Source: an uncultured bacterium (lineage in GTDB: Bacteria > Zhuqueibacterota > QNDG01 > CAYUAG01). Taken from it: DNA of 64,000 nucleotides. Position numbers and translations under genes: made by a program. This document shows, piece by piece, positions 1-64,000 of the stretch. Location of the stretch: contig CAYUAG010000002.1 in the NCBI GenBank assembly GCA_964442615.1, forward strand, positions 10,702 to 74,701, given 5' to 3'. How positions within the stretch are numbered: position 1 is the stretch's first letter; every line of letters starts with the position of its first letter. A model generated the notes under the pieces. The model did no database searches. It was not told the DNA's origin and saw only the letters and a program-made list of their open reading frames with translations.

Positions 1-301
1 CTGTCTCATCCGGAGAAGCATCCACAAAAGCCCATTGGTTTTCTTTGACCAATTTATGGATGTCCCAGCCAAATCCTTTCATGTTCCTCGAGATATCGTC
101 TGGCGTTTCCTCAAAAGTAACGAACACCCCATTCTGATTATAATCGATACATCCTGCATAAAGAAATTGCGCCGCAAAAACGGTTTTCCCTGAACCGGAT
201 GTGCCGCTGACCAGCGTGGTTCTTCCTTCAGGCAGGCCGTCATGGGCAATTCTGTCAAAACCTGAAATACCTGAAGAGATCTTTTTAAATTTCGCTTTCA
301 T
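1..301 (-). CDS. kaiC: KaiC-like clock ATPase, N-terminal ~100 aa only (gene runs off the left edge)
   Basis: My own reverse-strand translation from the ATG at 299-301 gives MKAKFKKISSGISGFDRIAHDGLPEGRTTLVSGTSGSGKTVFAAQFLYAGCIDYNQNGVFVTFEETPDDISRNMKGFGWDIHKLV... It has the Walker A GTSGSGKT and is nearly colinear with the KaiC CI domain as I remember it. It starts 13 nt after the kaiB stop, with an AAGGGA RBS. It is not in the ORF track because it is truncated. Confidence 0.8.
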   Translation of the reverse strand, partial: MKAKFKKISSGISGFDRIAHDGLPEGRTTLVSGTSGSGKTVFAAQFLYAGCIDYNQNGVFVTFEETPDDISRNMKGFGWDIHKLVKENQWAFVDASPDET

Positions 302-314
302 TTTTTAATCCCTT

Positions 315-596
315 TCATTTTGTTGTTGTCAAATCAAGCCCCAACAATACTTTTTCCTTGTCCGCCAGATCACCAATAATTTTTCTGACTGGTGGCGGCA
401 GGCATTTGATTAAGGCAGGTGTAGCTAAAATCTTATCCTCCTCTGCTAATTTGGGATGTTTTAGTACATCAATGACTTTGCATGAATAAAGTCCCTTAAA
501 CTGATCATCAAGGATGTTTTTTAAGTTACTAATTGCTTTTTGGGAATTAGCTGTATTACCTGTTATATAAAGTTTTAAAATATATTTTGAAGACAT
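315..596 (-). CDS. kaiB: Circadian clock protein KaiB
   Basis: 93 aa. [25 protein letters not shown]...[48 protein letters not shown] is almost motif-for-motif cyanobacterial KaiB. Its AAGGAG RBS lies in the last codons of the upstream XRE gene. Confidence 0.9.
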
Positions 597-599
597 CTT

Positions 600-803
600 T
601 TACTCCTTTTTATGTTTTCTACTCGTTTTTTTGTCTTTTAATCCAGCCAATCTCTGAATTTGTTTTTGGGCTAATCGGCTTGGCATATTCCTCCCATTCT
701 CCCAGCGACTTACTGTACCAAGAGTTACGCCAAGTCGATGAGCGAATTCTTCCTGGGTCATTTGCAATGCCAATCTTATACTTTTAACTTCGCCTCCATC
801 CAT
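600..803 (-). CDS. XRE-family helix-turn-helix transcriptional regulator (67 aa)
   Basis: IRLALQMTQEEFAHRLGVTLGTVSRWENGRNMP is a canonical XRE/Cro HTH, followed by a basic tail. The stop is 3 nt before the kaiB ATG. Confidence 0.8.
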   Translation of the reverse strand: MDGGEVKSIRLALQMTQEEFAHRLGVTLGTVSRWENGRNMPSRLAQKQIQRLAGLKDKKTSRKHKKE

Positions 804-1476
804 TAATCTGTATCCTTATATAATGATAATAAAGACCAAGGCTATCATAGCGCAAATGATATGCCTAATCACTTTACAAGCCATTTCAGCATATAATTTT
901 TTAATCTAAGTTATTAATTAATAAATACTTAAGATAATTAGTTAATAAATATTTTAAAGAATGAAAAAAAGAGAGAGGGGGGATAAAAAATAACTACCAA
1001 GTAGAACAATTTTATCTACATTACTGGTGATCAGAGACCTCTTCTAACCAATAAAGATTGAAAAAACCACTCCCAAACGAGTAGAAATTTTTCTTATCGG
1101 CAATCAAAAACTGTCCATTACCAGGTGAGATTGGAGTACTCTTAAAAAAAACCCGCATATCTTCTCTACCTCCTAAAAACGGGGAGCCGCAGTCCCTGAC
1201 TGCTGATTTATTTTTTTACTCGTATAATATGATCCCTTAGACATAATGAAGGACAGATTTTTATCCATATTTGTATTTATTATATTAATTATGAAAAAAA
1301 ATTTTATAAAGATATGATATTGCTGGTTTAACTTATGAATGTATAATTATTCAGGAAATCCGCCTCTTGTCTGAGAACCAAGGTTTTCTTAAACCAAAAA
1401 GACAGTATAAATATTTCATGAAACACTACACAATATATCTGACTTTTTTCCTTTTTATAATTATAAATAATTATAA

Positions 1477-2793
1477 CTAAGGTGCATCCATAGGATTAAT
1501 GCTTTCCTCAGGCAGTGCATATGCATTCTTTCTAAATCCTAAATTTACGCTTAAAATAGTAGAATTTCCAAAAAGAGAACGTCTGGTCACACCTATTCCC
1601 CATCTTTTTAACATAGGACAAATTTTATAGAGTTCCTTTATTGTCCATATCCAACCCTGATATAATTCTTCTCTGGTCATCAATTTTGGTTTAAATACTA
1701 CATCATTGGCTTCAAATTTAAGCCACCAGGCATCATCAATGAGCCTTCCCTCTTTTTTCATTTTTTTATAGAGAGCTGTTCCCGGATAAGGCATTAAAAT
1801 ATTAACTTCAACTACATCGATTTTACTCTTTAAAATAAAGTCCAATAATTTCTCAAAACAATCTTTACCCTGGCTATCAAAACCAACCACAAAGGTTCCG
1901 ACTACTGACATCCCGTGGTCATGAAGTTTATTTATGGTTTCAATATAGTCATTTTTCACATTCTGAAATTTTCCCGCTTCCTTTAGACTATCTATGAAAG
2001 GTGTTTCAAATCCAAGCAATAATCCCTGGCAACCACTTTTACTGAAAAGCTTTAAAGTCTCTTTATCATTGGTTATTGTAACCGAAGCTTGACTTACCCA
2101 CTTCTTTTTCAAAGGTATTAACTTAGTAAACAATTCTTTAGTATAATCTTTTCTCCAAAAAATATTATCATCTACAAAAAATACTTCATTTCCTTTCAGT
2201 GTTTTAACCTCATTGATCACATCATTTACAGGGCGTAATCTTACTCCCTTACCATACATAGATGATACTACACAGAAAGTACATGCATAGGGGCATCCCC
2301 GGGAAGTCTGAATCATGTTTACGGTTATATATTTATTTTTGTCAAAGAGATCTCTAACGGGAATAGGTTGATTTTGAAGATTAGGATAGGTATGGTTCTT
2401 ATACAATTTCTGCAAGCTTCCCTTTTTAAAATCCTCTAATAACTTCTCCCATATTCCTTCAGCCTCGCCAATAACAACTGCATCAGCATGCTTAATAGCT
2501 TCCTGGCATGCAACAGTGGGATGAATTCCGCCTAAAACAACTGGAACATCGCGCCTCCTGAATTCATCTGCTATTTCATAACTTCTTACAACTGTTTTAG
2601 AGTTAACCGTAATTCCAACTAAATCAATTTTAGAATCAAAATCCAGGGGCTGAATAATTTCATCAACAATTGAAACATCAATATCAGGTGGGGTCATTTT
2701 TGCGAGTAAAGCCAAGGCTATTTGAGGAAGATGAAAGCTTTTCCCAGTATTACGCACATCTTTAAGCGATGGTGATATTAATGTGATCTTCAT
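1477..2793 (-). CDS. B12-binding-domain radical SAM protein
   Basis: 438 aa. It has an N-terminal cobalamin-binding-like Rossmann segment (DLVGITV...VVLGGIHPT) followed by the radical SAM cluster motif SRGCPYACTFC. It is an isolated gene with ~500-bp and ~320-bp flanking gaps. Confidence 0.85.
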   Translation of the reverse strand: MKITLISPSLKDVRNTGKSFHLPQIALALLAKMTPPDIDVSIVDEIIQPLDFDSKIDLVGITVNSKTVVRSYEIADEFRRRDVPVVLGGIHPTVACQEAIKHADAVVIGEAEGIWEKLLEDFKKGSLQKLYKNHTYPNLQNQPIPVRDLFDKNKYITVNMIQTSRGCPYACTFCVVSSMYGKGVRLRPVNDVINEVKTLKGNEVFFVDDNIFWRKDYTKELFTKLIPLKKKWVSQASVTITNDKETLKLFSKSGCQGLLLGFETPFIDSLKEAGKFQNVKNDYIETINKLHDHGMSVVGTFVVGFDSQGKDCFEKLLDFILKSKIDVVEVNILMPYPGTALYKKMKKEGRLIDDAWWLKFEANDVVFKPKLMTREELYQGWIWTIKELYKICPMLKRWGIGVTRRSLFGNSTILSVNLGFRKNAYALPEESINPMDAP

Positions 2794-3303
2794 TATTATT
2801 CACTTTCTGGTTATAGATGCAAAAATTAAACATTAAAAAAATTTAATACTCTTTTCAGATAGCATAACCATAATCCAACCTTAAAAAACTTTATCTATAA
2901 TTTTATTATAAGATTTGAGAAAATAAAAATTTCATGAATTAATAATCTATCCTCTTATATGGTAAAAAAATCATATATTGTTAATTAAATTTTTTCTATT
3001 ATACAAAATTTTAATATTAATGTCAATATTTTTATGTACTGAATACTAATTATTTTTTAATTTTTTTTGGATTTACTGCCTAGTAATTAAAAATTACTTT
3101 TATGAGGAATTATGCTGTCATTAATAATCATTTCTTCTTAACTTTTTTGAATTATGGTAAGAAAGTAGGATTTAGCGGAGAATAGATATTATTTCAGTAT
3201 TAATTACTGCTGATATCTGGAATCCTGTCCCCAATAAAATTGAAATCCTGTTTTTAGATTATATTTTGATAAAAAATTAAAAAATGATCTAATATATTTA
3301 CTT

Positions 3304-4149
3304 TTAAATCTCTATTAAAACATTATCTATAAGACGTGTTTTTCCTACAAAAACTGCCAGAGCTATAAGCGCCCTGTCTTTAATAAAATCCAGAGATTCC
3401 AAAGTCTCAGGATGAACAATACTGATGTAATCTATCCTGTTATTCTTTTTCTGTGAAATTTCTTTTTTTATATACTCAGATAATATCTTAGTATTTTTCT
3501 CACCTTTCTGAACCATTACCTCAGCCCTGCAGAGTGATCTATTCAGAGAAAGAGCATCTTTGCGTTCATCTTCAGATAAATAGGTATTTCTCGAACTCAT
3601 GGCAAGACCATCTGGTTCCCTTATTATAGGACCAGTAATTATATCCAAATCAAGATTCAAATCCCTAACCATTTGCTTGATTACCACAGATTGCTGAAAA
3701 TCCTTTCTACCAAAAACTGCAAAATGCGGCTTTATAATATTGAAAAGTTTTATACACACAGTTGTTACACCTTGAAAATGGTTAAGTCGAGAAGCGCCAC
3801 AAAGTATATTAGTTATCCTATCCACATTAACATAGGTAAGAAATCTATCCGGATACATCTCTTCTTCAGAGGGATAGAAAATTATATCTGTTCCATTCTT
3901 TTCTGCTAAACTTTTATCTCTATTAAAATCTCGAGGATAATCTCTAAAATCCTCATTAGGACCAAACTGGGTTGGATTGACAAATATTGAGACAACAACC
4001 ATATCAGCCCTTTGGTATGCAATTCTCACAAGGCTTAAATGTCCTTCATGAAAATATCCCATGGTAGGAACGAATCCAATAATTTTACTCTGACTTCGTA
4101 TCTCATCAGCCCATGTAGACATTTTATTAATGGACCGTATAACTTTCAT
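3304..4149 (-). CDS. panC: Pantoate--beta-alanine ligase
   Basis: 281 aa. It carries GFVPTMGYFHEGHLSL (HIGH-like motif) and overall PanC colinearity. The start overlaps the exbD stop by 4 nt. Confidence 0.95.
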   Translation of the reverse strand: MKVIRSINKMSTWADEIRSQSKIIGFVPTMGYFHEGHLSLVRIAYQRADMVVVSIFVNPTQFGPNEDFRDYPRDFNRDKSLAEKNGTDIIFYPSEEEMYPDRFLTYVNVDRITNILCGASRLNHFQGVTTVCIKLFNIIKPHFAVFGRKDFQQSVVIKQMVRDLNLDLDIITGPIIREPDGLAMSSRNTYLSEDERKDALSLNRSLCRAEVMVQKGEKNTKILSEYIKKEISQKKNNRIDYISIVHPETLESLDFIKDRALIALAVFVGKTRLIDNVLIEI

Positions 4150-4556
4150 TCCTTCTCCATTTTTTGCTTGGTAGCAACAATTAATTTCTTAATCCCACTA
4201 TTTTTTGCAGCATCCATAGCCCTTATAACAATTCCATAATCAACACTTTCATCTGCTTTAATTACTAATCCCCTCTTCTTTATTCCCGGAGCAATCTCTT
4301 TTAAACGATTCAGAAGGTTTTCCTTATCAACCCTGTTCTCATTGATATAAAGGGAACCATCTTTAGTAATAAATAAAGTATATCCTTTTACTTCTGTTCT
4401 TTTTTTCATTGTAGTCTCAGGTAACTCTAATTTCATTGCAGGTTCTTCAATAAAACGGGAAGAAACAATAAAAAAAATTAAAAGTAAAAACAGCACATCT
4501 ATCAGTGAAGTTATATTAATATTAATCTTATGCTTTACTTTATCTCTAAACTGCAT
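4146..4556 (-). CDS. exbD: ExbD/TolR-family biopolymer transport protein
   Basis: 136 aa. INITSLIDVLFLLLIFFIV is a single TM, followed by a periplasmic domain typical of ExbD/TolR. No exbB/tolQ or tonB gene is adjacent. Confidence 0.8.
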   Translation of the reverse strand: MQFRDKVKHKININITSLIDVLFLLLIFFIVSSRFIEEPAMKLELPETTMKKRTEVKGYTLFITKDGSLYINENRVDKENLLNRLKEIAPGIKKRGLVIKADESVDYGIVIRAMDAAKNSGIKKLIVATKQKMEKE

Positions 4557-4706
4557 TAAATCTCCCAGTTTTTTACCTCATAACTCCGATATACTAGGTT
4601 ACAGGGCAGGCAGGGATTAACATTTTTTTAATCTAAAATAGTTAATTTTTATTCTTAAACCAACCGATGTTTCTTCTTTTAACTTGTATATAACTTAGTT
4701 AGGTAA

Positions 4707-6164
4707 TCACCCTTTAATGACCCCGATAGGCTTCATCCTGACAACTCTTTTTGATATTCCTAGCTTGTGGACTATCTCTGTAACCTTGTCAATCTCTTTG
4801 TAGGCTTGCGGTGCTTCTTCATAGAGAGTTCGTCTACCTCTACTTCTCACTATAATTCCCTGTTTCTCTAATTCACTTTGCAAAGATCTGTTCTGAAAAC
4901 TTCGTACTGCTTTACTCCTGCTCATTACCCGTCCTGCGCCATGACAGGTTGAACCAAAGGAAAACTCCATAGCTTTTCTAGTTCCTACAAGCACATATGA
5001 GGCTGTTCCCATATCACCTGGTATTAAAACCGGTTGGCCTGTTTCTTTATATTTTTCTGGAATAGAGGGATGATGAGGTGGAAATGCCCGGGTTGCCCCT
5101 TTACGGTGGACAATTATCGATTGTTCCTTTCCGTTAATGGTATGAGTTTCAAATTTTGCTATATTATGTGCTACATCATAAACCATACTCATACCTATCC
5201 GTTCAGCAGCTTCTCCCAAGACTTGTTCAAAGGTCTCCCGAACCCAGTGCATGATTACCTGCCTGTTTGTCCAGGCGTAATTAGCTGCCGCTGCCATTCC
5301 TGCAAAATACTTTTTCCCTTCAGAAGATTTTACTGGCACACAGGCAAGTTGTCTATCAGGGAGTTTGATATTGTATTTATTGACAGCTTGTACCATTTGA
5401 TTAAGACTATCATCACATACCTGATGTCCCAATCCTCTTGATCCAGTATGAATCATTATAGTAATCTCTCCCTTTTCAAGACCAAAAATCCGGGCTGTTT
5501 CAAAATCAAAAATCTCATCAATTACTTGAATTTCCAGAAAATGATTCCCGGAACCAAGAGTACCTAACTGAGGCATTCCCCTGTTTAAAGCTCTCGAGGA
5601 AAGTACTCCCGGATCAGCACCTTCCAGGCAGCCCCTCTCTTCGGTATATTCAATATCATTTTCCCATCCAAGACCCTGTTTTAAAGCCCATATGGAACCA
5701 TTTTCCAGCACCTTATTCAACTCCTTTCTGGACAATCTTAGTTTACTTTTTGAACCTACTCCACAGGGAATGTTTCTAAATAATCCTTCTACCAACTTGG
5801 TTAAAACATCCTTAATATCATTAAAAACAAGATTTGTTCTTAATAAACGCACACCACAATTTATATCATAACCTACACCTCCTGGGGATATAACTCCTCC
5901 TTCTAGGTTCAGACCTGCAACCCCCCCAATAGGGAAGCCGTACCCCCAATGGATATCAGGCATTGCCATAGAAGCTCCAATTATACCTGGCAGATGAGCT
6001 ACATTCACAACTTGTTGAGGAGCCTGATCCTGACGGATTTGCTGTAACATCTCTTTATCAGAAAAAATTATACCTGGTACACGCATACCTTTCTGATAAC
6101 TTTTAGGAATACGCCAGCGGTAATCATCCACTCTTTCCAATTTCCCTTCCCAATTTTTTTTCAT
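4707..6164 (-). CDS. rtcB: RNA 3'-phosphate/2',3'-cyclic phosphate ligase RtcB
   Basis: 485 aa. The signature metal and GMP-His motifs are present: GYDINCGVR, GSGNHFLE, HTGSRGLGHQ, CHGAGR. Confidence 0.95.
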   Translation of the reverse strand: MKKNWEGKLERVDDYRWRIPKSYQKGMRVPGIIFSDKEMLQQIRQDQAPQQVVNVAHLPGIIGASMAMPDIHWGYGFPIGGVAGLNLEGGVISPGGVGYDINCGVRLLRTNLVFNDIKDVLTKLVEGLFRNIPCGVGSKSKLRLSRKELNKVLENGSIWALKQGLGWENDIEYTEERGCLEGADPGVLSSRALNRGMPQLGTLGSGNHFLEIQVIDEIFDFETARIFGLEKGEITIMIHTGSRGLGHQVCDDSLNQMVQAVNKYNIKLPDRQLACVPVKSSEGKKYFAGMAAAANYAWTNRQVIMHWVRETFEQVLGEAAERIGMSMVYDVAHNIAKFETHTINGKEQSIIVHRKGATRAFPPHHPSIPEKYKETGQPVLIPGDMGTASYVLVGTRKAMEFSFGSTCHGAGRVMSRSKAVRSFQNRSLQSELEKQGIIVRSRGRRTLYEEAPQAYKEIDKVTEIVHKLGISKRVVRMKPIGVIKG

Positions 6165-6478
6165 TACTAAACTCCCTTAATAAAAGGATAGAAAAATAAA
6201 AATTAAAATCCCATTTAATTAAATAAAAAAATTATGGTAAAAAAATACAACATTATTCAAAAAAAAATTATTTTTTTGTTTGAATACCATTCTATTATTA
6301 AACGGAATGAATTTTTTATCCTTTGTGGATTTTTAAAATTACCTCATTCTTGCAATACTTAAGTCTACTCAAATTACTTTCAAAGATTAACCTCTGTCAT
6401 ACAGAATGGAAATTTTACTTTATAACACACTTTAATACAATTTTTTAAACCAATCATAAACTACAAAAGTTTCATTCA

Positions 6479-7273
6479 TCAATCAAGTAAATATTGATCT
6501 AATCTTCTATCTTTCAAAATATGATTCTCCGGAGTAATATTCTTATCCCGTGCTTCAACAAGATCAATATCTACTTCCTGGAAAGATTCACTTCCTTCTC
6601 CAAGTCGGAAGATTATTTCCCCTTTTGGATTAACAATTTGGCTCTGTCCTGTAAATGTAAGTCTCTCTTTCTTCCCCCGCTTTTCAGTTCCTATACGATT
6701 TGCTGTAATAATAAATACACCATTTTCTATAGAACGAGTAACCATTGCTCTTTGACAAAAAGGTAAAACCAAATTTACAGGATGACAAATAATATCTGTA
6801 CCCTGTAAAGCAAGAGAACGTGCAGCCTCAGGAAAAATCCAGTCAAAACATATCATCATTCCAATCCTCACTTCTCCAATATCCCAGACTTTGAAACCAA
6901 TATCTCCAGGAGAAAACCACTTTTTTTCTTCTCTAAAAAGATGTACTTTCCGATACTTGCCTATGAATCCGTCAGGTCCAATAAGTACTGATGAATTATA
7001 CAGCTTTTTCCCATCTTTTTCAGCAATCCCTGCTACAATATAAAGCTCAGCTCTTTTACACATTTCCTCAAATTTTTTCACCGTAGAAGAATAAGGTATA
7101 GGCTCACAGAGCTTTTCGGTTTCTTCTCTGGAGATAAACTGATATCCTGTTGTGCAAAGCTCTGGCAATACTACAAGTTCTGAATCTGTATTTTGTATAC
7201 AATTTTCAATCTTTTCCAGATTTTTCTCTTTCTTCCCAAATTCAGGAGCAAATTGATACAATGCTACTTTCAT
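6479..7273 (-). CDS. Carbon-nitrogen hydrolase (nitrilase superfamily) amidohydrolase
   Basis: 264 aa. The Glu-Lys-Cys triad contexts are present: LPELCTTGY, YRKVHLF, MMICFDWIFPE. Confidence 0.85.
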   Translation of the reverse strand: MKVALYQFAPEFGKKEKNLEKIENCIQNTDSELVVLPELCTTGYQFISREETEKLCEPIPYSSTVKKFEEMCKRAELYIVAGIAEKDGKKLYNSSVLIGPDGFIGKYRKVHLFREEKKWFSPGDIGFKVWDIGEVRIGMMICFDWIFPEAARSLALQGTDIICHPVNLVLPFCQRAMVTRSIENGVFIITANRIGTEKRGKKERLTFTGQSQIVNPKGEIIFRLGEGSESFQEVDIDLVEARDKNITPENHILKDRRLDQYLLD

Positions 7274-7393
7274 TTTTTGTGCCCTTCACTTTTTAGTTTT
7301 CAATGATATCCAACCTAACTTTTAATGTAAGAAAATAAAAAAATTTAGATATATTCCTATTTCACTCAAACCACAATAAAAATGTACTAATCT

Positions 7394-7762
7394 CTAACTT
7401 TTTATTTTATTGATTGCCTTAATCAAATCCTGATCATCAAAAGGCTTTTCTAATATTGAATCCGCTCCAAGATTTTGGGCAAGATTTAAATACTGTTTGG
7501 CATCTATTACACCACCCCCAGAGATGGCCAATATCTTAATATCTGGAAATGTATGCTTTAATTCTCTGATAAATTGAATTCCCTCTTTTTCAGGCATGAC
7601 AATATCAGTTATTATAAAATCTATTCCTGATTCTTTTTCTAAAATCTTTGTAGCTTCTTTTCCATTATCAGCTTCAAGTACATCATAACTCTCACCTTTC
7701 AATATTTCCACACACATCTCTCTTACTGCTCTGTCATCTTCAACAACTAATACTTTATTCAT
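7394..7762 (-). CDS. Single-domain response regulator (CheY-like receiver)
   Basis: 122 aa. It has VLVVEDD, DFIITDIVMP (phospho-Asp context) and ILAISGG. There is no output domain. Confidence 0.9.
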   Translation of the reverse strand: MNKVLVVEDDRAVREMCVEILKGESYDVLEADNGKEATKILEKESGIDFIITDIVMPEKEGIQFIRELKHTFPDIKILAISGGGVIDAKQYLNLAQNLGADSILEKPFDDQDLIKAINKIKS

Positions 7763-7903
7763 TTAATCCTCCTTTATTTGCAATAAGTAACACCAAAATA
7801 CTTTAACCTATTACTTAGATAAATTTAAGTAAATTGTGTATTATTTAAAAGATATACTTCTATCTTCCATTTTCTATCTTCTATTTAACCAAACCTCTCT
7901 TAC

Positions 7904-9718
7904 TCATCTTTTTTTTAAAATGACTGGAAGATATATTGTGAATGTAGAGCCTTCCCCTTTTGTACTGGTTACAGAAATTGCCCCATTATGGTCTTTTATA
8001 ATTCCATGTACTACAGAAAGGCCTAAACCTGTCCCCTTATCTACCTCTTTAGTTGTGAAAAAAGGATCAAATATCCTTTCTTTAATCTCTTTACTCATTC
8101 CAATTCCAGTATCAGTTATTGTTAATCTAACATAATCCTGCTCTTTTAACTCATGATTTATCCGAGCCTTATCTCTATCAATATGCACCTGATTTAATTC
8201 AATTGTTAATACTCCACCTGTATCTTCCATAGCATGGAGTGCATTTGTACATAAATTAATAATCACTTCATGAATTTTAGTTGAATCAGCCAGCACTTTT
8301 TCACATGATGTATCAATGTCTCTTTTTATTTCTATGGTTGAGGGAATAAATGACTGTAATAGTTTAAGTGCTTCCTCAACTATTACATGTAAATATACCT
8401 GCTTCGGTTTTGTTTCTGATTCCCGACTAAACCTTAAAATCTGATCAATTATTTCTTTTGCTCTTTGAGCAGCATTATTTATTTCTTCAATATATTTATA
8501 GGATGAATTTGAAGAATTCATTTTCTGTAATGCCATATTAGAAAATCCCAGAATAGGAGTGAGAATATTTTTAAAATCATGAGCTATTCCACCTGCCATA
8601 GTTCCGAGAGCTTTCAACTTTTGTGATTTTTGAATCTGTTTTTCTAGCTGCTTCTTTTCTTTCTCTGCTTTTCTTTGTTCTGTGACATCTTTTGATATCA
8701 TAAGAACATTACTTTCTCCTCTTATCGAGTCTGTGGGAATAAACAGATTATGGAAGTATCTGTTCATTATTTCATCCTCATTCTTCTGGATTGTACCAGT
8801 ATTTAATGCTTTAAGAGCAAGACTTTTTCTCTTATCAACAACATTTTTTGGCAAAAGACTATACAGATTTTTACCAATTAAATCCTCATCTAAAATACCA
8901 AAATTCTCATCCATGGCTTTATTAGTTTCAAGAATACTTCCCTCCTCGGTTAAAAGAACAATTGAATCCGGTAGAGCATTTAAGGTAATAAATAACTTCT
9001 TGTATTCCTCTTTTACTATCTTCAATTCATATTCTAAAGGGATCAGTAATTTATATTTATGAATAGTATACCCAATAATTATTGCCATAATTGTTGAAAG
9101 TGTAGTGGTTAAGGGTATTACTTCAATATTAAACACAGTTGGTATAATCTCTGTAACAATTCCTCCTACAAGAGGAATAGAAATGGCTGTAATCAGTAAC
9201 AATGCCTGTCTTTTTTCATTCTCTGATTTTGATATAAAATAAAATCTAATAGTAAGCAACAACCCGGTAATAATACATGCTATAACTGAAAAAGATGCAA
9301 AAATATAAAGACTGCCGTGAGCAGAAAAATACCCCCAATAATGTAATTCAGGAGGTTTTTCTACTAAATATGTGGTCTGATCAAGCAGAGAAAAAACTAA
9401 GGCATAAATATATAAAAAAAACAGGCCATACTTTACTATACCGGAATATTTATATTTTGTATAAACTATTATAAAATGCAAGAAAAAAACAGAGGAAAAA
9501 GTAGCTCCCCAGGTATCAAGTCGTGCCCAAAACAATGCGGTAGAAGCATTTTCTGTAGAAAACATAAAAAAATGTAAAATACTCCAAAAAGCAACAGAGA
9601 AAGTTAACATAAAAAAAAGACGATTCTCAAGTATTTTGGCATTAATATAAATTATATAAAGACACAGCAGAGAATTTACTATACAACTGAATAATGGAAA
9701 TAAAGAATAATAATTCAT
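7904..9718 (-). CDS. Membrane sensor histidine kinase (multi-TM N-terminal domain, PAS, HisKA, HATPase_c)
   Basis: 604 aa. About 6-7 hydrophobic helices span aa 1-220, then a PAS-like segment, the H-box GGIAHDFKNILTPILGF, and the G-boxes DTGIGM and GTGLGLS. Confidence 0.9.
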   Translation of the reverse strand: MNYYSLFPLFSCIVNSLLCLYIIYINAKILENRLFFMLTFSVAFWSILHFFMFSTENASTALFWARLDTWGATFSSVFFLHFIIVYTKYKYSGIVKYGLFFLYIYALVFSLLDQTTYLVEKPPELHYWGYFSAHGSLYIFASFSVIACIITGLLLTIRFYFISKSENEKRQALLLITAISIPLVGGIVTEIIPTVFNIEVIPLTTTLSTIMAIIIGYTIHKYKLLIPLEYELKIVKEEYKKLFITLNALPDSIVLLTEEGSILETNKAMDENFGILDEDLIGKNLYSLLPKNVVDKRKSLALKALNTGTIQKNEDEIMNRYFHNLFIPTDSIRGESNVLMISKDVTEQRKAEKEKKQLEKQIQKSQKLKALGTMAGGIAHDFKNILTPILGFSNMALQKMNSSNSSYKYIEEINNAAQRAKEIIDQILRFSRESETKPKQVYLHVIVEEALKLLQSFIPSTIEIKRDIDTSCEKVLADSTKIHEVIINLCTNALHAMEDTGGVLTIELNQVHIDRDKARINHELKEQDYVRLTITDTGIGMSKEIKERIFDPFFTTKEVDKGTGLGLSVVHGIIKDHNGAISVTSTKGEGSTFTIYLPVILKKR

Positions 9719-9834
9719 TTTCTAATCATCTCCAAAATATTTTTCATGTAAATTTTACCTTAATGATTTGGTAATGAAAATTCCACCATTGGACTTTAAA
9801 TATTAATTACCCATATCTGGCCTCTGATAATTGG

Positions 9835-12800
9835 TTAGGGATTCTCTGAAACTATTGGAAACATAAGTTTAATTAATGTACCTTTTTGCTTATAACTTTG
9901 TATTGTCCCTTCCAGCTGTTCAGTCAAAATGCTTACCAGCTTCAATCCTAGAGTATCAGGATTTTCAAAATCAATTTCATTCAACATACCAACTCCATTG
10001 TCCTGTATCTGTAGAATGCACGTATTACTCTGCTTAGACAGTGAAATGGTAATTTTTCCTTTTCGTTTTTCTGGAAAAGCATGCTTTACAGCATTTGTCA
10101 ACAGCTCATTTACAATCAAACCTATGGGTACCGACTGATCAAGAGGCAAATGCACATCTTCAATTTGCTTTTCTAGATTAATATTGGAAACTGTATAACT
10201 TTGCATGATTTTAGAGAGAAAAGATTCAAAGTAGTTTTTAATATTAATTTCAGCCATATTCTCTGATTTATACAATTGTTCATGGATCATTGCCATGGAA
10301 TTAATACGATTAGAAAGCTCAGTCGCACAATCATGGAATTCCGGATTTTTTTCTTCCATTTTCTGAATATTAATCAAACTACGCATTATCTGAAGGTTAT
10401 TTTTTACTCGATGATGTACTTCCTTAAGTAAGATACTTTTCTCTTCCAGATCTTTTTTAATCTGTTCCTCCGCTTTCTTGCGTTTAGTAATATCGAACAT
10501 ATATCCTTTTATTCTAATTAAGTTGTCCTTCCCGTCAAATTCACCAATAATGTTTTCCAGAACAGTCACTACTGATCCATCCTTTCGTTTCATCCTACTT
10601 TCGATATTCAATAATCTTTTCTTCTTTTGCAATTGTTTAAGCATGAGGTTACGGGTTTCTACCTTGGGATAAAAAGACTCTGCTTTGATTCGATAGACCT
10701 CTTGCACACTATCATAGTCAGTAATTTTTACAAACATTTCATTGCATAAAAGAATCTTACCTTCCGGTGTACTGATGTAATTACCAGTCAACGCTTCATT
10801 AAAAAACTGCTTAAATCGTTCTTCGCTTCTTTCTATAGTTTCTTCTGCTTGCTTACGCTCGCTTATGTCCCTGATAATAAGCTGTACAGCAGGTCTATTA
10901 TTATACATTATCTTTCTTCCTGAAACTTCCACATTAATTATATTTCCATTAATATCTAAAAACTTCTCTTCTATACCTCTGGTTGTTTTATTTTTTTCTA
11001 AAATTACCTTCATATTCTTTATGGCAACTCTTCTACTATCAGGATGAACAAAATTTATAACAGGTTTCCCAATTAAATTCTCTTTTAAAGCCTCACCAGC
11101 TAATTCTATACCAGCATTGTTTATGTACTGAATTTTTCCCTCACTATGTATAACTATTGGATCTGGTGAGAATTCAATAAGATTACGGTAACGTTTCTCA
11201 CTCTCCTGTAAGGCTTCCATCACTTTTCTACGCTCATTCTCAGCTTTAATCCCATACAAAGCAAAACTAATATCAGCAGCTATCTCGCTAAAAAGTTCCT
11301 GTCCTTCTTTATCATTGACGTATTCTACAGGAACATTTACTGACATTACCCCAAATATCTGTTTCTTATGCTCCAGGCGAATGGTTAAAGCCCGAGTATT
11401 CAGTGATTTTCTCTGTAAAGGACAGCCAGTACAAACTTTTTCTACATTACGGACAGAAACCGAACCATTCCTTTTTAAGGCACGTTTCACACAGTATACA
11501 GATTCACTATCAGTAAAACTTTGAATAAAGGTATCAAACTCTTTACCTATACCAGATTCAAAAAAATGAGAAAACTGCATTTTCTCATCATACAACACCA
11601 CCCAGGTTGATTCGTACCCTTGAGTCTCAACCAAAGTGTTACAAATCTCCTGAATTAATTGGTTTTGATCTTTCTCATGAGTAATGAGCTGATTTACACT
11701 ACGAATGCCATGCAAAACAGCGTTAAGGTGGGTCATTCTTTTTTCCATCTTTTTCCGTTCCGTTATATCCCGGATAATGTAAATTACCGAATCTTTTGTT
11801 TTTGGATTTACTCTGCCTTCAAACCATTTTAGCTCACCTTTAATTTCCAAAGAATATTCAATATGTACTGTTTTATTTTTATCCAGACATTCCTGGACAG
11901 CTTTTAAACATTTCTCTGCTTTAGCTTTGGGAAAAAATTCATGCAAGGATTTTTCCATAACTTCTTCTTTTGATTTATATAAAAAATTCTCTGAAACAGG
12001 AGCAATATTTATTATTTTCCCATTATAATCAATTTCTAACACTGGTTCAGTCATGGCACCAAATATTGAACGAAGAGTAAGTTCTGATTTCTTTAATTCT
12101 TTTTCGGTTAATTTCTGCTGTGTCATGTCTTTTGAAATGATAGTTATTGATTCTATTTCACCTGTTTTATTATCTATTGATGGACTTATTGTCCTTAAAA
12201 AATATCTATTATCTCTCTCACTTAAATACTCATAAGTAATTGGTTTTCCGGTTTCACAAACAGTCTGTACTTTTTTTCTAAATTTTTCTGTTCCTATATC
12301 CGAATGAGTATCTCCATAATTTTTGCCCATCAATTCATTAAAAGTCATTTCATTTCTTTTCAAATATTTATAATTACCATACAAAAATGTTAAATCTTTG
12401 TCTACAATGTAAATCATATCATCAGCTGATTCAACCAATGTTCGGTATTTTCCCTCACTCTTTCGAAGTGCCTTCTCAGTTTTCTTCCGTTCGGTAACAT
12501 TAACTACGTTAGATAGTATATATTTCTTACCTTCAATAATTATAATCTCAGCAGAAAGTAGACCTGTTTTTTTGTTACCGTTTTTATCCTGGAAAATATA
12601 TTCTCTATTTCTTACCGAACCTCTTTTTTTAAATTCATTGATTAAATCTTGACGTTGTTCTTTTGCAGGTTCTGCCCAAATGTTTAAATCGAATGCTTTT
12701 TTTCCAATCACCTCTTCATTCTTCCATCCAGTAAACTGAGTAAATGCTTTATTTACTTCGATATAGCGACCATCTTCAAGAGAGCTTACAGTAATAACTA

Positions 12801-13629
12801 TTGGGCTAGATTCATAAATAGCAGATAATCTCTGCTCATTTTCCCTGAGTTTCATCTGTATTTTGTATTCTTCAGTTACATCCCGGAATACCAGCACCAC
12901 TCCCTTGATATTACCATTGTCATCACGAATAGGTGAACCCGAATCTGCAATCTGGTATTCTGTACCGTCTCTTGAAATAAGTATAGTGTGATTGGCCAAA
13001 CCTACAGTCTCTCCTTTTTTCATCACCTTTTCAACCGGATTAGCAACCCGCTTACGAGTTTTTCCATTTATAATATTAAATATTTTTATGAGTGGTTTTT
13101 GCCTTGCTTCTTCAAATGTATACCCAATGAGTTGTTCTGCTATCGGATTCATACTAATCACGTTCCCTGCTATGTCAGTGGAAATAACTGCATCACCAAT
13201 AGAGTTTAGAGTAGTACGGAGGTTTTTCTCACTCTCCTTTAATTTCTTCTCCATCTTGTATTTGTGCAGTGCTGTCTCAATGACATTTATAAGTTCTTCA
13301 TTACTAAATGGTTTAGAAATTATACCCAAAGGTTCGGTTTCTTTAATCCTGGCTAAATTACCCTCATCTGCATAGGCAGTGACATATACAACTGGTATGT
13401 CATAATTCTCTTTAAGTAAATAGGCAGTCTCTATACCATTGGTCTTACCTTTCAGTTTAATATCCATCAATACCAGGTCAGGATATTTTTTTTCGGCTAA
13501 ATCAAGAGCTTCAGCAGAAGTAGCAGCTATACCCACCACCCTATATCCAAAGATCTGCAGTCGATTCTCTGTATCCGCAGCCACTATACTTTCATCTTCT
13601 ACAATTAAAATAGAGGTTTTATCACTCAT
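9835..13629 (-). CDS. Giant hybrid sensor: N-terminal receiver, many PAS/PAC repeats, a GAF-like segment and a HisKA_2/HWE-type kinase core
   Basis: 1264 aa. The receiver is ILIVEDE...LVLMDIKL. RDITERKK/KDVTE-type PAC endings recur about 7-8 times. The H-box HHRVKNNLQIMRSLINIQ is typical of HisKA_2, and the C-terminal part has DNGVGM and LGLKLV. Confidence 0.9.
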   Translation of the reverse strand: MSDKTSILIVEDESIVAADTENRLQIFGYRVVGIAATSAEALDLAEKKYPDLVLMDIKLKGKTNGIETAYLLKENYDIPVVYVTAYADEGNLARIKETEPLGIISKPFSNEELINVIETALHKYKMEKKLKESEKNLRTTLNSIGDAVISTDIAGNVISMNPIAEQLIGYTFEEARQKPLIKIFNIINGKTRKRVANPVEKVMKKGETVGLANHTILISRDGTEYQIADSGSPIRDDNGNIKGVVLVFRDVTEEYKIQMKLRENEQRLSAIYESSPIVITVSSLEDGRYIEVNKAFTQFTGWKNEEVIGKKAFDLNIWAEPAKEQRQDLINEFKKRGSVRNREYIFQDKNGNKKTGLLSAEIIIIEGKKYILSNVVNVTERKKTEKALRKSEGKYRTLVESADDMIYIVDKDLTFLYGNYKYLKRNEMTFNELMGKNYGDTHSDIGTEKFRKKVQTVCETGKPITYEYLSERDNRYFLRTISPSIDNKTGEIESITIISKDMTQQKLTEKELKKSELTLRSIFGAMTEPVLEIDYNGKIINIAPVSENFLYKSKEEVMEKSLHEFFPKAKAEKCLKAVQECLDKNKTVHIEYSLEIKGELKWFEGRVNPKTKDSVIYIIRDITERKKMEKRMTHLNAVLHGIRSVNQLITHEKDQNQLIQEICNTLVETQGYESTWVVLYDEKMQFSHFFESGIGKEFDTFIQSFTDSESVYCVKRALKRNGSVSVRNVEKVCTGCPLQRKSLNTRALTIRLEHKKQIFGVMSVNVPVEYVNDKEGQELFSEIAADISFALYGIKAENERRKVMEALQESEKRYRNLIEFSPDPIVIHSEGKIQYINNAGIELAGEALKENLIGKPVINFVHPDSRRVAIKNMKVILEKNKTTRGIEEKFLDINGNIINVEVSGRKIMYNNRPAVQLIIRDISERKQAEETIERSEERFKQFFNEALTGNYISTPEGKILLCNEMFVKITDYDSVQEVYRIKAESFYPKVETRNLMLKQLQKKKRLLNIESRMKRKDGSVVTVLENIIGEFDGKDNLIRIKGYMFDITKRKKAEEQIKKDLEEKSILLKEVHHRVKNNLQIMRSLINIQKMEEKNPEFHDCATELSNRINSMAMIHEQLYKSENMAEINIKNYFESFLSKIMQSYTVSNINLEKQIEDVHLPLDQSVPIGLIVNELLTNAVKHAFPEKRKGKITISLSKQSNTCILQIQDNGVGMLNEIDFENPDTLGLKLVSILTEQLEGTIQSYKQKGTLIKLMFPIVSENP

Positions 13630-14130
13630 TAAAACTCCTTTGGTATTACTTGGTACTATTATACATTATTAATTTCTTTATTGTCTACTTCACTTCTGCT
13701 AGTTCCTTTTTCTTAAGAAGAGGGAAAAATAAAATCTCAATTTAAAAAATTTTTTAACATTAATGATTTCTCTCTAATAAAACACTTTCCACGAAATACA
13801 CAAAACACACTAAATGATTTTATTTTCATAAATTTCTTATCCTCAGTGGATTTTTGGAATGGCTTCATTAATTTAACCTTTTACATTTCTCGAAATTTAA
13901 AAGCTATCGAAAAATCCTCAAATTTTTAATATCTTTCCATATACCTAATCAAGTTGAATATTTGCTTAGTTTGGAATTTCAATAAAAATAATGCATTATA
14001 AGATTCCTGCTTTTGTAGAAATGACAGTATTAAAGCACCTTCTAGGCAGCTCCAGATAGATGAGTTTTGGTTTTAATATAATATTTCGTTAAACTGGCAA
14101 TCCGAAACTGTTTACCAGTCTTCTGTATTT

Positions 14131-14859
14131 TTATTTAACAGCCTCTACACCAGCTTTAAAAATTTTAAAACCATCTTCAGATCCGAGCCAGGGATATACA
14201 GCTCTTTCAGGATGAGGCATCAAACCCAGAATAGTCCCAGTTGGATCACAAATTCCTGCTCTGCCACCAACAGAACCATTGGGATTATCTGGATACTTCT
14301 CGGTTCCGGAAAAAGAACCATAGCGGAATACAGTACAGGAGTCATCAAAATCATCAGGAAGACTAATTCTGCCCTCTCCATGTGCAACCGGAATATGAAG
14401 TTTCTGCTGTTCAATCCCCTGTGCCCATACACAATGTGTATCCTGGGCATAGATATCCACCCACCTGCTTTCAAATACTGCAGAACTATTTCGGTCAACA
14501 ATAGCTACTGGTTTACCAATATCATCGTTTCCCGGCAATAAACCGGAGTTAATCAGTATTTGAAAACCATTACAAATTCCAATAATTGGTATTCGCTTTT
14601 CCCTGACTTCAAGGAGCTGATCATTGAGACTGGATATCAAATCCATAGCAAAAATTCTTCCTGCGGCAACATGATCACCAAAAGAAAATCCACCTGGAAC
14701 AGCTATGAGATCGCATTCTGTTAACCTTTGCTGTCCTGAGAGCAGATCACTGGTAAGATTACATAAACTCGGTTCAGCCCCAACCATTCGAAATGCTTCT
14801 ACAGTCTCGTGATGACAATTTATACCCGGAGCATACAAAACTTTCACTTTGGGACGCAT
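14131..14859 (-). CDS. purQ: Phosphoribosylformylglycinamidine synthase, glutaminase subunit PurQ
   Basis: It has a class I amidotransferase triad (GICNGFQIL, MPHPER). I moved the start from the ORF-track 14901 to the ATG at 14857-14859 (MRPKVKVLYAPG), which has a GGAGG 8 nt upstream. Confidence 0.9.
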   Translation of the reverse strand: MRPKVKVLYAPGINCHHETVEAFRMVGAEPSLCNLTSDLLSGQQRLTECDLIAVPGGFSFGDHVAAGRIFAMDLISSLNDQLLEVREKRIPIIGICNGFQILINSGLLPGNDDIGKPVAIVDRNSSAVFESRWVDIYAQDTHCVWAQGIEQQKLHIPVAHGEGRISLPDDFDDSCTVFRYGSFSGTEKYPDNPNGSVGGRAGICDPTGTILGLMPHPERAVYPWLGSEDGFKIFKAGVEAVK

Positions 14860-14910
14860 TAAACTACCTCCTGCCCTTGATGAAAAATCACCTGAATGCA
14901 ATTACTTCAT

Positions 14911-14998
14911 CGGTATCAGTATTGGAATCGCTATCGCAATTGTAATTTCTTAAAAAAATATCACTCTTTCCTCGATTACAATCCTGATAGCGATACCG
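14911..14998 (-). other. Long imperfect hairpin in the purL-purQ intercistronic spacer
   Basis: Three helix segments pair: cggtatc(14911-17)/gataccg(14992-98), cgctatc(14930-36)/gatagcg(14986-92), and aattgtaat(14938-46)/attacaat(14975-82). That is about 22 bp around a 28-nt loop and an 11-nt bulge. The function is unknown. Confidence 0.5.
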
Positions 14999-15033
14999 AA
15001 TTCCGTTACTCCTTTCCAAACTAACACCACTTT

Positions 15034-17919
15034 TCATTCTTTCATAAAACTTAAGACACTACGGAAAGATCTCTTCCATACTTCAATAAGTTCAGGCATA
15101 GGAATTTCAACTGTAAATATATCTGAGTTAAACATCAACTCTGTATCATTAATGATCCTACCCAGATCAAGACAATGCAGCTCCTTAATCACTCTATCTG
15201 TTGACTCTTTATCGACCTCCAGTATTACAGCCCCTATCATTTCGGAAAACAAGCCAATTTCAGGTTGATTGATCTTGAGTCGATTCATTAATTCATTTAA
15301 ATCAACTTCACATCCATATCCACTTCCCAGGGCCATCTCAAATAATTTTATCACTGTACCACCCTGTCCAACTGCAGAAGACGATTTAATGATCCCTTTC
15401 TTCTGTAACTGGTTTAGTTGTTTCCAAAATTGTTTTAATAATTCAGGTTCTATACCTGGAAGTGTATCACCTCTTTTACCTAAAGTATCAAAATAGACAG
15501 AGCCGCCTAACTGCGCACTTAAAGGTCCAGCAAGCAGGATTCTGTTTCCTGGATTTTTCCATGGTTTTGGAATTATTTTTTTAACATCCTTCATTCTCCC
15601 TAAGGCTAATACTGCCAGAGTGGGAGGAATATCTATCCTCTTTCCATCAGGAGCAATATAGGTTCCGCTGGAGCTGTCTTTTCCACTGATAAAGGGGGTC
15701 CCTAATTCTACAGAAAGTTTACAGCAATCAGCTACCATTTTCTTTAAAATCCAGGCTACTTCAGGATTTATCCGGGGAGTATAAAAATTATCACATAAAA
15801 CAATCTCTTTATAGCTCACTCCAATAGTAACTAGTTTTGAAATAGCTTCTACCATCATTAATTTTCCAGCTTCACCTGGTTCAACCTCTCCATAAAAAGG
15901 ATTGAATCCCAGAGAGACAGCACAGCCATACCTTTTACCCATTAAGGGGGCAGACACCCAGACATTATTGGGCATATAGTTTCCTTTTTCCCCATACGGT
16001 CCTACTACTGTTCTGCCTTGAACTGTAGTATCAAACTGGGTACCTGCAGCAGACTGATCGCATATGTTCAGGTGAGCAAGCACCTTTTTCAAGGCTGATT
16101 TAAAATCATTTTCTGTTTTAACCGCAGGAGAACTAAAAGCAAGAGATTTTTGCTCAGGTTCTTTAACCGATATTTCCGGAAGTTTACATCCTTTTCTCAA
16201 ATCAACATAATCAAGATCAATAAGTATATCACCTTTTAATTCGGGAGTAACAGGCAAATCCTCCGGTTCCCTCTCTTCATCCGCATCATACACCACCTGA
16301 CATCTTTTTGATTTGGTAAATTTGCCGATGACCGCACAGGGAACTTCATATCTTTTAAGTATCTGTAAGGTTTCCTTTTTTTTAGCAGAAGGAATACAGA
16401 GGAGCATGCGTTCCTGACTCTCAGATATCCATATCTCCCAAGGAAGCATTCCCTCTGTCTTTAAAGGTACTTTTGCTAGATTCACCCACACTCCTGTATC
16501 CTGTCCTGTCTCTCCTGCTGCAGATGAAAGCCCTGCAGCACCACAATCGGTTATTGCCCTTAAGCAATTGTTATCCCGGAGAACAGGTATTGCCTCCATG
16601 AATTTCCTCTCCTCTATGGGATGGCCGATCTGCACATGCGCAGCATCTACAGTAGCAGTATCACTGGTCATTGAACCTGAACTAACTGTAGCACCATGTA
16701 TACCATCTCTTCCTGTTTTTCCCCCGATAAGTACGGCCAGGTCACCAGGTTTGGGATGCCCTTTTTCTGCTTGGTTTCTGTGCACAGGTATGAGCCCAAT
16801 TGAGTGTCCCAGTGCAAAACATTTGCCGATATAATTTGGATGGAATCGATACACCGAAAACATCATGGGAATTCCCATGGGATTAGTGTAATCTGCAGTA
16901 CCTTTAATAGCCTCATTTAAAATTGTTTTGGGATGGAGTACACCCATGGGAAGATCCTCCCACTCAATGTGAGGATCTCCAATTCCCATAACCGTACTAC
17001 CACCGATTGGCCAGGCTCCCTGCCCACACCCCAGAGTATCCCTGATTACTCCTCCATGTTTGGTCATGATTCCTCCGTAGGGACTAACAGCAGTAGGAGA
17101 ATTATGGGTTTCACCTTTTACTGTTAAAGCCCATCCCTCATAAAATTCTACCGCACCTGCATTATCTTCAAATACTGAAATAACCAGAGGATGATTGATC
17201 TTTTCAGTAGCTTTACTCAACATCTCTAAAAGACCTAAACTTTTCCAGGTTGTGTGAAAGCAGTGATCCGACCAGGTCTGAGCAAACATCTCCAGCTCTC
17301 CATCTGTAAGTAATCGATGCATCTTATCTGCTATTTTCTGGATTTTCTCCATATTATCAACATCTAAAAAAAGCCTTTTTTCTTCACTCAAGCTAATTAA
17401 TTCTTCCTTTGATAATCCTCTTAGATCAACCTGGGTAACCGGTCCCGTACTTCCTATAGGTTTTAAAGTATCCCATACTTCTCCGGGTTTTATTATAGTC
17501 TCTACCTGGGGATTATAAAGATAACGTTTCACTATCTCCTCTGCATAGGATGCATTGATTCCTTTAAATTGATACCGGCAAGCTATTCTTACCCACTCAA
17601 GTCCAGTAATTCCTAAATCTTCAGCTCCTCTGAATATAGAGGGAAGTTCCGGATCAGTTACTGCTCTCTGGTAACCTACCTCAAATATGGGACCGTCTTT
17701 CTCATCTAAAACAGAATGAATTGCTATCTCTTCTGTTTCAGGATGACATAAAAGAGGTCTCAAGTTAAGAGCCTGATTTTTGGTAATTCCTTCAAACCGA
17801 AAAACTTTTTCCATCACTATTGCCTGTAAGGCGTTGTATCCCTCTGCTTTGAAATGATGAAAAAGCACTTCTGCTTCTGGGTCATCCTTTACTCTTCTTA
17901 AATATATAGTAGAAATCAC
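15034..17919 (-). CDS. purL: Phosphoribosylformylglycinamidine synthase subunit PurL with ~200-aa N-terminal PurS-like extension
   Basis: 961 aa. PurL/AIR-synthase-like repeats are present (TWSDHCFHTTWKS, ETHNSPTAVSPYGG, GGKTGRDGIHGAT). The N-terminal ~200 aa precede the usual PurL start, and no separate purS ORF is in the window. Confidence 0.9.
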   Translation of the reverse strand: MISTIYLRRVKDDPEAEVLFHHFKAEGYNALQAIVMEKVFRFEGITKNQALNLRPLLCHPETEEIAIHSVLDEKDGPIFEVGYQRAVTDPELPSIFRGAEDLGITGLEWVRIACRYQFKGINASYAEEIVKRYLYNPQVETIIKPGEVWDTLKPIGSTGPVTQVDLRGLSKEELISLSEEKRLFLDVDNMEKIQKIADKMHRLLTDGELEMFAQTWSDHCFHTTWKSLGLLEMLSKATEKINHPLVISVFEDNAGAVEFYEGWALTVKGETHNSPTAVSPYGGIMTKHGGVIRDTLGCGQGAWPIGGSTVMGIGDPHIEWEDLPMGVLHPKTILNEAIKGTADYTNPMGIPMMFSVYRFHPNYIGKCFALGHSIGLIPVHRNQAEKGHPKPGDLAVLIGGKTGRDGIHGATVSSGSMTSDTATVDAAHVQIGHPIEERKFMEAIPVLRDNNCLRAITDCGAAGLSSAAGETGQDTGVWVNLAKVPLKTEGMLPWEIWISESQERMLLCIPSAKKKETLQILKRYEVPCAVIGKFTKSKRCQVVYDADEEREPEDLPVTPELKGDILIDLDYVDLRKGCKLPEISVKEPEQKSLAFSSPAVKTENDFKSALKKVLAHLNICDQSAAGTQFDTTVQGRTVVGPYGEKGNYMPNNVWVSAPLMGKRYGCAVSLGFNPFYGEVEPGEAGKLMMVEAISKLVTIGVSYKEIVLCDNFYTPRINPEVAWILKKMVADCCKLSVELGTPFISGKDSSSGTYIAPDGKRIDIPPTLAVLALGRMKDVKKIIPKPWKNPGNRILLAGPLSAQLGGSVYFDTLGKRGDTLPGIEPELLKQFWKQLNQLQKKGIIKSSSAVGQGGTVIKLFEMALGSGYGCEVDLNELMNRLKINQPEIGLFSEMIGAVILEVDKESTDRVIKELHCLDLGRIINDTELMFNSDIFTVEIPMPELIEVWKRSFRSVLSFMKE

Positions 17920-18334
17920 TTCTATCTCCTGTAGGTAGAAAAATTGTTAATTAAATAATTTATTGAAATTTTCTTTAAATGTCAAAAAATCTCTTCATTA
18001 TACTGTATTACCTACTTTTTTCTACTACTCCTGGTAAAGTAATTATTTATCAGTGAGTTTTAACATACCAATATGAATAATACATTAGAATGAGGATTCA
18101 AATTTACTTTTTCAGGAAATATGAGATGTATAAGCTCTCATGAAACAATACTTAAAAATACTTATATAAAAACAACAGCCTAGAAAAGACATAAAATGAA
18201 AAAATTTATTGCAGTGATTTTAGTGTATTTCGTAGGTCATTTATAAAAATTAACTTTTATCAAAATTACTTGGAAAAAAATATCATTTTTTTTTAAATGT
18301 ATATTCACCTTTCAAATACAATTAATACCTGGCC

Positions 18335-21205
18335 TCACTCTTCATCATCACTATTGTAGTCAGGATATACCTTCTTCATACACTCAGGACAGAGACCATG
18401 ACTGAATTCTGCCTCAGAATGATCCCTTACATACTCATCAACCTGCTGCCAGTAACCCTGATCATCCCGAACTTTTTTACATTTGGCACAGATGGGGAGC
18501 ATTCCTTTCAATGTTTTTACATTATCAAGTGCATATTGAAGCTTCTGGATAAGCTTTTCCCGTTCCTTTTGTACTTTCTTTCTCTCTTTATTCTCCTGCT
18601 TTAAATCTCTATTTATTCTATTAAGTTCTAATGTTCGTTTTTTCACCTGTTCCTCAAGCTGAATATTTTTTCTCCGTATTTGATAGGTCCTTAATTTATA
18701 AATAGTTATAGTAATTATTCCAATAACGATAAACACTAATACTTGAAACACTTCCGTCTTCCAAAATGGAGGTTTTACTTTTATTTTTACTCTAGCCTCC
18801 TCAGAATTCCAAATACCATCACCATTGGAACCTCTCACCCTGAAGGTATATTCACCAGGTTTAAGATTCGTATAGGTAACAAACCGCCTTGTTCCGACTT
18901 CATTCCACTGGTCATCGAAATTATCCATTTTATATTTATAACAGTTCTTTTCTGGTGATTCATAATGGAGTGCTGCAAATTCAAACGAGATTACTCTATC
19001 CTTGTATGAAAGATTAATTAAACTAGTTTCAGTAATCGATTTTTCTAAAATGACCCTGCCGCGAACCGGTTCACCTATAGGTACTGATTTATTATAAATC
19101 TGGAAATCGGTAAAAACAACCGGAGGAACAAAGGGATTATTACGAATATTTTCAGGATAAAAACGATTGAATCCTTTAATACCCCCAAAATACATTTCAC
19201 CTTTTCTGGTCTGGCAGCAGGCCCCAATATTGAACTCATTGCTCTGCAGACCATCCTCTGCATCGTAATTTCTGAATGTTTCTGTTTCAGGATCAAAACA
19301 GGACAAGCCTTTATTACTGCTCAACCAAAGTCGTCCTTGTCTATCTTCCAGGATACTGTAAATCAAATCATTGGGAAGACCATCCTTAGTGAGATAATAA
19401 GTAAATGTTTCCTTCTCGGGATCGAACCGGTTAAGCCCACCTGAAGTTCCTATCCAAAACCGACTAGAATTGTCTTCGTATATACTTAATACTTCATTGT
19501 TACTTAAACTTGAAGGATTATCAGAATCAGCCAGATATTGGGTAAATTTCTTCGAGGCACGGTTGTATCTGTTGAGTCCTTTTAAAGTGCCAACCCAAAG
19601 GATACCAGAACGGTCTTCATAAAGTGAATAAATAAAATTACTGCTCAAGGTTAATGGATCCTTTGGATCATTTATAAATGTTCTAAATCTTGAGCGATTT
19701 TGATCAAATTGATTCAGTCCATCCTCGGTTCCTATCCAAAGTGTACCATACTGATCTTCACATATCACTCTGATATAATTACTGCTTATACTTTCGGAAT
19801 TAGTTCTGTTGTATTGGTAATGATAGAATACTTCTCTTTTCTGATCAAATCGATCCAAACCACTCCCATAGGTTCCGACCCAGAGTACTCCAGATCTATC
19901 CTCATATACTGCTCTTATCCGGTTATTGCTAATACTCCGCTTATTTTTCGGATCATATTCAAAATGGCTGAATTTATTTGTTTCTGGATTTAATCTATTT
20001 AATCCTCCACCATAAGTGCCCAACCAGATTATTCCTGACCTGTCTTCAATAATTGAATAAACCATATCATTACTTAAGGTGTTCGAATTATGAGGATTTG
20101 CCTGATAGCATAAAAACTGCTTTTTCTCTTGATTGTATTTATTCAGTCCTACATCTGTACCTATCCAGATAATATTTGATCTGTCCTGGTATATTGAGTA
20201 GACCTCATTATTGCTTAAATTCTGCGAACTATGAGTATCTCCTTTGTAAGAAGTGAATTGTTCTAACTCAGGATTAAACCAATATATACCATTACCCTTT
20301 GTCCCAATCCACAATATCCCATGAATATCTTCTTCAATAACAGTAATATCATGACTGTTTAATCCTGATGATTCACCCTGGTAATAAGTATAACCTATAA
20401 ACTGTTCCTTCTCTCTTAAAAAACGATTTATAATTCCACCAGCTGTACCAATCCAGAGTCTGCCGTATTGATCTTCAAAGATAGAAGTAACCTTATTACT
20501 GCTGATACTCCGATTATCCTGACTATTGTATCGATAGCACATAAAATCAGAAAAATCCTGAGAATTATAAGCTGACCTGAGTTTATTCAATCCTCCTCTA
20601 TTGGTTCCCACCCATAGAACTCCAAATCGATCAACATAAACAACATTGACATTATTGTCACTTAAGCTTTTCTGATTATCTGGATCGTGCTTGTAGCAGA
20701 TGAATGTCTCAGTTTCTGGATTAAATCTATTGAGCCCGTTTTCTGTACCGATCCAGATATTTCCTTCTTGATCTCTACAAAGAGATTGAATAAAATTGCT
20801 GCTTAAAGTATTCTTTTCTTTTGGATTATTTCTGTAATGAAAAAATTGTTTTTTCTCAGTATCAAATTTATTTAATCCACCACCATAGGTACTTATCCAA
20901 AGAATATTTTTTTCTTTTTCATAATCCTCACAGATATCACTGATATAATTATAACTAATACTGTAAGGGTTCTGGGGATCATTACGGTAGATGTAAAACT
21001 TATATCCATCGTACTTATTCAATCCGTCTTCAGTCCCAAACCACATAAATCCCTGGTTATCTTGGAAAATGCAGTATATTGAACTCTGAGACAGGCCATC
21101 CTCAATACTGAGGTATTGGAATTTAATATTGCTTTCCTGACTAAATACAGTGGTGAATATGAAAATACAAATAAATCTACATAACAATTTGAAATAACCA
21201 ATCAT
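18335..21205 (-). CDS. Periplasmic double beta-propeller / Y_Y_Y sensor with one TM, a coiled coil and a C-terminal CxxC...CxxC module
   Basis: 956 aa. The N-terminus is hydrophobic. About 14 repeats of the two-component-regulator-propeller type follow (IWIGTxxGLNRF...). The Y_Y_Y domain is YKYKMDNFDDQWNEV...YTFRVRG and the TM is VFQVLVFIVIGIITITIY. A K/E-rich coiled coil leads into LPICAKCKKVRDDQGYWQQVDEYVRDHSEAEFSHGLCPECMKK. Confidence 0.8.
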   Translation of the reverse strand: MIGYFKLLCRFICIFIFTTVFSQESNIKFQYLSIEDGLSQSSIYCIFQDNQGFMWFGTEDGLNKYDGYKFYIYRNDPQNPYSISYNYISDICEDYEKEKNILWISTYGGGLNKFDTEKKQFFHYRNNPKEKNTLSSNFIQSLCRDQEGNIWIGTENGLNRFNPETETFICYKHDPDNQKSLSDNNVNVVYVDRFGVLWVGTNRGGLNKLRSAYNSQDFSDFMCYRYNSQDNRSISSNKVTSIFEDQYGRLWIGTAGGIINRFLREKEQFIGYTYYQGESSGLNSHDITVIEEDIHGILWIGTKGNGIYWFNPELEQFTSYKGDTHSSQNLSNNEVYSIYQDRSNIIWIGTDVGLNKYNQEKKQFLCYQANPHNSNTLSNDMVYSIIEDRSGIIWLGTYGGGLNRLNPETNKFSHFEYDPKNKRSISNNRIRAVYEDRSGVLWVGTYGSGLDRFDQKREVFYHYQYNRTNSESISSNYIRVICEDQYGTLWIGTEDGLNQFDQNRSRFRTFINDPKDPLTLSSNFIYSLYEDRSGILWVGTLKGLNRYNRASKKFTQYLADSDNPSSLSNNEVLSIYEDNSSRFWIGTSGGLNRFDPEKETFTYYLTKDGLPNDLIYSILEDRQGRLWLSSNKGLSCFDPETETFRNYDAEDGLQSNEFNIGACCQTRKGEMYFGGIKGFNRFYPENIRNNPFVPPVVFTDFQIYNKSVPIGEPVRGRVILEKSITETSLINLSYKDRVISFEFAALHYESPEKNCYKYKMDNFDDQWNEVGTRRFVTYTNLKPGEYTFRVRGSNGDGIWNSEEARVKIKVKPPFWKTEVFQVLVFIVIGIITITIYKLRTYQIRRKNIQLEEQVKKRTLELNRINRDLKQENKERKKVQKEREKLIQKLQYALDNVKTLKGMLPICAKCKKVRDDQGYWQQVDEYVRDHSEAEFSHGLCPECMKKVYPDYNSDDEE

Positions 21206-21718
21206 TTCACAATTAAAATTTCTTTAATAAAAATATTTTAAAATTAACAATAATACTTTTCAAAATTTTTTGTGTGTATAGTTCATTTACATTAGACAGT
21301 AAACTGAGTTATTTATTTAAAATCCTTTAAAAACAATATAATGTATCTAACTTTAATTGTTAGAAAAATTATAAGCTATTACCATCTGTCTCGTATAAAT
21401 CAATACCCCATCTTTTAATAATTATATTAACTTTGAATGAAAATAGTATAAAGCAAAATCAATGCCACAAATATTCTCACTTATTTTATTTTCATGAAGA
21501 TTACTTCTCTCTCTTCTCTTATTTTTTGACAATTATTAAAAGCAATCCAATTTTCTCAAAATACTACCTTACTATAAGAAATAAATTTTAATACTCCAAT
21601 AAAATAAATTCTACCCTAAAACTTTTTTATTTATACCTGCGTCTTTATAACAGTAAATAAACTTTTAAAAATTGATAGTTTATTAAATAATTTAAAATTT
21701 AAAAAAATGGAGGTCAAA

Positions 21719-22687
21719 ATGAAAACTCAAAAATTTTTATTCATAATAATTCTTATCCTTACTCTGGTACTGGCAGTGGGAAATGTATTAGTATACAGTT
21801 CCGAAAAAAAAGATGAAGGGTATCTTGGAATAGCCATATCTAATTTGGATGAATCTGAAATTAAAATTTCCGGAATCACCTATGGTGTGATAGTAACCGG
21901 GGTTATGGAAGACAGTCCCGCGGAAAAAGGGGATTTACAGCAGTATGATGTAATTCAGGAATTTAATAATCAAAAAATTGAAGATACTGAAGATCTTTAC
22001 GATATAGTGCGAGAAACAGAACCAGAAACAAAAGTAACTATTACTTTCTTACGAGAAAGCAAGAAAAAAAGTACAGAAGTAATCCTGGGAAAGAGAAAAA
22101 TCTATAAAAATTTCTTCCATTCTTCTCATCCCTTGAATAAATTTTTCTTTATGCGTATGGGAAACTATCTGGGAATACATATACAGGAACTGAATCCAGA
22201 TCTTGGTGATTATTTTGGTGTGAAAGAAGGAGAAGGTGTACTTGTGCTTTCAGTTATGGATGACAGCCCTGCAGAAAATGCAGGTATGAAAGCTGGCGAT
22301 ATAATCATCCAAATCGGAGAGGAAAAAATCGAGGATCCAGAAGATGTATTGGATACAATCTCTGATTATGATGAAGGCGAAAAAATAGATATAACTATTA
22401 TGCGGCATAAAAATAAAATGACTCTTCAAGTGGAACTCGAAGAGGACTATAAGGAAGATATCGATATTTTTAAATGGCATGGACAGATGCCGGGAAAACA
22501 CTTAAGAATCTTTGGTAATAGATGGAGACCCCGATCTTTTGATTTTGATATTGAAATGGACAGTGATCCTGAAATCGAAAAAAATATTAAAAGAAATATT
22601 ATAAGATTAAAAGATAAACAAATACTATTAAAAGACAGGTTAAGAAATAGAATAAAAAGAGTTCAAAAGAAAATTATCAGTATCTAA
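21719..22687 (+). CDS. Secreted/membrane-anchored tandem-PDZ protein
   Basis: It has two PDZ-like segments (GVIVTGVMEDSPAEKGDLQQYDVI; GVLVLSVMDDSPAENAGMKAGDIII) and an N-terminal hydrophobic helix. No protease domain is present. I set the start at the second ATG (MKTQKF), which has a GGAGG 5 nt upstream; the ORF track begins at 21707. Confidence 0.8.
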   Translation: MKTQKFLFIIILILTLVLAVGNVLVYSSEKKDEGYLGIAISNLDESEIKISGITYGVIVTGVMEDSPAEKGDLQQYDVIQEFNNQKIEDTEDLYDIVRETEPETKVTITFLRESKKKSTEVILGKRKIYKNFFHSSHPLNKFFFMRMGNYLGIHIQELNPDLGDYFGVKEGEGVLVLSVMDDSPAENAGMKAGDIIIQIGEEKIEDPEDVLDTISDYDEGEKIDITIMRHKNKMTLQVELEEDYKEDIDIFKWHGQMPGKHLRIFGNRWRPRSFDFDIEMDSDPEIEKNIKRNIIRLKDKQILLKDRLRNRIKRVQKKIISI

Positions 22688-22726
22688 ATTAAAAATGTTT
22701 GAAATCTATACAATATATTCATAGAA

Positions 22727-22795
22727 TTCACAGGAAAATAAAAAATATTTATTTCATATTAACCTCACACTAATTTCTCCTGTGAACTTTTTTTC
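22727..22795 (+). terminator. Possible intrinsic terminator after the PDZ gene
   Basis: ttcacagga(22727-35) pairs with tcctgtgaa(22778-86) and is followed by T7 (22788-94). The loop is unusually long at ~42 nt, so confidence is modest. Confidence 0.4.
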
Positions 22796-22973
22796 TTATG
22801 GGGCAAAGCCCATCTATTGTAGGCTCCGGTTAAAATGAAAATCGTAAAAGGGTGAAACAATATAATCCCTAATTCCCCTTATGAGGAGGACTTTTAGTTT
22901 ATTCCATTAAAATATTTGATATGGAGTGTTAGAAAAAATGTTCACATAACTATGTCAAAAAAATAAATATATC

Positions 22974-23160
22974 TTCTTAGTGTCTTTGTGTGAAAATTTA
23001 TTTTTACATCCAAGGGTACAGAGAAGAGGACTAAGGGGGTGAGGTTGAAAAAAAATTATAATGTGTTCTTAGTGCCTCGATGCTTTTGGGTGAGAATAAA
23101 ACATCTCACCCAAAACTCCAAAGAACACAGTGAAGAGGACAAAGAGGGTGAGTTAGAAAA
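22974..23160. repeat. Two tandem ~92-nt units (conserved ends, each with an internal hairpin) in the convergent gap downstream of dnaE
   Basis: Both units start with TTCTTAGTG (22974, 23066). They end with ACAGAGAAGAGGACTAAGGGGGTGAGGTTGAAAA (23018-51) and ACAGTGAAGAGGACAAAGAGGGTGAGTTAGAAAA (23127-60). Unit 2 contains a perfect 12-bp hairpin, ttttgggtgaga/tctcacccaaaa (23084-23115). Confidence 0.6.
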
Positions 23161-23161
23161 C

Positions 23162-26100
23162 TCATCCCTCAATCCAGACATTTTCTTTACCCAAAATACT
23201 CCTCAATCCTTCTAACACCTCAGGGGTGGGATTTATTTTATACCTTTCTGATTTAAGAAGAAAATCACTACCATTATCTGACTTTATGTTCAAAAATACA
23301 GGACAATTACCAGGATATCTTGCAAATAATCTAAGTATTTCTTTAACACTCGACTCCTCTAATCTCCCTGGATTTACTGCGACCGAAAGCTGTCTTACAA
23401 ACCGGTCTCTGGCATGTTCAATAGAAATAATTTCATCTGCAAGAATAGAAACATTTCCTCCTTCACTACTAACATCACCATTACCTAGTATTACAACCAT
23501 ACTGTCATCCTGAATTATATTCTTATATTCCTCATAAACTTTCGAAAATACAATAATCCGCACAGAACCGGTAAAATCCTCAAGCATAAAAAAAGCCATT
23601 TGATTCTTATTTCTATCAAAACGCAGACTTGTATTATTTATTACACCACATACTCTTACTTTTCGGCTCGATTTCATTTCTAATAGTTTCCCAATCTCCG
23701 GATCTGCAAATGAATGAACCTCATCTTCATATTTTAAAAGCGGATGTCCAGATACATATATTCCTAAAAGCTCTTTTTCATTAGTGAGCTTTACTGACTC
23801 TGGCCAATCCTCAATCTGAGGAAGATCCACTTCCACCTGCCTGTTTAAAATATCACTATCAAAAATTGTTGTCTGCGCTGCCTTACTTTCCTGCTGAAAA
23901 GCCTGCCCCATACTTAAACTTTTCCCCACCATAGCCATTTTTTGAGCCCTGTTTCCCTCCACTGAATCCATTGCTCCTACTTGAATCAAACTTTCCAAGA
24001 CTTTCTTATTAATCAACCTTAAATTTACACGCTGACAAAAATAAAATATTGTCTTGAATTTTCCATCTTTCTGGCGAGCTTTTACTATTGATTCAATAGC
24101 ACTCAATCCCACATTTTTTACTGCTCCAAGTCCGAATCTGATATTCTCACCACTAACAATAAAGTTAGACATACTCTCATTTATATCAGGTGGTAAAACC
24201 TTTATCCCCATACGTTTACATTCATTAATAAGCACCACGATGCGATCTGGATTACCCATTTCACTGGTAAGATTGGCAGCCATAAACTCTTTTGGATAAT
24301 AAACTTTTAAATAAGCGGTCTGATAAGCAACAATTGAATAACAGGTCGCATGTGATTTATTAAAACCATATCCGGCAAATTTTTTAATGAGTTTATATAT
24401 TTCCCTTGCTGTTTGCTCATTTATATTATTTTCAACCGCACCTTTAAGAAAAGCATCCTCTTGTTCTCTCATTAATTTCTTATTCTTCTTACTTATTGCC
24501 CATCTAAGAATATCAGCTTCACCAAGATTGAAATTAGCAAGTTTACTTGCTATTTGTATTACCTGTTCTTGATACACAATTATTCCATGGGTTTCTTTAA
24601 GTATCTCTTCCATGTCAGGGTGGATATATTCTACTTTCTTTTTTCCTTTACTCTTTGCAATGAAATCATCAATCCATTCCATTGGACCTGGACGGTAAAG
24701 AGCATTCATTGCTATAAGATCTTCAATACACTTGGGCTGTAATTTTTTTAAATACTCCCGCATCCCGCTACTTTCAAACTGAAAAATACCTATGGTCTCT
24801 CCCTTGGAAAAAATTTTATAAATCTTTTCATCATCAAAAGAAATTAATGAAAAATTAATTTCTTCTCCATTATTATTAACTGCCTTTAATGTATGATCAA
24901 TCACTGTTAATGTTCTCAGACCAAGAAAGTCCATTTTTAAAAGACCAACTTTTTCTAAGGATTTCATGTCATACTGAGTGGTTACTTCTCCATTAGAAGG
25001 TTGAAAAAGGGGTACATATTTTATAAGCTTATCTGGTGCAATAACAACACCTGCTGCATGAGTAGAAGCATGTCGGGCTAATCCTTCTAAAACTAAAGAA
25101 ATATCTATTAATTCTCTATGAACCTCGTCTTTTTCATATACATTTTTAAAATCAGGTACGTTTTCCAAGGTGGTTTCAAGATCAGTATGTGGAGGAATAA
25201 GTTTTGCAATTCTATCTACCTCACCATAGGAAATTTTTAAAACTCTGCCTACATCTCTGATAACTGCTCGGGCATTCATCCTCCCAAAGGTAATAATCTG
25301 AGTTACATTTTCTTCTCCATACTTTTGCCTGACATAATCAATTATCTCATCACGTTTTTCGTAACAAAAATCAATATCAATATCAGGCATATTTACTCGC
25401 TCTGGATTAAGAAAACGTTCAAAAAGCAGGCCAAACCTCATGGGATCAACATCAGTAATTCCTAATGTATAAGATACTAAACTTCCTGCTGCCGAACCTC
25501 TTCCTGGTCCTACTGGTATTGAATGTGCTTTTGCAGTATCAATAAAATCCTTTACAATGAGAAAATAATCAGCGTACCCCATCTTATTTATAATATTAAG
25601 TTCATGATCTAAACGCTCCCTTAACTCAGTAGTGATCTCAAAAAATCTCTCTCTTAATCCCTCCTCTGCCTTCTTTTTAAGATACTCTTCAAGATTAGAT
25701 GTGCCCTCATTTTCAGGAATTTTAAATTTAGGCATATAATGGGTATCAACATCAATTTTAACATTACATTTTTCCGAAATTTCCAATGTATTTTTCAAGG
25801 CCTCAGGTAAGTCCTTAAAAACTTCAGCCATCTCTCTAGGAGATTTAAAATACATCTGATCAGAACTGAACTTTAATCTAGAACTATCATCCCGGTTTTT
25901 GTTGGTTTGAATACATAAAAGAACATCATGAGCTACTGCATCTTCCTGCTGAAGATAGTGAGTATCATTTGTGGCTACAACAGGAATATCCAATTCTTTA
26001 GAAAGTGTTAATAGCCCCTTAATAGCAATCTGCTCTTCATTCAATCCATGGTTCTGTAATTCAAGATAAAAATTCTCCCCGAAAAGTTCTTTGTAATACT

Positions 26101-26584
26101 GTGCTGCTTTTAATGCACCATTATAATCGCCCTTAATAACTTTAGAAGGAATCTCACCTTTAATACAGGAAGAAAGCACAATTAATCCCTCTGAATATTT
26201 TTCAAGTACTTCCTTATCTATTCTTGGTTTGTAATAAAAACCTTCCAGATAACCGATAGAAGTCAATTTCATCAAATTTTTATACCCCTGATTGTCACTT
26301 GCAAGAAGTAAAAGATGATAGGAAGTAACATCCTCTGCCCCTCTACTAGCCTTATCAAAACGTGACTTAGGTGCGATATATGCTTCACAGCCTATTATCG
26401 GTTTTAAATCTGCATCCTTCATATTATTATAGAATGATACAGCTCCAAACATATTACCGTGGTCTGTAATAGCAAATGCCTTCATTCTATCCGTTTTGGC
26501 TTTCTTTATCATTTGTGGAATTCTGCAGGCTCCATCCAAAAGGCTGAAATGGGTATGATTATGCAAATGTACAAATTCAGTCAT
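23162..26584 (-). CDS. dnaE: DNA polymerase III alpha subunit
   Basis: 1140 aa. It has the N-terminal PHP domain (FVHLHNHTHFSLLDG), the palm/fingers motifs (PDIDIDF, GLLKMDFLGL) and a C-terminal OB-fold region. Confidence 0.97.
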   Translation of the reverse strand: MTEFVHLHNHTHFSLLDGACRIPQMIKKAKTDRMKAFAITDHGNMFGAVSFYNNMKDADLKPIIGCEAYIAPKSRFDKASRGAEDVTSYHLLLLASDNQGYKNLMKLTSIGYLEGFYYKPRIDKEVLEKYSEGLIVLSSCIKGEIPSKVIKGDYNGALKAAQYYKELFGENFYLELQNHGLNEEQIAIKGLLTLSKELDIPVVATNDTHYLQQEDAVAHDVLLCIQTNKNRDDSSRLKFSSDQMYFKSPREMAEVFKDLPEALKNTLEISEKCNVKIDVDTHYMPKFKIPENEGTSNLEEYLKKKAEEGLRERFFEITTELRERLDHELNIINKMGYADYFLIVKDFIDTAKAHSIPVGPGRGSAAGSLVSYTLGITDVDPMRFGLLFERFLNPERVNMPDIDIDFCYEKRDEIIDYVRQKYGEENVTQIITFGRMNARAVIRDVGRVLKISYGEVDRIAKLIPPHTDLETTLENVPDFKNVYEKDEVHRELIDISLVLEGLARHASTHAAGVVIAPDKLIKYVPLFQPSNGEVTTQYDMKSLEKVGLLKMDFLGLRTLTVIDHTLKAVNNNGEEINFSLISFDDEKIYKIFSKGETIGIFQFESSGMREYLKKLQPKCIEDLIAMNALYRPGPMEWIDDFIAKSKGKKKVEYIHPDMEEILKETHGIIVYQEQVIQIASKLANFNLGEADILRWAISKKNKKLMREQEDAFLKGAVENNINEQTAREIYKLIKKFAGYGFNKSHATCYSIVAYQTAYLKVYYPKEFMAANLTSEMGNPDRIVVLINECKRMGIKVLPPDINESMSNFIVSGENIRFGLGAVKNVGLSAIESIVKARQKDGKFKTIFYFCQRVNLRLINKKVLESLIQVGAMDSVEGNRAQKMAMVGKSLSMGQAFQQESKAAQTTIFDSDILNRQVEVDLPQIEDWPESVKLTNEKELLGIYVSGHPLLKYEDEVHSFADPEIGKLLEMKSSRKVRVCGVINNTSLRFDRNKNQMAFFMLEDFTGSVRIIVFSKVYEEYKNIIQDDSMVVILGNGDVSSEGGNVSILADEIISIEHARDRFVRQLSVAVNPGRLEESSVKEILRLFARYPGNCPVFLNIKSDNGSDFLLKSERYKINPTPEVLEGLRSILGKENVWIEG

Positions 26585-26589
26585 AGATT

Positions 26590-27330
26590 TTATCGTTTAT
26601 CCCTTCCGGAATTAAATTTTACTAATTTATTCCAGTCTATATCACCATTATCAAGACAAAAATCATTAGCAAATTCTTTTGTAAATTTATTAATCATTTG
26701 ACTATAAGAACGCATATAGTCTTCATTCCGTTCTTTAGCTTTATATCCAAGTGGTTGTATTATTTTCTTGTATAAATCTTCTTCGCCTGATATAAATTCC
26801 CATAACATCTGTCCACAATACTTAAAATAATCTCCTTTATCTGGATTATTATCCCTACCATAGCAACATCCATTTACAGCACGAACCAAAATTCCAGAAT
26901 TACTTGTTCTTAATGCCTTTTTTGCTTTAATAAAATCAACTTTCATTTTGGCTATTTGGCTACTGTTACCCCAATTAGGGCCAGATTTAATTGTTACAAT
27001 GTAACGATATTTATCTTTATCAAATTCAAGGTCTATGCCTGTTATACCAGATTTTCGCCCATCATAGACTTTTTGATTTATAAATACAACAAGTCCTTCA
27101 AGCCAATCACCAAATATTGCCTCTTCATTCGAAGAGATAAAAGCATCTGTCAGTCCTTTAATAATTTGTTCTGCTGTCAAAAGGTACTTCGCTTTAAATA
27201 AATAAGGATTCTTTCTACGAAGAACTGTTTTCAATTTTAGTCTTTTTAGACTGTTAATTCGTTTTTGATGAAAAACAACAATATTATCCTTAACGTATTT
27301 TGTAACGTCTGTTATTTTTAGTTTTTTCAT
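26590..27330 (-). CDS. Putative type II restriction endonuclease (partner of the adjacent methyltransferase)
   Basis: The call rests mainly on context: it overlaps the methyltransferase 3' end by 41 nt and has no similarity to housekeeping families that I recognise. I set the start at the ATG at 27328-27330 (MKKLKITDV), which has an AAGGA RBS; the ORF-track start at 27357 is a TTG. Confidence 0.5.
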   Translation of the reverse strand: MKKLKITDVTKYVKDNIVVFHQKRINSLKRLKLKTVLRRKNPYLFKAKYLLTAEQIIKGLTDAFISSNEEAIFGDWLEGLVVFINQKVYDGRKSGITGIDLEFDKDKYRYIVTIKSGPNWGNSSQIAKMKVDFIKAKKALRTSNSGILVRAVNGCCYGRDNNPDKGDYFKYCGQMLWEFISGEEDLYKKIIQPLGYKAKERNEDYMRSYSQMINKFTKEFANDFCLDNGDIDWNKLVKFNSGRDKR

Positions 27331-28168
27331 ATTTTTCCTTTGGTTCAAATAAAACAAGCTTTGTTGGTTCGACTTCTCTTTTTACCATTTCATAATATTC
27401 AAAAATTATATCTATTCCTATTGAATTCCTATTCATTCTCTGAGCAACAATATTTGTAGTTCCTGATCCCATAAATGGATCAAGTACAGTATCACCTGGT
27501 TTGGTAAAAAGTTTAATAAACCATTCAGGTAATCCTTCGGGATATGCAGCACTATGATTTCTATTATTACATTCAGTAGCTAAATGTAGGACATTAGTTG
27601 GGTATGCTTTATCTCTTGTAAGCCAGTTTGATATATTTTTGCCAAAACCGCTACCAACTTTTGAACTATCTCTGGTTTTATCTTTTTCACTTAAATTTTT
27701 TAATCTTGTTTTTGCCCAATCACCCATCGGTACCATTACTTCTTTTTGATACATATTAAATTTTTTCGCCTTATTAAATTGAAGTAATCGTTCCCAAGCA
27801 TCTCTAAAACGATTTGGCCATTTTCCAGGATAACAATTTTTTTTATGCCAAATAAATTCTTCAGTCCATAACCATCCTTGTTCCCTCATTTCAAGTATCA
27901 ATTCAATAACATATGTGCTTCGTTCTCCGTTTAGAACTCTTTCTTTAATATTTAGAATAAATGTTCCAGTCGGTTTCAAAATCCTAAGTAGTTGTTCCGA
28001 TATTGGCAAAAACCACTCTACAAATTTATTTGGATGAATTCCTCCATAAGTATTTTTACGTTGATCAGCATAAGGTGGTGAAGTGATAATTAATTCTACT
28101 GAATTATCGGGTATATTCTTTAGTATTTCCTTACTATCTCCCAAATATAAATAAGTTTTTATCTCCAT
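27290..28168 (-). CDS. Beta-class DNA methyltransferase (N4-cytosine or N6-adenine)
   Basis: 292 aa. Motif IV is IITSPPYADQ near the N-terminus and motif I is DPFMGSGTT near the C-terminus, which is the beta permutation. SPPY favours m4C but is not decisive. A strong GGAGG RBS is present. Confidence 0.9.
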   Translation of the reverse strand: MEIKTYLYLGDSKEILKNIPDNSVELIITSPPYADQRKNTYGGIHPNKFVEWFLPISEQLLRILKPTGTFILNIKERVLNGERSTYVIELILEMREQGWLWTEEFIWHKKNCYPGKWPNRFRDAWERLLQFNKAKKFNMYQKEVMVPMGDWAKTRLKNLSEKDKTRDSSKVGSGFGKNISNWLTRDKAYPTNVLHLATECNNRNHSAAYPEGLPEWFIKLFTKPGDTVLDPFMGSGTTNIVAQRMNRNSIGIDIIFEYYEMVKREVEPTKLVLFEPKEKYEKTKNNRRYKIR

Positions 28169-28319
28169 TTTACCTCCAAAACAAACTAAATAAAATACTT
28201 ACAAATATTTTCCTCCCTAATTTTAAAAAATCCCTAACTATAATTCAAATTTTTTAATTTCTAACTCATAATTCACAATTCTTAATCCATGATTCATAAC
28301 TAATAATTCAATATTCACC

Positions 28320-29594
28320 TCAAGTAACATGTTTCTCATTTTCGCGCCATATTTCGGCACCTAAATTTTGAAATTTTTTCTCAATTTTCTCATATCCTCT
28401 ATCAATATGATAAATTCTTGAGACATCAGTAGTACCACGGGCAACTAAACCGGATAAAATCAGGGAAGCACTTGCTCTGAGGTCTGTAGACATTACCGGA
28501 GCGCCACTCAAAAACTTCACAGGTTTGATAACAGCAACATTACCATCAACCTCTATATCAGCACCCAAACGTTTCAATTCTGCAACATGGGTAAATCTGT
28601 CTTTAAAAATATTTTCAGTTATTATAGATGGCCCTTTTGCCAGACTCATCATTGCCATCCATTGAGCTTGCATATCAGTTGGAAATCCAGGGTATACTGC
28701 TGTAGAAATATCAACAGGTGCAATTTTTCCATCTGAATGAATGTGAATCCAATCTTTCCCTTCCTTGATCTCTGCCCCTGATTCCCGTAATTTATTCAGT
28801 AAGGTTGATAAGTGTTTTGGCTCTGAATTTATAATCTTTATGTTACCACCGGTCATATGACCGGCAATCAAAAATGTTCCAACTTCAATTCTATCCGGTA
28901 TTATCCTAAAATTAGCTGATTTAAGGGATTCTACACCTTCTATCTCCAGATGATCCGTTCCTTCTCCATTTATCCTTGCACCCATCTTTTTAAGACATTG
29001 CACTAAAGAAGTTATTTCTGGCTCTTCAGCAGCATTCTCAATAATTGTGATTCCACGGGCAAGTACTGATGCCATGAGAATATTACCAGTGGCTCCCACT
29101 GAAGGGAGATCAAAGGATATTCTAGCACCTTTTAACTTGTCTGCTTTTGCAATTATATACCCTTTATCAAGTTTGATATCTGCACCTAGTGCTTTTAATC
29201 CTTTAATATGAAGATCAACTGGTCTGGGACCCCAGGCACACCCGCCTGGTAACGAAACCTTCGCATAGCCAAATCTGGCAACCATGGGACCAAGAACATA
29301 GATAGAGGCCCGCATGGTCTTTACCAGCTCATAGGGTGCTTCCAGATTATTATATCCATTAGTTTTTATAATTAGACGACCATGGTTCAACTCCACCTGG
29401 CTGCCAATACTTACAAGAAGAGATGACATGGTGCCTACATCTTTTAAATCAGGGACATTATCAATTCTATATTCTCCATCTGCAAGAAGTGTTGATGCTA
29501 TAACAGGTAAAACAGCATTTTTTGCTCCACTATTTTTTACAGTTCCTTTTAAAGCATTTCCACCTTTTATAACTATTTTCTCAATTAATACCAT
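28320..29594 (-). CDS. murA: UDP-N-acetylglucosamine 1-carboxyvinyltransferase
   Basis: 424 aa. It is colinear with MurA/EPSP-fold proteins (KNAVLPV, LPGGCAWGPRPVDLH with the active-site Cys, and the IDRGYE tail). Confidence 0.97.
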   Translation of the reverse strand: MVLIEKIVIKGGNALKGTVKNSGAKNAVLPVIASTLLADGEYRIDNVPDLKDVGTMSSLLVSIGSQVELNHGRLIIKTNGYNNLEAPYELVKTMRASIYVLGPMVARFGYAKVSLPGGCAWGPRPVDLHIKGLKALGADIKLDKGYIIAKADKLKGARISFDLPSVGATGNILMASVLARGITIIENAAEEPEITSLVQCLKKMGARINGEGTDHLEIEGVESLKSANFRIIPDRIEVGTFLIAGHMTGGNIKIINSEPKHLSTLLNKLRESGAEIKEGKDWIHIHSDGKIAPVDISTAVYPGFPTDMQAQWMAMMSLAKGPSIITENIFKDRFTHVAELKRLGADIEVDGNVAVIKPVKFLSGAPVMSTDLRASASLILSGLVARGTTDVSRIYHIDRGYEKIEKKFQNLGAEIWRENEKHVT

Positions 29595-29616
29595 TTTCTT
29601 TCTTCTATCTTTATTA

Positions 29617-29727
29617 AGCTTTTAGAAGTTAAAAATTAGAAGCTAGCTCCTCCCGCTTTTTTAATCCCAAAGCTATTCTCTAACATCTATCTTCTATTCT
29701 CTATTCTCTATCTTTAATCTTCTGTCT
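29617..29727. repeat. Intergenic repeat element, copy A (recN|murA spacer)
   Basis: It shares three blocks with copy B at 55586-55654. These are TTTAGAAGT (9/9), TAGAAGCTAGCTCCTCCC vs CAGAAGTTAGCTCCCTCC (14/18), and CCCAAAGCTATTCTCTAACATCTATCTTCT vs GCCTAAGCTATCTTCTCACTTCTATCTTCT (24/30). All counts were made by eye. Confidence 0.6.
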
Positions 29728-31422
29728 TTAAACTTTCGTCAATAAATCCCGTGCATTCTGTAATGTTGTCTCATTAACCATTTCCCCGCCTATTAGTTTG
29801 GCCAGCTCTTTCACTCTTTCCTCATCTGAAAGACAACGAATATTGGTGAAAGTTCTGTTATATTCTGCTTTTTTTTCAACTGTAAAATGTGTCTGTCCAA
29901 AGGAAGCAATCAAAGGAAGATGAGTGATACAAATGACTTGATGTTTTTGTGCAACCTCTTTTAAATTATTTCCTACTGCCCGAGCAATTCTACCGGAAAT
30001 CCCAGAATCAATTTCATCAAAAATCAATACCGGGATATTATCAGTTTCAGCCAGGACATTTTTCAAGGCCAGCATTATTCTGGATATTTCTCCACCTGAC
30101 GCTATCTTTGCCAAAGGTCTTGGTTTTTCTCCTGGATTAAGTGAGATAAAGAATTCAACCTTGTCTATTCCTTGGTTAGTAACCTTATACTTCTCATTTT
30201 CAATCTCAATATCTCCCCCGGAATTCATCTGTGGAATAACATCTATTTTAAATACTCCCCCTTTCAGACCAAGTTCTGCAAAAATTTCAATTGTTTTCTC
30301 TTCCAGCTCTTTAGCAGCCTTTTTCCTCTTGTCAGAAAGCTCCTTAACCAAACTGGTGAGTTTTGTTGTTTCTTTCTCTATTTCTTGATTAACCTGTTCA
30401 ATCTCACTTTCCATGGAATCAATTTTGTTTAAATTTTTCTTTGCCTCCTGACAAAAATCAAGAACTTCTTCAATTGTTGTTCCATACTTCTTTTTTAGGA
30501 GTATAAACTGTCCTAATCTTTCTCTTATCTCCTCAAGAACTTGAGGATCAAATTCTATTTTCTCGGCAAAATCCTGAAGACTATTTACCACTTCTTCAAT
30601 ATGAACTCCTGCAGTGTTACAATTTTCAATCCATTTATTAAAATCAGGATCAATATCTACCATTGAAAAGAGTTGATTCTTGGCGTCTGCAATTTTCTCA
30701 TAAGCAGAGCTTTCTCCTTCATAAAGTATTTCACTTAATTGACTGGATAACTGATGGATTTTCTCACTATTTTTTAAAATATTCTCCTGTTTTTCCATCT
30801 CTTCTTCCTCTCCTAACTGAGGACTAACCTCCTCTATCTCCTTAACTTGGAACTCTAAAAGCTCCTTTTTTTCTTTTAATTGCTTTTCCTGTTCAGTAAG
30901 TTTAATTAATTGTCTTTTCAAATTTGAAAGAAAATTGTATGATTGACTGACCGTATTAACCAAATCACCACTCACTCCATAGTCATCTAGAAAATCAATA
31001 TGCCTTTTTACATTTAATAAAGACTGATGTGAATGCTGTCCATGCAGATCTACCAATAAATCACCGATCTCTTTTAATACAGATCTGCTTATAGGAGAAT
31101 CATTAGCAAAGGTTCTACTTTTGGTATCTCTTTTAATCTCTATTCTTAAAATTAGTTCGTCATTATTAAAATCAATATCATGCTGTTTAAAAATTTTTAT
31201 CAAGGAGTCTGATATTCTAAAGTTACCTTCAACAATAGCCTTTTTCTTTCCCTGACGGATAAAATCCTTATCAACTTTCTCACCTAATAATGCACCTACT
31301 GCCCCAATAATTATTGACTTTCCAGCCCCGGTCTCACCAGTGAGAATATTCAATCCTTTTCTAAAATCAACATTTATTTCATCAATAAGGGCATAATTTT
31401 TTATATAAAGATTTTTCAGCAT
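29728..31422 (-). CDS. recN: DNA repair protein RecN
   Basis: 564 aa. It has an SMC-like N-terminal Walker A (LTGETGAGKS), a long coiled coil and a C-terminal signature/Walker B (GGEISRIMLAL, LIFDEID). Confidence 0.95.
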   Translation of the reverse strand: MLKNLYIKNYALIDEINVDFRKGLNILTGETGAGKSIIIGAVGALLGEKVDKDFIRQGKKKAIVEGNFRISDSLIKIFKQHDIDFNNDELILRIEIKRDTKSRTFANDSPISRSVLKEIGDLLVDLHGQHSHQSLLNVKRHIDFLDDYGVSGDLVNTVSQSYNFLSNLKRQLIKLTEQEKQLKEKKELLEFQVKEIEEVSPQLGEEEEMEKQENILKNSEKIHQLSSQLSEILYEGESSAYEKIADAKNQLFSMVDIDPDFNKWIENCNTAGVHIEEVVNSLQDFAEKIEFDPQVLEEIRERLGQFILLKKKYGTTIEEVLDFCQEAKKNLNKIDSMESEIEQVNQEIEKETTKLTSLVKELSDKRKKAAKELEEKTIEIFAELGLKGGVFKIDVIPQMNSGGDIEIENEKYKVTNQGIDKVEFFISLNPGEKPRPLAKIASGGEISRIMLALKNVLAETDNIPVLIFDEIDSGISGRIARAVGNNLKEVAQKHQVICITHLPLIASFGQTHFTVEKKAEYNRTFTNIRCLSDEERVKELAKLIGGEMVNETTLQNARDLLTKV

Positions 31423-31484
31423 AACCTTTAAAATTTTTTTTGGGATTAAACAGGAAATCCATCGCTATATATTAATCAAAAAAA

Positions 31485-31509
31485 TTGTTTTTTCAAATTG
31501 AAAAAACAA
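31485..31509. promoter_or_regulatory. Perfect 25-bp palindrome 63 nt upstream of the recN start (candidate operator)
   Basis: TTGTTTTTTCAA-A-TTGAAAAAACAA has 12+12 perfectly complementary positions. It is all A/T except one G/C pair per arm. Confidence 0.35.
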
Positions 31510-32015
31510 AAAAATCAGTTAATATTTCTATTTTAATGAGATGAACTAAAAAAAACATAGATTCCATCTATTCATTTTTCCAAGCTATAATATCTTTTAC
31601 CTTATCAATAATAAAACAATAAACCTCCTTTTTACAATAAACTATTCTCAGCTTATTTTTGATCCTTCTCTATTTCTGGATGATACATATACTTTATATG
31701 AAATATTATGTTATTTATACACTTCAATTATTAATTTTTCCCAGGATTACAAAATCGCCAAGATGCTAGAAAATAAAGCTTAAAATAGCAAATCCACAAC
31801 TCACATTTGCAATCGTACTCGGGGCAAAAACTTTCACTTCTGAGGTCAAATGAAAACTCCTTTTTCCTCTGCGGTTATAACGATTTTAAAGATTAATTTG
31901 ATAAATGTCAAGAAATTTTATTTCAGTTTGACTGACCATAATTTTTCATTTATATCCGGTAAAAAGACATTCTATAAAAAACTACAAACTGTTGGAAATC
32001 CTTCTGTTCACAACT

Positions 32016-34430
32016 CTATTTAAGTACTAAAGCTTTCCGTATAACTGAATTCTTATCAGTCATTAATTGATAGAAATAAACTCCTGAGCTTAACTTGCCT
32101 GAATCCCAGGTAACTGAATAACTACCGCTTTGTTTATCCTCGTCCACTAAGGTTTTAATCAACCTGCCCTCTAAGTTGAATACAGTAATAGTTACATGGG
32201 TACAAGAAGAAATGCCATATTTTATAGTGGTTATGGTATTGAATGGATTAGGATAATTCTGATTAAGGGTAAATGAATCGGACAAGGATGTTTGTCGGCT
32301 TTCACAGAAATTACTCGCCCCACCTACAGCCATAATCACGATAAAAGAATGGGCCGGAAAGGTATAGGAAAACGAATTTATAAAATGCTGTTCAGAAATC
32401 TTAGTGAAGGTAACATTCTCCGAAAAGGTATTACTGTTAATTGTCCAGAGGTTCTCTGCATTTAACTCAAAAAACCTGAGTCTTGATAAATTGGAACAAT
32501 TCTGAAAAACTATTTCTGTAGTAATATCCAGATGTTTTTCACCAGATTCTGGTAATCCTGAAGCACGGTTCAGTACATACAAGTAAACAGTATCACTTTT
32601 TCCTGAGCAGGTTACCACTGCATCAAGATAGCAAAGGTTAACAGAATCTGTTTGCACGGTTGTCGAATAAATACTCTTTTCCCTGCCTTCAACAGGTTTA
32701 AATCTGTATTGGGGAATATTTTTCAATTCAGGTTGAATTATTGTGTAACCATAACTCCGGGAGAAAAGACTGTAAACATATCCGGAAGGATTAAAGTACT
32801 GATGGAGATTAGGCCCCATAAGAGAAGTTAAAGGCCATCCTGCTATTGCTTCATCATTGTCAGGAACCAGAGAATGAACATTTAAAACCTTTAATCCAAC
32901 TTGTTGAGATGAACGAAGATAGGACATAAAAGCTCCAGCAACATAGAGGCCATTATCCAGAGAACGACCAAAAAAGTCTAATTGCTCTCCCCTATACCAG
33001 GGATTATTGGTGTGGTTATCACGTCCGCAGATATGATAAACCAAATTATATTCAGTAATTCCAATCCCAATCTTTTTTTGTGCATCAAACCATATATCAA
33101 GATTATCACGGTGCTGGTACATAAGGTTTTCCTGCTTTAAGGCAGTCCACATAATCTGCCAGTGCTCTTTATCGAGTTGCTCAGATCTTCCGGTTTCATA
33201 CCTGTGATCAACTATAAAATCAAAGGGAAGTTCAGAAAATCCTGTATTATTCATTTCCTGAAAGAAAGTCTCATCATGAAATGGTACACCTATACTTATA
33301 TCCTCATCAACAGATTTCATTTTTTCATAAAAATCAATAAGTCCATCTTTATTAACCGATTTGTAGATAACCCTTATCTCAGAACCAGAGGGTGGAATTG
33401 CTCCCTGACTACCCTCACCAAAATCAATCCTGCCAGTCAGGGTATCCAGAGTAAAAACCTTAGCTTCTCCTGTATGTTTTCCCAAATCATCAGTTTGCTG
33501 CCATTGTTCAACGGTTAGGCTGTCAAGCCAAACACCCAGATACAGTGAATCGCCTACAACTGGAGGATATTTCACATTAAAGACCTGGTTCTCACTACCG
33601 TCACTTCTGGAAGCATTAATGGTCCAGTCATTCATCTGGACTACTCTCTGTCCAGTCTGGCGGGTTTCCATCTCATAATACTGCCACTGAGAACCGCCAA
33701 AAACAAAATTATGCACAGTCTTTGAGTAATCTTCTCCCCCTGCCTGCTGCTGCCCAAAATGCCAGGAAAACATATGCTTATACTGTCCTCCCAATTCATT
33801 ACCAATTTCCCATAAGCGTATGTCATAAGGTTGCGGATGTCCCAGATTTTCCCGTAACTGAGCCTGGTCAATTCCATCTGCATTGGGATCTGAACCTGGT
33901 TCATTGTTGGCAAATTCTACCCAGGCTGCAGCTTCAACCGCGGTTCCGGTTCCAAAATTAATACAAATAATCGACTCACTCTCTCCTATTTTATTCATAA
34001 AATCCATAAATTCCATGAAACCAAATGTATAGTAATTGGGTGCAGAAGCTCCGGTTGAACCGTTAAAACCTGAGGGTCGGTCTTCCTGAGGACCAATCCC
34101 ATTCTGCCAGTGATAGCTCCCGCTACAATTCCCTCCTGGAAAACGGAAACATTTAATACCAAGAGTTTGAATGGCCTCATAAAACTTCTGACTGAATTCT
34201 CCTGTAGCTGGATTATATTCTGTTCGAGATGCAAGGTCAGTCATAGGATTGTTAACTCCCAGGAGGGTCGACCTAACTGAACCAAGAGGCTGGCTGGATA
34301 GATCAACTATAATCTCTGGATTACTAGAGACTGACTGAGATAAAACCACACTACCTCTCATATATAAAAAGAAAAGTGAGAACAAATTGATTAAAAAGTA
34401 ACAAACGAATGTTTTCTGGATAAAGTACAA
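32016..34430 (-). CDS. Secreted GH51-like glycoside hydrolase with T9SS C-terminal sorting domain
   Basis: 804 aa with a signal peptide. FRFPGGNCSGSYHWQNGIGPQEDRP and LWEIGNE resemble the alpha-L-arabinofuranosidase (GH51, clan GH-A) signatures. The C-terminal ~80 aa (LNQNYPNPFNTITTIKY...GVYFYQL) is a typical Por/T9SS tail. Confidence 0.7.
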   Translation of the reverse strand: MYFIQKTFVCYFLINLFSLFFLYMRGSVVLSQSVSSNPEIIVDLSSQPLGSVRSTLLGVNNPMTDLASRTEYNPATGEFSQKFYEAIQTLGIKCFRFPGGNCSGSYHWQNGIGPQEDRPSGFNGSTGASAPNYYTFGFMEFMDFMNKIGESESIICINFGTGTAVEAAAWVEFANNEPGSDPNADGIDQAQLRENLGHPQPYDIRLWEIGNELGGQYKHMFSWHFGQQQAGGEDYSKTVHNFVFGGSQWQYYEMETRQTGQRVVQMNDWTINASRSDGSENQVFNVKYPPVVGDSLYLGVWLDSLTVEQWQQTDDLGKHTGEAKVFTLDTLTGRIDFGEGSQGAIPPSGSEIRVIYKSVNKDGLIDFYEKMKSVDEDISIGVPFHDETFFQEMNNTGFSELPFDFIVDHRYETGRSEQLDKEHWQIMWTALKQENLMYQHRDNLDIWFDAQKKIGIGITEYNLVYHICGRDNHTNNPWYRGEQLDFFGRSLDNGLYVAGAFMSYLRSSQQVGLKVLNVHSLVPDNDEAIAGWPLTSLMGPNLHQYFNPSGYVYSLFSRSYGYTIIQPELKNIPQYRFKPVEGREKSIYSTTVQTDSVNLCYLDAVVTCSGKSDTVYLYVLNRASGLPESGEKHLDITTEIVFQNCSNLSRLRFFELNAENLWTINSNTFSENVTFTKISEQHFINSFSYTFPAHSFIVIMAVGGASNFCESRQTSLSDSFTLNQNYPNPFNTITTIKYGISSCTHVTITVFNLEGRLIKTLVDEDKQSGSYSVTWDSGKLSSGVYFYQLMTDKNSVIRKALVLK

Positions 34431-34479
34431 TACATTCTCTCCTTACAGCATTAAAGTATCAGATCAATTATCTGTTTTA

Positions 34480-35226
34480 TTAATGTCTATGAAGTAATTG
34501 AATAACAGATTGAAAAGTAATGTACATGCCTGTTAAAATTAAAAACATGTATATATACTTGTCAAATTTTCCCGCAGATATTTTTGCATTTAGTTTTCCA
34601 CCAATCAAAACAGCAGTCAAAACAAAGGGAAGAGCAATAAAATAATTGTGCCAGACCATTGCAGTCCAAAGACCGACTGAATAATGGCTGATAAGCAACA
34701 ATAAACCAGTAGGAAAAAAATATCCCTGTAAAGTTGTCCTGAAAATTGTGGGCTTCCATCTGCGCATGGAACCGTAGATAACAACCGGAGGACCATTGGT
34801 ATTGTAGGCACCCCCTAAAATACCTGCAAAAAATCCAAAAAAATATGCATACTTTTCATCTTTAATAAAAGGGAGAGCAGGCTTCAGCAGATAATATATA
34901 GAAAAACCGATTATAATCAAGCCTAAGATAAACTTCAAATACTCCTCATTTCCCATCCTGAGCAAAAAAGCACCTATAGGTATACCAATTAAAGATGCAA
35001 TAACCAATCGCCAGGCAGCTAAGAAATCTACTTCCTGCCATTTATATATAAGAATCGAAATATGTATTGTGGTAGCAATTAACGCTACCAGTGGTACAGC
35101 TGTCTTTATCCCAATCAGAGCAGTTAAAAAAGGCATCATAATTAAAGCACTTCCAAAACCCAAGGTTGATTGAACTAGGGTTGCATAGAAAATTATAATT
35201 ACAATAATTATAGTAATACTGTCCAT
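34480..35226 (-). CDS. TauE/SafE-family anion (sulfite-type) exporter
   Basis: 248 aa with about 8 TM helices. It has internal duplication with GxGGG-like motifs (GFFAGILGGAYN). Confidence 0.85.
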   Translation of the reverse strand: MDSITIIIVIIIFYATLVQSTLGFGSALIMMPFLTALIGIKTAVPLVALIATTIHISILIYKWQEVDFLAAWRLVIASLIGIPIGAFLLRMGNEEYLKFILGLIIIGFSIYYLLKPALPFIKDEKYAYFFGFFAGILGGAYNTNGPPVVIYGSMRRWKPTIFRTTLQGYFFPTGLLLLISHYSVGLWTAMVWHNYFIALPFVLTAVLIGGKLNAKISAGKFDKYIYMFLILTGMYITFQSVIQLLHRH

Positions 35227-35338
35227 TAATCCACCAAAAACACAACGGATAATAAAAACGGGTATGCTGGTTTATGACTCCAGGTAAATAAATAATTTGA
35301 TATACTGAATTAAAGTAGTATTAATTCTCCCGCTTTTT

Positions 35339-37531
35339 CTATTCTGTTAAAATAGTAAAACGGGCATACTTACTTAAGAATTTCTTTTGTTCACCATTCT
35401 GAAATGACACAATTACTTTCTGGGTGTTACCTTTACCTGACACCTTGGTAATCCTACCCCTACCATATACTTCATGCTCAATAATAACACCTCGTTTTAG
35501 TAAAGGAATCTCCTGATTAAAATCTTCATAAACAGGTTGAGAATCAGAAATACTTGCAATTTTTCTATCTTTCTTAACAAAGAGTTCTTTTTCACTTGAG
35601 CAACTAGTAATAATTACGGAAGGATCTAACTCATCTAAAAAAATCGAAGGCTCCTGGGGTTCAATATCTCGGAATCTCCGCCTATTGTCTGCCCACATTA
35701 GATAGACTCTCTCTTTAGCTCGAGTTAAGCCAACATAAAAAAGTCTGCGTTCTTCTTCCAATTTCTCAGGTTTATCGAGAGAACTTGAAAAAGGAAATAA
35801 TCCCTGTTCCATACCAGCAATAAAAACAACTGGAAATTCAAGTCCTTTTACTGAATGTAAAGTCATTAAAGTTACTGCATTAGCTGTTTTATCCCAGGAA
35901 TCAATATCTGTAATTAAAGATACTTCTTCTAAAAATGATGCTAAGGAAGGATTCACATTATGAATAGCATAATCGCTTACTGCAGCTAAAAATTCCCGAA
36001 TATTATTTGCTCTTTCCTGTCCTTCAGTAGTGGTGTCTTCCTTATATTTCAGTAAAAGACCCGATTCATCAACCAGTGCATGGGTAAGTTCATTGGGAGA
36101 TATTTCATTTTTTAAGCTAGTATATTTTTTAATTAATTGATTAAAATCTTTAAGTTTTTTCCTTCTTATTACAGATATTTCCTCAATCTCATCAACTCTG
36201 CCTGTTGCCTCAAATAAAGGAACCTTATTCGCTGTAGCCCACTTCTTCAATTTCTGAATTGTCTTATTACCAATCCCTCTATTAGGTAAATTAATAATTC
36301 TTAATAAACTTAATGTATCGTGTGGATTAGAAATCAATTTTAAATATGCCAGAATATCTTTAACCTCTTTGCGTTCATAAAATCTAACACCTCCAACAAT
36401 CACATAAGAGATCGCATTGCGTCTTAATCCTTCTTCTAAAGTTCTTGATTGTGCATTAGTTCGGTAAAGAATTACAAAATCACCAAAACTTCTTTTATTT
36501 TTAAAAACCTCATCCTTGAGTTTTTCAACAATTTTATGTGACTCATCCAGTTCATCATATACATTCAATACAACTAACTTCTCTCCCTGGTCATTCTCAC
36601 ACCACAACTTTTTACTTTTTCTTCCCTGATTATTCACAACCACAGAATGTGCAGCTTTTAAAATATTCTTTGTAGACCGATAGTTCTGTTCTAGTCGAAA
36701 AATCTTTGCATTAGGAAAATCTTTTTCAAATTCAAGAATATTCCTAATATCTGCCCCCCGCCATCCATAGATAGATTGATCATCATCTCCAACTACACAT
36801 ACATTCTTATGAAGACCTGATAAATAATAAATCAATTGATACTGAGCATAATTTGTATCCTGATACTCATCAACAAGAATGTATTTAAATCTTTTTTGAT
36901 ACTTTTTTAAAACATCTGGATAAGTTTTAAACAAATCTATGGGAACAGTTAGTAAATCATCAAAATCAAAAGCATTATTCTGTTTTTTCCGTTTATGATA
37001 CTCGGTATAAACCTGGGAAACAATATGCTCAAAAGGTGTTTCAATCATATCTTGATAATCTCTATGACCTATAAGCTGATTTTTCAACTTACTGACAGCA
37101 CCACATATTGCATTTGGAGAAAATTGATTTCTGTCTAAAGCCAGATCCTCCATTACATTTGTTATAAGCTTCTTTTTATCATCAGTATCATAAATAACAA
37201 AATCAGGAGTGAATTTGATATGTTCAGCTTCAAACCTGAGAATTTTGGCAAATACGGAATGGAAGGTTCCAATCCATAATCCATTTTCATCCTTTAAAAA
37301 AGGAATTACTCTCCTCCGCATCTCTTCGGCAGCCTTATTAGTAAAGGTAACTGCAAGTACTTCCCAGGGTGAAGCATAATTATTATTAATAAGATAGGCA
37401 ATTCTATGAGTAATTACCCTGGTTTTACCACTGCCTGCTCCTGCAAGGACCAGTACTGCTCCATTAGTAGTTTTTACAGCTTCCTGTTGAGCAATGTTTA
37501 AACTATCAAGTATGTTCGAAGAATCTTTCAC
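35339..37531 (-). CDS. pcrA: ATP-dependent DNA helicase PcrA/UvrD family
   Basis: 730 aa. SF1 motifs are present: AGAGSGKT, VDEYQDTN, YRS, VTLMTLHSVKGLEF and YVGLTRA. Confidence 0.95.
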   Translation of the reverse strand: MKDSSNILDSLNIAQQEAVKTTNGAVLVLAGAGSGKTRVITHRIAYLINNNYASPWEVLAVTFTNKAAEEMRRRVIPFLKDENGLWIGTFHSVFAKILRFEAEHIKFTPDFVIYDTDDKKKLITNVMEDLALDRNQFSPNAICGAVSKLKNQLIGHRDYQDMIETPFEHIVSQVYTEYHKRKKQNNAFDFDDLLTVPIDLFKTYPDVLKKYQKRFKYILVDEYQDTNYAQYQLIYYLSGLHKNVCVVGDDDQSIYGWRGADIRNILEFEKDFPNAKIFRLEQNYRSTKNILKAAHSVVVNNQGRKSKKLWCENDQGEKLVVLNVYDELDESHKIVEKLKDEVFKNKRSFGDFVILYRTNAQSRTLEEGLRRNAISYVIVGGVRFYERKEVKDILAYLKLISNPHDTLSLLRIINLPNRGIGNKTIQKLKKWATANKVPLFEATGRVDEIEEISVIRRKKLKDFNQLIKKYTSLKNEISPNELTHALVDESGLLLKYKEDTTTEGQERANNIREFLAAVSDYAIHNVNPSLASFLEEVSLITDIDSWDKTANAVTLMTLHSVKGLEFPVVFIAGMEQGLFPFSSSLDKPEKLEEERRLFYVGLTRAKERVYLMWADNRRRFRDIEPQEPSIFLDELDPSVIITSCSSEKELFVKKDRKIASISDSQPVYEDFNQEIPLLKRGVIIEHEVYGRGRITKVSGKGNTQKVIVSFQNGEQKKFLSKYARFTILTE

Positions 37532-37549
37532 AAAAATACCTTATCTCAG

Positions 37550-38587
37550 TTATCTCTTCCGATTAACCTTTCTGCGATATTGATCAAATTTCCTTTTTGC
37601 TCTGTTATGTTCGATGAGTGATTCTGAAAAACTATGGGTCCCATCACCATTTGCTACCATAAATAAATAATTTACTTTTGCAGGATATAATATTGAACAT
37701 ATTGATGATATACCAGGATTATTCACAGGCCCTGGAGGTAATCCTTTATAAATATAAGTGTTATAGGGAGAATCAATCTCAAGATCCTTATCCAACAACC
37801 TTCTGGGACCATCATTAATAATATACTGAATAGTTGGATCTGCTTGAAGTCTCATTCCTTTCTTAAGTCTATTAAGGTAGAGAGCTGCAATTATAGGCCT
37901 CTCTTCTTTCACCATTGCTTCTCCCTGAACAATAGAGGCAAGAGTAACTACCTCATGTTCAGTCAAATCCATCTCTTCTGCCTTTTGATGTAATGAATCA
38001 TTAAACTCATTCTTAAAATGGTATACAAGATAAGTTATTACTTTATCAGCAGAAATACCCTCATATAATCTGTAGGTATTTGGATATAGATAACCTTCAA
38101 GTGAACTGGTTTCTATTCCAAGGGAATCACAAAATTTCGGATCATAAACTAACTGCATAAAACGGGAGGAATCAACCGCAACAGTTGTCTTTAGTATTCT
38201 TGCTATTCTCTCTGCGGGTAATCCTTCAGGTATGGTAACTTTTATTGTACTGATATCACCTTCATATAATTTTTTCAACACAAAATAGTTTGACATTCTT
38301 CCTGAGAAACAATAGTTACCAGCCTGCAATTTTCTTGAAACACCAAGTAACTTCGCTCCTAAAATAAAAAAATGACGATTTGGAAGAACACCCGTATCTT
38401 TAAGTAAATAGGCAATCTCATGAGGTGTCATACCTCTATCTATGGTCACGTTAACTTGTTGTAAGGAATCCGTCATCCTCCAAGGTAGGAATAATACTAA
38501 GCAATAAAAAACTATTAATATAAAACCACCAAAAAATAGGAGTGTTCGAAATATCTCTTTAGGATTAAATATAGATGATTTACTAAT
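37550..38587 (-). CDS. mltG: Endolytic murein transglycosylase MltG (YceG-like); start uncertain, probably non-canonical
   Basis: YceG motifs are present (TIPEG, ASIVQGE, DPTIQY, YNTY). The ORF-track start (ATG 38476) omits an in-frame upstream TM helix (FRTLLFFGGFILIVFYCLVLFLPW). No ATG/GTG/TTG lies between that helix and the in-frame TAA. An ATT at 38585-38587 sits 7 nt after an AAGGAG. Confidence 0.75.
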   Translation of the reverse strand: MSKSSIFNPKEIFRTLLFFGGFILIVFYCLVLFLPWRMTDSLQQVNVTIDRGMTPHEIAYLLKDTGVLPNRHFFILGAKLLGVSRKLQAGNYCFSGRMSNYFVLKKLYEGDISTIKVTIPEGLPAERIARILKTTVAVDSSRFMQLVYDPKFCDSLGIETSSLEGYLYPNTYRLYEGISADKVITYLVYHFKNEFNDSLHQKAEEMDLTEHEVVTLASIVQGEAMVKEERPIIAALYLNRLKKGMRLQADPTIQYIINDGPRRLLDKDLEIDSPYNTYIYKGLPPGPVNNPGISSICSILYPAKVNYLFMVANGDGTHSFSESLIEHNRAKRKFDQYRRKVNRKR

Positions 38588-38715
38588 AAATTTTCTCCTT
38601 TATTAATTAATAATAATAATTTATTCTCTAACTAATATTAATATAAAAATTACCCGCATTCCATCAGATAAGAATTCAGTTAAGCTTATGTAATTTTACA
38701 AAATAAAAAATTTTG

Positions 38716-38790
38716 TCGGGGCGGAGAGATTTGAACTCTCGACCTCATCGTCCCGAACGATGCGCGCTAGCCGAACTGCGCTACGCCCCG
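38716..38790 (-). tRNA. tRNA-Pro (anticodon CGG)
   Basis: The cloverleaf was folded by hand: acceptor CGGGGCG/CGCCCCG, D stem GCGC/GCGC, anticodon stem CATCG/CGATG with loop TTCGGGA, and T arm GAGAG-TTCAAAT-CTCTC. No CCA is encoded. Confidence 0.95.
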
Positions 38791-39110
38791 TTTTAAAGAG
38801 CGGAGTAAATATAATAAAAACTCTTAAAACAAACAATCTTAAAAATCATTTTTTTTGGAGAAAAATCAGTATGTATTTGCAGGTTTCAACCGGAATTATT
38901 TATAATTTCCAAACGTGGAAATTTATTATTAAAGACAGAAAACTGATTTCTGAAAATATAAAAAAAAGGAAGTTATCAATAATCAATCCTTAATTTTGGT
39001 TTCAAACTAATAGAAACCATCTTCTGATGTTGACATGTTTAGGTAAAAAGTAAAAAATTACATAGCTCTTTACTAAAACTCCAGGGTATGATAAAAAAAT
39101 AAAAAAATAC

Positions 39111-39139
39111 TTGACAAGTAATCTTTTATTTCCTATATT
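39111..39139 (+). promoter_or_regulatory. Sigma-70-type promoter of the plus-strand sulfur/Fe-S cluster
   Basis: TTGACA (39111-16), a 17-nt spacer, then TATATT (39134-39). It lies about 80 nt upstream of the tusA-like ATG. Confidence 0.55.
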
Positions 39140-39161
39140 TCCTATAGTTTTTATAGGAAAT
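39128..39161 (+). promoter_or_regulatory. Candidate operator: ATTTCCTATA direct repeat plus perfect inverted repeat overlapping the -10
   Basis: ATTTCCTATA occurs at 39128-37 and 39137-46, and its exact reverse complement TATAGGAAAT is at 39152-61 (5-nt spacer GTTTT). An Rrf2 repressor gene is in the same cluster. Confidence 0.45.
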
Positions 39162-39215
39162 AAAATTAATACCAAAATAAATAGTACGAATATAAATATA
39201 AAAAAAGGTAAAAAA

Positions 39216-39437
39216 ATGAAAACAATAAAAGTTAACTGTATGAATGAAACCTGCCCTGTTCCTCTGGTTGAAACCAGAAAGGCAATAAATAATGCCTCCT
39301 CTGGGGATATAATAGAAATTATTGGAAATCACACATCTTCAAAAAAAGAAATCCCCATGGCAGTTGAGGCCCTGGGTCTGGAACTACTTTCTATACAAAA
39401 AGAAGGAAAAGGGTGGAAAATCAAAATAAAAAAATAG
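39216..39437 (+). CDS. TusA/SirA-like sulfur carrier protein
   Basis: 73 aa from the internal ATG (MKTIKVNCMNETCPVPLVETRKAI). It has the CPxP persulfide-carrier motif. The 35 codons upstream in the ORF track cover the promoter and are not coding. Confidence 0.85.
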   Translation: MKTIKVNCMNETCPVPLVETRKAINNASSGDIIEIIGNHTSSKKEIPMAVEALGLELLSIQKEGKGWKIKIKK

Positions 39438-39446
39438 GGGGAAAAA

Positions 39447-39866
39447 ATGGCTGGTAAAGCAACCTTGGTATTACACAGTGGTGATATAGATAAAATCTAC
39501 AGCGTACTTATTATAGGAAATGGTGCTCTGGCAATGGGTATGGAAGTTTCCATATTTTTTACATTCTGGGGTCTGCAAAGATTAAAGAAAAATGGACTTG
39601 ATAAAGGTCCTTTGTCGAAAATGAATTTTTTCGGTCTGGGAAAATGGTTGATTAAAAGAAAGATGAAAAAATCAGGAGTTCGCTCTCTGGAAGAGCTCCT
39701 TCAAAATTATGTTGAACTGGGAGGAAAAATCCTTGCTTGTGATATGACCATGGAGATTATGAGTATTGGAAAAGATGAACTCCGGGATGATCTTATTTCT
39801 GATTATTGCGCAGTAGGAACCTATATTAAAGAAGCACGTGATTCAGAATTAAACCTTTTTATTTAA
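39447..39866 (+). CDS. DsrE/DsrF-like (DsrE2/3-type) sulfur-relay protein
   Basis: 139 aa. ATLVLHSGDIDK...FFTFWGL...GGKILACDMTMEIMSI has the conserved Cys in the AC-x-MTM context typical of the DsrE-like family that pairs with TusA. Confidence 0.75.
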   Translation: MAGKATLVLHSGDIDKIYSVLIIGNGALAMGMEVSIFFTFWGLQRLKKNGLDKGPLSKMNFFGLGKWLIKRKMKKSGVRSLEELLQNYVELGGKILACDMTMEIMSIGKDELRDDLISDYCAVGTYIKEARDSELNLFI

Positions 39867-39877
39867 TGAGGTAGGGT

Positions 39878-41038
39878 ATGAATAAAAAAACTATTTATCT
39901 GGATAATTCTTCAGCAACAAGAATGGATGAAAAAGTTCTGGAAGCTATGAAACCTTATTTCTTTGATACCTATGCAGTTGCATCCTCAGAATTTGGATAT
40001 TCAATGGGTATTAAATCCCAGAAAGCTCTGCAAGAAGCAAGAAAAAAAATATCTAGTATTATATCAGCAGTTCCGGAAGAGTTTATTTTTACAGCAGGGG
40101 GCACTGAATCCAGTAATATTGCTTTAAAAAGCACTGCAAGAAATCCGCTTAATAAAAATAAAAATCACCTAATTACTACAAAAATAGAAGATTTTCCAGT
40201 TCTTAATAGTATAAAAAGCCTGGAGAAAGATGGTTTTAAAGTTACCTATTTGAATGTGGATGATAAAGGTTTCATAGATTTTAAAGAGCTGGAAAATGAA
40301 ATAAAAAATAATACATTATTGGTTTCCATTCAGCACGCTAATCAGGAAATCGGAACTGTACAAGATATTGAAAAAATCGGGAAAATTTGCAAATCCAAAG
40401 GAGTTCTTTTTCATACTGATGCTACTCATACCTTTACCCGTCTGCCTATAAATATAAATAAATATAATATTGATCTCCTGACCATATCGTCTCATACAAT
40501 CCATGGACCTAAAGGTGTTGGTGGATTATTTATCCGAAAAGAATCTCCAATAATCAAATGGATTGATGGCGGTTATCAGGAATTTAATAAAAGGGCCGGA
40601 ATAGAAAACATACCCGGTGCAGTTGGTTTTGCAAAAGCAGCAGAGTTGGTCACACCGGAAGAAAATAAAAAAATAATAAAATTGCGTGATCATCTAATAG
40701 ATAAAGTTCTCTCCGAAATTCCAGAGACAACGCTTAATGGTCATCGTACAAAACGACTACCTCAGAATGCCAACCTAACTTTTCACTTGGTTGAAGGAGA
40801 ATCCATAACTTTGCATATGGATATGAGGGGTTTTGCTATCTCAACTGGTTCTGCCTGTTTTAGCAATTCTCTGGAAGCAAGCCATGTAATTATGGGTATT
40901 GGTGGAGATCATGAAAGGGCACATGGATCAGTAAGATTTTCTTTCAGTCGTTATAATACTATGGATGATGTCAATAGGGTTGTAGAAGAAATAAAAGAGG
41001 TAGTAAAAAAACTGAGAGAGATTAGTCCTCTAAGTTAA
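39878..41038 (+). CDS. Class V aminotransferase-fold IscS/NifS homolog lacking the PLP-binding lysine
   Basis: 386 aa. It is colinear with IscS/NifS (IYLDNSSAT, TAGGTESSN, HANQEIGTVQDI, catalytic loop STGSACFS). The SxHK motif reads SSHTIHGPKGVGG, with codon ACA at 40496-98. The GGxQERGxRxGT motif is degenerate (GGYQEFNKRAGI). Confidence 0.85.
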   Translation: MNKKTIYLDNSSATRMDEKVLEAMKPYFFDTYAVASSEFGYSMGIKSQKALQEARKKISSIISAVPEEFIFTAGGTESSNIALKSTARNPLNKNKNHLITTKIEDFPVLNSIKSLEKDGFKVTYLNVDDKGFIDFKELENEIKNNTLLVSIQHANQEIGTVQDIEKIGKICKSKGVLFHTDATHTFTRLPININKYNIDLLTISSHTIHGPKGVGGLFIRKESPIIKWIDGGYQEFNKRAGIENIPGAVGFAKAAELVTPEENKKIIKLRDHLIDKVLSEIPETTLNGHRTKRLPQNANLTFHLVEGESITLHMDMRGFAISTGSACFSNSLEASHVIMGIGGDHERAHGSVRFSFSRYNTMDDVNRVVEEIKEVVKKLREISPLS

Positions 41039-41058
41039 GAATAAAAAGGAGATATGTT

Positions 41059-41709
41059 ATGGACTTTCCTTATAGTGAAAAAGTATTGAAACATTTTAAA
41101 AATCCCCAAAATGTGGGTGAAATAGATAATCCTGATGGTATAGCTATGGAAGGCAGTCCTGCCTGTGGAGATATGGTATCAGTTCAAATAAAGGTTAATG
41201 ACAAAAATAAAAAAATTGAAGATATAAAGTTTAAATCCTATGGATGTGCCTCAAATATTGCCACCGGATCAATAATAACAGAACTGGCTAAAGGAAAAAC
41301 TATTGAGGAAGCAAAAAAAATCACCTGGAAACAGGCTTCTAAAGCTTTAGGTGGACTTCCTCCTATAAAAGTTCATTGTTCTGTTTTAGCTGTAGACGGG
41401 CTAAGGGCTGTCATTAAAGATTATGAAGAACGGAATGGATTAATAAAAGAACAGGAACCAACAACAGTTGAAAGTATAAAAAAACGGCTGAAACATGTAA
41501 TGAATCCTATAACTGGCCTTGATATTGTGAAAGCAAATATTGTAAAAAGTATTGATCTTAACAATGGAGAAGTTAGTATAAATATTGATTTATCCCCTGA
41601 TCATCAATTTGCAAATAATATTAGAGAAGAGAAAAAAGAAAAGATTGAACCAATGTGGGATATAAAAAACATAAAAGTAAAATTCAATGAATATACTGAA
41701 AAAGCCTGA
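41059..41709 (+). CDS. IscU-type Fe-S scaffold fused to a C-terminal DUF59/FeS-assembly-P-like domain
   Basis: 216 aa. The three scaffold Cys contexts are PACGD, YGCASNIATGS and KVHCSVLA. The C-terminal ~85 aa (KKRLKHVMNPITGLDIVKANIVKSIDL..GEVSINIDL) fit the DUF59 pattern. Confidence 0.85.
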   Translation: MDFPYSEKVLKHFKNPQNVGEIDNPDGIAMEGSPACGDMVSVQIKVNDKNKKIEDIKFKSYGCASNIATGSIITELAKGKTIEEAKKITWKQASKALGGLPPIKVHCSVLAVDGLRAVIKDYEERNGLIKEQEPTTVESIKKRLKHVMNPITGLDIVKANIVKSIDLNNGEVSINIDLSPDHQFANNIREEKKEKIEPMWDIKNIKVKFNEYTEKA

Positions 41710-42616
41710 TGTAAAAATAAAATTACAAAACAAAATTAAAAAATTAAAAGAAGAAAAAAGAGCTATCATGTTGGTCCACAACTATCAAAGGCCTGAAATT
41801 CAAGAGATAGTAGACTATCTGGGTGATTCTTTAGGTCTTGCTCAACAAGCAGCAAAGATTAAGGCCGATACCATTGTTTTTTGTGGAGTAAAATTTATGG
41901 CTGAAACTGCAAAAATATTATCTCCCTTAAAAAAAATACTGCTTCCGGAAATCCATGCAGGCTGTCCCATGGCAAATATGGTCACAGGAAGGGACATCAT
42001 TGAATTAAAAAACAAACATCCGGAGGCAAAAGTTGTATCCTATGTGAATACAAATGCCGAGGTAAAAGCAGTTAGTGATGTCTGCTGTACCTCCTCCAAT
42101 GCAGTAAAAGTAGTGAAAAATATTGATGCTGATAAAATTATTTTTACTCCAGACAAAAATCTTGGTCACTGGGTTCAACGCTTTGTTGATAAAGAGATGA
42201 TAATCTGGGACGGTTATTGTTACCTACATTCCAGAATTACACCGGAAGAAGTTAAGTTAGCTAAAAATAATATACCAGGTGCTCCCCTCATAGTTCATCC
42301 AGAATGCAGGAAGGAGGTCATTGACCTAGCGGATAAAGTGGGATCAACCAGGGATATGGTTACATTTGCCAGAACATCAGATGCAAAACGTATTATTATC
42401 GGTACTGAAGCGGGACTGATAAATAGATTGACAAGAGAAAATCCAGATAAAAAACTTTTTGCTGCCAGAACTCCAAAAATCTGTCAAAACATGAAAAAAA
42501 CCACCCTAAAAAGCGTTTATAATTCTTTGAAAAAAAACCAGTATGAAATAAATCTTTCAAATGAGATAATACAGGCGGCAAATAAGGCACTTAAATTAAT
42601 GCTGGAATACAGTTAA
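41687..42616 (+). CDS. nadA: Quinolinate synthase ([4Fe-4S] enzyme)
   Basis: 309 aa. It has LVHNYQRPEIQ..VDYLGDSL, the cluster Cys contexts (HAGCPMA, GYCYLH, KICQNMK), and threefold internal repeat organisation. The start overlaps the scaffold gene by 23 nt. Confidence 0.95.
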   Translation: MNILKKPDVKIKLQNKIKKLKEEKRAIMLVHNYQRPEIQEIVDYLGDSLGLAQQAAKIKADTIVFCGVKFMAETAKILSPLKKILLPEIHAGCPMANMVTGRDIIELKNKHPEAKVVSYVNTNAEVKAVSDVCCTSSNAVKVVKNIDADKIIFTPDKNLGHWVQRFVDKEMIIWDGYCYLHSRITPEEVKLAKNNIPGAPLIVHPECRKEVIDLADKVGSTRDMVTFARTSDAKRIIIGTEAGLINRLTRENPDKKLFAARTPKICQNMKKTTLKSVYNSLKKNQYEINLSNEIIQAANKALKLMLEYS

Positions 42617-42648
42617 AAATAAAAAGAATAAAAAAAGTGAGGTATATT

Positions 42649-43104
42649 ATGATCCCTATAAAAACAGCAAAAATCCTATCCTGGTTATTATTATTACTTA
42701 TTATTACCAGTAGTTGCATAGTAGATCCAGAAAAAAACGATACCCAGGTTTTAAAAAACATTTCAGTCGAGGAAGCCTACCGACTTATTGAGGAGAATAA
42801 AGATAATCCTGACTTTACTATCATTGATCTGAGAACTGAATCCGAGTATAATCAAGGATATATTCTGAATGCAATCAATATTGATTATTATTCCCATGAT
42901 TTTTCCCAAACATTAAAAAGCCTTGATAAAAGCAAGACATATTTAATTTATTGTAGAAGCGGCAATCGAAGTGGTAACACCTTAGATAAAATGAAAAAAC
43001 TGGATTTTGAAATAGTGTATAATCTTGCCAAGGGAATAATCAAATGGATCGAAAAGGGGTATCCAATCGTTGAGGAGTGCCCTGTTTGCACCGTGGGAAA
43101 ATAG
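42649..43104 (+). CDS. Exported single-domain rhodanese (thiosulfate/persulfide sulfurtransferase-like)
   Basis: A signal peptide ends in ..IITSSC (possible lipobox). The active-site loop is YCRSGNRSG and the C-terminus carries a CPVC. I chose the ATG at 42649 (GAGG 7 nt upstream); the ORF track starts at the GTG at 42637. Confidence 0.85.
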   Translation: MIPIKTAKILSWLLLLLIITSSCIVDPEKNDTQVLKNISVEEAYRLIEENKDNPDFTIIDLRTESEYNQGYILNAINIDYYSHDFSQTLKSLDKSKTYLIYCRSGNRSGNTLDKMKKLDFEIVYNLAKGIIKWIEKGYPIVEECPVCTVGK

Positions 43105-43137
43105 TAGAAATATAATTAACTAAAAAAAGAGGATACC

Positions 43138-43581
43138 ATGTGGCAATTATCAACCAAAGGGAGATATGGAACCCGGTTAATGTTTCAACTGGCTTTAAAA
43201 TTTGGTAAAGGTCCTGTATTATTAAAGGATATTGCAGAAGCAGAGAATCTCACTTTAAAATATCTTGAACATATTGTACCTTTACTGAAATCAGCAAAAT
43301 TAATTATATCGGTAAGAGGACCTCATGGTGGTTATCAATTGACCACAGAACCGGATAAAATAAATTTAAAAGATATTTTAGAAGTTTTAGAAGGTGATAT
43401 AGCACCGGTAAATTGTATTATTTTGCCAACCTTGTGCAACAAAAGTTCATCCTGTGTTACCAGAGATGTGTGGTGTTTACTTGAGGATAAAATCATTGAT
43501 ACCTTAAAAAATATAACTCTGAAAGATATGATTGTAATGTATAAAAAAAAGCTTAAAAATCAATCAACATCAACATTTTGA
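43138..43581 (+). CDS. Rrf2-family transcriptional regulator with three-Cys cluster-ligand motif
   Basis: 147 aa. LSTKGRYGTRLMFQLA is the winged HTH. CNKSSSCVTRDVWC (C-x6-C-x6-C) sits where IscR/NsrR-type Fe-S ligands lie. Confidence 0.9.
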   Translation: MWQLSTKGRYGTRLMFQLALKFGKGPVLLKDIAEAENLTLKYLEHIVPLLKSAKLIISVRGPHGGYQLTTEPDKINLKDILEVLEGDIAPVNCIILPTLCNKSSSCVTRDVWCLLEDKIIDTLKNITLKDMIVMYKKKLKNQSTSTF

Positions 43582-43709
43582 TAAATATTAAAACAATACA
43601 ATATTTCTATTTATACTACAATCAAAAAGAAAGGAGGTAGAGATAACTAACAAACTGATCATAAAAAAAATATATATACCTTTTCAAATTTAACTTAAGG
43701 AGAATTATT

Positions 43710-44198
43710 ATGAAAACTAAAATATTTTTATTCATTTTCGTATTTTTTATTGCTCTTACCTTATTGTCTCAATCCTTACTGGCACAAAATAAATCATGCT
43801 GTAGTTCTGACCAGGACAAAACTGAAAAATCTTGCTGTGGAGACTGTCAAGAAGAAAAGGAAAAAAAAGTAGGTAAAGGTACACAGGAAAATTGTCCAGT
43901 CATGGGCAATAAGGTAAACAAAAAGTTTTACACTGATTATATGGGAAAGAGAGTTTATTTCTGTTGCTCCGGATGCATTGATACCTTCAAGAAAGATCCT
44001 GAAAAATATATGAAGAAGATGAAGGAAGCAGGTGTAAAGCTTGAATCTGTTCCCTGCCCGATTTCAGGTAATCCTTCCAATCATGAGATTTTTACGGAGC
44101 ATGAAGGAGAAAAAGTCTATTTTTGCTGTGAAGGATGCAAAGAAAAATTCGAAAAGGATCCAAAGAAGTATCTGAAACAGGAAGAGAAAAAGGAATAG
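43710..44198 (+). CDS. Exported Cys-rich protein with two YHS/TRASH-type metal-binding domains
   Basis: 162 aa with a signal peptide, then CCSSDQDKTEKSCCGDC. Two repeats follow: CPVMGNKV...YFCCSGCIDTFKKDPEKY and CPISGNPS...YFCCEGCKEKFEKDPKKY. Confidence 0.75.
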   Translation: MKTKIFLFIFVFFIALTLLSQSLLAQNKSCCSSDQDKTEKSCCGDCQEEKEKKVGKGTQENCPVMGNKVNKKFYTDYMGKRVYFCCSGCIDTFKKDPEKYMKKMKEAGVKLESVPCPISGNPSNHEIFTEHEGEKVYFCCEGCKEKFEKDPKKYLKQEEKKE

Positions 44199-44214
44199 TA
44201 AAGTCACAAATAAG

Positions 44215-44251
44215 CCAAGGGCTGTTGAAATGTTTTCACCTCAGCCCTTGG
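44215..44251. terminator. Hairpin between the convergent YHS gene and the ntrC-like gene (likely bidirectional terminator)
   Basis: ccaagggctg(44215-24) pairs perfectly (10 bp) with cagcccttgg(44242-51) around a 17-nt loop. Confidence 0.55.
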
Positions 44252-44277
44252 TGGATATATTTTAAATTATTCTATAT

Positions 44278-45636
44278 TTATTTAATCTTATATTTTTTTA
44301 ATTTTCTGTGAAGGTTGGCTCTATCAACTTTTAACATTCTGGAAAGTTTGGAAACATTTCCCTTGGTATGTTTAAATCCTTTTAGTAAAACATTTTTTTC
44401 AAATTCTTTTATTAAATCCTTTAAGGACTTTTCTTTAAAATCAACTGGTAAACTTGGTTTCGATAATCCATTCATTTTTACAGGAAAATTCTCTTTAACC
44501 TGTTCTTCTGTAATTTCATTTCCATCTGATAAAATAATCAGACGCTCAACAAAATTTTTTAATTCCCGAACATTACCAGGCCAATGATATAATCTAAGAA
44601 ATTCGAGTGCACCTTTCTGCCATTTTAATACTCTTTTCCTGGTTGAAGCACAAATCTGCTTTAAAAAATAATCTGCCAATAATGAAATATCATCATTTCG
44701 TTCTCTCAAAGGAGGAACTTCTATAGGTATTACATTTAAACGATAGTACAGATCCTCTCTGAAACCTCCACACCTTATCAATTCCTCTAAATTCTTATTT
44801 GTAGCAGAAAGTACTCGTACATTAAATTTATAGGTTTTATTGCTTCCCAATCTTACAGCTTCATTTTCCTCCAAAACTCTCAATAATTTTGCCTGAGTAT
44901 CCAGACTCATATCTCCTATTTCATCAAGAAATAAAGTGCCACCATCAGCAATTTCAAATTTTCCCGGTTTATTTTTAACAGCACCGGTAAATGCACCTTT
45001 CTGATATCCAAACAACTCACTCTCTATAAGTTCTTTAGGAAAAGCTGCACAATTCAAACTAACAAAAGTACTATCTTTTCTTTTACTTTGCTGGTGCAGA
45101 GCTTTTGCAACCAACTCTTTGCCTGTGCCATTTTCACCGTAAATAAGCACTCTTCCATCTGAAGGAGCAGTCTTGGATATTTTTATAATTAATTTTTTTA
45201 TTTTAGGAGACTTACCAACAATCTCATCCTCTATTACTGTATGATCTTCAAAGTCAGAAAGTTTTCTCTCAATTGAGATTTGATGCATTATATTACGTAA
45301 TGCTAAAAGAATCCTATCCGGATTCAATGGTTTTTCAAAAAAATTATAAGCTCCCAATTTTGTAGCTTTAACTGCTGTTTCAAAATCCGCCTGACCAGAA
45401 ATCATTAAAACCTTTATCTGTGAATTAATTTTTTTTAGCTCCTTTAAGGTCTCAATACCACTTATGCCCGGAAGTATAACATCAAGAAGTACTACATCAA
45501 TCTTTTCATTACTTACAATTTCTAGAGACCTCTCACCTTTACTGCAGCCAACTGTTGAAAAGCCTTCTTCCTCCAATAAACTGCATAAACTCTCCCTAAT
45601 TCTTGTATCATCATCAACAATTAAAACTCTTAGCAT
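44278..45636 (-). CDS. Sigma-54-dependent response regulator (NtrC family)
   Basis: 452 aa. It has a receiver ([17 protein letters not shown]), an AAA+ domain (GENGTGKE and the GAFTGA motif in QKGAFTGAV) and a C-terminal Fis-type HTH. No adjacent kinase is present. Confidence 0.92.
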
Positions 45637-45648
45637 AACCTATCCTTT

Positions 45649-46947
45649 TCAACAATTAGCTTCATTACTATAATCATCAAGCATAGAGAGTATACGATTA
45701 AGCTCTGGCTTTGTTGCCCGGATTTTTATCACTGCCTTACCATTTTCATAATGTTTATTAATAACAGTAGAAAATTCATAAACCTGTGAAATAATCTTGG
45801 TTTGATTTGCATAAACCACAATTTCTTTTTCTATTTGTTCTTGTCTGAATATATCTCTTATTTCTCTCTTCAATTTGTTAATTCCAATATTCTTTATAGC
45901 AGAAGTAAAAACTACCCTATTGAAATTATTTTTTAATTCTGAAAGGAATTTTCTATCCTCAAGACGATCGACTTTATTAAAAACAATAATAGTTGGTTTA
46001 TTAATAATATCCAACTCCTTTAAAAGTTGATTAACTGTTGCCATTTGTTCATCATATTGGTTATGACTTACATCTGCAACATGAATTAAAACATCTGCCT
46101 CTTTGGCTTCCTCAAGAGTACTGCGAAAAGCAGCAATAAGATGATGAGGTAATTTTCTAATAAATCCTACCGTATCTATTAAAAGGATTTTTTCATCATC
46201 ACTTACGAAAACACTCCGAATTGTTGAATCTAGAGTAGCAAATAAGCGGTTCTCAACAAACAGATTCTCATTTGCTATGATATTCATTAAACTCGACTTA
46301 CCAACATTTGTATATCCAACTAATGCTACCTTGTTTACCCTTTTCCTCCTCTTTCGTCTGATTTGTCTTTGCATTTCTACTTTTTTGAGTTCATTTTTTA
46401 AAGCAGTAATTCTCTTTCTTATTATTCTTCTGTCAACTTCAAGCTGAGTTTCACCGGGTCCTCGGGTTCCTATGGCTGCTTCCTGTCTGGGAAGATGTGT
46501 CCATAATCGAGTAAGTCTGGGAAGATAATACTCAAGTTGAGCTAACTCAACCTGAACTTTTGCCTCATGACTTCTGGCCCGTAAAGAAAAAATATCAAGA
46601 ATAATACCACTTCTGTCAATTATTTTTCTATTAATCTGGTTCTCAAGATTTCTCATCTGAACAGGTGATAAATCTACATCAAAAATGACTGCCTGTACAT
46701 TCTGCTCAACTACTATTCTAGCCAGTCTGCTTACAAGTCCTTTACCTATCAAGGTTACAGTATTTATTTTCTTTCGGTCTTGTATGAATACATCCACTAC
46801 TTCAGCACCAGCTGTCTCTGCTAAAGCAGCCAACTCTTCCAGACTCTCGCTCTCCTGATATTTGGTTATTCCAGGTATAACTACTCCCACCAGTATTGCT
46901 CTTTCTTTTTTATCAACAGGTGTAACTTTATAAAGTTTATCTTTCAT
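45649..46947 (-). CDS. hflX: GTPase HflX
   Basis: 432 aa. It has the HflX N-terminal domain and G1-G4 motifs (GYTNVGKS, DTVGF, NKVD). Confidence 0.95.
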   Translation of the reverse strand: MKDKLYKVTPVDKKERAILVGVVIPGITKYQESESLEELAALAETAGAEVVDVFIQDRKKINTVTLIGKGLVSRLARIVVEQNVQAVIFDVDLSPVQMRNLENQINRKIIDRSGIILDIFSLRARSHEAKVQVELAQLEYYLPRLTRLWTHLPRQEAAIGTRGPGETQLEVDRRIIRKRITALKNELKKVEMQRQIRRKRRKRVNKVALVGYTNVGKSSLMNIIANENLFVENRLFATLDSTIRSVFVSDDEKILLIDTVGFIRKLPHHLIAAFRSTLEEAKEADVLIHVADVSHNQYDEQMATVNQLLKELDIINKPTIIVFNKVDRLEDRKFLSELKNNFNRVVFTSAIKNIGINKLKREIRDIFRQEQIEKEIVVYANQTKIISQVYEFSTVINKHYENGKAVIKIRATKPELNRILSMLDDYSNEANC

Positions 46948-47043
46948 ATATTCTACAGTTTTGATTAAATTAACTAATTTACAGAGATTTTATTTACAGT
47001 AGGAGTACTACAATTATTAATTTTTTACTTTTTTTCTCAAAAT

Positions 47044-49125
47044 CTAATACTTTTCTGAATTTTTATCCTTTTTGCTCTTGGCAATGAGCATTTCAATAAT
47101 CAATAGTCCTAATGCTAATAAAATCATCTCTTTCCATAGCTCTCTCCCAAATCTAGACTTTGAAACTATTTGCTCTAATCTATCAATATTGTTGATAAAA
47201 TAAACCTTTGAATTAGGAAAAAATTCTTTAATCCTTTTTTCAGAAATCTTACCAAAATCCGATTCTCTCTGATCAATATTGATTGCCCTAAGCCCCAATT
47301 GAGTTGAATTATGAAAAAATCTATATATTCCTGGTTTTTGAGTATTCTCTAACTCTAATAAAATCTTTTCATTATTTATCTCAGGAAGAATTTTTATTAG
47401 TCTTTCATCAGGGTCTTGTACATAGAATTCTCCTTCCATTGATTCTGGATTTTCCAATAAAAATATTCTATCACCAACAGTGTTATATTCAGTCTTTACA
47501 ATCTCTTCAATGGAAAGATACCCTATACTTCGGATCATTAAGGGAGCAAAAATAGTACTAAAAGCAAAATCTGACCAGCTCTGCTGTAAAGAAGTTGAAA
47601 TACAGATAATTTTACCATTTAATACTCTCTTTTCCACCATAAATGGAATATCATTTCTAAGATCAATAATGGTTATACAGTCCCTGCCAAATAATTCTAT
47701 ACTTTTAAATATTTGAGGAGATTTAAAATTTCTCTCCCCTCTCTCAAATATACCCTTAAATAACGGATGTCCATAGTCCACATTTCTAATACTTAAACTG
47801 GAACCTGATGTCTCAGCACTTCTGATTACATTACCCAAGGTAATCTCTGCAATTGGTTGAAAAAATTGCTGATTCAATTGTTGAATATTAATATCATTCC
47901 CCATAAAAAAGAAAAGATTTCCTCCCTGTTGTAGAAATTTCCTCAAGCTTTCAATCTCTATTGCTCTAAATTGAGGATAATTTGAAAAAACAATTACATC
48001 AGTTGAATCAAGTTCCTCTGTCCAAGCAGTTCCAATAATATAATTCTTAACCTTATACTGATTTTTATTCTTATCCAGGGCCTTAAGGCATAATTCTAGA
48101 GGTAAAATATCGTTTAACTCGTTTCCAATAAGAAATACTCCCCTTTTTTCAGGTAGATGATAAACAAAATATGAGGTATTATCATAAGGAAAACTCCCAT
48201 TTTCCACTCTTATTTTTCCATAATGCCAACCTGTATTAATATAAACAGCATTAAACTCAACTCTCTGTTTCTCATTTTTATTTAAATTTATAGTCATCTG
48301 ATCAACAGTTTTATCATCAAGACTGATTCTGACCAATAGATCCTCTATGAAATTATCTGAAAAATTTTCAATTTCAGCAAATACATCTCCTACTGCTCCA
48401 GACTGAAAAATACTACTTTTAATGCCACTTTTTGTAACAGCTATATTTTTCCTCTCTCCCTGAATGGGTAAAATAAATATATTTCTCTTCCAGGAATTGA
48501 ATATCGAACTATCTTGTCCAGGATTCCATTCAGATCCCTGTTGATCAGTAAAAATAAAAATCTCTTTATTAAGTTCTTTTTGATTATTAAGAAATTGTAT
48601 GGATTCAGAAATTTTATCTAATAAGTCTCCTTTATAAAATGATATGTGAAGATTTTTTACTTTCTCCTTTAAGGTTTTTTTGTTATACAATGATCGAAAA
48701 GGTATTTCTCGAAAAGCTTGGGTAAGTAATAAAGATGCTTTATCATTCGATTTCATTAAATCAAGAACTGAATGGATATTTGCTTTAAGCTTTTCAAGCA
48801 TACCACTGCGTTTCAAACTCAAAGAGCGGTCAATGACCAATGACATTGCAGAAGCAGCTCCACTTCTACTTAAAAAAGAAGATTCTTTAAAAACAGGGCG
48901 GGAAAATCCAAGAACCAAAAAGAGAATAATCAGCCCCCTGATGATCATTAATAAAATCTGTTTTAATCGTATCCTACGAAGCTGCTGGGGTTGGAGTATT
49001 TTTAAGAAACGTAATGTACTGAAATATATTTTTTTTTGCTTTCTCTTGGCAAATAAATGTATAAGAAATGGAATGCTAACACCCAAAAGACCAAAAAGAA
49101 TACTAATATTAAGAAAATTCAACAT
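47044..49125 (-). CDS. Membrane protein with BatA-type aerotolerance-regulator N-terminal double-TM domain and C-terminal anchor
   Basis: 693 aa. MLNFLNISILFGLLGVSIPFLIHLFAKRK plus a second TM match the N-terminal double-transmembrane domain family. There is also a C-terminal TM (EMILLALGLLIIEMLIA). The middle region is not recognised. Confidence 0.6.
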   Translation of the reverse strand: MLNFLNISILFGLLGVSIPFLIHLFAKRKQKKIYFSTLRFLKILQPQQLRRIRLKQILLMIIRGLIILFLVLGFSRPVFKESSFLSRSGAASAMSLVIDRSLSLKRSGMLEKLKANIHSVLDLMKSNDKASLLLTQAFREIPFRSLYNKKTLKEKVKNLHISFYKGDLLDKISESIQFLNNQKELNKEIFIFTDQQGSEWNPGQDSSIFNSWKRNIFILPIQGERKNIAVTKSGIKSSIFQSGAVGDVFAEIENFSDNFIEDLLVRISLDDKTVDQMTINLNKNEKQRVEFNAVYINTGWHYGKIRVENGSFPYDNTSYFVYHLPEKRGVFLIGNELNDILPLELCLKALDKNKNQYKVKNYIIGTAWTEELDSTDVIVFSNYPQFRAIEIESLRKFLQQGGNLFFFMGNDINIQQLNQQFFQPIAEITLGNVIRSAETSGSSLSIRNVDYGHPLFKGIFERGERNFKSPQIFKSIELFGRDCITIIDLRNDIPFMVEKRVLNGKIICISTSLQQSWSDFAFSTIFAPLMIRSIGYLSIEEIVKTEYNTVGDRIFLLENPESMEGEFYVQDPDERLIKILPEINNEKILLELENTQKPGIYRFFHNSTQLGLRAINIDQRESDFGKISEKRIKEFFPNSKVYFINNIDRLEQIVSKSRFGRELWKEMILLALGLLIIEMLIAKSKKDKNSEKY

Positions 49126-49180
49126 TATTTTTTATAAATTATCCCTTTTAAAATCATAAAATTATTTTCTTCCCGGCAAT

Positions 49181-49771
49181 TTAATCTTTTGGATTAAAAA
49201 AATAATCCTCCACTAAATTACACATGATATGACCAATAGTAATATGAGCTTCCTGTATAAAAGGAGTTTCTGGACAAGGAACACTTATGACAATATCAGA
49301 GTATTCAGAGAGTGAACAATGAATATCATTACCAATAAAAGCAATGGTATTCATCTGTATCTCTTTGGCTTTTTTTAATGCTAATCTAACATTTTCTGAA
49401 TTACCACTTGTACTTAATCCAATCATTACATCTCCTTTTTTACCCAAGGCTTCAACCTGACGTGAGAACACATTTTCAAAACCATAATCATTACTGACTG
49501 CTGTTAAAATCGATGTATCAGTTGTAAGAGCTATAGCAGGAAGAGCACCTCTATCTTTCCAAAAACGGCCAACAAATTCAGCCGCAATATGCTGACTGTC
49601 TGCTGCACTTCCTCCGTTACCACAAATAAGAACTTTCCCTTCGGATTTCAAAGAATCGATAATACAATCAGCCGCTTCTGCAATCGTATGAGCAGTTAAT
49701 TCAGCAAGTTTTCTTTTAATATCAGCACTTGCTTGGAGATGGTGTTTTATTCTATCAATCTTTTCTACCAC
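49181..49771 (-). CDS. gmhA: SIS-domain sugar-phosphate isomerase (GmhA/DiaA-like phosphoheptose isomerase)
   Basis: 196 aa. It has GKVLICGNGGSAADSQHIAAEF, STSGNS and the QEAHITIGH tail. It overlaps the upstream PHP phosphatase gene by 17 nt. Confidence 0.85.
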   Translation of the reverse strand: MVEKIDRIKHHLQASADIKRKLAELTAHTIAEAADCIIDSLKSEGKVLICGNGGSAADSQHIAAEFVGRFWKDRGALPAIALTTDTSILTAVSNDYGFENVFSRQVEALGKKGDVMIGLSTSGNSENVRLALKKAKEIQMNTIAFIGNDIHCSLSEYSDIVISVPCPETPFIQEAHITIGHIMCNLVEDYFFNPKD

Positions 49772-50561
49772 TTTTTTTGAACCCCTTTAATAATTTATTA
49801 AAATAATTTCTCCATCCCTCATCACCTATCTCTCCCCGTGTAGCTTCAGGATTAATAATTTCCCCAGATATAACTTTTCGGGGATTAATTTTAAATAATA
49901 ATTCAGCCCGCTCCTGACCACAAATATGCTGAACAATTCCATATGCATTACTAAGAAGCATTGGTCTGTTCTTATAACTATGACAATCAGAGGCAACTAA
50001 CTGCACTAAACCCTTCTTAATGAAATCTAGGGTAATTTTCCGAACCCTTCGGCCAAAAATACCAGTTAAACTACCACTGTTAATCTGAATCAAAACTCCC
50101 CTTTCAATAAGGCTTTCCACAATCTCAGGTTTCTGCATAATAATAGTATTCCGCTCCGGGTGAGCAAGCACAGGTATCCATCCATCTAAAGAAAGATTAA
50201 ACAACAGATCATCAACATGATGAGGATAATCACTCATGGGCAGTTCTAGTAATATATATTTTTTATTGTCATTAATGGTTGCAATGCTGGATTTCATATC
50301 AAACTTGGCATTAACATTAATCTCAGAGCCTAGCCAAATATCCAGATTGATATTCTCCTGTTTTATTTTTTTTTTAAGCTCATTAAATCTCATAATATAT
50401 TTTTCTTCTAAATCCTTATTCAATATTTTAAAGACATGGGAAGTACAAACTGCTCCTTTGATTCCATCTTTAACTCCATATCGTATCATTGCCATGGTTT
50501 CCTTCCATGATCCAGAACCATCATCCACATTGGGAAGAATATGGGTATGTATATCAATCAT
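49755..50561 (-). CDS. PHP-family metal-dependent phosphatase (CpsB/YwqE-like)
   Basis: 268 aa. It has MIDIHTHILPNVDDGS, TSH, LAHPER and ASDCHS metal-ligand motifs. It starts 3 nt after the GGGPS-like stop. Confidence 0.8.
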   Translation of the reverse strand: MIDIHTHILPNVDDGSGSWKETMAMIRYGVKDGIKGAVCTSHVFKILNKDLEEKYIMRFNELKKKIKQENINLDIWLGSEINVNAKFDMKSSIATINDNKKYILLELPMSDYPHHVDDLLFNLSLDGWIPVLAHPERNTIIMQKPEIVESLIERGVLIQINSGSLTGIFGRRVRKITLDFIKKGLVQLVASDCHSYKNRPMLLSNAYGIVQHICGQERAELLFKINPRKVISGEIINPEATRGEIGDEGWRNYFNKLLKGFKKSGRKD

Positions 50562-50564
50562 TTT

Positions 50565-51323
50565 TTACCTGTTATAATGGATCATTTTGCAAAAAGAGCG
50601 TACTAAAGAAATATCCCGTCTTTTCTCCAAAACATCACCTGTAACAATAAAAGATGCACCAGCCTTTACTTTTTGCAAGGCAATGTGGGGTTGGTTAATA
50701 CCTCCCCCAACCATAACTGGAATAGAAGTTGAACCTGAAACTGCTCGTATCATTTTATCCGGTACAGGCTGAGCAGCTCCACTGCCAGCTTCCAGATACA
50801 ATAGTTTCATTCCAATATACTCTGCGGCAAGAGCATGAGCCACAGCTATCTCCGGTTTATTACGTGGAATTGGTTTGGTATTACTCATAAACTCAACCGA
50901 GGTTGTCTTTCCAGACTCAATAAGCATATATCCTGTAGAAACAGCCTCTAATCCTAAAGATTTTACCACCGGGGCACTTCTTACCTGTTCCTCAATCAGA
51001 TAATGAGGATTACGACCACTGATAAGAGAAAGGAATAATACAGCATCAGCATGACTTGAGAGCTGTTGTCCATTTCCTGGGAAGATAATAATCGGTATGG
51101 AAAGTGATTGTTTTAGTATCTTTATACATTCATCAAAATGATTATGTATCAGAAGGCTACCACCTATCAGTATACCGTCAACTCCACAGTCCTCAAGAGA
51201 CTTGGCTCGTGATGCAAGCTTATTTAAATTCTCCTGATCAGGATCTAGTAATACTAAGTATCCTGCCCCCTTTTCCTTAGATATCTTTAGTAACTTCTCA
51301 TATACTATCATAAAATATGCCAT
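50565..51323 (-). CDS. Geranylgeranylglyceryl/heptaprenylglyceryl phosphate synthase family (GGGPS/PcrB)
   Basis: 252 aa. It is a TIM-barrel family with LLDPD, ILIGGS, YLEAGSGA and VGGGI motifs. The start may instead be the Met at 51311. Confidence 0.85.
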   Translation of the reverse strand: MAYFMIVYEKLLKISKEKGAGYLVLLDPDQENLNKLASRAKSLEDCGVDGILIGGSLLIHNHFDECIKILKQSLSIPIIIFPGNGQQLSSHADAVLFLSLISGRNPHYLIEEQVRSAPVVKSLGLEAVSTGYMLIESGKTTSVEFMSNTKPIPRNKPEIAVAHALAAEYIGMKLLYLEAGSGAAQPVPDKMIRAVSGSTSIPVMVGGGINQPHIALQKVKAGASFIVTGDVLEKRRDISLVRSFCKMIHYNR

Positions 51324-51343
51324 TTTATAATAACTAGAATCAT

Positions 51344-51778
51344 TTAAAATTTTTCTAAATCTGCCAAATCCTGAGATCGACCTGTAGCTCGTTTATTCTT
51401 TTTCAAACTTTCAATATCTATAAAATTAATTTCAACTTCTTGGATTTTTACTTTTACTCTGGTTTTATAACATTCATTAAAATCTAAACTTTTTAAAGAT
51501 GTCAATAAATCTATACGATTAGGTGGATAACCAAGCTGTATTATCCGATCTGGAGTAATAAAATCATCTTCTTTTAGATCAAGAGAACCAAAACCAAATT
51601 GATCAAGAGCTTTTAATAAACTCTGAGAATTTCTTGATGATGGTTGCACCCAAATATCTATATCTTTAGTATAACGGGGATATCCATGAAAAGCAACCGC
51701 ATACCCCCCAACTACAAGATACTTTACATTATTTTCGTTTAATAATTCTATAAACTCTTTGAAATCTTTGCTCAGCAC
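51344..51778 (-). CDS. Small Pol-beta-fold nucleotidyltransferase-like protein (MNT-like, possible toxin-antitoxin component)
   Basis: 144 aa with a GTG start. VVGGYAVAFHG...TKDIDIWV fits the G[GS]-x(n)-DxD nucleotidyltransferase pattern. Confidence 0.55.
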   Translation of the reverse strand: MLSKDFKEFIELLNENNVKYLVVGGYAVAFHGYPRYTKDIDIWVQPSSRNSQSLLKALDQFGFGSLDLKEDDFITPDRIIQLGYPPNRIDLLTSLKSLDFNECYKTRVKVKIQEVEINFIDIESLKKNKRATGRSQDLADLEKF

Positions 51779-51917
51779 CGTATTTCCATTGATTATATTC
51801 TCTTCTGATTTCTTCTAATGCATTAAGTCTTTCCGCATAGGACCTTGATTGCCAAAAAGAAGTATCATTTGGTTGTTCATTTATATTATATTTTTTTACT
51901 ACTTTAGCAATACCCAT
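51729..51917 (-). CDS. Small hypothetical protein (62 aa) paired with the nucleotidyltransferase-like gene
   Basis: A GGGAGG RBS lies 8 nt upstream. The last 50 nt overlap the next gene in another frame. The family is not recognised with certainty. Confidence 0.45.
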   Translation of the reverse strand: MGIAKVVKKYNINEQPNDTSFWQSRSYAERLNALEEIRREYNQWKYGAEQRFQRVYRIIKRK

Positions 51918-52113
51918 TCAATAAACCTCCCTTAACTACTAATAATTCCGGTATATCAATCTACACAGTCTGCTTGATAACACTGTAGGCAATATTAATA
52001 TAATCTTTTTTACAAATTTATCAATTATCATAAAACTAATAAAACTCGTATAATTAATGGTTTTTTAAATTGACTCAAACAAAATTATTTAAATTTTGTA
52101 TATTGACAGAAAG

Positions 52114-54756
52114 TTATGTATTTAATTTTTTAACTACCTCAACCACTTTATCAAGAGCTTCTTGCAGTTTACCGGTATCTTTGCCCCCTGCAAGGGCCTG
52201 ATGAGGTTTTCCTCCTCCTTTACCTCCTGTAATTGCAGCCACCTCCCTTACAATACTTCCAGCTTTAAGTCCTCCGTCTTTTATAAGATCATCAGTAACC
52301 ACACAAATAAAGTTCACCTTATTATCCATCACAGTTCCTAAAACTCCTACTCCTGAACCTAGACTGTCCCGCAGTCTGTCACCTAAACTTCTAAGTTCAT
52401 TAATACTATCAACCTCAACTTTTGAGGAAACCACCTTAAATCCCTGAATAATCTCGGAATCCTTAATCATATCAGATACCTCTGAAAAAGAAGAGTGCCT
52501 CTGCAGAGCTTTTACTTTTTTCCCTAATCTTTTCTTGTCCTCTATTAAGGATTTTATCCGGGAACTGGTCTCCCAAACTGGTACATTAAAAATTTCTGAA
52601 ATTTCAGCAAGGATCTTTTTTTCTTTTCTCAAATATCGGTCGGCTTCCTGTCCGGTAACAGCCTCAATGCGACGCACACCTGCTGCGATGCCCTCTTCTT
52701 TTAAGATACGAAAATATCCGATCTCACCAGTACGGTCAACATGGATTCCACCGCATAACTCCATAGAATAATTCTTTATTTTCACTACCCGGACCGTTTC
52801 TCCATATTTTTCTCCAAAAAGTGCGGTTGCACCTCGCTTCTTGGCATCGTCAAATGATGTCTCGAACTTTTCGACTGCCAAATCCTCTCGCACTTGTAAA
52901 TTCACCCTCCGCTCAACTTCATCCAATTGCTCCGGTGTAACAGCTTCGAAATGAGTGAAATCAAACCGAAGACGATTCGGCTCCACCAGAGACCCAGCCT
53001 GATTAACATGATCGCCAAGTACTTCTTTCAAGGCTTTATGAAGGAGATGAGTTGCGGTATGGTTACAGGCTGTTGATCGTCTTTCCTCTGATTGTACTCG
53101 AATTTTTACTTTTGGATGGGTGATTTTATTTCCTTCAATAAATTCTCCTTTATGGAGAATCATATCACCGGAGCTCTGTGTATCATAAACCCGGATTTTG
53201 AAATCCTTCCCGATAATTTCTCCTTTATCTCCAACCTGTCCCCCTGCTTCTGCATAAAACGGTGTTCTATCTAGAACAACAGTAATGCCATCTTCATTCA
53301 TTTGAATTTTGCGAATTTCAGCTTTATACTCCTGATTTCCCGGATAAAATTGAATAAATTCAGAGTTTGATCCTTCAGTTGTATCTACCCAATCACCTTG
53401 ATCCAATGAAGTAAATTTGCCTGCTTTCTTAGCTCTTTTCCTCTGCTTTTCTAGTTCCTTATCGAACTCTTTTTTATCCACACCCAGACCCTTCTCACGG
53501 GCCATCAATTGGGTAAGATCTATAGGAAAACCATAGGTGTCATAAAGACGAAAAGCATGTTTTCCAGAAATTTTTCTCTCTCCAGCAGCTTGAGTATCAT
53601 GTGCAACTTGTTCAAATATCTCAATTCCACGATCCAATACTTCATTGAACCGCTCCTCTTCGGCCTTAATCACAAGTGTCGTATGCTGTGCTCTTTCTGA
53701 GATCTCAGGATAGGCGTTCCCCATGACATCCACCACCGAAGAAACCAAGCGGTAAATAAAAGGTTCATGCATACCGAGGTTCCGGCCATAGCGAGCAGCT
53801 CTACGTAAAATGCGTCGCAACACATATCCTCTGCTTTCATTAGAAGGTATGGCACCATCGGTTATAGCAAAGGTTAAACTCCGGATATGATCAGCTATTA
53901 CCCGGAAACTGGTTACATTCTTATCATCTTTCCAGGTAGTGCCAGTTATTTCTGAGATATGCTTAAAAATCGGAATGAACAGATCAGTTAGATAATTTGA
54001 ATTTTTCTTTTGAAGTACGGCAACAACTCTCTCAAATCCCAGACCAGTATCAACATGTTTGGAAGGAAGCGGAAAAAGCTTTCCACTCTCATCCCGATTG
54101 TACTGAATAAAAACAAGATTCCAGAGTTCAATAAATCGTGAACAACCACCGTTCACTTTACAGGTATGATGAGGGTCATTTTTTTTATCACAGCACTTTT
54201 CACCCAGATCAATATGAATCTCTGAACAGGGTCCGCAGGGTCCTACTTCCCCCATTTCCCAGAAATTATTTTTTTCATCAAAACGAAGGACATGTGCAGG
54301 TTTGATATCAGTTACTTTTTTCCAGAGTGCTTCCGCATCATTATCTTCCCGAAATACTGTAGCCCACAGTTTATCTTTGGGAAGTTTCCACACCTCTGTT
54401 ATCAGCTCCCAGGCCCATTCTATAGCCTCTTTTTTATAGTAATCTCCAAATGACCAGTTCCCTAACATTTCAAAAAAAGTATGGTGGTTGGTATCTCTGC
54501 CTACCTCCTCCAGATCATTGTGTTTACCGCTAACTCTGATACACTTCTGTGAATCTACTGCTCTGGAGTATGATCTTGATCCTGTGCCCAGAAAAACATC
54601 CTTAAATTGATTCATACCAGCATTTGTAAACAGTAAGCTAGGATCATCCTGCGGTACTACAGGTGCACTGCGGACTATTGTATGTCCTTTTTTCTGGAAA
54701 AAATCCAAAAATGTATTTCTTATTTCTGATGCTTTCATATAATCTATCTGTTCCAA
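52114..54756 (-). CDS. alaS: Alanine--tRNA ligase
   Basis: 880 aa. It has the class II core (FTNAGMNQFK, RVSGKHNDLEEVG), the editing-domain HxxxH (HTATHLLH) with CGG, and a C-terminal DHHA1-like region. Confidence 0.98.
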   Translation of the reverse strand: MEQIDYMKASEIRNTFLDFFQKKGHTIVRSAPVVPQDDPSLLFTNAGMNQFKDVFLGTGSRSYSRAVDSQKCIRVSGKHNDLEEVGRDTNHHTFFEMLGNWSFGDYYKKEAIEWAWELITEVWKLPKDKLWATVFREDNDAEALWKKVTDIKPAHVLRFDEKNNFWEMGEVGPCGPCSEIHIDLGEKCCDKKNDPHHTCKVNGGCSRFIELWNLVFIQYNRDESGKLFPLPSKHVDTGLGFERVVAVLQKKNSNYLTDLFIPIFKHISEITGTTWKDDKNVTSFRVIADHIRSLTFAITDGAIPSNESRGYVLRRILRRAARYGRNLGMHEPFIYRLVSSVVDVMGNAYPEISERAQHTTLVIKAEEERFNEVLDRGIEIFEQVAHDTQAAGERKISGKHAFRLYDTYGFPIDLTQLMAREKGLGVDKKEFDKELEKQRKRAKKAGKFTSLDQGDWVDTTEGSNSEFIQFYPGNQEYKAEIRKIQMNEDGITVVLDRTPFYAEAGGQVGDKGEIIGKDFKIRVYDTQSSGDMILHKGEFIEGNKITHPKVKIRVQSEERRSTACNHTATHLLHKALKEVLGDHVNQAGSLVEPNRLRFDFTHFEAVTPEQLDEVERRVNLQVREDLAVEKFETSFDDAKKRGATALFGEKYGETVRVVKIKNYSMELCGGIHVDRTGEIGYFRILKEEGIAAGVRRIEAVTGQEADRYLRKEKKILAEISEIFNVPVWETSSRIKSLIEDKKRLGKKVKALQRHSSFSEVSDMIKDSEIIQGFKVVSSKVEVDSINELRSLGDRLRDSLGSGVGVLGTVMDNKVNFICVVTDDLIKDGGLKAGSIVREVAAITGGKGGGKPHQALAGGKDTGKLQEALDKVVEVVKKLNT

Positions 54757-54816
54757 TTTCTTGTTATATTAAAGATAATTCATAAGTCTGTTCTAAAATA
54801 ATCTCTAATGTCAATA

Positions 54817-54890
54817 TTGAGAAGTCAAAGCTTAGATATTAGGTGTCGTCCGAAAAGTTAAATCCTATTCTCTGACTCCTATCATCTAAA
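54817..54890. repeat. Intergenic repeat element, diverged copy C (recX|alaS spacer)
   Basis: TTGAGAAGTCAAAGCTTAGA matches copy B TTTAGAAGTCAGAAGTTAGC at 15/20. ATCCTATTCTCTGACTCCTATCATCTAAAA matches the copy A block-3 stretch at about 21/30. Counts were made by eye. Confidence 0.45.
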
Positions 54891-54936
54891 AACTTTGTAT
54901 TTATTGGTTATGAGTTATTAACATTAGATAAACACT

Positions 54937-55578
54937 TTAATACTCCTTTTCTTCCTCCTGTTGAATTACTTCCGAAATAACATCCCAATCGAATCCACGT
55001 CTTTGTAAAAAATCTGTCAATCTCTTTTTTGTAGTGATATCGGAAAGATTTCCTACACCTAGCTTTTTACGGTACAGGTGATAGGCAACCTCATATTCGC
55101 TTTTTTCTCCATAATTTTCATCAATTATTTTATAAACCTTCTCTTCCTTAATTCCCTTATCTTTTAACTCCATGAGCAGAAAACGTTTACTTACTTTTTT
55201 CTTCACCATTCTGGAACGAACAAAAGCAGCCGCAAACTTCTCATCATCCAATAATCCCACTCTTTTAAAATCTTCAACCACCTTATCAATAATTTCCTGA
55301 GAGAATTTTTTCTCTCTCAGCTTATCATTAATCTCTTTTATGCTTCTGGCCCGGTAATGCAGATAATCCAGTACTTTTTTTTTCGCTCTCTTTATATTCT
55401 CATCATAGAGAACCTTCTCAATCTGTCTTTCTGATATTCTTTCACCTTCGCAAAGTTGATGTTCAAAGGCTACCTCTTCCTCAAGTCCAAAAGCAAAATT
55501 ACCATCAAGAAAAATGTTTACTCTTCTCTTTTTCTTTTGAGGTTTGATACTGGTAATTTGATGAATAACTTCTTTCAT
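54937..55578 (-). CDS. recX: Recombination regulator RecX
   Basis: 213 aa with three tandem helical repeats. It has the typical RecX layout and lies directly downstream of recA. Confidence 0.9.
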   Translation of the reverse strand: MKEVIHQITSIKPQKKKRRVNIFLDGNFAFGLEEEVAFEHQLCEGERISERQIEKVLYDENIKRAKKKVLDYLHYRARSIKEINDKLREKKFSQEIIDKVVEDFKRVGLLDDEKFAAAFVRSRMVKKKVSKRFLLMELKDKGIKEEKVYKIIDENYGEKSEYEVAYHLYRKKLGVGNLSDITTKKRLTDFLQRRGFDWDVISEVIQQEEEKEY

Positions 55579-55585
55579 GTAAATG

Positions 55586-55654
55586 CAGCCTTTAGAAGTC
55601 AGAAGTTAGCTCCCTCCTTCCAATGCCTAAGCTATCTTCTCACTTCTATCTTCT
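55586..55654. repeat. Intergenic repeat element, copy B (recA|recX spacer, extending into the recA 3' end)
   Basis: See copy A for the shared blocks. Block 3 (55625-55654) overlaps the recA stop (55627-29) and the codons for ...EDRSEKIA. Confidence 0.6.
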
Positions 55655-56712
55655 GAACTGTCTGTTTTCTCAATATTTTCAGACTTTTCTTTTTCTGAAG
55701 TTTTATCAAATCCCAAGTTTTCCTTGACTTTCTTTACAATCTTATCAAGAATATCTTTATTCTCTGGAGTATCAAGCAACTGTTTTACACTCTCACGTCC
55801 CTGCCCCAGTCGTTCATCTTCAAACGAGTACCAGGTACCACTCTTTTCAATTATCTCATATTGTACACCCAGATCAATAAGATCACCAGTATAAGAGATC
55901 CCTTTGCCATACATAATATCAAATTCTGCCACTTTAAAAGGAGGGGCTATTTTATTTTTAACCACCTTGACCTTGGTTCTATTACCAATTATTTCTTTTC
56001 CATCTTTTATGGCCCCAATCCTTCTGATATCCAAGCGTATAGTACTATAAAATTTTAATGCCCTTCCACCTGGTGTTGTTTCCGGATTTCCAAACAGTAC
56101 TCCAATCTTCTGTCTGATTTGATTGATAAATACCACACAAGTTTTTGATTTACTGATAGTGCCAGTGAGTTTTCTTAAAGCCTGAGACATTAAACGAGCT
56201 TGTACTCCCATCTGGGCATCTCCCATCTCTCCTTCAATTTCTGCTCTTGGTACCAAAGCAGCTACTGAATCAATAACAATAATATCTATAGCCCCACTTC
56301 TTACCAGGGTTTCAGTTATCTCCAGAGCCTGCTCACCTGTATCAGGTTGAGAAATCAACAGATCATCCGTATTAACTCCCAGTTCTTTTGCATATTTTGC
56401 ATCCAAAGCATGCTCAGCATCAATAAAAGCAGCAATCCCCTCAACTTTCTGAGCTTCAGCTATGATATGAAGAGCAAGAGTGGTTTTTCCTGAAGATTCA
56501 GGTCCGAATATTTCAATCACCCGACCTCTGGGAACACCTCCCACACCTAAGGCAAAATCAAGTGAGAGAGATCCTGTAGAGATTGAGGGAACATCCATGA
56601 CTCCCTCTTTTTTCCCCAATCGCATTACAGAACCTTTTCCAAATTGACGATCAATCTGACTGATTGCTAATTCCAAGGCTTTTTTTCGTTCATTCTGATT
56701 GTCTTTTATCAT
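55627..56712 (-). CDS. recA: Recombinase RecA
   Basis: 361 aa. It has GPESSGKTT (Walker A), IVIDSVAAL and the L1/L2 loops. The C-terminal tail is acidic and Ser-rich. Confidence 0.98.
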
Positions 56713-56715
56713 TCC

Positions 56716-57276
56716 TTATCCTTCCAATTTTATTTTATGTAAAGGGGTATATTTCGCCCCTCTAGGATTTAGTTCACTTTTCATTACTATTATTTCCTCT
56801 ACTCTAAATGAGCCTCCCTGAAAGCCAGTAGAATTCATGGCACTGAGAGTATCATCAATATTTTTTAAGGATTTTACCCGACCTAAGGTCAGATGAGCTG
56901 AAAAACTACGTTTCTCTGGATCAAAACCCAATTCTGAACATGCTTTTTCAATTTTTGCTGCCAAAGATATTAGTATCTCCTTCCCCTTTTCTACTCCAAC
57001 CCAAAATACTCTCGGTCTTCTAATATTTGGAAATATGCCCGTACTAGAAACAGAAATAGTAAATGGCTGTTGAGAACTTGATGCTTCTCTAACCGCTTCA
57101 GCAATTGTGTCTATGCCAGACTCCTCCACATCACCAAGAAATTTAAGAGTTATATGCATACTATCGCTACTAATCCATTTTATATATGCTCCATATCTTT
57201 TCAAATTACTTTGTAAGTCTGAGATTCTTTTCTTAACCTCTTCTGGAACAGATATGGCTATAAAGGTTCGAATCAT
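56716..57276 (-). CDS. thpR: RNA 2',3'-cyclic phosphodiesterase (2H family, ThpR/LigT)
   Basis: 186 aa with two HxTx motifs (HITLKF, HLTLGR). It ends 3 nt before the recA start. Confidence 0.9.
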   Translation of the reverse strand: MIRTFIAISVPEEVKKRISDLQSNLKRYGAYIKWISSDSMHITLKFLGDVEESGIDTIAEAVREASSSQQPFTISVSSTGIFPNIRRPRVFWVGVEKGKEILISLAAKIEKACSELGFDPEKRSFSAHLTLGRVKSLKNIDDTLSAMNSTGFQGGSFRVEEIIVMKSELNPRGAKYTPLHKIKLEG

Positions 57277-57634
57277 TATTCCCTCATTAACTACTATTAT
57301 TATAAAATATCATATCCACAAAATCAAGTCTACTCCATAATTATATTCAATTTTTTTAAACTCTAAATTAATGAATAAGCTTCGATTTTTTATTAGATTT
57401 TCTTCATCTTATTTACTCTATCCTTAGCATAATTTCTTTTCATATTTTAAAAATTTCTGTTTATTCTATCTCTAATTGAGTAACAGGATTATTATGCACA
57501 ATGATTGTCGCTTGTCCTCCCGGTTGGATAAATATCCTTTACAATTTTTATATCAAGCATACCTAAACCAGGAGATCGAATTCATCTTATTTGATTCTTT
57601 ATTTTTATATACCTTGTGAATTGTTATTCCAAAC

Positions 57635-58876
57635 TTATGTTTTATCCAACAGAACTCTCCTGAGTAAATCAAGCCCAGTTACTGCTGTTCTCTCTTTATT
57701 CCATATCCTGTCCCTAAAAAAATAGTATTTCTCAGTAAGGGTGTAATCCCTTAGAGAACAGCTGAGATAAACCAGACCTACAGGTTTCTGGGGAGTACCA
57801 CCACCAGGTCCAGCAATCCCTGTTGCTGATAAGCCAATATCGGTTCTGCTAAGTTTTCTTACATTGTTTGCCATCTCGGCAGCAGTTTCTGCACTGACTG
57901 CCCCATATTGTTTTAATATTTTTTCTGGTATACCTAAAAGTTCAATCTTGGATTTATTGGTATAAGTTATAAATCCTCTTTTATAATAAGCAGAACTCCC
58001 TGAAATATTAGTCAATTTATGAGAAATAAGTCCACCTGTACAAGACTCGGCAACTGAAACTGTCATTTTTTTATCACATAATAATTGAGCAACAATCTCT
58101 TCAATTGTTTCATTTCCAGTACCATATATATATCTTCCCAACTTATCTTTGAGTCTGTTTTCAGCATTGTGTAAAATCTTTTCTGCTCTCTCTTCACTAG
58201 TTTTATTAACCTTTAATTTAATCTGTACTCCGCTCACCTGAGGAAGATAGCCAATTTTTATTTCTGAAAATTGCTCAATCAATCCTTCTATATGAGATGA
58301 TATTTCGGATTCAGATATTCCTGTAGTCCTAATGATTTTTTGATTACTAACTTTATAAGGATAAATTTTTTCTAAATAAGGGAGTACTTCATCTTGAATC
58401 ATCTTCTGCATCTCAGAAGGCACTCCTGGAAGAAAAAAGAAAATAGCCTCTTTATGCTTAAATTTTATTCCTGGTGCTGAACCTATACTATTTTCAATAA
58501 TTTCAGCTCCTTCTGGTAATTCTGCCTGTTTCTGATTTTCCGGGGTCATAACTTTGCCCATCTTTCTAAATTTCTCTCTGATAGATTCCATTACCTCATC
58601 ATAGAAAACCAACCTTCTATTAAAATACTTTGCCGCTGCCTTCATGGTTATATCATCTGAGGTTGGACCAAGTCCTCCTGTGGAAATGATTACTGAAGCC
58701 CTATTACCTGCAATTTTTAAAACAGCAACAATATCTTCTACATCATCACCCACAGTTGTGATATACTTAACTGATAAATTTGCCTCATCCAGTACCTTAC
58801 CGATATAAACTGCATTTCTATTTACAATAAAGCCAGAAAGCAGTTCCTCACCAATGGAGATAAGCTCTATTTTCAT
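57635..58876 (-). CDS. cinA: CinA: competence/damage-inducible protein (MoCF-like N-domain plus PncC nicotinamide-nucleotide amidase)
   Basis: 413 aa. It has TGGLGPTSDD in the N-domain and ESCTGG in the C-terminal amidase domain. Confidence 0.93.
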   Translation of the reverse strand: MKIELISIGEELLSGFIVNRNAVYIGKVLDEANLSVKYITTVGDDVEDIVAVLKIAGNRASVIISTGGLGPTSDDITMKAAAKYFNRRLVFYDEVMESIREKFRKMGKVMTPENQKQAELPEGAEIIENSIGSAPGIKFKHKEAIFFFLPGVPSEMQKMIQDEVLPYLEKIYPYKVSNQKIIRTTGISESEISSHIEGLIEQFSEIKIGYLPQVSGVQIKLKVNKTSEERAEKILHNAENRLKDKLGRYIYGTGNETIEEIVAQLLCDKKMTVSVAESCTGGLISHKLTNISGSSAYYKRGFITYTNKSKIELLGIPEKILKQYGAVSAETAAEMANNVRKLSRTDIGLSATGIAGPGGGTPQKPVGLVYLSCSLRDYTLTEKYYFFRDRIWNKERTAVTGLDLLRRVLLDKT

Positions 58877-58885
58877 TAAAAATCC

Positions 58886-59350
58886 TTAACAAAATATATA
58901 AATCAAAATCCGCATAAAAAGATTTGTATATAATCCAGCTAAGACATCATCTATCATCACTCCCCACCCCTTTGGAATTTTCTGTGATTTATTAACAGGT
59001 GGAGGTTTAATAATATCAAAAATTCGAAAAATAAAAAAAGCTATAATCAACCAGTACCAAGGCAACCAGCTTGGTAAAAAAATAACCGATAGCCACATCC
59101 CAACTATTTCATCAATATTAATAATCGAAGCATCTTTTCCATCTGTCTTTTCAACAATAGTAGCGGCCCAAACACCGATAAAAAAAAATATTATTGAAAA
59201 CAACAAAAGAGACAATCCATGCAAGGCTGGAAATAATAATAATAATGATAAACCTATAGCACTTCCCACTGTTCCCGGAGCAATTGGAAAATATCCACTA
59301 TAAAAACCTGTTGCTAATAATCGCGATAGAATTCTCATAAAACCTTTCAA
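58886..59350 (-). CDS. pgpA: Phosphatidylglycerophosphatase A
   Basis: 154 aa. The PgpA pattern is present (FYSGYFPIAPGTVGS, DEIVGMW). It overlaps pgsA by 4 nt. Confidence 0.9.
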   Translation of the reverse strand: MKGFMRILSRLLATGFYSGYFPIAPGTVGSAIGLSLLLLFPALHGLSLLLFSIIFFFIGVWAATIVEKTDGKDASIINIDEIVGMWLSVIFLPSWLPWYWLIIAFFIFRIFDIIKPPPVNKSQKIPKGWGVMIDDVLAGLYTNLFMRILIYIFC

Positions 59351-59964
59351 AATTCTGAAGGTAAAAATATTCGATAGATATCTACTGCCAATTTTTTTAA
59401 ATGATATCTATTATTAACTAAATAAACTACTCCTGAAATTACAGTAATAATCGTAATACCATATAACAAAACTATAATAACCTTATTAGTTAACAATATG
59501 CTTAGGATGTTATCATCAACATTAACTTCTCTACTATGAATGAAAATATGATATAAAAATATATAAAATAGTACTATTAACTGGCCAAAAGTTTTTATTT
59601 TCCCAAAAAAATTTGTTCGAACCGGATTATTACTATTGATTACATATATTCTCAAAGATGTAATTACTAAATCTCTTAATATAATCACCAAAATAATCCA
59701 GTTGGGTATATAACCGAGTCTATTAAACATAATAAGACTAGTTATAATAAGGACTTTATCAGCAAGAGGATCCAAAAATTTGCCTAATTTTGAAATATTA
59801 TCATACTTTCTAGCAATATATCCATCATACCAGTCAGTTAAAACGGCAATTGTAAATACTCCCAGGGAAAAATACCATGCAATTAAATTATCACTAAGAA
59901 GTAAAATCACAAATATCGGTGTTAAAATTATTCTGAGTATTGATAATTGATTTGGTAAACCCAT
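59347..59964 (-). CDS. pgsA: CDP-diacylglycerol--glycerol-3-phosphate 3-phosphatidyltransferase
   Basis: 205 aa. It has the CDP-alcohol phosphatidyltransferase motif DWYDGYIARK...GKFLDPLADK. Confidence 0.9.
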   Translation of the reverse strand: MGLPNQLSILRIILTPIFVILLLSDNLIAWYFSLGVFTIAVLTDWYDGYIARKYDNISKLGKFLDPLADKVLIITSLIMFNRLGYIPNWIILVIILRDLVITSLRIYVINSNNPVRTNFFGKIKTFGQLIVLFYIFLYHIFIHSREVNVDDNILSILLTNKVIIVLLYGITIITVISGVVYLVNNRYHLKKLAVDIYRIFLPSEF

Positions 59965-59988
59965 ATTTAATAAATTTTTTTAATAATA

Positions 59989-60597
59989 TTATTTATCTTT
60001 TATAAATAAAACTCTATCCTCTAGCGCCTTGGTTATGGTTATATTGTCATTAAATTCTAATGAAGCACCAAAAGGTATTCCTCTTGCTATGCGTGTAATC
60101 TTTACATTTTTCTTCTTAAGAAGAGTAAAAAGCCGTGAACTTGTCATTTCACCTTCAAGTGTGGGATTAATAGCAAAAATTATTTCTTCCACTTCAGAAT
60201 TTATTCGATTAATCAACTCTTCTATTTTCAAATCCTTCTCTTCCACACCATCTAAAGGAGATAAAACACCACCTAAAACATGATAAACACCATTAAATTG
60301 ACCAGTCCTTTCTATTGCCAAAAGGTCTTTATGCTCATCCACTACACAAATGGTCGAATGGTCTCTTTTTGGATTACTGCAGATCTCACAAATTTCATTT
60401 TCGGTAAGATTAAAACATACTGAACAGTAGCCAATATTTTGATATAAATCTAAAACAGATTGAACAAGATTTTCACCACATTGTCTATCTTCTCGTAACA
60501 AATAAAGCGCTATCCTCTGAGCTGATTTTTCACCTATTCCAGGTAATTTCGAAAATGTTTTAATTACTTGCTCTAATATTTTTGAGCTATATTTCAA
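59989..60597 (-). CDS. recR: Recombination protein RecR
   Basis: 202 aa. It has an HhH (LPGIGEKSAQR), a C4 zinc finger (CSVCFNL...CEIC) and a Toprim domain. Confidence 0.97.
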   Translation of the reverse strand: MKYSSKILEQVIKTFSKLPGIGEKSAQRIALYLLREDRQCGENLVQSVLDLYQNIGYCSVCFNLTENEICEICSNPKRDHSTICVVDEHKDLLAIERTGQFNGVYHVLGGVLSPLDGVEEKDLKIEELINRINSEVEEIIFAINPTLEGEMTSSRLFTLLKKKNVKITRIARGIPFGASLEFNDNITITKALEDRVLFIKDK

Positions 60598-60638
60598 TTC
60601 AACACCTACCCTAATTTTTTTATTGTCTATTTATTAAA

Positions 60639-60980
60639 TTATATCAATCCTGGAATCTTCAAACCACCAGGTAAATTTCCAAGCATTCCACCTGCTATCT
60701 TTTTCATCTCTTCCTGGGCCATTTCTCTCGATTTATCCAATCCCTGATTTACTGCAGCCATAATTAAATCTTCGAGCATTTCACAATCCTCAGGATCCAC
60801 AACTTCCTTATCCAAAGTAACAGAAAGAATCTTTTGTTTTCCATTCACCTTTACAGTAACCATTCCCCCACCCGCTGAACCTTCAACTGTCATTTCCTCA
60901 AGTTTTTTCTGTACCTCTTCCATCTCTTTCTGGATTTTCTGTATCATGCCAAACTGACCTGCAAAATTAGTTTTACCCAT
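60639..60980 (-). CDS. ybaB: Nucleoid-associated protein YbaB/EbfC
   Basis: I chose the start at MGKTNFAGQFGMIQKIQKEMEE (ATG 60978-80), which has a GGGAG 9 nt upstream. The ORF-track start at 61004 adds 8 aa. Confidence 0.93.
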   Translation of the reverse strand: MGKTNFAGQFGMIQKIQKEMEEVQKKLEEMTVEGSAGGGMVTVKVNGKQKILSVTLDKEVVDPEDCEMLEDLIMAAVNQGLDKSREMAQEEMKKIAGGMLGNLPGGLKIPGLI

Positions 60981-61010
60981 TTTTATATTCTCCCTAATAA
61001 TCAAAATTTA

Positions 61011-62660
61011 TTAGCTAATAATTTTTGCATCTATATCATCTACAAAATTTCTCAAAGATTTATCATCATCCAATATTTTTTTTAACAATTTCTCCTTATC
61101 ATTACTCATCAAATTCTTTCTTTTGGACTTTGGTAAATCTTTTTTTATGCATTTTATATATAATTCTTTCTTAAAAACCTCTTTTAAAACCTCTGATACA
61201 ATATTGTTTGACCTGTTTATAGCATCTATATGAAAACTATTATCTAATCCAAAAACAACTTCAATATTTTTTTCCTTTAAATCATTTAAAAATCCCTCTG
61301 CTAAAAAGGAACCTATTGTTATTTTTTTATGTTTAATCTGCGAAATAAATTCCGGCCATTTTGATCTGATGTGCTCAAGTGTTAGTGGATTTTTTTTTTC
61401 TCCCTGATCACTTGGATTATTTTTTCGATTTTCTACCTTCTCTTTATCAAAATCTTCTTCCTGAGTTTGTCTCTCCTTTATTTCCTCAGATACATCTTCA
61501 TTCATATCCTTTTCTAATGGTATTTTTACTACAGTACTTTTTATCTGCTTAATTAAATCCTCAATAGTAACAGTTTTATCCATTTTTATCATTTTTATAA
61601 CTGCCAGCTCAAGTTGAAATCGCGGTTGTACATTTCTCCAGAGCCTGGCTTTAGCATCAGAAACAATTTTTATGAGTCTTAAAATATCACCTTCTTCAAA
61701 TTTATCTATTTGAGTAAGATATCGTTTTTTATAGGTTTCGGAAGTCTGCAAAATTTCAGTATTTTGGGTAGTAACTACAAACAGTAAATTTCTTAAATGA
61801 TCTTCCAAACCACCTAAAAACTCTTCAATATCATACCCCCTTGAAACAATATCCTCAACTAATTTTACTCCTTTTTTTACATCCTTTTTATGCACTATAT
61901 CAGTAATCTGAAAAAAAACTTCTTGCTCAATTAATCCTAATGCTTTAATAATATCTTCACCCCTAATAGTTCCTTCAGTATAAGAAATCATCTGATCGAG
62001 AATAGATTGACTATCTCTTAAACTTCCATCGGCCTTCAGGGAAATTAATTGAATAGCCTCATCGTCAATTTCAATTTTTTCGGCTTCACAAATATTCTGA
62101 AGACTTTTAATTATTTCTTTTGTACTTATTCTACGAAAATCAAATCTCTGACATCTGGATATGATTGTTGCAGGTACTTTATGAGGCTCCGTGGTTGCAA
62201 AAATAAAAACAACATGTTCGGGTGGCTCTTCTAATGTTTTTAAAAGTGCATTAAAAGCCTCTTTAGTTAACATATGCACTTCATCTATAATATATATTTT
62301 ATATCTTCCACCAGAGGGAGTATACTTGATATTCTCCCTGAGACTTCTGATTTCATTTATTCCTCTATTCGAAGCCCCGTCTATCTCATAGACATCGATA
62401 TTTATTCCCTCAGATATCTCCTTACAAGAACTGCACTGATTACAGGGAGCAGTAGAAATACCTTTCTGACAATTTAATGATTTTGCCAGTATTCTTGCAG
62501 CAGTTGTTTTTCCCACACCTCTCGGACCTGTAAAAAGATAAGCATGAGCAAGACGCTCATTTTTAATTGCATTTTTCAAGGTAGAAGTAACATGCTCCTG
62601 ACCAAGCATATCTTCCCAAACAAGAGGACGCCATTTTCTTGCTAAAACTAAATAACTCAT
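61011..62660 (-). CDS. dnaX: DNA polymerase III subunit tau (gamma/tau)
   Basis: 549 aa. It has an AAA+ clamp-loader module (GPRGVGKTT, IIDEVHML, SRCQRF) and a zinc module (CNQCSSC). Confidence 0.95.
   Translation of the reverse strand: MSYLVLARKWRPLVWEDMLGQEHVTSTLKNAIKNERLAHAYLFTGPRGVGKTTAARILAKSLNCQKGISTAPCNQCSSCKEISEGINIDVYEIDGASNRGINEIRSLRENIKYTPSGGRYKIYIIDEVHMLTKEAFNALLKTLEEPPEHVVFIFATTEPHKVPATIISRCQRFDFRRISTKEIIKSLQNICEAEKIEIDDEAIQLISLKADGSLRDSQSILDQMISYTEGTIRGEDIIKALGLIEQEVFFQITDIVHKKDVKKGVKLVEDIVSRGYDIEEFLGGLEDHLRNLLFVVTTQNTEILQTSETYKKRYLTQIDKFEEGDILRLIKIVSDAKARLWRNVQPRFQLELAVIKMIKMDKTVTIEDLIKQIKSTVVKIPLEKDMNEDVSEEIKERQTQEEDFDKEKVENRKNNPSDQGEKKNPLTLEHIRSKWPEFISQIKHKKITIGSFLAEGFLNDLKEKNIEVVFGLDNSFHIDAINRSNNIVSEVLKEVFKKELYIKCIKKDLPKSKRKNLMSNDKEKLLKKILDDDKSLRNFVDDIDAKIIS
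61390..61399 (-). other. A10 homopolymer in dnaX (candidate recoding / transcriptional slippage site)
   Basis: The coding strand reads GGA GAA AAA AAA AAT CCA CTA ACA CTT GAG. The -1 frame gives K S T N T then TGA, and the +1 frame gives I H then TAA. The site lies about 130 codons before the tau stop. Confidence 0.5.
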
Positions 62661-62688
62661 TATTCAATACCTATTAAAAAATTTATAA

Positions 62689-62960
62689 AGGCTGTGCACC
62701 CTTTCTCGATACTGCTAAATTGAATTCAATTTTAGCAGCCAACTCCAGCCAAGTAAAACTACGGCACATGTTAAATTGTTTACCGCTGCTACCTTCCGGT
62801 CCTGACGGGATTCAACAATCGACCATTGCGTAGAACTCGAACTATCAACATTACTTACCAAAATATCCTCCAGCCAGCACACATCTCGTCCGGGAATTAA
62901 ATCCTGCTATAGCGGATTGCAGGTTACAAGGCACCGCTAATTCCTCATCTAGCACAGCCT
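62689..62960 (-). ncRNA. ffs: Signal recognition particle RNA, long (Bacillus-type, Alu domain-containing) form, ~272 nt
   Basis: The reverse strand contains the domain IV core GUCAGGACCGGAAGGUAGCAGC...CAUGUGCCG. The 5' Alu-domain stretch GCUGUGCUAGAUGAGGAAUUAGCGGUGCCUUGUAACCUGCAAUCCGCUAUAGCAGG is close to B. subtilis scRNA as I recall it. The terminal 9-bp helix is AGGCUGUGC/GCACAGCCU. Confidence 0.9.
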
Positions 62961-62966
62961 GTTCTG

Positions 62967-63039
62967 TGGAGCAGAGCGGGTTTGAACCGCCGACCTGTAC
63001 GTTGCGAACGTACTGCTCTCCCAATTGAGCTACTGCCCC
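62967..63039 (-). tRNA. tRNA-Ala (anticodon CGC)
   Basis: Hand-folded: acceptor GGGGCAG/CTGCTCC with the G3:U70 Ala identity pair, anticodon loop TTCGCAA and T loop TTCAAAC. No CCA is encoded. Confidence 0.93.
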
Positions 63040-63048
63040 TACACTCAG

Positions 63049-63133
63049 CGGAGAGGGTGGGATTCGAACCCACGGTAGCATTCACTACACACGCTTTCCA
63101 AGCGTGCACCTTCAACCGCTCGGTCACCTCTCC
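63049..63133 (-). tRNA. tRNA-Ser (anticodon GGA)
   Basis: It has acceptor GGAGAGG/CCTCTCC, anticodon loop TTGGAAA, a long variable arm (GTAGTGAATGCTACC) and the T arm GTGGG-TTCGAAT-CCCAC. Confidence 0.93.
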
Positions 63134-63197
63134 TTTAAACTTTCCACTGCACCCGCTCTTAGAAAAATAGTCACCTTGAAAAAAGATTAAATATTCA

Positions 63198-63285
63198 GCG
63201 GAGAGGGTGGGATTCGAACCCACGGTCTTGATACCCAAGACAACGGTTTTCGAGACCGCCCGATTCAACCACTCTCGCACCTCTC
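63198..63285 (-). tRNA. tRNA-Ser (anticodon CGA)
   Basis: It has the same acceptor and T arm as the neighbouring tRNA-Ser, anticodon loop CTCGAAA and a long variable arm (GTCTTGGGTATCAAGACC). Confidence 0.93.
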
Positions 63286-63294
63286 CATCAATAT

Positions 63295-63762
63295 TTAATC
63301 ACTGTTTTTCCGCTTTCTTAAATTCCTGAAAAATATTTTTAAAAGATCTTCTGCCTCATTTGCCAATAAACCGGACTTTAATCTCAGCTGATGATTTAAT
63401 CTTTTATCCTGAACAATATTTCTCAATGAACCACAGGAACCTGCCTTAGGATCATCGGTACCATAATATAACCATTTTATCCGGGAAAGCACAATAGCAC
63501 CTGCACACATTGAACAGGGTTCTAAAGTAACATAGATAGAACAATTTTCCAACCTCCAGGACTGTAGATAATTAGCAGCGGCTGATATTGCTATCATTTC
63601 TGCATGAGCTGTAGGATCGTTTAGATTCTCGACTTGATTATACCCTTTACCAATAATCTGGCCTTCATATGAAATTACAGCACCAACTGGAACTTCATTG
63701 AGAGTAAGAGCTTTCTTAGCTTCAGCTAATGCAGCTTCCATAAATTGTAGGTGCTGATCCAT
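63295..63762 (-). CDS. tadA: tRNA-specific adenosine deaminase
   Basis: 155 aa with the CDA zinc motifs HAEMIAI and PCSMCAGA. Confidence 0.95.
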   Translation of the reverse strand: MDQHLQFMEAALAEAKKALTLNEVPVGAVISYEGQIIGKGYNQVENLNDPTAHAEMIAISAAANYLQSWRLENCSIYVTLEPCSMCAGAIVLSRIKWLYYGTDDPKAGSCGSLRNIVQDKRLNHQLRLKSGLLANEAEDLLKIFFRNLRKRKNSD

Positions 63763-63968
63763 TGAATATCTGTATTCAATCCTCTATTTACTTAGTCATG
63801 TTTGCACCTACAAAAGATAGCAAATTTTAAATAAAATCCAAACAGTTAACAGCAACAAATTACATTTTTTTATTAAACAGATAAAATATATTTAAAAGCA
63901 AAAAAGGTAACCGATCATATGGTGATTTTTTCAGTTCTAGATTTGATTTTCAAAAATAATATCACAAT

Positions 63969-64000
63969 AAAAAAGGGGATGACTAAAAAGTCCCATCCCT
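63969..64000 (-). terminator. Intrinsic terminator of a minus-strand gene lying beyond the right edge
   Basis: The reverse strand reads AGGGATGGGAC-TTTTTA-GTCATCCCC followed by TTTTTT. That is a 6+2 bp stem with a 2-nt bulge. The structure may extend past the window end. Confidence 0.5.

What the first reader, a model, noticed from the sequence alone, without database searches (positions are those of the whole stretch)
39111..44251. Opposite-strand eight-gene sulfur-relay / Fe-S assembly block next to tRNA-Pro
Seen in the sequence:
- This is the only multi-gene plus-strand block in a window otherwise transcribed leftward.
- It is bounded by tRNA-Pro and a near-consensus promoter on one side and by a 10-bp perfect hairpin on the other.
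- The genes are tightly packed or overlapping. In order they are a TusA-like carrier (CPxP), a DsrE-like protein (conserved Cys), an IscS homolog with Thr in place of the PLP Lys, an IscU::DUF59 fusion, NadA, a signal-peptide rhodanese (CRSGNRS), an Rrf2 regulator with a 3-Cys motif, and, after a 128-nt gap, a signal-peptide protein with two YHS domains.

Established knowledge: IscS+IscU pairs form the minimal ISC-type machinery of anaerobes. TusA, DsrE and rhodanese proteins pass persulfide sulfur between one another. NadA needs a [4Fe-4S] cluster.

Inference: the block may be a self-contained Fe-S assembly unit. In it, sulfur would reach the scaffold through a rhodanese/TusA/DsrE relay, or as free sulfide, because the desulfurase looks catalytically dead. 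NadA would be a dedicated client and the Rrf2 protein the feedback sensor. I do not know this exact gene combination as a described operon.
Basis: partly seen in the sequence, partly recalled or inferred. Interest (0 to 1): 0.7.

Follow-up and report, generated by a model that had tools for sequence, protein, structure and literature searches.

The report
Cysteine-independent iron-sulfur assembly gene cassette
An operon in an uncultured anaerobic bacterium pairs an iron-sulfur scaffold with a cysteine-desulfurase look-alike that has lost its cofactor-binding lysine and with two small sulfur-carrier proteins. This four-gene core is conserved in dozens of anaerobic bacteria and archaea, which points to an uncharacterised way of feeding sulfur into iron-sulfur cluster synthesis.

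Summary
In detail: eight tightly packed + strand genes lie at 39216-44198. They are TusA, a DsrE2B-like protein, an IscS-like protein, IscU::DUF59, NadA, a rhodanese, an Rrf2 regulator and a 2xYHS protein. A conserved promoter and tRNA-Pro lie upstream, and a strong hairpin lies downstream.

The IscS homologue has Thr at the PLP-lysine position. It also carries H104D, N155Q and Q183H, and these changes are fixed in all 120 closest homologues.

The eight genes are not one conserved unit. The conserved unit is the first four genes, TusA-DsrE2B-IscS*-IscU::DUF59. This core is complete in 62 of 66 evaluable loci from Methanosarcina, Methanothrix, Hadarchaeota, Dehalococcoidia, Thermodesulfovibrionales, Syntrophales, WOR-3 and others. 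NadA, the rhodanese and the YHS protein are lineage-specific add-ons, and the last two look exported.

PLP-less IscS is already known from A. fulgidus IscS and M. acetivorans IscS1/IscU1. The M. acetivorans neighbours were called 'unknown function', and I found no paper on the TusA/DsrE2B partnership.

Best reading: a MIS-type Fe-S assembly module that is independent of cysteine desulfuration, fed by the carriers or by sulfide, and autoregulated by Rrf2. It is a new variant of a known kind. Interest 0.6.

The parts
38715..38790 (-). tRNA-Pro(CGG). It marks the left border and is syntenic in close relatives.
   Evidence: ARAGORN; Rfam tRNA, 64 bits. The same tRNA lies upstream of the cassette in L083 and L084.
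39111..39139 (+). Sigma-70-type promoter, TTGACA-17-TATATT.
   Evidence: Best match in the region, 11 of 12. The hexamers and their position are conserved in L083 and L084. TTGACA, a spacer of about 16-17 nt and TATATT also occur in the WOR-3-like loci L053/L058/L065; L066 has TATACT.
39139..39159 (.). Candidate Rrf2 operator. It is a perfect dyad, TTCCTA-N9-TAGGAA, abutting the -10 hexamer. It is embedded in a TTTCCTATA direct repeat at 39129-39146.
   Evidence: It is the only zero-mismatch site in the 64 kb. A perfect copy lies upstream of tusA in L004 and imperfect copies in L083 and L084. The analogous GTTCTA-N9-TAGAAC sits at the same place in the Rrf2-carrying loci L053/L058/L065/L066. 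Binding was not tested.
39216..39437 (+). TusA-like sulfur carrier (73 aa, Cys in CPVP).
   Evidence: PF01206, 70.9 bits. It is below every NCBIfam equivalog cut-off (TusA 28 against 78; YedF 41 against 79). The Cys and the ETRK motif are invariant in 70 orthologues.
39447..39866 (+). DsrE2B-like protein (139 aa, Cys in ACDMT).
   Evidence: PF13686, 122 bits. NCBIfam DsrE2 scores 69.8 against a cut-off of 210. The best PDB matches are 2QS7 and 3PNX. The Cys is invariant in 77 orthologues.
39878..41038 (+). IscS/NifS-like protein without the PLP lysine (IscS*). It has T at K206, D at H104, Q at N155 and H at Q183. The Cys loop STGSACFS is kept.
   Evidence: The best solved relative is the inactive A. 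fulgidus IscS2, 4EB5 (E = 2e-98).
41059..41709 (+). IscU scaffold fused to a DUF59 (FeS_assembly_P) domain.
   Evidence: PF01592, 146 bits, plus PF01883, 47 bits. The motifs GSPACGDM, YGCASNIATGS and LPPIKVHCSVLA are conserved in 72 orthologues. The DUF59 part has HQFA where, from memory, other DUF59 proteins have TxxxCP.
41687..42616 (+). Quinolinate synthase NadA ([4Fe-4S] enzyme). It overlaps iscU::DUF59 by 23 nt and is a facultative insert.
   Evidence: NF006878, 419 bits against a cut-off of 294. It is present in L083. It is absent in L084/L085 and in 80 other loci. L004 has HydE in the same slot.
42637..43104 (+). Single-domain rhodanese (CRSGNRS) with a signal peptide ending in Cys (probable lipoprotein) and a C-terminal CPVC. 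The alternative ATG start is at 42649.
   Evidence: PF00581, 64 bits. The N-termini of four orthologues all have a hydrophobic core followed by Cys. Export is inferred from the sequence; no signal-peptide predictor was available.
43138..43581 (+). Rrf2-family regulator with C-x6-C-x5-C. It is the likely Fe-S-sensing autoregulator.
   Evidence: TIGR00738, 116 bits against a cut-off of 73. The IscR and CymR equivalog cut-offs are not met. An Rrf2 gene follows the core in 9 related loci.
43710..44198 (+). Secreted Cys-rich protein with two YHS (TRASH-like metal-binding) domains.
   Evidence: PF04945, 71.8 bits, two stretches. It is conserved in L083, L084 and L085. YHS-HMA-P1B ATPases follow the core in 9 other loci.
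44215..44251 (.). Stem-loop with a 10-bp perfect stem, lying between the convergent YHS gene and the - strand NtrC-type gene. It is the likely bidirectional terminator.
   Evidence: Sequence. Folding gives -23.6 kcal/mol, z = -3.8, and none of 200 shuffles folds as well. The terminator scan did not call it because the loop is longer than 8 nt and the T-run is weak.

Best explanation
The block is a lineage-specific elaboration of a conserved four-gene cassette, tusA-dsrE2B-iscS*-iscU::DUF59.

What the cassette is. It is a MIS/ISC-type Fe-S cluster assembly module whose IscS-like subunit has lost PLP chemistry. That subunit therefore cannot take sulfur from cysteine.

Shown here:
- The fold and the mobile Cys loop of IscS* are kept, and the PLP pocket is rebuilt.
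- IscU keeps all cluster ligands.
- The single active-site Cys of TusA and of DsrE2B is invariant.
- The four genes travel together across Bacteria and Archaea.

Inferred:
- IscS* acts as the structural partner of IscU. As in A. fulgidus IscS, its loop Cys either ligates the nascent cluster or accepts a persulfide.
- Sulfur enters as sulfane sulfur carried on DsrE2B and TusA. This would be the E. coli IscS-to-TusA transfer run in reverse. Free sulfide is an alternative or additional source.
- The DUF59 domain hands clusters to client proteins.
- The Rrf2 protein represses the operon at the dyad next to the -10 hexamer when its own cluster is filled.
- NadA here, HydE in L004, and LarE plus MnmA in L083 are Fe-S-dependent or sulfur-inserting clients that have been slotted in behind the scaffold gene.
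- The exported rhodanese and the 2xYHS protein are envelope accessories for sulfur and metal handling. They are not members of the cytoplasmic relay.
For: Domain content of the block.

Loss of PLP residues:
- K206T, H104D, N155Q and Q183H, with Cys328 kept, in the window protein and in all 120 best homologues.
- The substitutions are fixed rather than scattered. Clade-specific switches are N35V, H104D, M151Q, N155Q and Q183H, against a background of 38% near-invariant columns.
- The Cys loop SxGSACFSxSLE is invariant.

Precedent:
- The best solved relative is the PLP-less, inactive A. fulgidus IscS2, whose Cys ligates the [2Fe-2S] cluster on IscU (PMC7585200, citing Marinoni 2012, Yamanaka 2013 and Pagnier 2014).
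- M. acetivorans IscS1 has the same STGSACFS motif and also lacks the PLP residues.

Conservation of the cassette:
- The core is complete in 62 of 66 evaluable loci, with median identities to the window of 61% (TusA), 66% (DsrE2), 65% (IscS), 74% (IscU) and 51% (DUF59).
- Archaeal and bacterial copies interleave in a neighbour-joining tree.
- The catalytic Cys residues are invariant.

TusA with other Lys-less IscS lineages:
- TusA is also adjacent in three other, differently substituted Lys-less lineages (L086, L089, L092).
- IscU or IscU::DUF59 is adjacent in six of the seven other lineages sampled.
- A TusA::IscS fusion exists (P0167).
- The E. coli IscS-TusA complex is a structural precedent (PMC2854127).

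Operon and regulation:
- The operator-like dyad and promoter are conserved.
- Clients occupy the same slot in relatives: NadA, HydE, LarE/MnmA.
- A glutaredoxin-like gene and an FTR-catalytic::rubredoxin gene follow the core and Rrf2 in 5 loci. They could act as a persulfide or disulfide reductant.
Against: - There is no biochemistry for any member of this clade.
- The one DsrE2B tested (M. cuprina) reacted with none of six sulfur compounds and accepted nothing from TusA (PMC4175335).
- No electron donor (ferredoxin) and no iron donor is encoded in the window operon.
- The E. coli hot-spot residues for TusA docking (E49, D52) are enriched in the clade, but the window protein itself has K49 and Q52.
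- TusA is also fused to a Lys-containing IscS (P0167). TusA adjacency is therefore not specific to PLP-less forms, and sulfur could flow outwards.
- A. fulgidus-type systems are thought to use free sulfide without any carrier.
- Only 64 kb of the genome is visible, so an active desulfurase elsewhere could feed the module.
Confidence: 0.55

Rival explanations
1. This is a sulfur-distribution hub rather than a sulfur-input relay. The IscS*-IscU pair builds clusters from free sulfide, as proposed for A. fulgidus and for SMS. TusA and DsrE2B carry sulfur away from the module to thio-cofactor and tRNA-thiolation enzymes, as TusA does in E. coli.
For: - E. coli TusA receives sulfur from IscS (PMC2854127).
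- LarE and MnmA lie inside the operon of the close relative L083.
- A TusA::IscS fusion occurs with the Lys retained (P0167).
- Sulfide alone supports SMS-dependent assembly (PMC12192291; PMC13066941).
Against: - Without PLP, IscS* has no known way of making the persulfide that TusA would carry away.
- LarE and MnmA occur in one relative only.
- The four-gene core is conserved without any thiolation enzyme in 62 loci.
Confidence: 0.2
2. The eight genes are only neighbours. The conserved four-gene core is one unit. NadA, the rhodanese, Rrf2 and the YHS gene are unrelated genes that share a strand and perhaps a transcript.
For: - NadA, the rhodanese and the YHS gene are absent from nearly all other cassette loci.
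- The rhodanese and the YHS protein appear to be exported.
- A 128-nt gap with promoter-like hexamers precedes the YHS gene.
Against: - Rhodanese-Rrf2-YHS are retained in that order in all three genomes of the lineage, while NadA and LarE/MnmA come and go.
- Rrf2 follows the core in a second, distant lineage.
- YHS domains recur next to the core in Dehalococcoidia as ATPase fusions.
- NadA overlaps iscU::DUF59 by 23 nt.
- There is no internal terminator-like site or stable fold.
Confidence: 0.12
3. IscS* is still a catalyst. It would bind PLP non-covalently, or use another cofactor or metal in the rebuilt pocket (D104, D180, H183, H205, Q155, T206), and would mobilise sulfur from cysteine or another thiol by a non-canonical route.
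For: - The pocket substitutions are invariant across two domains rather than decayed.
- D180, H205, T76 and S203 are retained.
Against: - A. fulgidus IscS, which lacks the Lys, has no desulfurase activity (PMC7585200). From memory of the depositors' papers, it also binds no PLP, and the deposited D199K variant (4R5F) restores activity.
- H104, which stacks on the PLP ring, and N155 and Q183, which bind O3', are all changed.
- No compensating Lys appears in the alignment.
Confidence: 0.06
4. The module deals with metal (copper) or selenium stress rather than with routine Fe-S assembly.
For: - YHS proteins or YHS-HMA-CopA-like ATPases accompany the core in three lineages.
- A CDF transporter is present in L004.
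- Several best NCBIfam names are '(seleno)protein' families, such as YedF and rhodanese_LYCAU. All score below their cut-offs.
Against: - The universally conserved genes are a scaffold, its partner and two sulfur carriers.
- The metal genes are accessory and absent from most loci.
- The NCBIfam selenium names fall far below their cut-offs.
Confidence: 0.05

Closest known systems
Archaeoglobus fulgidus IscS2-IscU complex (PDB 4EB5, 4EB7, 4HVK; D199K variant 4R5F)
   Same: - It is the best solved relative of the window protein (E = 2e-98, full length).
- The PLP lysine is replaced.
- The loop Cys is retained and paired with IscU.
- Published work shows no desulfurase activity and a Cys ligand to the [2Fe-2S] cluster on IscU (cited in PMC7585200).
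   Different: - A. fulgidus has Asp (and Asn for His205), whereas the window has Thr with His205 kept.
- The window clade additionally changes H104, N155 and Q183.
- The window clade is a separate 50%-identity cluster.
- From memory, A. fulgidus IscU has no DUF59 domain.
- An A. fulgidus-like representative (P0152) has TusA upstream but no DsrE2 or IscU adjacent.
Methanosarcina acetivorans IscS1/IscU1 (MA0808/MA0807)
   Same: - It belongs to the same clade. Methanosarcina loci are 64-66% identical in IscS*, with TusA and DsrE2 upstream and IscU::DUF59 downstream.
- It has the identical STGSACFS motif, the PLP residues are not conserved, and IscU1 is 24.2 kDa.
   Different: - It is archaeal. 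Its accessory genes are HIT and small membrane proteins, with no NadA, rhodanese, Rrf2 or YHS gene.
- The paper calls the neighbours 'unknown function' and did not characterise the system.
MIS (minimal ISC-like system, MisS-MisU) of anaerobes
   Same: An IscS-like and IscU-like pair, without chaperones or A-type carriers, in anaerobes (PMC13066941; PMC12192291).
   Different: - MIS is described as having an active cysteine desulfurase and 'no carrier'.
- Here the desulfurase is PLP-less, two sulfur-carrier genes are obligatory neighbours, and the scaffold carries a DUF59 domain.
E. coli IscS-TusA complex (PDB 3LVJ) and the TusA-TusBCD-TusE-MnmA relay
   Same: - An IscS-family protein partnered with TusA and a DsrE-fold protein (TusD is DsrE-like).
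- TusA Arg27 is conserved in the cassette TusA (read).
- E49 and D/E52 on IscS are enriched in the clade.
   Different: - In E. coli, sulfur flows from an active IscS to TusA.
- The E. coli genes are not clustered with iscSU.
- The window IscS* cannot generate a persulfide, and it has K49 and Q52.
rhd-tusA-dsrE2 sulfur-relay clusters of sulfur oxidisers (Allochromatium vinosum; sHdr systems; Metallosphaera dsrE3A-dsrE2B-tusA)
   Same: TusA together with a DsrE2-family protein, plus a rhodanese in some cases (PMC11094781; PMC4175335; PMC3397948).
   Different: - Those clusters feed dissimilatory Dsr or sHdr enzymes and sit next to them. Here the partners are IscS* and IscU.
- The rhodanese here appears to be exported.
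- NCBIfam DsrE2 and TusA equivalog cut-offs are not met.
Bacillus subtilis NifS-NadA dedicated pair; M. acetivorans iscSU2 next to NAD genes
   Same: NadA is encoded next to an IscS/NifS-type gene, and cluster supply to quinolinate synthase is dedicated (PMC13066941; PMC7585200).
   Different: - B. subtilis NifS is an active desulfurase that acts directly on NadA without a scaffold.
- Here the adjacency is facultative: it occurs in two of three genomes of the lineage and nowhere else.
IscR-controlled isc operons
   Same: An Rrf2 regulator with three Cys is encoded in the operon, and a 21-25 bp dyad lies at the promoter.
   Different: - The regulator is the seventh gene rather than the first.
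- The IscR equivalog cut-off is not met (105 against 207).
- The operator sequence is only loosely like the IscR type-2 pattern, and that comparison is from memory.

Membership tests
Cysteine desulfurase IscS/NifS (class-V aminotransferase, EC 2.8.1.7) | Class-V aminotransferase fold over the full length | tested here: met
   PF00266, 232 bits, residues 6-368. Full-length alignment to 27 solved desulfurases.
Cysteine desulfurase IscS/NifS (class-V aminotransferase, EC 2.8.1.7) | Schiff-base lysine (E. coli K206) and the PLP ligands H104, N155 and Q183 | tested here: not met
   T, D, Q and H respectively, in the window protein and in 113-120 of 120 homologues.
Cysteine desulfurase IscS/NifS (class-V aminotransferase, EC 2.8.1.7) | Persulfide-forming Cys on the mobile loop (SSGSAC) | tested here: met
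   STGSACFS; the Cys is present in 120 of 120.
Cysteine desulfurase IscS/NifS (class-V aminotransferase, EC 2.8.1.7) | NCBIfam equivalog score for NifS or IscS | tested here: not met
   NifS 454 against 531; IscS 378 against 548.
Cysteine desulfurase IscS/NifS (class-V aminotransferase, EC 2.8.1.7) | Desulfurase activity and PLP content | not testable with these tools
   This needs purified protein.
PLP-less IscS partner of IscU (A. fulgidus type / M. acetivorans IscS1) | Lys replaced, loop Cys kept, and the gene adjacent to iscU | tested here: met
   IscU::DUF59 starts 20 nt downstream.
PLP-less IscS partner of IscU (A. fulgidus type / M. acetivorans IscS1) | Loop Cys ligates the cluster on IscU, and no PLP is bound | not testable with these tools
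   This is a structural and spectroscopic property.
IscU-type scaffold | Three Cys plus Asp ligands, the LPPVK-like motif and the N-terminal Tyr | tested here: met
   GSPACGDM, YGCAS, LPPIKVHC and PYSEKV are conserved in 72 sequences. PF01592, 146 bits. The equivalog cut-offs are not reached (157 against 188).
TusA family | CPxP active-site Cys within the TusA fold | tested here: met
   PF01206, 70.9 bits against 28.6. The Cys is invariant.
TusA family | Equivalog of E. coli TusA, YedF or YeeD | tested here: not met
   28 against 78; 41 against 79; 27 against 147.
DsrE2 sulfur carrier | DrsE_2 domain with the conserved Cys | tested here: met
   PF13686, 122 bits. The Cys in ACDMT is invariant. 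Closest to 2QS7 and 3PNX.
DsrE2 sulfur carrier | NCBIfam DsrE2 equivalog; linkage to Dsr or sHdr genes | tested here: not met
   69.8 against 210. No recurrent Dsr or Hdr gene family appears among the 30 commonest neighbour clusters in 83 loci. No dsr or hdr gene is present in the window.
Quinolinate synthase NadA | Equivalog score. Three cluster Cys (CPMA, GYCYLH, CQNMK). | tested here: met
   NF006878, 419 against 294; TIGR00550, 363 against 263. The Cys residues were read from the translation. Assigning them as cluster ligands rests on memory of NadA structures.
IscR (Rrf2 family Fe-S regulator) | Rrf2 winged helix plus a three-Cys cluster motif | tested here: met
   TIGR00738, 116 against 73. 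C-x6-C-x5-C.
IscR (Rrf2 family Fe-S regulator) | IscR equivalog score; binding to the operon promoter | tested here: inconclusive
   IscR 105 against 207 and CymR 114 against 195, so neither cut-off is met. A conserved dyad lies at the promoter. Binding was not tested.
Cytoplasmic rhodanese-TusA-DsrE relay (as in A. vinosum) | Rhodanese located in the same compartment as TusA | tested here: not met
   An N-terminal signal peptide ending in Cys occurs in four orthologues. This is an inference from the sequence; no predictor was available.

The most novel reading that the evidence does not exclude
The four-gene cassette tusA-dsrE2B-iscS*-iscU::DUF59 would be a distinct and widespread Fe-S biogenesis system of strict anaerobes in both domains. 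Sulfur would enter as protein-bound persulfide from TusA/DsrE2B and not from cysteine. The former desulfurase would have been converted into a PLP-free adaptor, and its rebuilt, invariant pocket (D104, D180, H183, H205, Q155, T206) may have gained a new ligand such as iron. That would supply the 'alternative sulfurtransferase' that reviews of MIS and SMS say cannot yet be ruled in or out.
Probability: 0.35. Interest if true: 0.8.

Novelty: new variant of a known kind. Interest (0 to 1): 0.6.

Why it matters
How strict anaerobes that lack an active cysteine desulfurase get sulfur into Fe-S clusters is an open question. Current work on SMS and MIS assumes free sulfide and notes that an alternative sulfurtransferase cannot be excluded (PMC13066941).

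The data here show three things:
- A PLP-less IscS is not an oddity of A. fulgidus. It is a tight, strongly conserved clade that has spread between Bacteria and Archaea.
- The clade is almost always encoded with TusA, a DsrE2B-like protein and an IscU::DUF59 fusion.
- TusA recurs next to other, independently substituted Lys-less IscS lineages.

This gives a concrete four-protein system, also present in genetically tractable Methanosarcina. With it, carrier-mediated sulfur delivery can be tested against sulfide-only delivery. It also assigns a candidate role to DsrE2B, which has no known function, and to the IscU-DUF59 fusion.

Tried and rejected
- Eight-gene unit. It was tested by tblastn of all eight proteins against 80 genome loci and by looking at close relatives. 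It was rejected: only the first four genes are conserved.
- Rhodanese in a cytoplasmic relay. Rejected on the signal peptide ending in Cys.
- Riboswitch or leader RNA, for example the NAD+ class. An Rfam E-value scan of 38400-44500 found only the tRNA.
- Genomic-island signature at tRNA-Pro. No att-like direct repeat of the tRNA end was found and no integrase is present. The GC content of the block equals that of its surroundings.
- Canonical intrinsic terminators inside the block. None lie on the + strand. The Rrf2-YHS spacer has no stable fold.
- Decay or pseudogene reading of IscS*. Rejected: identity is 66-100% across domains, and the loop and pocket are invariant.
- Conservation of the E. 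coli TusA-docking residues. Inconclusive: they are enriched in the clade, but the window protein deviates.
- Prior description of the cassette. Ten full-text searches found none. Subscription papers are not in the library, including Garcia et al. 2022 and the Tanabe/Leimkuehler/Dahl TusA review.
- Geometry of the rebuilt pocket. Structure prediction was not run, because the tool returns no coordinates.
- Organism identity. Only 'bacterium' and candidate division KSB1 names appear among RecA relatives, at 72-75% identity. Cluster look-ups gave no names for the closest proteins.

Full report
**1. Observation**

The block is real. ORF listing shows eight + strand genes between 39216 and 44198. 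The intergenic distances are 9, 11, 20, -23, 20, 33 and 128 nt.

Almost everything else in the 64 kb is on the - strand. The only other + strand ORF of at least 110 aa that is not inside a longer - strand gene is a PDZ protein at 21707-22687. GC skew is positive only in the 38-44 kb interval.

- TusA
- a DrsE_2-family protein
- a class-V aminotransferase of the IscS/NifS type
- NifU_N fused to FeS_assembly_P (DUF59)
- NadA, above the equivalog cut-off
- a rhodanese
- an Rrf2 regulator
- a protein with two YHS domains

The borders are also as described:
- tRNA-Pro(CGG) lies at 38715-38790 on the - strand.
- TTGACA-17-TATATT lies at 39111-39139 and is the best promoter-like match in the region. 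The total count of such matches is not above chance.
- A 10-bp perfect stem at 44215-44251 folds at -23.6 kcal/mol with z = -3.8.

Two small corrections apply. TusA starts at 39216, and 39111 is the -35 hexamer. The rhodanese signal peptide ends in a Cys, so the protein is probably a lipoprotein.

**2. The IscS homologue**

HMMER alignment to solved structures puts Thr exactly where active enzymes have the Schiff-base Lys. The A. fulgidus protein has Asp at that position.

Aligned to E. coli IscS, the window protein also has H104D, N155Q and Q183H. It keeps T76, D180, S203, H205 and Cys328.

All 120 best homologues (66-100% identity) share this pattern. Counts are T206 113/120, D104 119/120, Q155 120/120, H183 120/120 and Cys328 120/120.

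I compared the clade with 113 Lys-containing representatives. The positions that are fixed in both groups but differ between them are N35V, an inserted Phe, H104D, M151Q, N155Q, Q183H, I249A and A341G. Most of these are PLP- or substrate-pocket positions. Only 38% of columns are near-invariant in the clade. The Cys loop S-T-G-S-A-C-F-S-x-S-L-E is invariant.

The pocket has therefore been rebuilt and fixed rather than allowed to decay. Canonical PLP chemistry is very unlikely. What the new pocket does is unexplained.

**3. What is conserved**

A scan of one genome per GTDB species returned 80 loci at 62-70% identity. I ran tblastn with the eight window proteins against these loci. The results were:
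- TusA plus DsrE2 are present upstream in 72 of 74 loci with enough flank.
- IscU::DUF59 is present downstream in 68 of 71.
- The complete four-gene core is present in 62 of 66.
- Median HSP-to-HSP spacings are about 20-30 nt.
- Median identities to the window are 61% (TusA), 66% (DsrE2), 65% (IscS), 74% (IscU) and 51% (DUF59).

The hosts are strict anaerobes from both domains. They include Methanosarcina, Methanomethylovorans, Methanothrix, Methanobacterium, Hadarchaeota, Thermococci, Dehalococcoidia, Anaerolineae, Thermodesulfovibrionales, Syntrophales, WOR-3, Actinobacteria, Armatimonadia and Clostridia.

In a neighbour-joining tree the archaeal and bacterial groups interleave. This suggests transfer of the cassette as a unit. 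The tree has no support values.

In the 50%-identity representative library the whole clade collapses to one cluster (P0121, 62%). There is a clear score gap to the next full-length proteins.

The active-site Cys residues of TusA (CPVP) and DsrE2 (ACDMT), and the cluster ligands of IscU, are invariant.

None of the 80 loci has NadA next to the cassette. A rhodanese appears in one locus. Rrf2 appears in a few loci.

**4. The window's own lineage**

Three related contigs share the flanking genes: UvrD and YceG upstream in L083 and L084, and the NtrC-type regulator downstream in L084/L085.
- L083 has the core, then NadA, rhodanese and Rrf2. LarE, MnmA and an AIR-synthase-like gene follow, and then the YHS gene.
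- L084/L085 has the core, then rhodanese, Rrf2 and YHS, with no NadA.
- The more distant L004 has the core, then HydE (above its cut-off), a lipoprotein rhodanese and a CDF transporter.

The slot behind the scaffold gene therefore collects Fe-S-dependent or sulfur-inserting enzymes. NadA is one such facultative client. This echoes B. subtilis NifS-NadA and the NAD genes next to M. acetivorans iscSU2 (PMC13066941; PMC7585200).

Other lineages add different accessories:
- Rrf2, a glutaredoxin-like gene and an FTR-catalytic::rubredoxin gene follow the core in five WOR-3-like loci.
- A YHS-HMA-P1B (CopA-like) ATPase lies directly downstream in eight Dehalococcoidia loci and in L008.

**5. Regulation**

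The promoter hexamers and the sequence TTTCCTATATTTCCTAYAGTTTTWATAG are conserved in the window, L083 and L084, while the flanks diverge.

The perfect dyad TTCCTA-N9-TAGGAA at 39139-39159 abuts the -10 hexamer. It is the only zero-mismatch site in the window and recurs perfectly upstream of tusA in L004.

The WOR-3-like loci that carry Rrf2 have GTTCTA-N9-TAGAAC at the same position.

This fits autorepression by the operon's three-Cys Rrf2 protein. Binding has not been tested. Rfam finds no riboswitch.

**6. Compartments**

The rhodanese orthologues all begin with a basic stretch, then a hydrophobic core, then a Cys. The YHS protein has a Sec-type signal followed by a Cys-rich stretch.

Both are therefore inferred to be extracytoplasmic. 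That removes them from a cytoplasmic relay with TusA and DsrE2B. They may deal with sulfur and metals in the envelope. Their role is open.

**7. What is known**

A. fulgidus IscS lacks the Lys. According to work cited in PMC7585200, it has no desulfurase activity and gives a Cys ligand to the [2Fe-2S] cluster on IscU.

M. acetivorans IscS1 (MA0808, motif STGSACFS) and IscU1 (MA0807, 24.2 kDa) belong to the clade found here. [quoted passage not shown]

Reviews describe MIS as a desulfurase plus a scaffold without carriers. They leave open whether alternative sulfurtransferases exist.

DsrE2B has no known activity.

Ten full-text searches found no paper on the TusA-DsrE2-IscS*-IscU::DUF59 cassette. 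The library lacks most subscription journals.

**8. Wider pattern**

Fifteen further representatives among the 150 best also lack the Lys. They carry varied substitutions, and all keep the loop Cys.

I looked up seven of these lineages:
- Three have TusA adjacent (L086, L089, L092).
- Six have IscU adjacent.
- Two of those six have the DUF59 fusion.

The closest Lys-containing representative has neither TusA nor IscU adjacent.

A Lys-containing TusA::IscS fusion also exists. TusA partnership is therefore not exclusive to PLP-less forms. The sample is small.

**9. Mechanism**

Shown here:
- The composition of the block.
- Loss of the PLP ligands.
- Retention of every thiol and cluster ligand.
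- Obligatory co-occurrence of the four core genes.

Inferred, at about 0.55 overall:
- IscS* is the partner of IscU, as in A. fulgidus.
- Sulfur comes from TusA/DsrE2B persulfides, from sulfide, or from both.
- The DUF59 domain passes clusters on to clients.
- The Rrf2 protein closes the feedback loop.

The relay step on its own rates about 0.4-0.45. The main rival is that the carriers take sulfur away from the module instead of bringing it in.

**10. Verdict**

The finding is best re-framed from 'an eight-gene operon' to 'a conserved four-gene, PLP-less Fe-S assembly cassette with lineage-specific clients and accessories'.

It is a new variant of a known kind. It is uncharacterised experimentally and makes an open question testable.

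Noticed in passing
window 26590-28168 (-): A type II restriction-modification pair sits between dnaE (23162-26584) and an EPSP-synthase-family gene. It consists of an EcoO109I-like endonuclease (PF14511, 290 bits) overlapping an N6/N4 DNA methylase.
   Followed up: no
window 50565-51323 (-): A PcrB-family (GGGP/heptaprenylglyceryl-phosphate synthase-like) gene lies next to a CpsB/CapC PHP phosphatase gene and a SIS-domain gene. It may bear on ether-lipid potential in FCB-type bacteria.
   Followed up: no
window 34480-35226 (-): A TauE/SafE-family permease (sulfite exporter family) lies two genes upstream of the cassette, beyond YceG and UvrD. It holds the same position in relatives L083 and L084, which suggests a possible link to sulfur-anion transport.
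   Followed up: partly
window 32016-34430 (-) and 47044-49125 (-): A protein with a T9SS C-terminal sorting domain and a BatA aerotolerance protein suggest an FCB-group bacterium. The nearest named RecA relatives are candidate division KSB1, at 72-75% identity.
   Followed up: partly
L083 10747-13745: In the closest NadA-bearing relative, LarE (349 bits against a cut-off of 150), MnmA (435 against 284) and an AIR-synthase-like protein are inserted between Rrf2 and the YHS gene. LarE has CxxC plus a further Cys, and MnmA has CxxC plus a further Cys. From memory, this pattern matches the [4Fe-4S]-dependent forms of these enzymes.
   Followed up: partly
L053, L058, L065, L066, L068 (about 8100-9350 in L053): In a WOR-3-like lineage the core is followed on the same strand by Rrf2, a glutaredoxin-like protein and a ferredoxin:thioredoxin-reductase catalytic subunit fused to a rubredoxin domain. 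These could act as a persulfide or disulfide reductant for the module.
   Followed up: partly
L020, L022, L030, L035, L042, L045, L075, L081, L008: A YHS-HMA-P1B-type (CopA-like) ATPase lies directly downstream of the core, often after a small membrane protein. This is an independent recurrence of the YHS link seen in the window.
   Followed up: partly
L086, L088, L089, L090, L092, L093, L094: Other Lys-less IscS lineages (K replaced by D, L or T) were found. TusA is adjacent in three and IscU in six. IscU::DUF59 occurs in two. One (L090) has a second class-V aminotransferase after IscU.
   Followed up: partly
proteins P0167, P0191, P0140/P0157/P0189/P0192, P0190: Fusions occur among Lys-containing IscS representatives: TusA::IscS, IscS::IscU, Rrf2::IscS (four clusters) and molybdopterin oxidoreductase::IscS. 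Some may be gene-calling read-throughs.
   Followed up: no
window 39878-41038, pocket residues: The former PLP pocket carries an invariant new set of residues: D104, Q151, Q155, H183 and T206, with D180 and H205 kept. Its ligand, if it has one, is unknown.
   Followed up: partly
window 41461-41709 (DUF59 part): The DUF59 domain has no Cys. It has a conserved HQFA motif where, from memory, other DUF59 proteins have the TxxxCP cysteine.
   Followed up: no
window 62966-63286 (-): A tRNA cluster, Ala(CGC)-Ser(GGA)-Ser(CGA), is present. The 111-aa ORF at 62945-63280 that overlaps it is almost certainly spurious.
   Followed up: no
window 4707-6164 (-) and 56716-57276 (-): RtcB RNA ligase and a LigT 2'-5' RNA ligase/phosphoesterase are both present. 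A B12-binding radical SAM gene lies at 1477-2793.
   Followed up: no

What the first reader, a model, noticed from the sequence alone, without database searches (positions are those of the whole stretch)
40496..40498. IscS/NifS homolog with the Schiff-base lysine replaced by threonine (SSH-T-IHGPKG)
Seen: codon 207 is ACA (Thr), in the string DLLTISSHTIHGPKGVGGLF. This aligns residue for residue with the SxHK(I/F)xGPKG(I/V)G motif of IscS/NifS, where the Lys (K206 in E. coli IscS) forms the internal aldimine with PLP.

Two other PLP or substrate contacts are also altered. DATH replaces DA(V/T)Q, and GGYQEFNKRAGI replaces GG(G/H)QERGxR(S/A)GT. The catalytic-loop Cys (STGSACFS) and the overall length are retained.

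Established, from memory: at least one archaeal IscS (Archaeoglobus fulgidus) naturally lacks this Lys and PLP yet still complexes with IscU.

Inference: this is a pseudo-desulfurase acting as a scaffold partner or persulfide acceptor, not a sequencing artefact. Several independent active-site positions have drifted while the ORF remains intact.
Basis: partly seen in the sequence, partly recalled or inferred. Interest (0 to 1): 0.65.

Follow-up and report, generated by a model that had tools for sequence, protein, structure and literature searches.

The report
Lysine-less IscS paralog in sulfur-relay cassette
This gene encodes a well-conserved relative of the cysteine desulfurase IscS that has lost the lysine and other residues needed for its vitamin-B6 chemistry; it almost always sits in a four-gene block with two sulfur-carrier proteins and an iron-sulfur scaffold, which suggests a cysteine-independent way of building iron-sulfur clusters in anaerobes.

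Summary
Codon 207 of ORF 39878-41038(+) is ACA (Thr) and aligns with the Schiff-base Lys206 of E. coli IscS.

It is not an artefact or private drift:
- All 80 related genome loci have Thr at this site, spread over all four Thr codons.
- 113 of 120 homologous protein clusters have Thr.
- dN/dS against an 80%-identical relative is 0.09.

The whole PLP/substrate pocket is rebuilt into a fixed alternative signature: N35V, H104D, N155Q, Q183H, K206T, G234F/Y, R237F, T243L/I/V. The fold, the mobile Cys327 loop, D180, H205 and R354 are kept.

The family is 62-70% identical across anaerobic Bacteria and Archaea. It includes Methanosarcina acetivorans IscS1 (MA0808), which has been noted in the literature to lack PLP-binding residues but has never been characterised. 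It differs from the Archaeoglobus fulgidus Lys-less IscS.

The gene order TusA-like, DsrE2-like, IscS-like, IscU::DUF59 is conserved. All four genes are present in 70 of 80 loci.

Best reading: a PLP-independent partner of IscU whose Cys loop handles sulfur delivered by TusA/DsrE2. The donor role of TusA/DsrE2 is inferred, not shown.

I class it as a new variant of a known kind, of moderate to high interest.

The parts
39111..39139 (+). Promoter-like site (TTGACA-17-TATATT, 11 of 12 matches) about 75 nt upstream of the TusA start codon
   Evidence: This is a consensus match only: the number of sites in the region is not above the shuffled expectation. No + strand terminator-like site was found between 39216 and 44198.
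39216..39437 (+). TusA-like sulfur carrier (73 aa) with a conserved CPVP cysteine
   Evidence: Pfam TusA, 8e-20. The motif tCPvPLVE.RKA is conserved across 75 orthologs. NCBIfam scores fall below the TusA, YedF and YeeD equivalog cut-offs. The JGI gene call gives 73 aa; the longer TTG ORF starting at 39111 is probably not used.
39447..39866 (+). DsrE2-like (DrsE_2 family) sulfur-carrier-like protein, 139 aa, with conserved Cys98 (ILACDMTME)
   Evidence: Pfam DrsE_2, 2e-35. NCBIfam DsrE2 scores 70 bits against a cut-off of 210. PDB relatives are 2qs7 and 3pnx ('putative sulfurtransferase DsrE'), with the Cys aligned. 61-79% identical in 78 of 80 loci; 70 of the 73 loci with enough upstream sequence have TusA and DsrE2 directly upstream.
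39878..41038 (+). IscS/NifS-like class-V fold protein lacking the PLP lysine (IscS1/MA0808 family), 386 aa
   Evidence: Pfam Aminotran_5, 1e-68. PDB 4eb5, 2e-98. AF2 model has pLDDT 96, with TM 0.93-0.96 to NFS1, IscS and Af IscS. NCBIfam NifS scores 454 against a cut-off of 530.75, and IscS 378 against 548. dN/dS is 0.087.
40496..40498 (+). Codon 207, ACA = Thr, in place of the Schiff-base Lys (E. coli IscS K206)
40190..40192 (+). Codon 105, GAT = Asp, in place of His104 (PLP-stacking acid-base residue)
   Evidence: Asp occurs in 99% of the family; His occurs in 99% of Lys-containing relatives.
40343..40345 (+). Codon 156, CAG = Gln, in place of Asn155
40427..40429 (+). Codon 184, CAT = His, in place of Gln183 (DATH instead of DAVQ)
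40574..40603 (+). Loop YQEFNKRAGI: Y233 (G234), F236 (R237) and I242 (T243, which contacts the PLP phosphate from the other subunit)
   Evidence: The family has F/Y, F and L/I/V at these three sites.
40856..40858 (+). Codon 327, TGT = Cys, the retained catalytic-loop cysteine (STGSACFS)
   Evidence: Invariant in 121 of 121 sequences. It lies in the only low-confidence, and so probably mobile, segment of the model, residues 327-329.
41059..41709 (+). IscU scaffold (C36, D38, C63, C107, LPPIK) fused to a C-terminal DUF59/FeS_assembly_P domain, 216 aa
   Evidence: Pfam NifU_N, 7e-43, plus FeS_assembly_P, 2.5e-12. Best PDB hit is A. fulgidus IscU 4eb5_C. Cys positions. Found directly downstream in 68 of 71 assessable loci.
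41687..42616 (+). NadA quinolinate synthase; overlaps the iscU 3' end by 23 nt
   Evidence: Pfam NadA, 4e-120. The linkage is seen only in the window lineage and not in the 80 genome loci. That NadA is a [4Fe-4S] enzyme rests on established knowledge.
42637..43104 (+). Rhodanese-domain protein with an N-terminal hydrophobic leader; possibly exported, and a peripheral member at best
   Evidence: Pfam Rhodanese, 1.4e-17. Sequence. Also present in L081, L083 and L002.
43138..43581 (+). Rrf2-family regulator (IscR/CymR-like) with three clustered cysteines; the probable regulator
   Evidence: Pfam Rrf2, 8.5e-34. NCBIfam scores are below the IscR and CymR cut-offs. Rrf2 genes also follow the cassette in L040, L051, L056, L063, L064 and L066.

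Best explanation
The gene encodes a functional, strongly conserved paralog of type I cysteine desulfurase (the M. acetivorans IscS1/MA0808 family). It has given up PLP chemistry and cannot make persulfide from cysteine.

It keeps the dimeric class-V fold and the mobile Cys327 loop. It is encoded next to a complete IscU scaffold fused to a DUF59 domain.

Most likely it forms an (IscS-like)2(IscU)2 complex like that of A. fulgidus. In that complex Cys327 would carry sulfane sulfur to IscU and/or serve as the fourth ligand of the nascent [2Fe-2S] cluster.

The sulfur would not come from cysteine. It would come from the two co-encoded cysteine-persulfide carriers, TusA-like and DsrE2-like, which would be charged from sulfide, polysulfide or thiosulfate-derived sulfur, or from another enzyme.

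Shown here: loss of the catalytic residues, retention of the fold and the Cys loop, purifying selection, and the conserved four-gene cassette.

Inferred: complex formation, the direction of sulfur flow, and the sulfur source.
For: 1. Loss of PLP catalysis. K206T, H104D, N155Q, Q183H and N35V all fall at sites that are 97-100% conserved in Lys-containing relatives. G234F/Y, R237F and T243(L/I/V) are also changed. The protein scores below every NCBIfam desulfurase equivalog cut-off.

2. A functional protein.
- dN/dS is 0.087.
- Identity is 62-70% between Bacteria and Archaea.
- Thr at this site is encoded by all four codons.
- The AF2 model has pLDDT 96 and TM 0.95 to NFS1/IscS.
- C327 and R353 are invariant.

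3. Fe-S context.
- IscU with the full ligand set plus a DUF59 domain lies downstream in 68 of 71 assessable loci.
- The best PDB hits of both proteins are the A. fulgidus IscS-IscU complex 4eb5. In that complex the IscS Cys ligates the [2Fe-2S] cluster (PMC13066941; PMC7585200).
- Rrf2 regulators lie nearby.
- NadA is translationally coupled to iscU in this lineage.

4. Sulfur relay.
- TusA-like and DsrE2-like genes, each with a conserved Cys, lie directly upstream in 70 of 73 assessable loci across about 15 lineages.
- Some bacterial loci add a glutaredoxin and a ferredoxin:thioredoxin-reductase-like protein, which could supply reductant for persulfide.

5. All named hosts come from anaerobic lineages, including methanogens, Dehalococcoidales, Syntrophales and Thermodesulfovibrionales. 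Sulfide as a sulfur source has been shown or proposed for such organisms.
Against: - No biochemical data exist for any member. M. acetivorans IscS1 was insoluble in E. coli.
- D180, T76, S203 and H205, which bind the PLP ring nitrogen and phosphate, are retained along with the substrate-binding R354. Binding of PMP/PLP or another ligand is therefore not excluded. Af IscS binds PMP without the Lys.
- The cassette comes apart in a few genomes. Methanobacterium loci L027 and L039 have TusA-DsrE2-IscS-like without an adjacent IscU. L067 and L077 have IscS-like-IscU without TusA/DsrE2. L001 has the IscS-like gene alone.
- In E. coli, sulfur flows from IscS to TusA, the opposite of the direction proposed here.
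- I could not test whether the host genomes also carry an active desulfurase that could charge this protein. M. acetivorans does have two.
- The DUF59 domain lacks the reactive Cys typical of SufT.
Confidence: 0.55

Rival explanations
1. Pure scaffold partner, as in the A. fulgidus model. The protein only holds IscU and lends Cys327 as a cluster ligand. Sulfur enters as free sulfide. TusA and DsrE2 serve another purpose, such as sulfide or persulfide buffering, detoxification, or sulfur supply to other pathways.
For: - Af IscS-IscU is the closest solved relative, and this is the role proposed for it.
- The hosts are anaerobes from sulfide-rich habitats.
- SMS systems use sulfide directly.
- IscS-like-IscU pairs without TusA/DsrE2 exist, in L067 and L077.
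Against: - TusA and DsrE2 lie directly upstream in 70 of 73 assessable loci across both domains. That is hard to explain if they are functionally unrelated.
- Af IscS has neither these neighbours nor this residue signature.
- A passive scaffold role does not explain the invariance of the new residues D105, Q156 and H184.
Confidence: 0.2
2. Persulfide acceptor or adaptor downstream of a separate, active cysteine desulfurase encoded elsewhere in the genome. The Lys-less paralog would relay that sulfur to IscU::DUF59, TusA and DsrE2, for Fe-S assembly, tRNA thiolation or cofactor synthesis.
For: - M. acetivorans has the active paralogs IscS2 and IscS3 in addition to IscS1.
- In the 80%-identical relative L083 the operon continues with MnmA (tRNA 2-thiouridylase) and NadE. 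This recalls the E. coli IscS-TusA-TusBCD-MnmA relay (established knowledge).
Against: - No active desulfurase is encoded in the 64-kb window or consistently near the cassette.
- It is unclear what a 386-aa inactive intermediary would add, since TusA can dock on an active IscS directly.
- Co-occurrence across whole genomes was not testable here.
Confidence: 0.13
3. The protein is still an enzyme. The rebuilt pocket (V34, D105, Q156, D181, H184, H206, T207, F233, F236) binds a different cofactor, metal or substrate and mobilises sulfur (or selenium) by non-PLP chemistry, or by non-covalently bound PMP/PLP.
For: - The replacement residues are as invariant as catalytic residues.
- Asp and His residues are concentrated where the PLP ring sat.
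- D180, H205, T76 and R354 are retained.
- Af IscS binds PMP without the Lys.
- The best NCBIfam hit of the TusA-like protein is the selenium-metabolism protein YedF, although below its cut-off.
Against: - There is no precedent for this in the class-V fold.
- The aromatic residues at 233 and 236 and the aliphatic residue at 242 look more like a plug for an empty cofactor pocket.
- T207 itself tolerates I, P and N in a few members.
Confidence: 0.1
4. Sequencing or assembly error, or a decaying pseudogene.
For: None beyond the loss of canonical residues.
Against: - The same protein occurs on contigs of two data sets.
- Thr is conserved in all 80 loci, spread over four codons.
- dN/dS is 0.087.
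- The ORF is intact and the model is high-confidence.
Confidence: 0.01

Closest known systems
Methanosarcina acetivorans IscS1 (MA0808) with IscU1 (MA0807), the isc1 cluster (Deere et al. 2020, PMC7585200)
   Same: Same family.
- The Methanosarcina sp. T3 ortholog (L050) is 65% identical to the window protein. Its length (384 aa), mass (42.2 kDa) and STGSACFS position (318) match the published MA0808 values exactly.
- Its IscU (C45, C72, C116, LPPIK at 109, 24.3 kDa) matches MA0807.
- The paper notes that IscS1 lacks PLP-binding residues including the Lys, and that iscS1-iscU1 are clustered with four genes of unknown function.
   Different: - The window gene is bacterial: a T9SS protein suggests the FCB group, GC is 34%, and the closest named relatives are Marinimicrobia.
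- The paper did not identify the neighbouring genes as TusA and DsrE2. It did not report the full residue signature or the cross-domain distribution, and it did not characterise the protein, which was insoluble.
Archaeoglobus fulgidus IscS (AF0564; PDB 4eb5, 4eb7, 4hvk, 4r5f), the inactive desulfurase in the IscS-IscU [2Fe-2S] complex
   Same: - Type I fold.
- The Schiff-base Lys is absent.
- The Cys loop is retained, and in Af IscS it ligates the cluster on IscU.
- It is encoded with IscU.
- It is the best PDB hit of both window proteins.
   Different: - Only about 43% identical.
- The signature differs. Af keeps H104 and N155 and has A, N, D and S at positions 183, 205, 206 and 243, so it can still hold PMP/PLP. 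The window family changes H104, N155, Q183 and N35 and inserts aromatics at 234 and 237.
- Af IscU has no DUF59 domain.
- No TusA/DsrE2 linkage is known for Af.
- It forms a separate cluster (P0152) in the representative library.
MIS (minimal ISC system, MisS-MisU) of anaerobic Archaea and Bacteria (Garcia et al. 2022, as summarised in PMC13066941 and PMC12192291)
   Same: An IscS-like plus IscU-like pair without HscAB, Fdx or IscA, found in anaerobes.
   Different: - MIS is defined as having an active cysteine desulfurase. Here the desulfurase residues are gone.
- Two sulfur carriers and a DUF59 fusion are added.
- Phylogenetic placement within MisS was not tested.
E. coli IscS-TusA-TusBCD(DsrEFH-like)-TusE-MnmA sulfur relay
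   Same: The same protein families are juxtaposed: IscS-like, TusA with a CPxP Cys, and a DsrE-family protein with a conserved Cys. MnmA lies in the same operon in relative L083.
   Different: - In E. coli an active IscS is the sulfur source and TusA the acceptor. Here the IscS-like protein cannot generate persulfide, so the flow must start elsewhere.
- DsrE2-like is a single DrsE_2-family protein, not TusBCD.

Membership tests
Type I cysteine desulfurase (IscS/NifS, EC 2.8.1.7) | Fold-type I, class-V aminotransferase fold with the long mobile Cys loop | tested here: met
   Pfam PF00266, 1e-68. AF2 pLDDT 96, with TM 0.93-0.96 to NFS1, IscS and NifS. The loop around C327 has low confidence.
Type I cysteine desulfurase (IscS/NifS, EC 2.8.1.7) | Schiff-base lysine (E. 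coli K206) forming the internal aldimine with PLP | tested here: not met
   T207, from ACA at 40496-40498. Lys is present in all 115 full-length Lys-type relatives used as the comparison set.
Type I cysteine desulfurase (IscS/NifS, EC 2.8.1.7) | Catalytic and PLP-contacting residues His104, Asn155, Gln183, Thr243' and Asn35 | tested here: not met
   These are D105, Q156, H184, I242 and V34 in the window protein.
Type I cysteine desulfurase (IscS/NifS, EC 2.8.1.7) | Asp180, Thr76, Ser203, His205, Arg354 and the nucleophilic Cys328 | tested here: met
   All are retained, and invariant or nearly invariant in the family.
Type I cysteine desulfurase (IscS/NifS, EC 2.8.1.7) | Score above the curated equivalog cut-off (NCBIfam NifS or IscS) | tested here: not met
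   NifS TIGR03402 scores 454.4 against 530.75. IscS NF010611 scores 378.5 against 548. TIGR02006 scores 363.9 against 643.2.
Type I cysteine desulfurase (IscS/NifS, EC 2.8.1.7) | PLP binding and production of alanine plus persulfide from L-cysteine | not testable with these tools
   Needs purified protein, UV-vis spectroscopy and an activity assay.
M. acetivorans IscS1/IscU1 (MA0808/MA0807) family | STGSACFS loop motif, missing PLP-binding residues, and high identity to the Methanosarcina ortholog | tested here: met
   65% identical to the L050 protein, whose length, mass and motif position equal the published MA0808 values. The signature is shared.
M. acetivorans IscS1/IscU1 (MA0808/MA0807) family | Partner IscU of about 24 kDa with an extra C-terminal domain, and clustering with additional small genes | tested here: met
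   The window IscU is 216 aa and carries FeS_assembly_P. TusA and DsrE2 lie upstream in both the window and Methanosarcina.
A. fulgidus-type inactive IscS | No Schiff-base Lys, Cys loop retained, adjacent IscU | tested here: met
A. fulgidus-type inactive IscS | Same lineage and substitution pattern: D at 206, N at 205, with H104 and N155 kept so that the pocket can still hold PMP | tested here: not met
   The signature differs, and it falls in a separate 50%-identity cluster (P0152 versus P0121). Identity is about 43%.
A. fulgidus-type inactive IscS | Forms an (IscS-IscU)2 complex with the [2Fe-2S] cluster ligated by the IscS Cys | not testable with these tools
   No multimer prediction or biochemistry was available.
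MIS (MisS-MisU minimal ISC system) | IscS-like plus IscU-like pair without HscAB, Fdx or IscA | tested here: met
   The neighbours are TusA, DsrE2, NadA, a rhodanese and Rrf2. No chaperone or carrier genes are present.
MIS (MisS-MisU minimal ISC system) | MisS is an active cysteine desulfurase | tested here: not met
   The catalytic residues are missing.
MIS (MisS-MisU minimal ISC system) | Phylogenetic placement inside the MisS clade of Garcia et al. 2022 | not tested
   The paper and its reference set were not held.
TusA/DsrE-type persulfide relay | TusA CPxP cysteine and DsrE-family active-site cysteine are present and conserved | tested here: met
   CPVP in TusA and ACxMTM in DsrE2 are conserved in 75 and 78 orthologs respectively. 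The Cys aligns with those of PDB 2qs7 and 3pnx.
TusA/DsrE-type persulfide relay | Demonstrated sulfur transfer between the components | not testable with these tools
   Requires persulfide-transfer assays.

The most novel reading that the evidence does not exclude
The four-gene cassette (TusA-like, DsrE2-like, Lys-less IscS-like, IscU::DUF59) is a distinct, horizontally spread, cysteine-independent Fe-S assembly machine of anaerobes.

In this reading the former PLP pocket has been rebuilt into a new conserved functional site made of D105, Q156, D181, H184, H206 and T207. Sulfane sulfur carried by TusA/DsrE2, ultimately from sulfide, polysulfide or thiosulfate, is loaded onto Cys327 and then into clusters on IscU.

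That would be a new kind of sulfur donor for Fe-S biogenesis, alongside PLP desulfurases and direct sulfide use by SMS.
Probability: 0.25. Interest if true: 0.85.

Novelty: new variant of a known kind. Interest (0 to 1): 0.58.

Why it matters
How strict anaerobes obtain the sulfur for iron-sulfur clusters without cysteine desulfurase activity is an open question. It has been raised for Methanococcales, for SMS systems and for the A. fulgidus IscS-IscU pair.

This finding shows that a Lys-less IscS is not a curiosity of one archaeon. It is a tightly conserved family, 62-70% identical across domains, with a rebuilt active site. It is encoded almost obligatorily with two persulfide carriers and an IscU::DUF59 scaffold.

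That gives a concrete hypothesis to test: a TusA/DsrE2 to Cys-loop to IscU relay. A genetically tractable host, M. acetivorans with MA0807/MA0808 and its upstream genes, is available for the test.

It also warns annotators that 'cysteine desulfurase' is a wrong name for hundreds of database entries.

Tried and rejected
1. AF2 with 42 close family members gave an unusable model, pLDDT 51. Adding diverse relatives fixed this, giving pLDDT 96.
2. Model coordinates are not exposed. I therefore could not measure whether D105, D181, H184 and H206 could form a metal site, and that idea stays speculative.
3. A Biopython NJ tree timed out. A crude UPGMA/Fitch count gave at least 5 changes of state at the Lys position, and the nearest neighbours of most Lys-less representatives carry Lys. 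This suggests several independent losses but is not a proper phylogeny.
Only the window itself could be checked, and it has no second class-V gene.
5. Garcia et al. 2022, which defines MIS, is not held.
6. Literature searches found nothing on this cassette beyond Deere et al. 2020. The term combinations covered TusA, DsrE, DsrE2, IscS, IscU and methanogen/Methanosarcina, IscU with DUF59 fusion, and MA0808/IscS1.
7. Rejected: sequencing error or pseudogene.
8. Rejected: that the NadA, rhodanese or YHS genes belong to the conserved unit. They are lineage-specific.
9. A selenium link was considered, based on weak YedF and 'rhodanese (seleno)protein' hits and an AIRS protein in L083. All of these are below their cut-offs or ambiguous, so it was not pursued.
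Full report
**1. Observation**

ORF 39878..41038 (+) encodes 386 aa. Bases 40496-40498 are ACA, which is codon 207, Thr, within DLLTISSHTIHGPKGVGGLF.

HMMER alignments to solved structures put this Thr in the column of the Schiff-base Lys. The relevant strings are SAHKMYGPKG in the 9wep desulfurase, SSNDIYGPKG in A. fulgidus IscS and SSNKIYGPKG in its D199K mutant. A MAFFT alignment with E. coli IscS maps T207 onto K206.

- H184 replaces Q183 (DATH).
- Y233 replaces G234, F236 replaces R237 and I242 replaces T243.

- D105 replaces His104.
- Q156 replaces Asn155.
- V34 replaces Asn35.

Retained residues are T76, D180, S203, H205, R240, Cys328 (C327 here) and R354.

**2. Not an artefact and not drift**

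- The identical protein is found on contigs of a JGI metagenome (3300008517) and of a Logan assembly (SRR3095939).
- The 120 best protein clusters, at 66-84% identity, nearly all share the same signature. Counts are D at 104 in 119, Q at 155 in 120, H at 183 in 120, T at 206 in 113 (I in 5, P and N in 1 each), F/Y at 234 in 120, F at 237 in 112, and L/I/V at 243 in 116. T76, D180, H205, R240, C328 and R354 are invariant.
- All 80 genome loci have Thr. In the 73 matched by the motif search the codons are ACC 34, ACA 16, ACG 13 and ACT 10.
- Against the 80%-identical relative L083, dN/dS is 0.087.
- Compared with 115 Lys-containing relatives, the family-specific invariant residues fall on canonical positions that are 97-100% conserved: N35, H104, N155, Q183 and K206.

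The pocket has therefore been remodelled and then frozen. It has not decayed.

**3. Fold**

A first AF2 run with close homologs only was poor, with pLDDT 51. With 126 diverse sequences the model reaches pLDDT 96 and pTM 0.94. Its only low-confidence stretch lies around C327, the mobile catalytic loop of type I desulfurases.

Foldseek gives TM 0.93-0.96 and rmsd 1.3-1.8 Å to human NFS1, E. coli IscS and A. fulgidus IscS.

NCBIfam scores are below every desulfurase equivalog cut-off. NifS scores 454 against 530.75, and IscS scores 378 against 548.

**4. Which family**

In a library clustered at 50% identity, the family collapses to essentially one full-length representative, P0121 (62% identity, 559 bits). 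The next hits are Lys-containing proteins at 52% identity or less.

About 17 of the 150 nearest representatives lack the Lys, carrying T, L, D, M, Q, P, S or R instead. These include the A. fulgidus type, P0152 (SSNDIYGPKG). Most of them have Lys-containing nearest neighbours. Lys-less IscS paralogs are therefore recurrent, and this one is distinct from the A. fulgidus type.

The genome scan returned 80 loci at 62-70% identity:
- Bacteria: Dehalococcoidales, Anaerolineae, Syntrophales, Thermodesulfovibrionales, Nitrospiraceae MAGs, WOR-3, Clostridia, Actinobacteria and Armatimonadia.
- Archaea: Methanosarcina, Methanothrix, Methanomethylovorans, Methanococcoides, Methanobacterium, Hadarchaeota and a Thermococci MAG.

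The Methanosarcina sp. T3 ortholog (L050) is 384 aa and 42.2 kDa, with STGSACFS at residue 318. Its IscU has C45, C72 and C116, LPPIK at 109, and a mass of 24.3 kDa. These are exactly the values Deere et al. 2020 list for M. acetivorans IscS1 (MA0808) and IscU1 (MA0807).

That paper states that IscS1 lacks the PLP-binding residues, including the essential Lys. It suggests IscS1 may act like A. fulgidus IscS, and reports that it formed inclusion bodies in E. coli. It also notes that iscS1-iscU1 are clustered with four genes of unknown function. I found no other paper dealing with it.

**5. Context**

In the window the + strand carries the following genes:

| Gene | Coordinates | Notes |
|---|---|---|
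| TusA-like | 39216-39437 | CPVP motif |
| DsrE2-like (DrsE_2) | 39447-39866 | Cys98 |
| IscS-like | 39878-41038 | |
| IscU::DUF59 | 41059-41709 | C36, D38, C63, C107, LPPIK |
| NadA | 41687-42616 | overlaps iscU by 23 nt |
| Rhodanese | 42637-43104 | hydrophobic leader |
| Rrf2 regulator | 43138-43581 | three Cys |
| YHS protein | 43710-44198 | secreted |

A tblastn search of these proteins against the 80 loci shows the first four genes colinear in 70 loci. TusA plus DsrE2 lie directly upstream in 70 of 73 loci with enough sequence to assess. IscU::DUF59 lies directly downstream in 68 of 71.

Clustering all flanking ORFs finds no other gene conserved across lineages. The TusA Cys and the DsrE2 Cys are conserved throughout, and the DsrE2 Cys aligns with that of DsrE-like PDB entries.

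Exceptions:
- Methanobacterium loci L027 and L039 lack an adjacent IscU.
- L067, and L077 (a second Methanosarcina copy), lack TusA/DsrE2.
- L001 has the IscS-like gene alone.
- L076 has TusA/DsrE2 downstream rather than upstream.

Some bacterial loci add Rrf2, a glutaredoxin and a ferredoxin:thioredoxin-reductase-like::rubredoxin protein. The 80%-identical relative L083 extends the operon with NadE, MnmA and an AIRS-family protein.

**6. Mechanism**

What is shown: the protein cannot form an internal aldimine, and it lacks the acid-base His. It keeps the fold, the mobile Cys and the partner scaffold, is under strong constraint, and is genetically tied to two Cys-persulfide carrier families.

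What rests on published work with the closest solved relative: A. fulgidus IscS has no desulfurase activity. It binds IscU, and its loop Cys is the fourth ligand of the [2Fe-2S] cluster. Sulfide was proposed as the sulfur source.

What I infer for this family: it is the IscU-docking platform, and Cys327 receives sulfane sulfur from TusA/DsrE2 and passes it to IscU, or ligates the nascent cluster.

Direct sulfide use without the carriers, and charging by another active desulfurase, remain live rivals.

Retention of D180, T76, S203, H205 and R354, together with the invariance of the new D105, Q156 and H184, leaves room for a new ligand or metal site.

**7. Comparison and novelty**

The kind of thing is known: an inactive, Lys-less IscS paired with IscU. 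It is known from A. fulgidus through structures and assays, and from M. acetivorans IscS1 through sequence inspection.

What is new here:
- The full, conserved substitution signature, which differs from the A. fulgidus one.
- The unusually high cross-domain conservation and the presence of the family in many bacterial phyla.
- The identification of the 'unknown' neighbours as a TusA/DsrE2 pair that is almost obligatorily linked.
- The IscU::DUF59 fusion as part of the unit.

I rate it a new variant of a known kind, with interest 0.58.

**8. Host**

GC content is 34%. A T9SS sorting-domain protein and BatA point to the FCB group, and the closest named relative is a Marinimicrobia MAG. The window comes from a metagenome contig.

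Noticed in passing
window 41687-41709: The nadA start overlaps the iscU::DUF59 stop region by 23 nt, which suggests translational coupling of a [4Fe-4S] enzyme to the scaffold. This linkage is present only in the window lineage (L081, L083) and not in the 80 genome loci.
   Followed up: partly
window 42637-43104: The rhodanese-domain protein has an N-terminal hydrophobic, lipobox-like leader (LLLLIITSSC) and a C-terminal CPVC. It is probably exported, so it may not belong to the cytoplasmic sulfur relay despite its position in the operon.
   Followed up: no
window 43710-44198: A secreted, Cys-rich protein with two YHS domains. In relative L083 the homolog precedes OEP, CusB-like and ACR_tran efflux genes, so it probably belongs to a metal-efflux unit rather than to the Fe-S cassette.
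   Followed up: partly
L083 13747-16745: In the 80%-identical relative, the operon continues after Rrf2 with NAD synthase, MnmA (tRNA 2-thiouridylase) and an AIRS/AIRS_C protein (SelD-, ThiL- or HypE-like). This hints that the cassette may also feed tRNA thiolation, or possibly selenium metabolism.
   Followed up: partly
L051 10839-11357; L056 10550-10834; also L001 9864-10352: In WOR-3-like and other uncultured bacterial loci, the cassette plus Rrf2 is followed by a glutaredoxin and a ferredoxin:thioredoxin-reductase catalytic-subunit::rubredoxin-like protein. This is a candidate reductant for persulfide or disulfide intermediates.
   Followed up: partly
window 41449-41709 (IscU residues 131-216): The DUF59/FeS_assembly_P domain fused to IscU contains no cysteine. 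SufT-type DUF59 proteins are reported to have a conserved reactive Cys (PMC4982691).
   Followed up: partly
window 38715-38790 (-) and 39111-39437 (+): tRNA-Pro(CGG) lies in the gap upstream of the operon. Gene callers disagree on the TusA start: a 108-aa ORF from TTG at 39111 versus a 73-aa ORF from ATG at 39216. Homolog alignment favours the short form.
   Followed up: partly
L027 7570-9173 and L039 1307-2972 (Methanobacterium MAGs): These loci have TusA-DsrE2-IscS-like without an adjacent IscU gene. In L027 a GTPase follows instead. The Lys-less protein may therefore have a role that does not require a neighbouring scaffold, in an order where many species are said to lack iscSU.
   Followed up: no
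P0126, P0130, P0139, P0141, P0169, P0176, P0184, P0213, P0222, P0226: Several other IscS-like clusters also lack the Schiff-base Lys, carrying L, T, M, P or Q instead, each with its own pocket changes. Some again have Phe at the G234 position. Their contexts were not examined.
   Followed up: no
window 32016-34430 (-), 47044-49125 (-), 62692-63286 (-): A T9SS C-terminal sorting-domain protein and a BatA-family protein suggest an FCB-group bacterium. A large SRP RNA, followed by tRNA-Ala(CGC), tRNA-Ser(GGA) and tRNA-Ser(CGA), lies near the window end.
   Followed up: no
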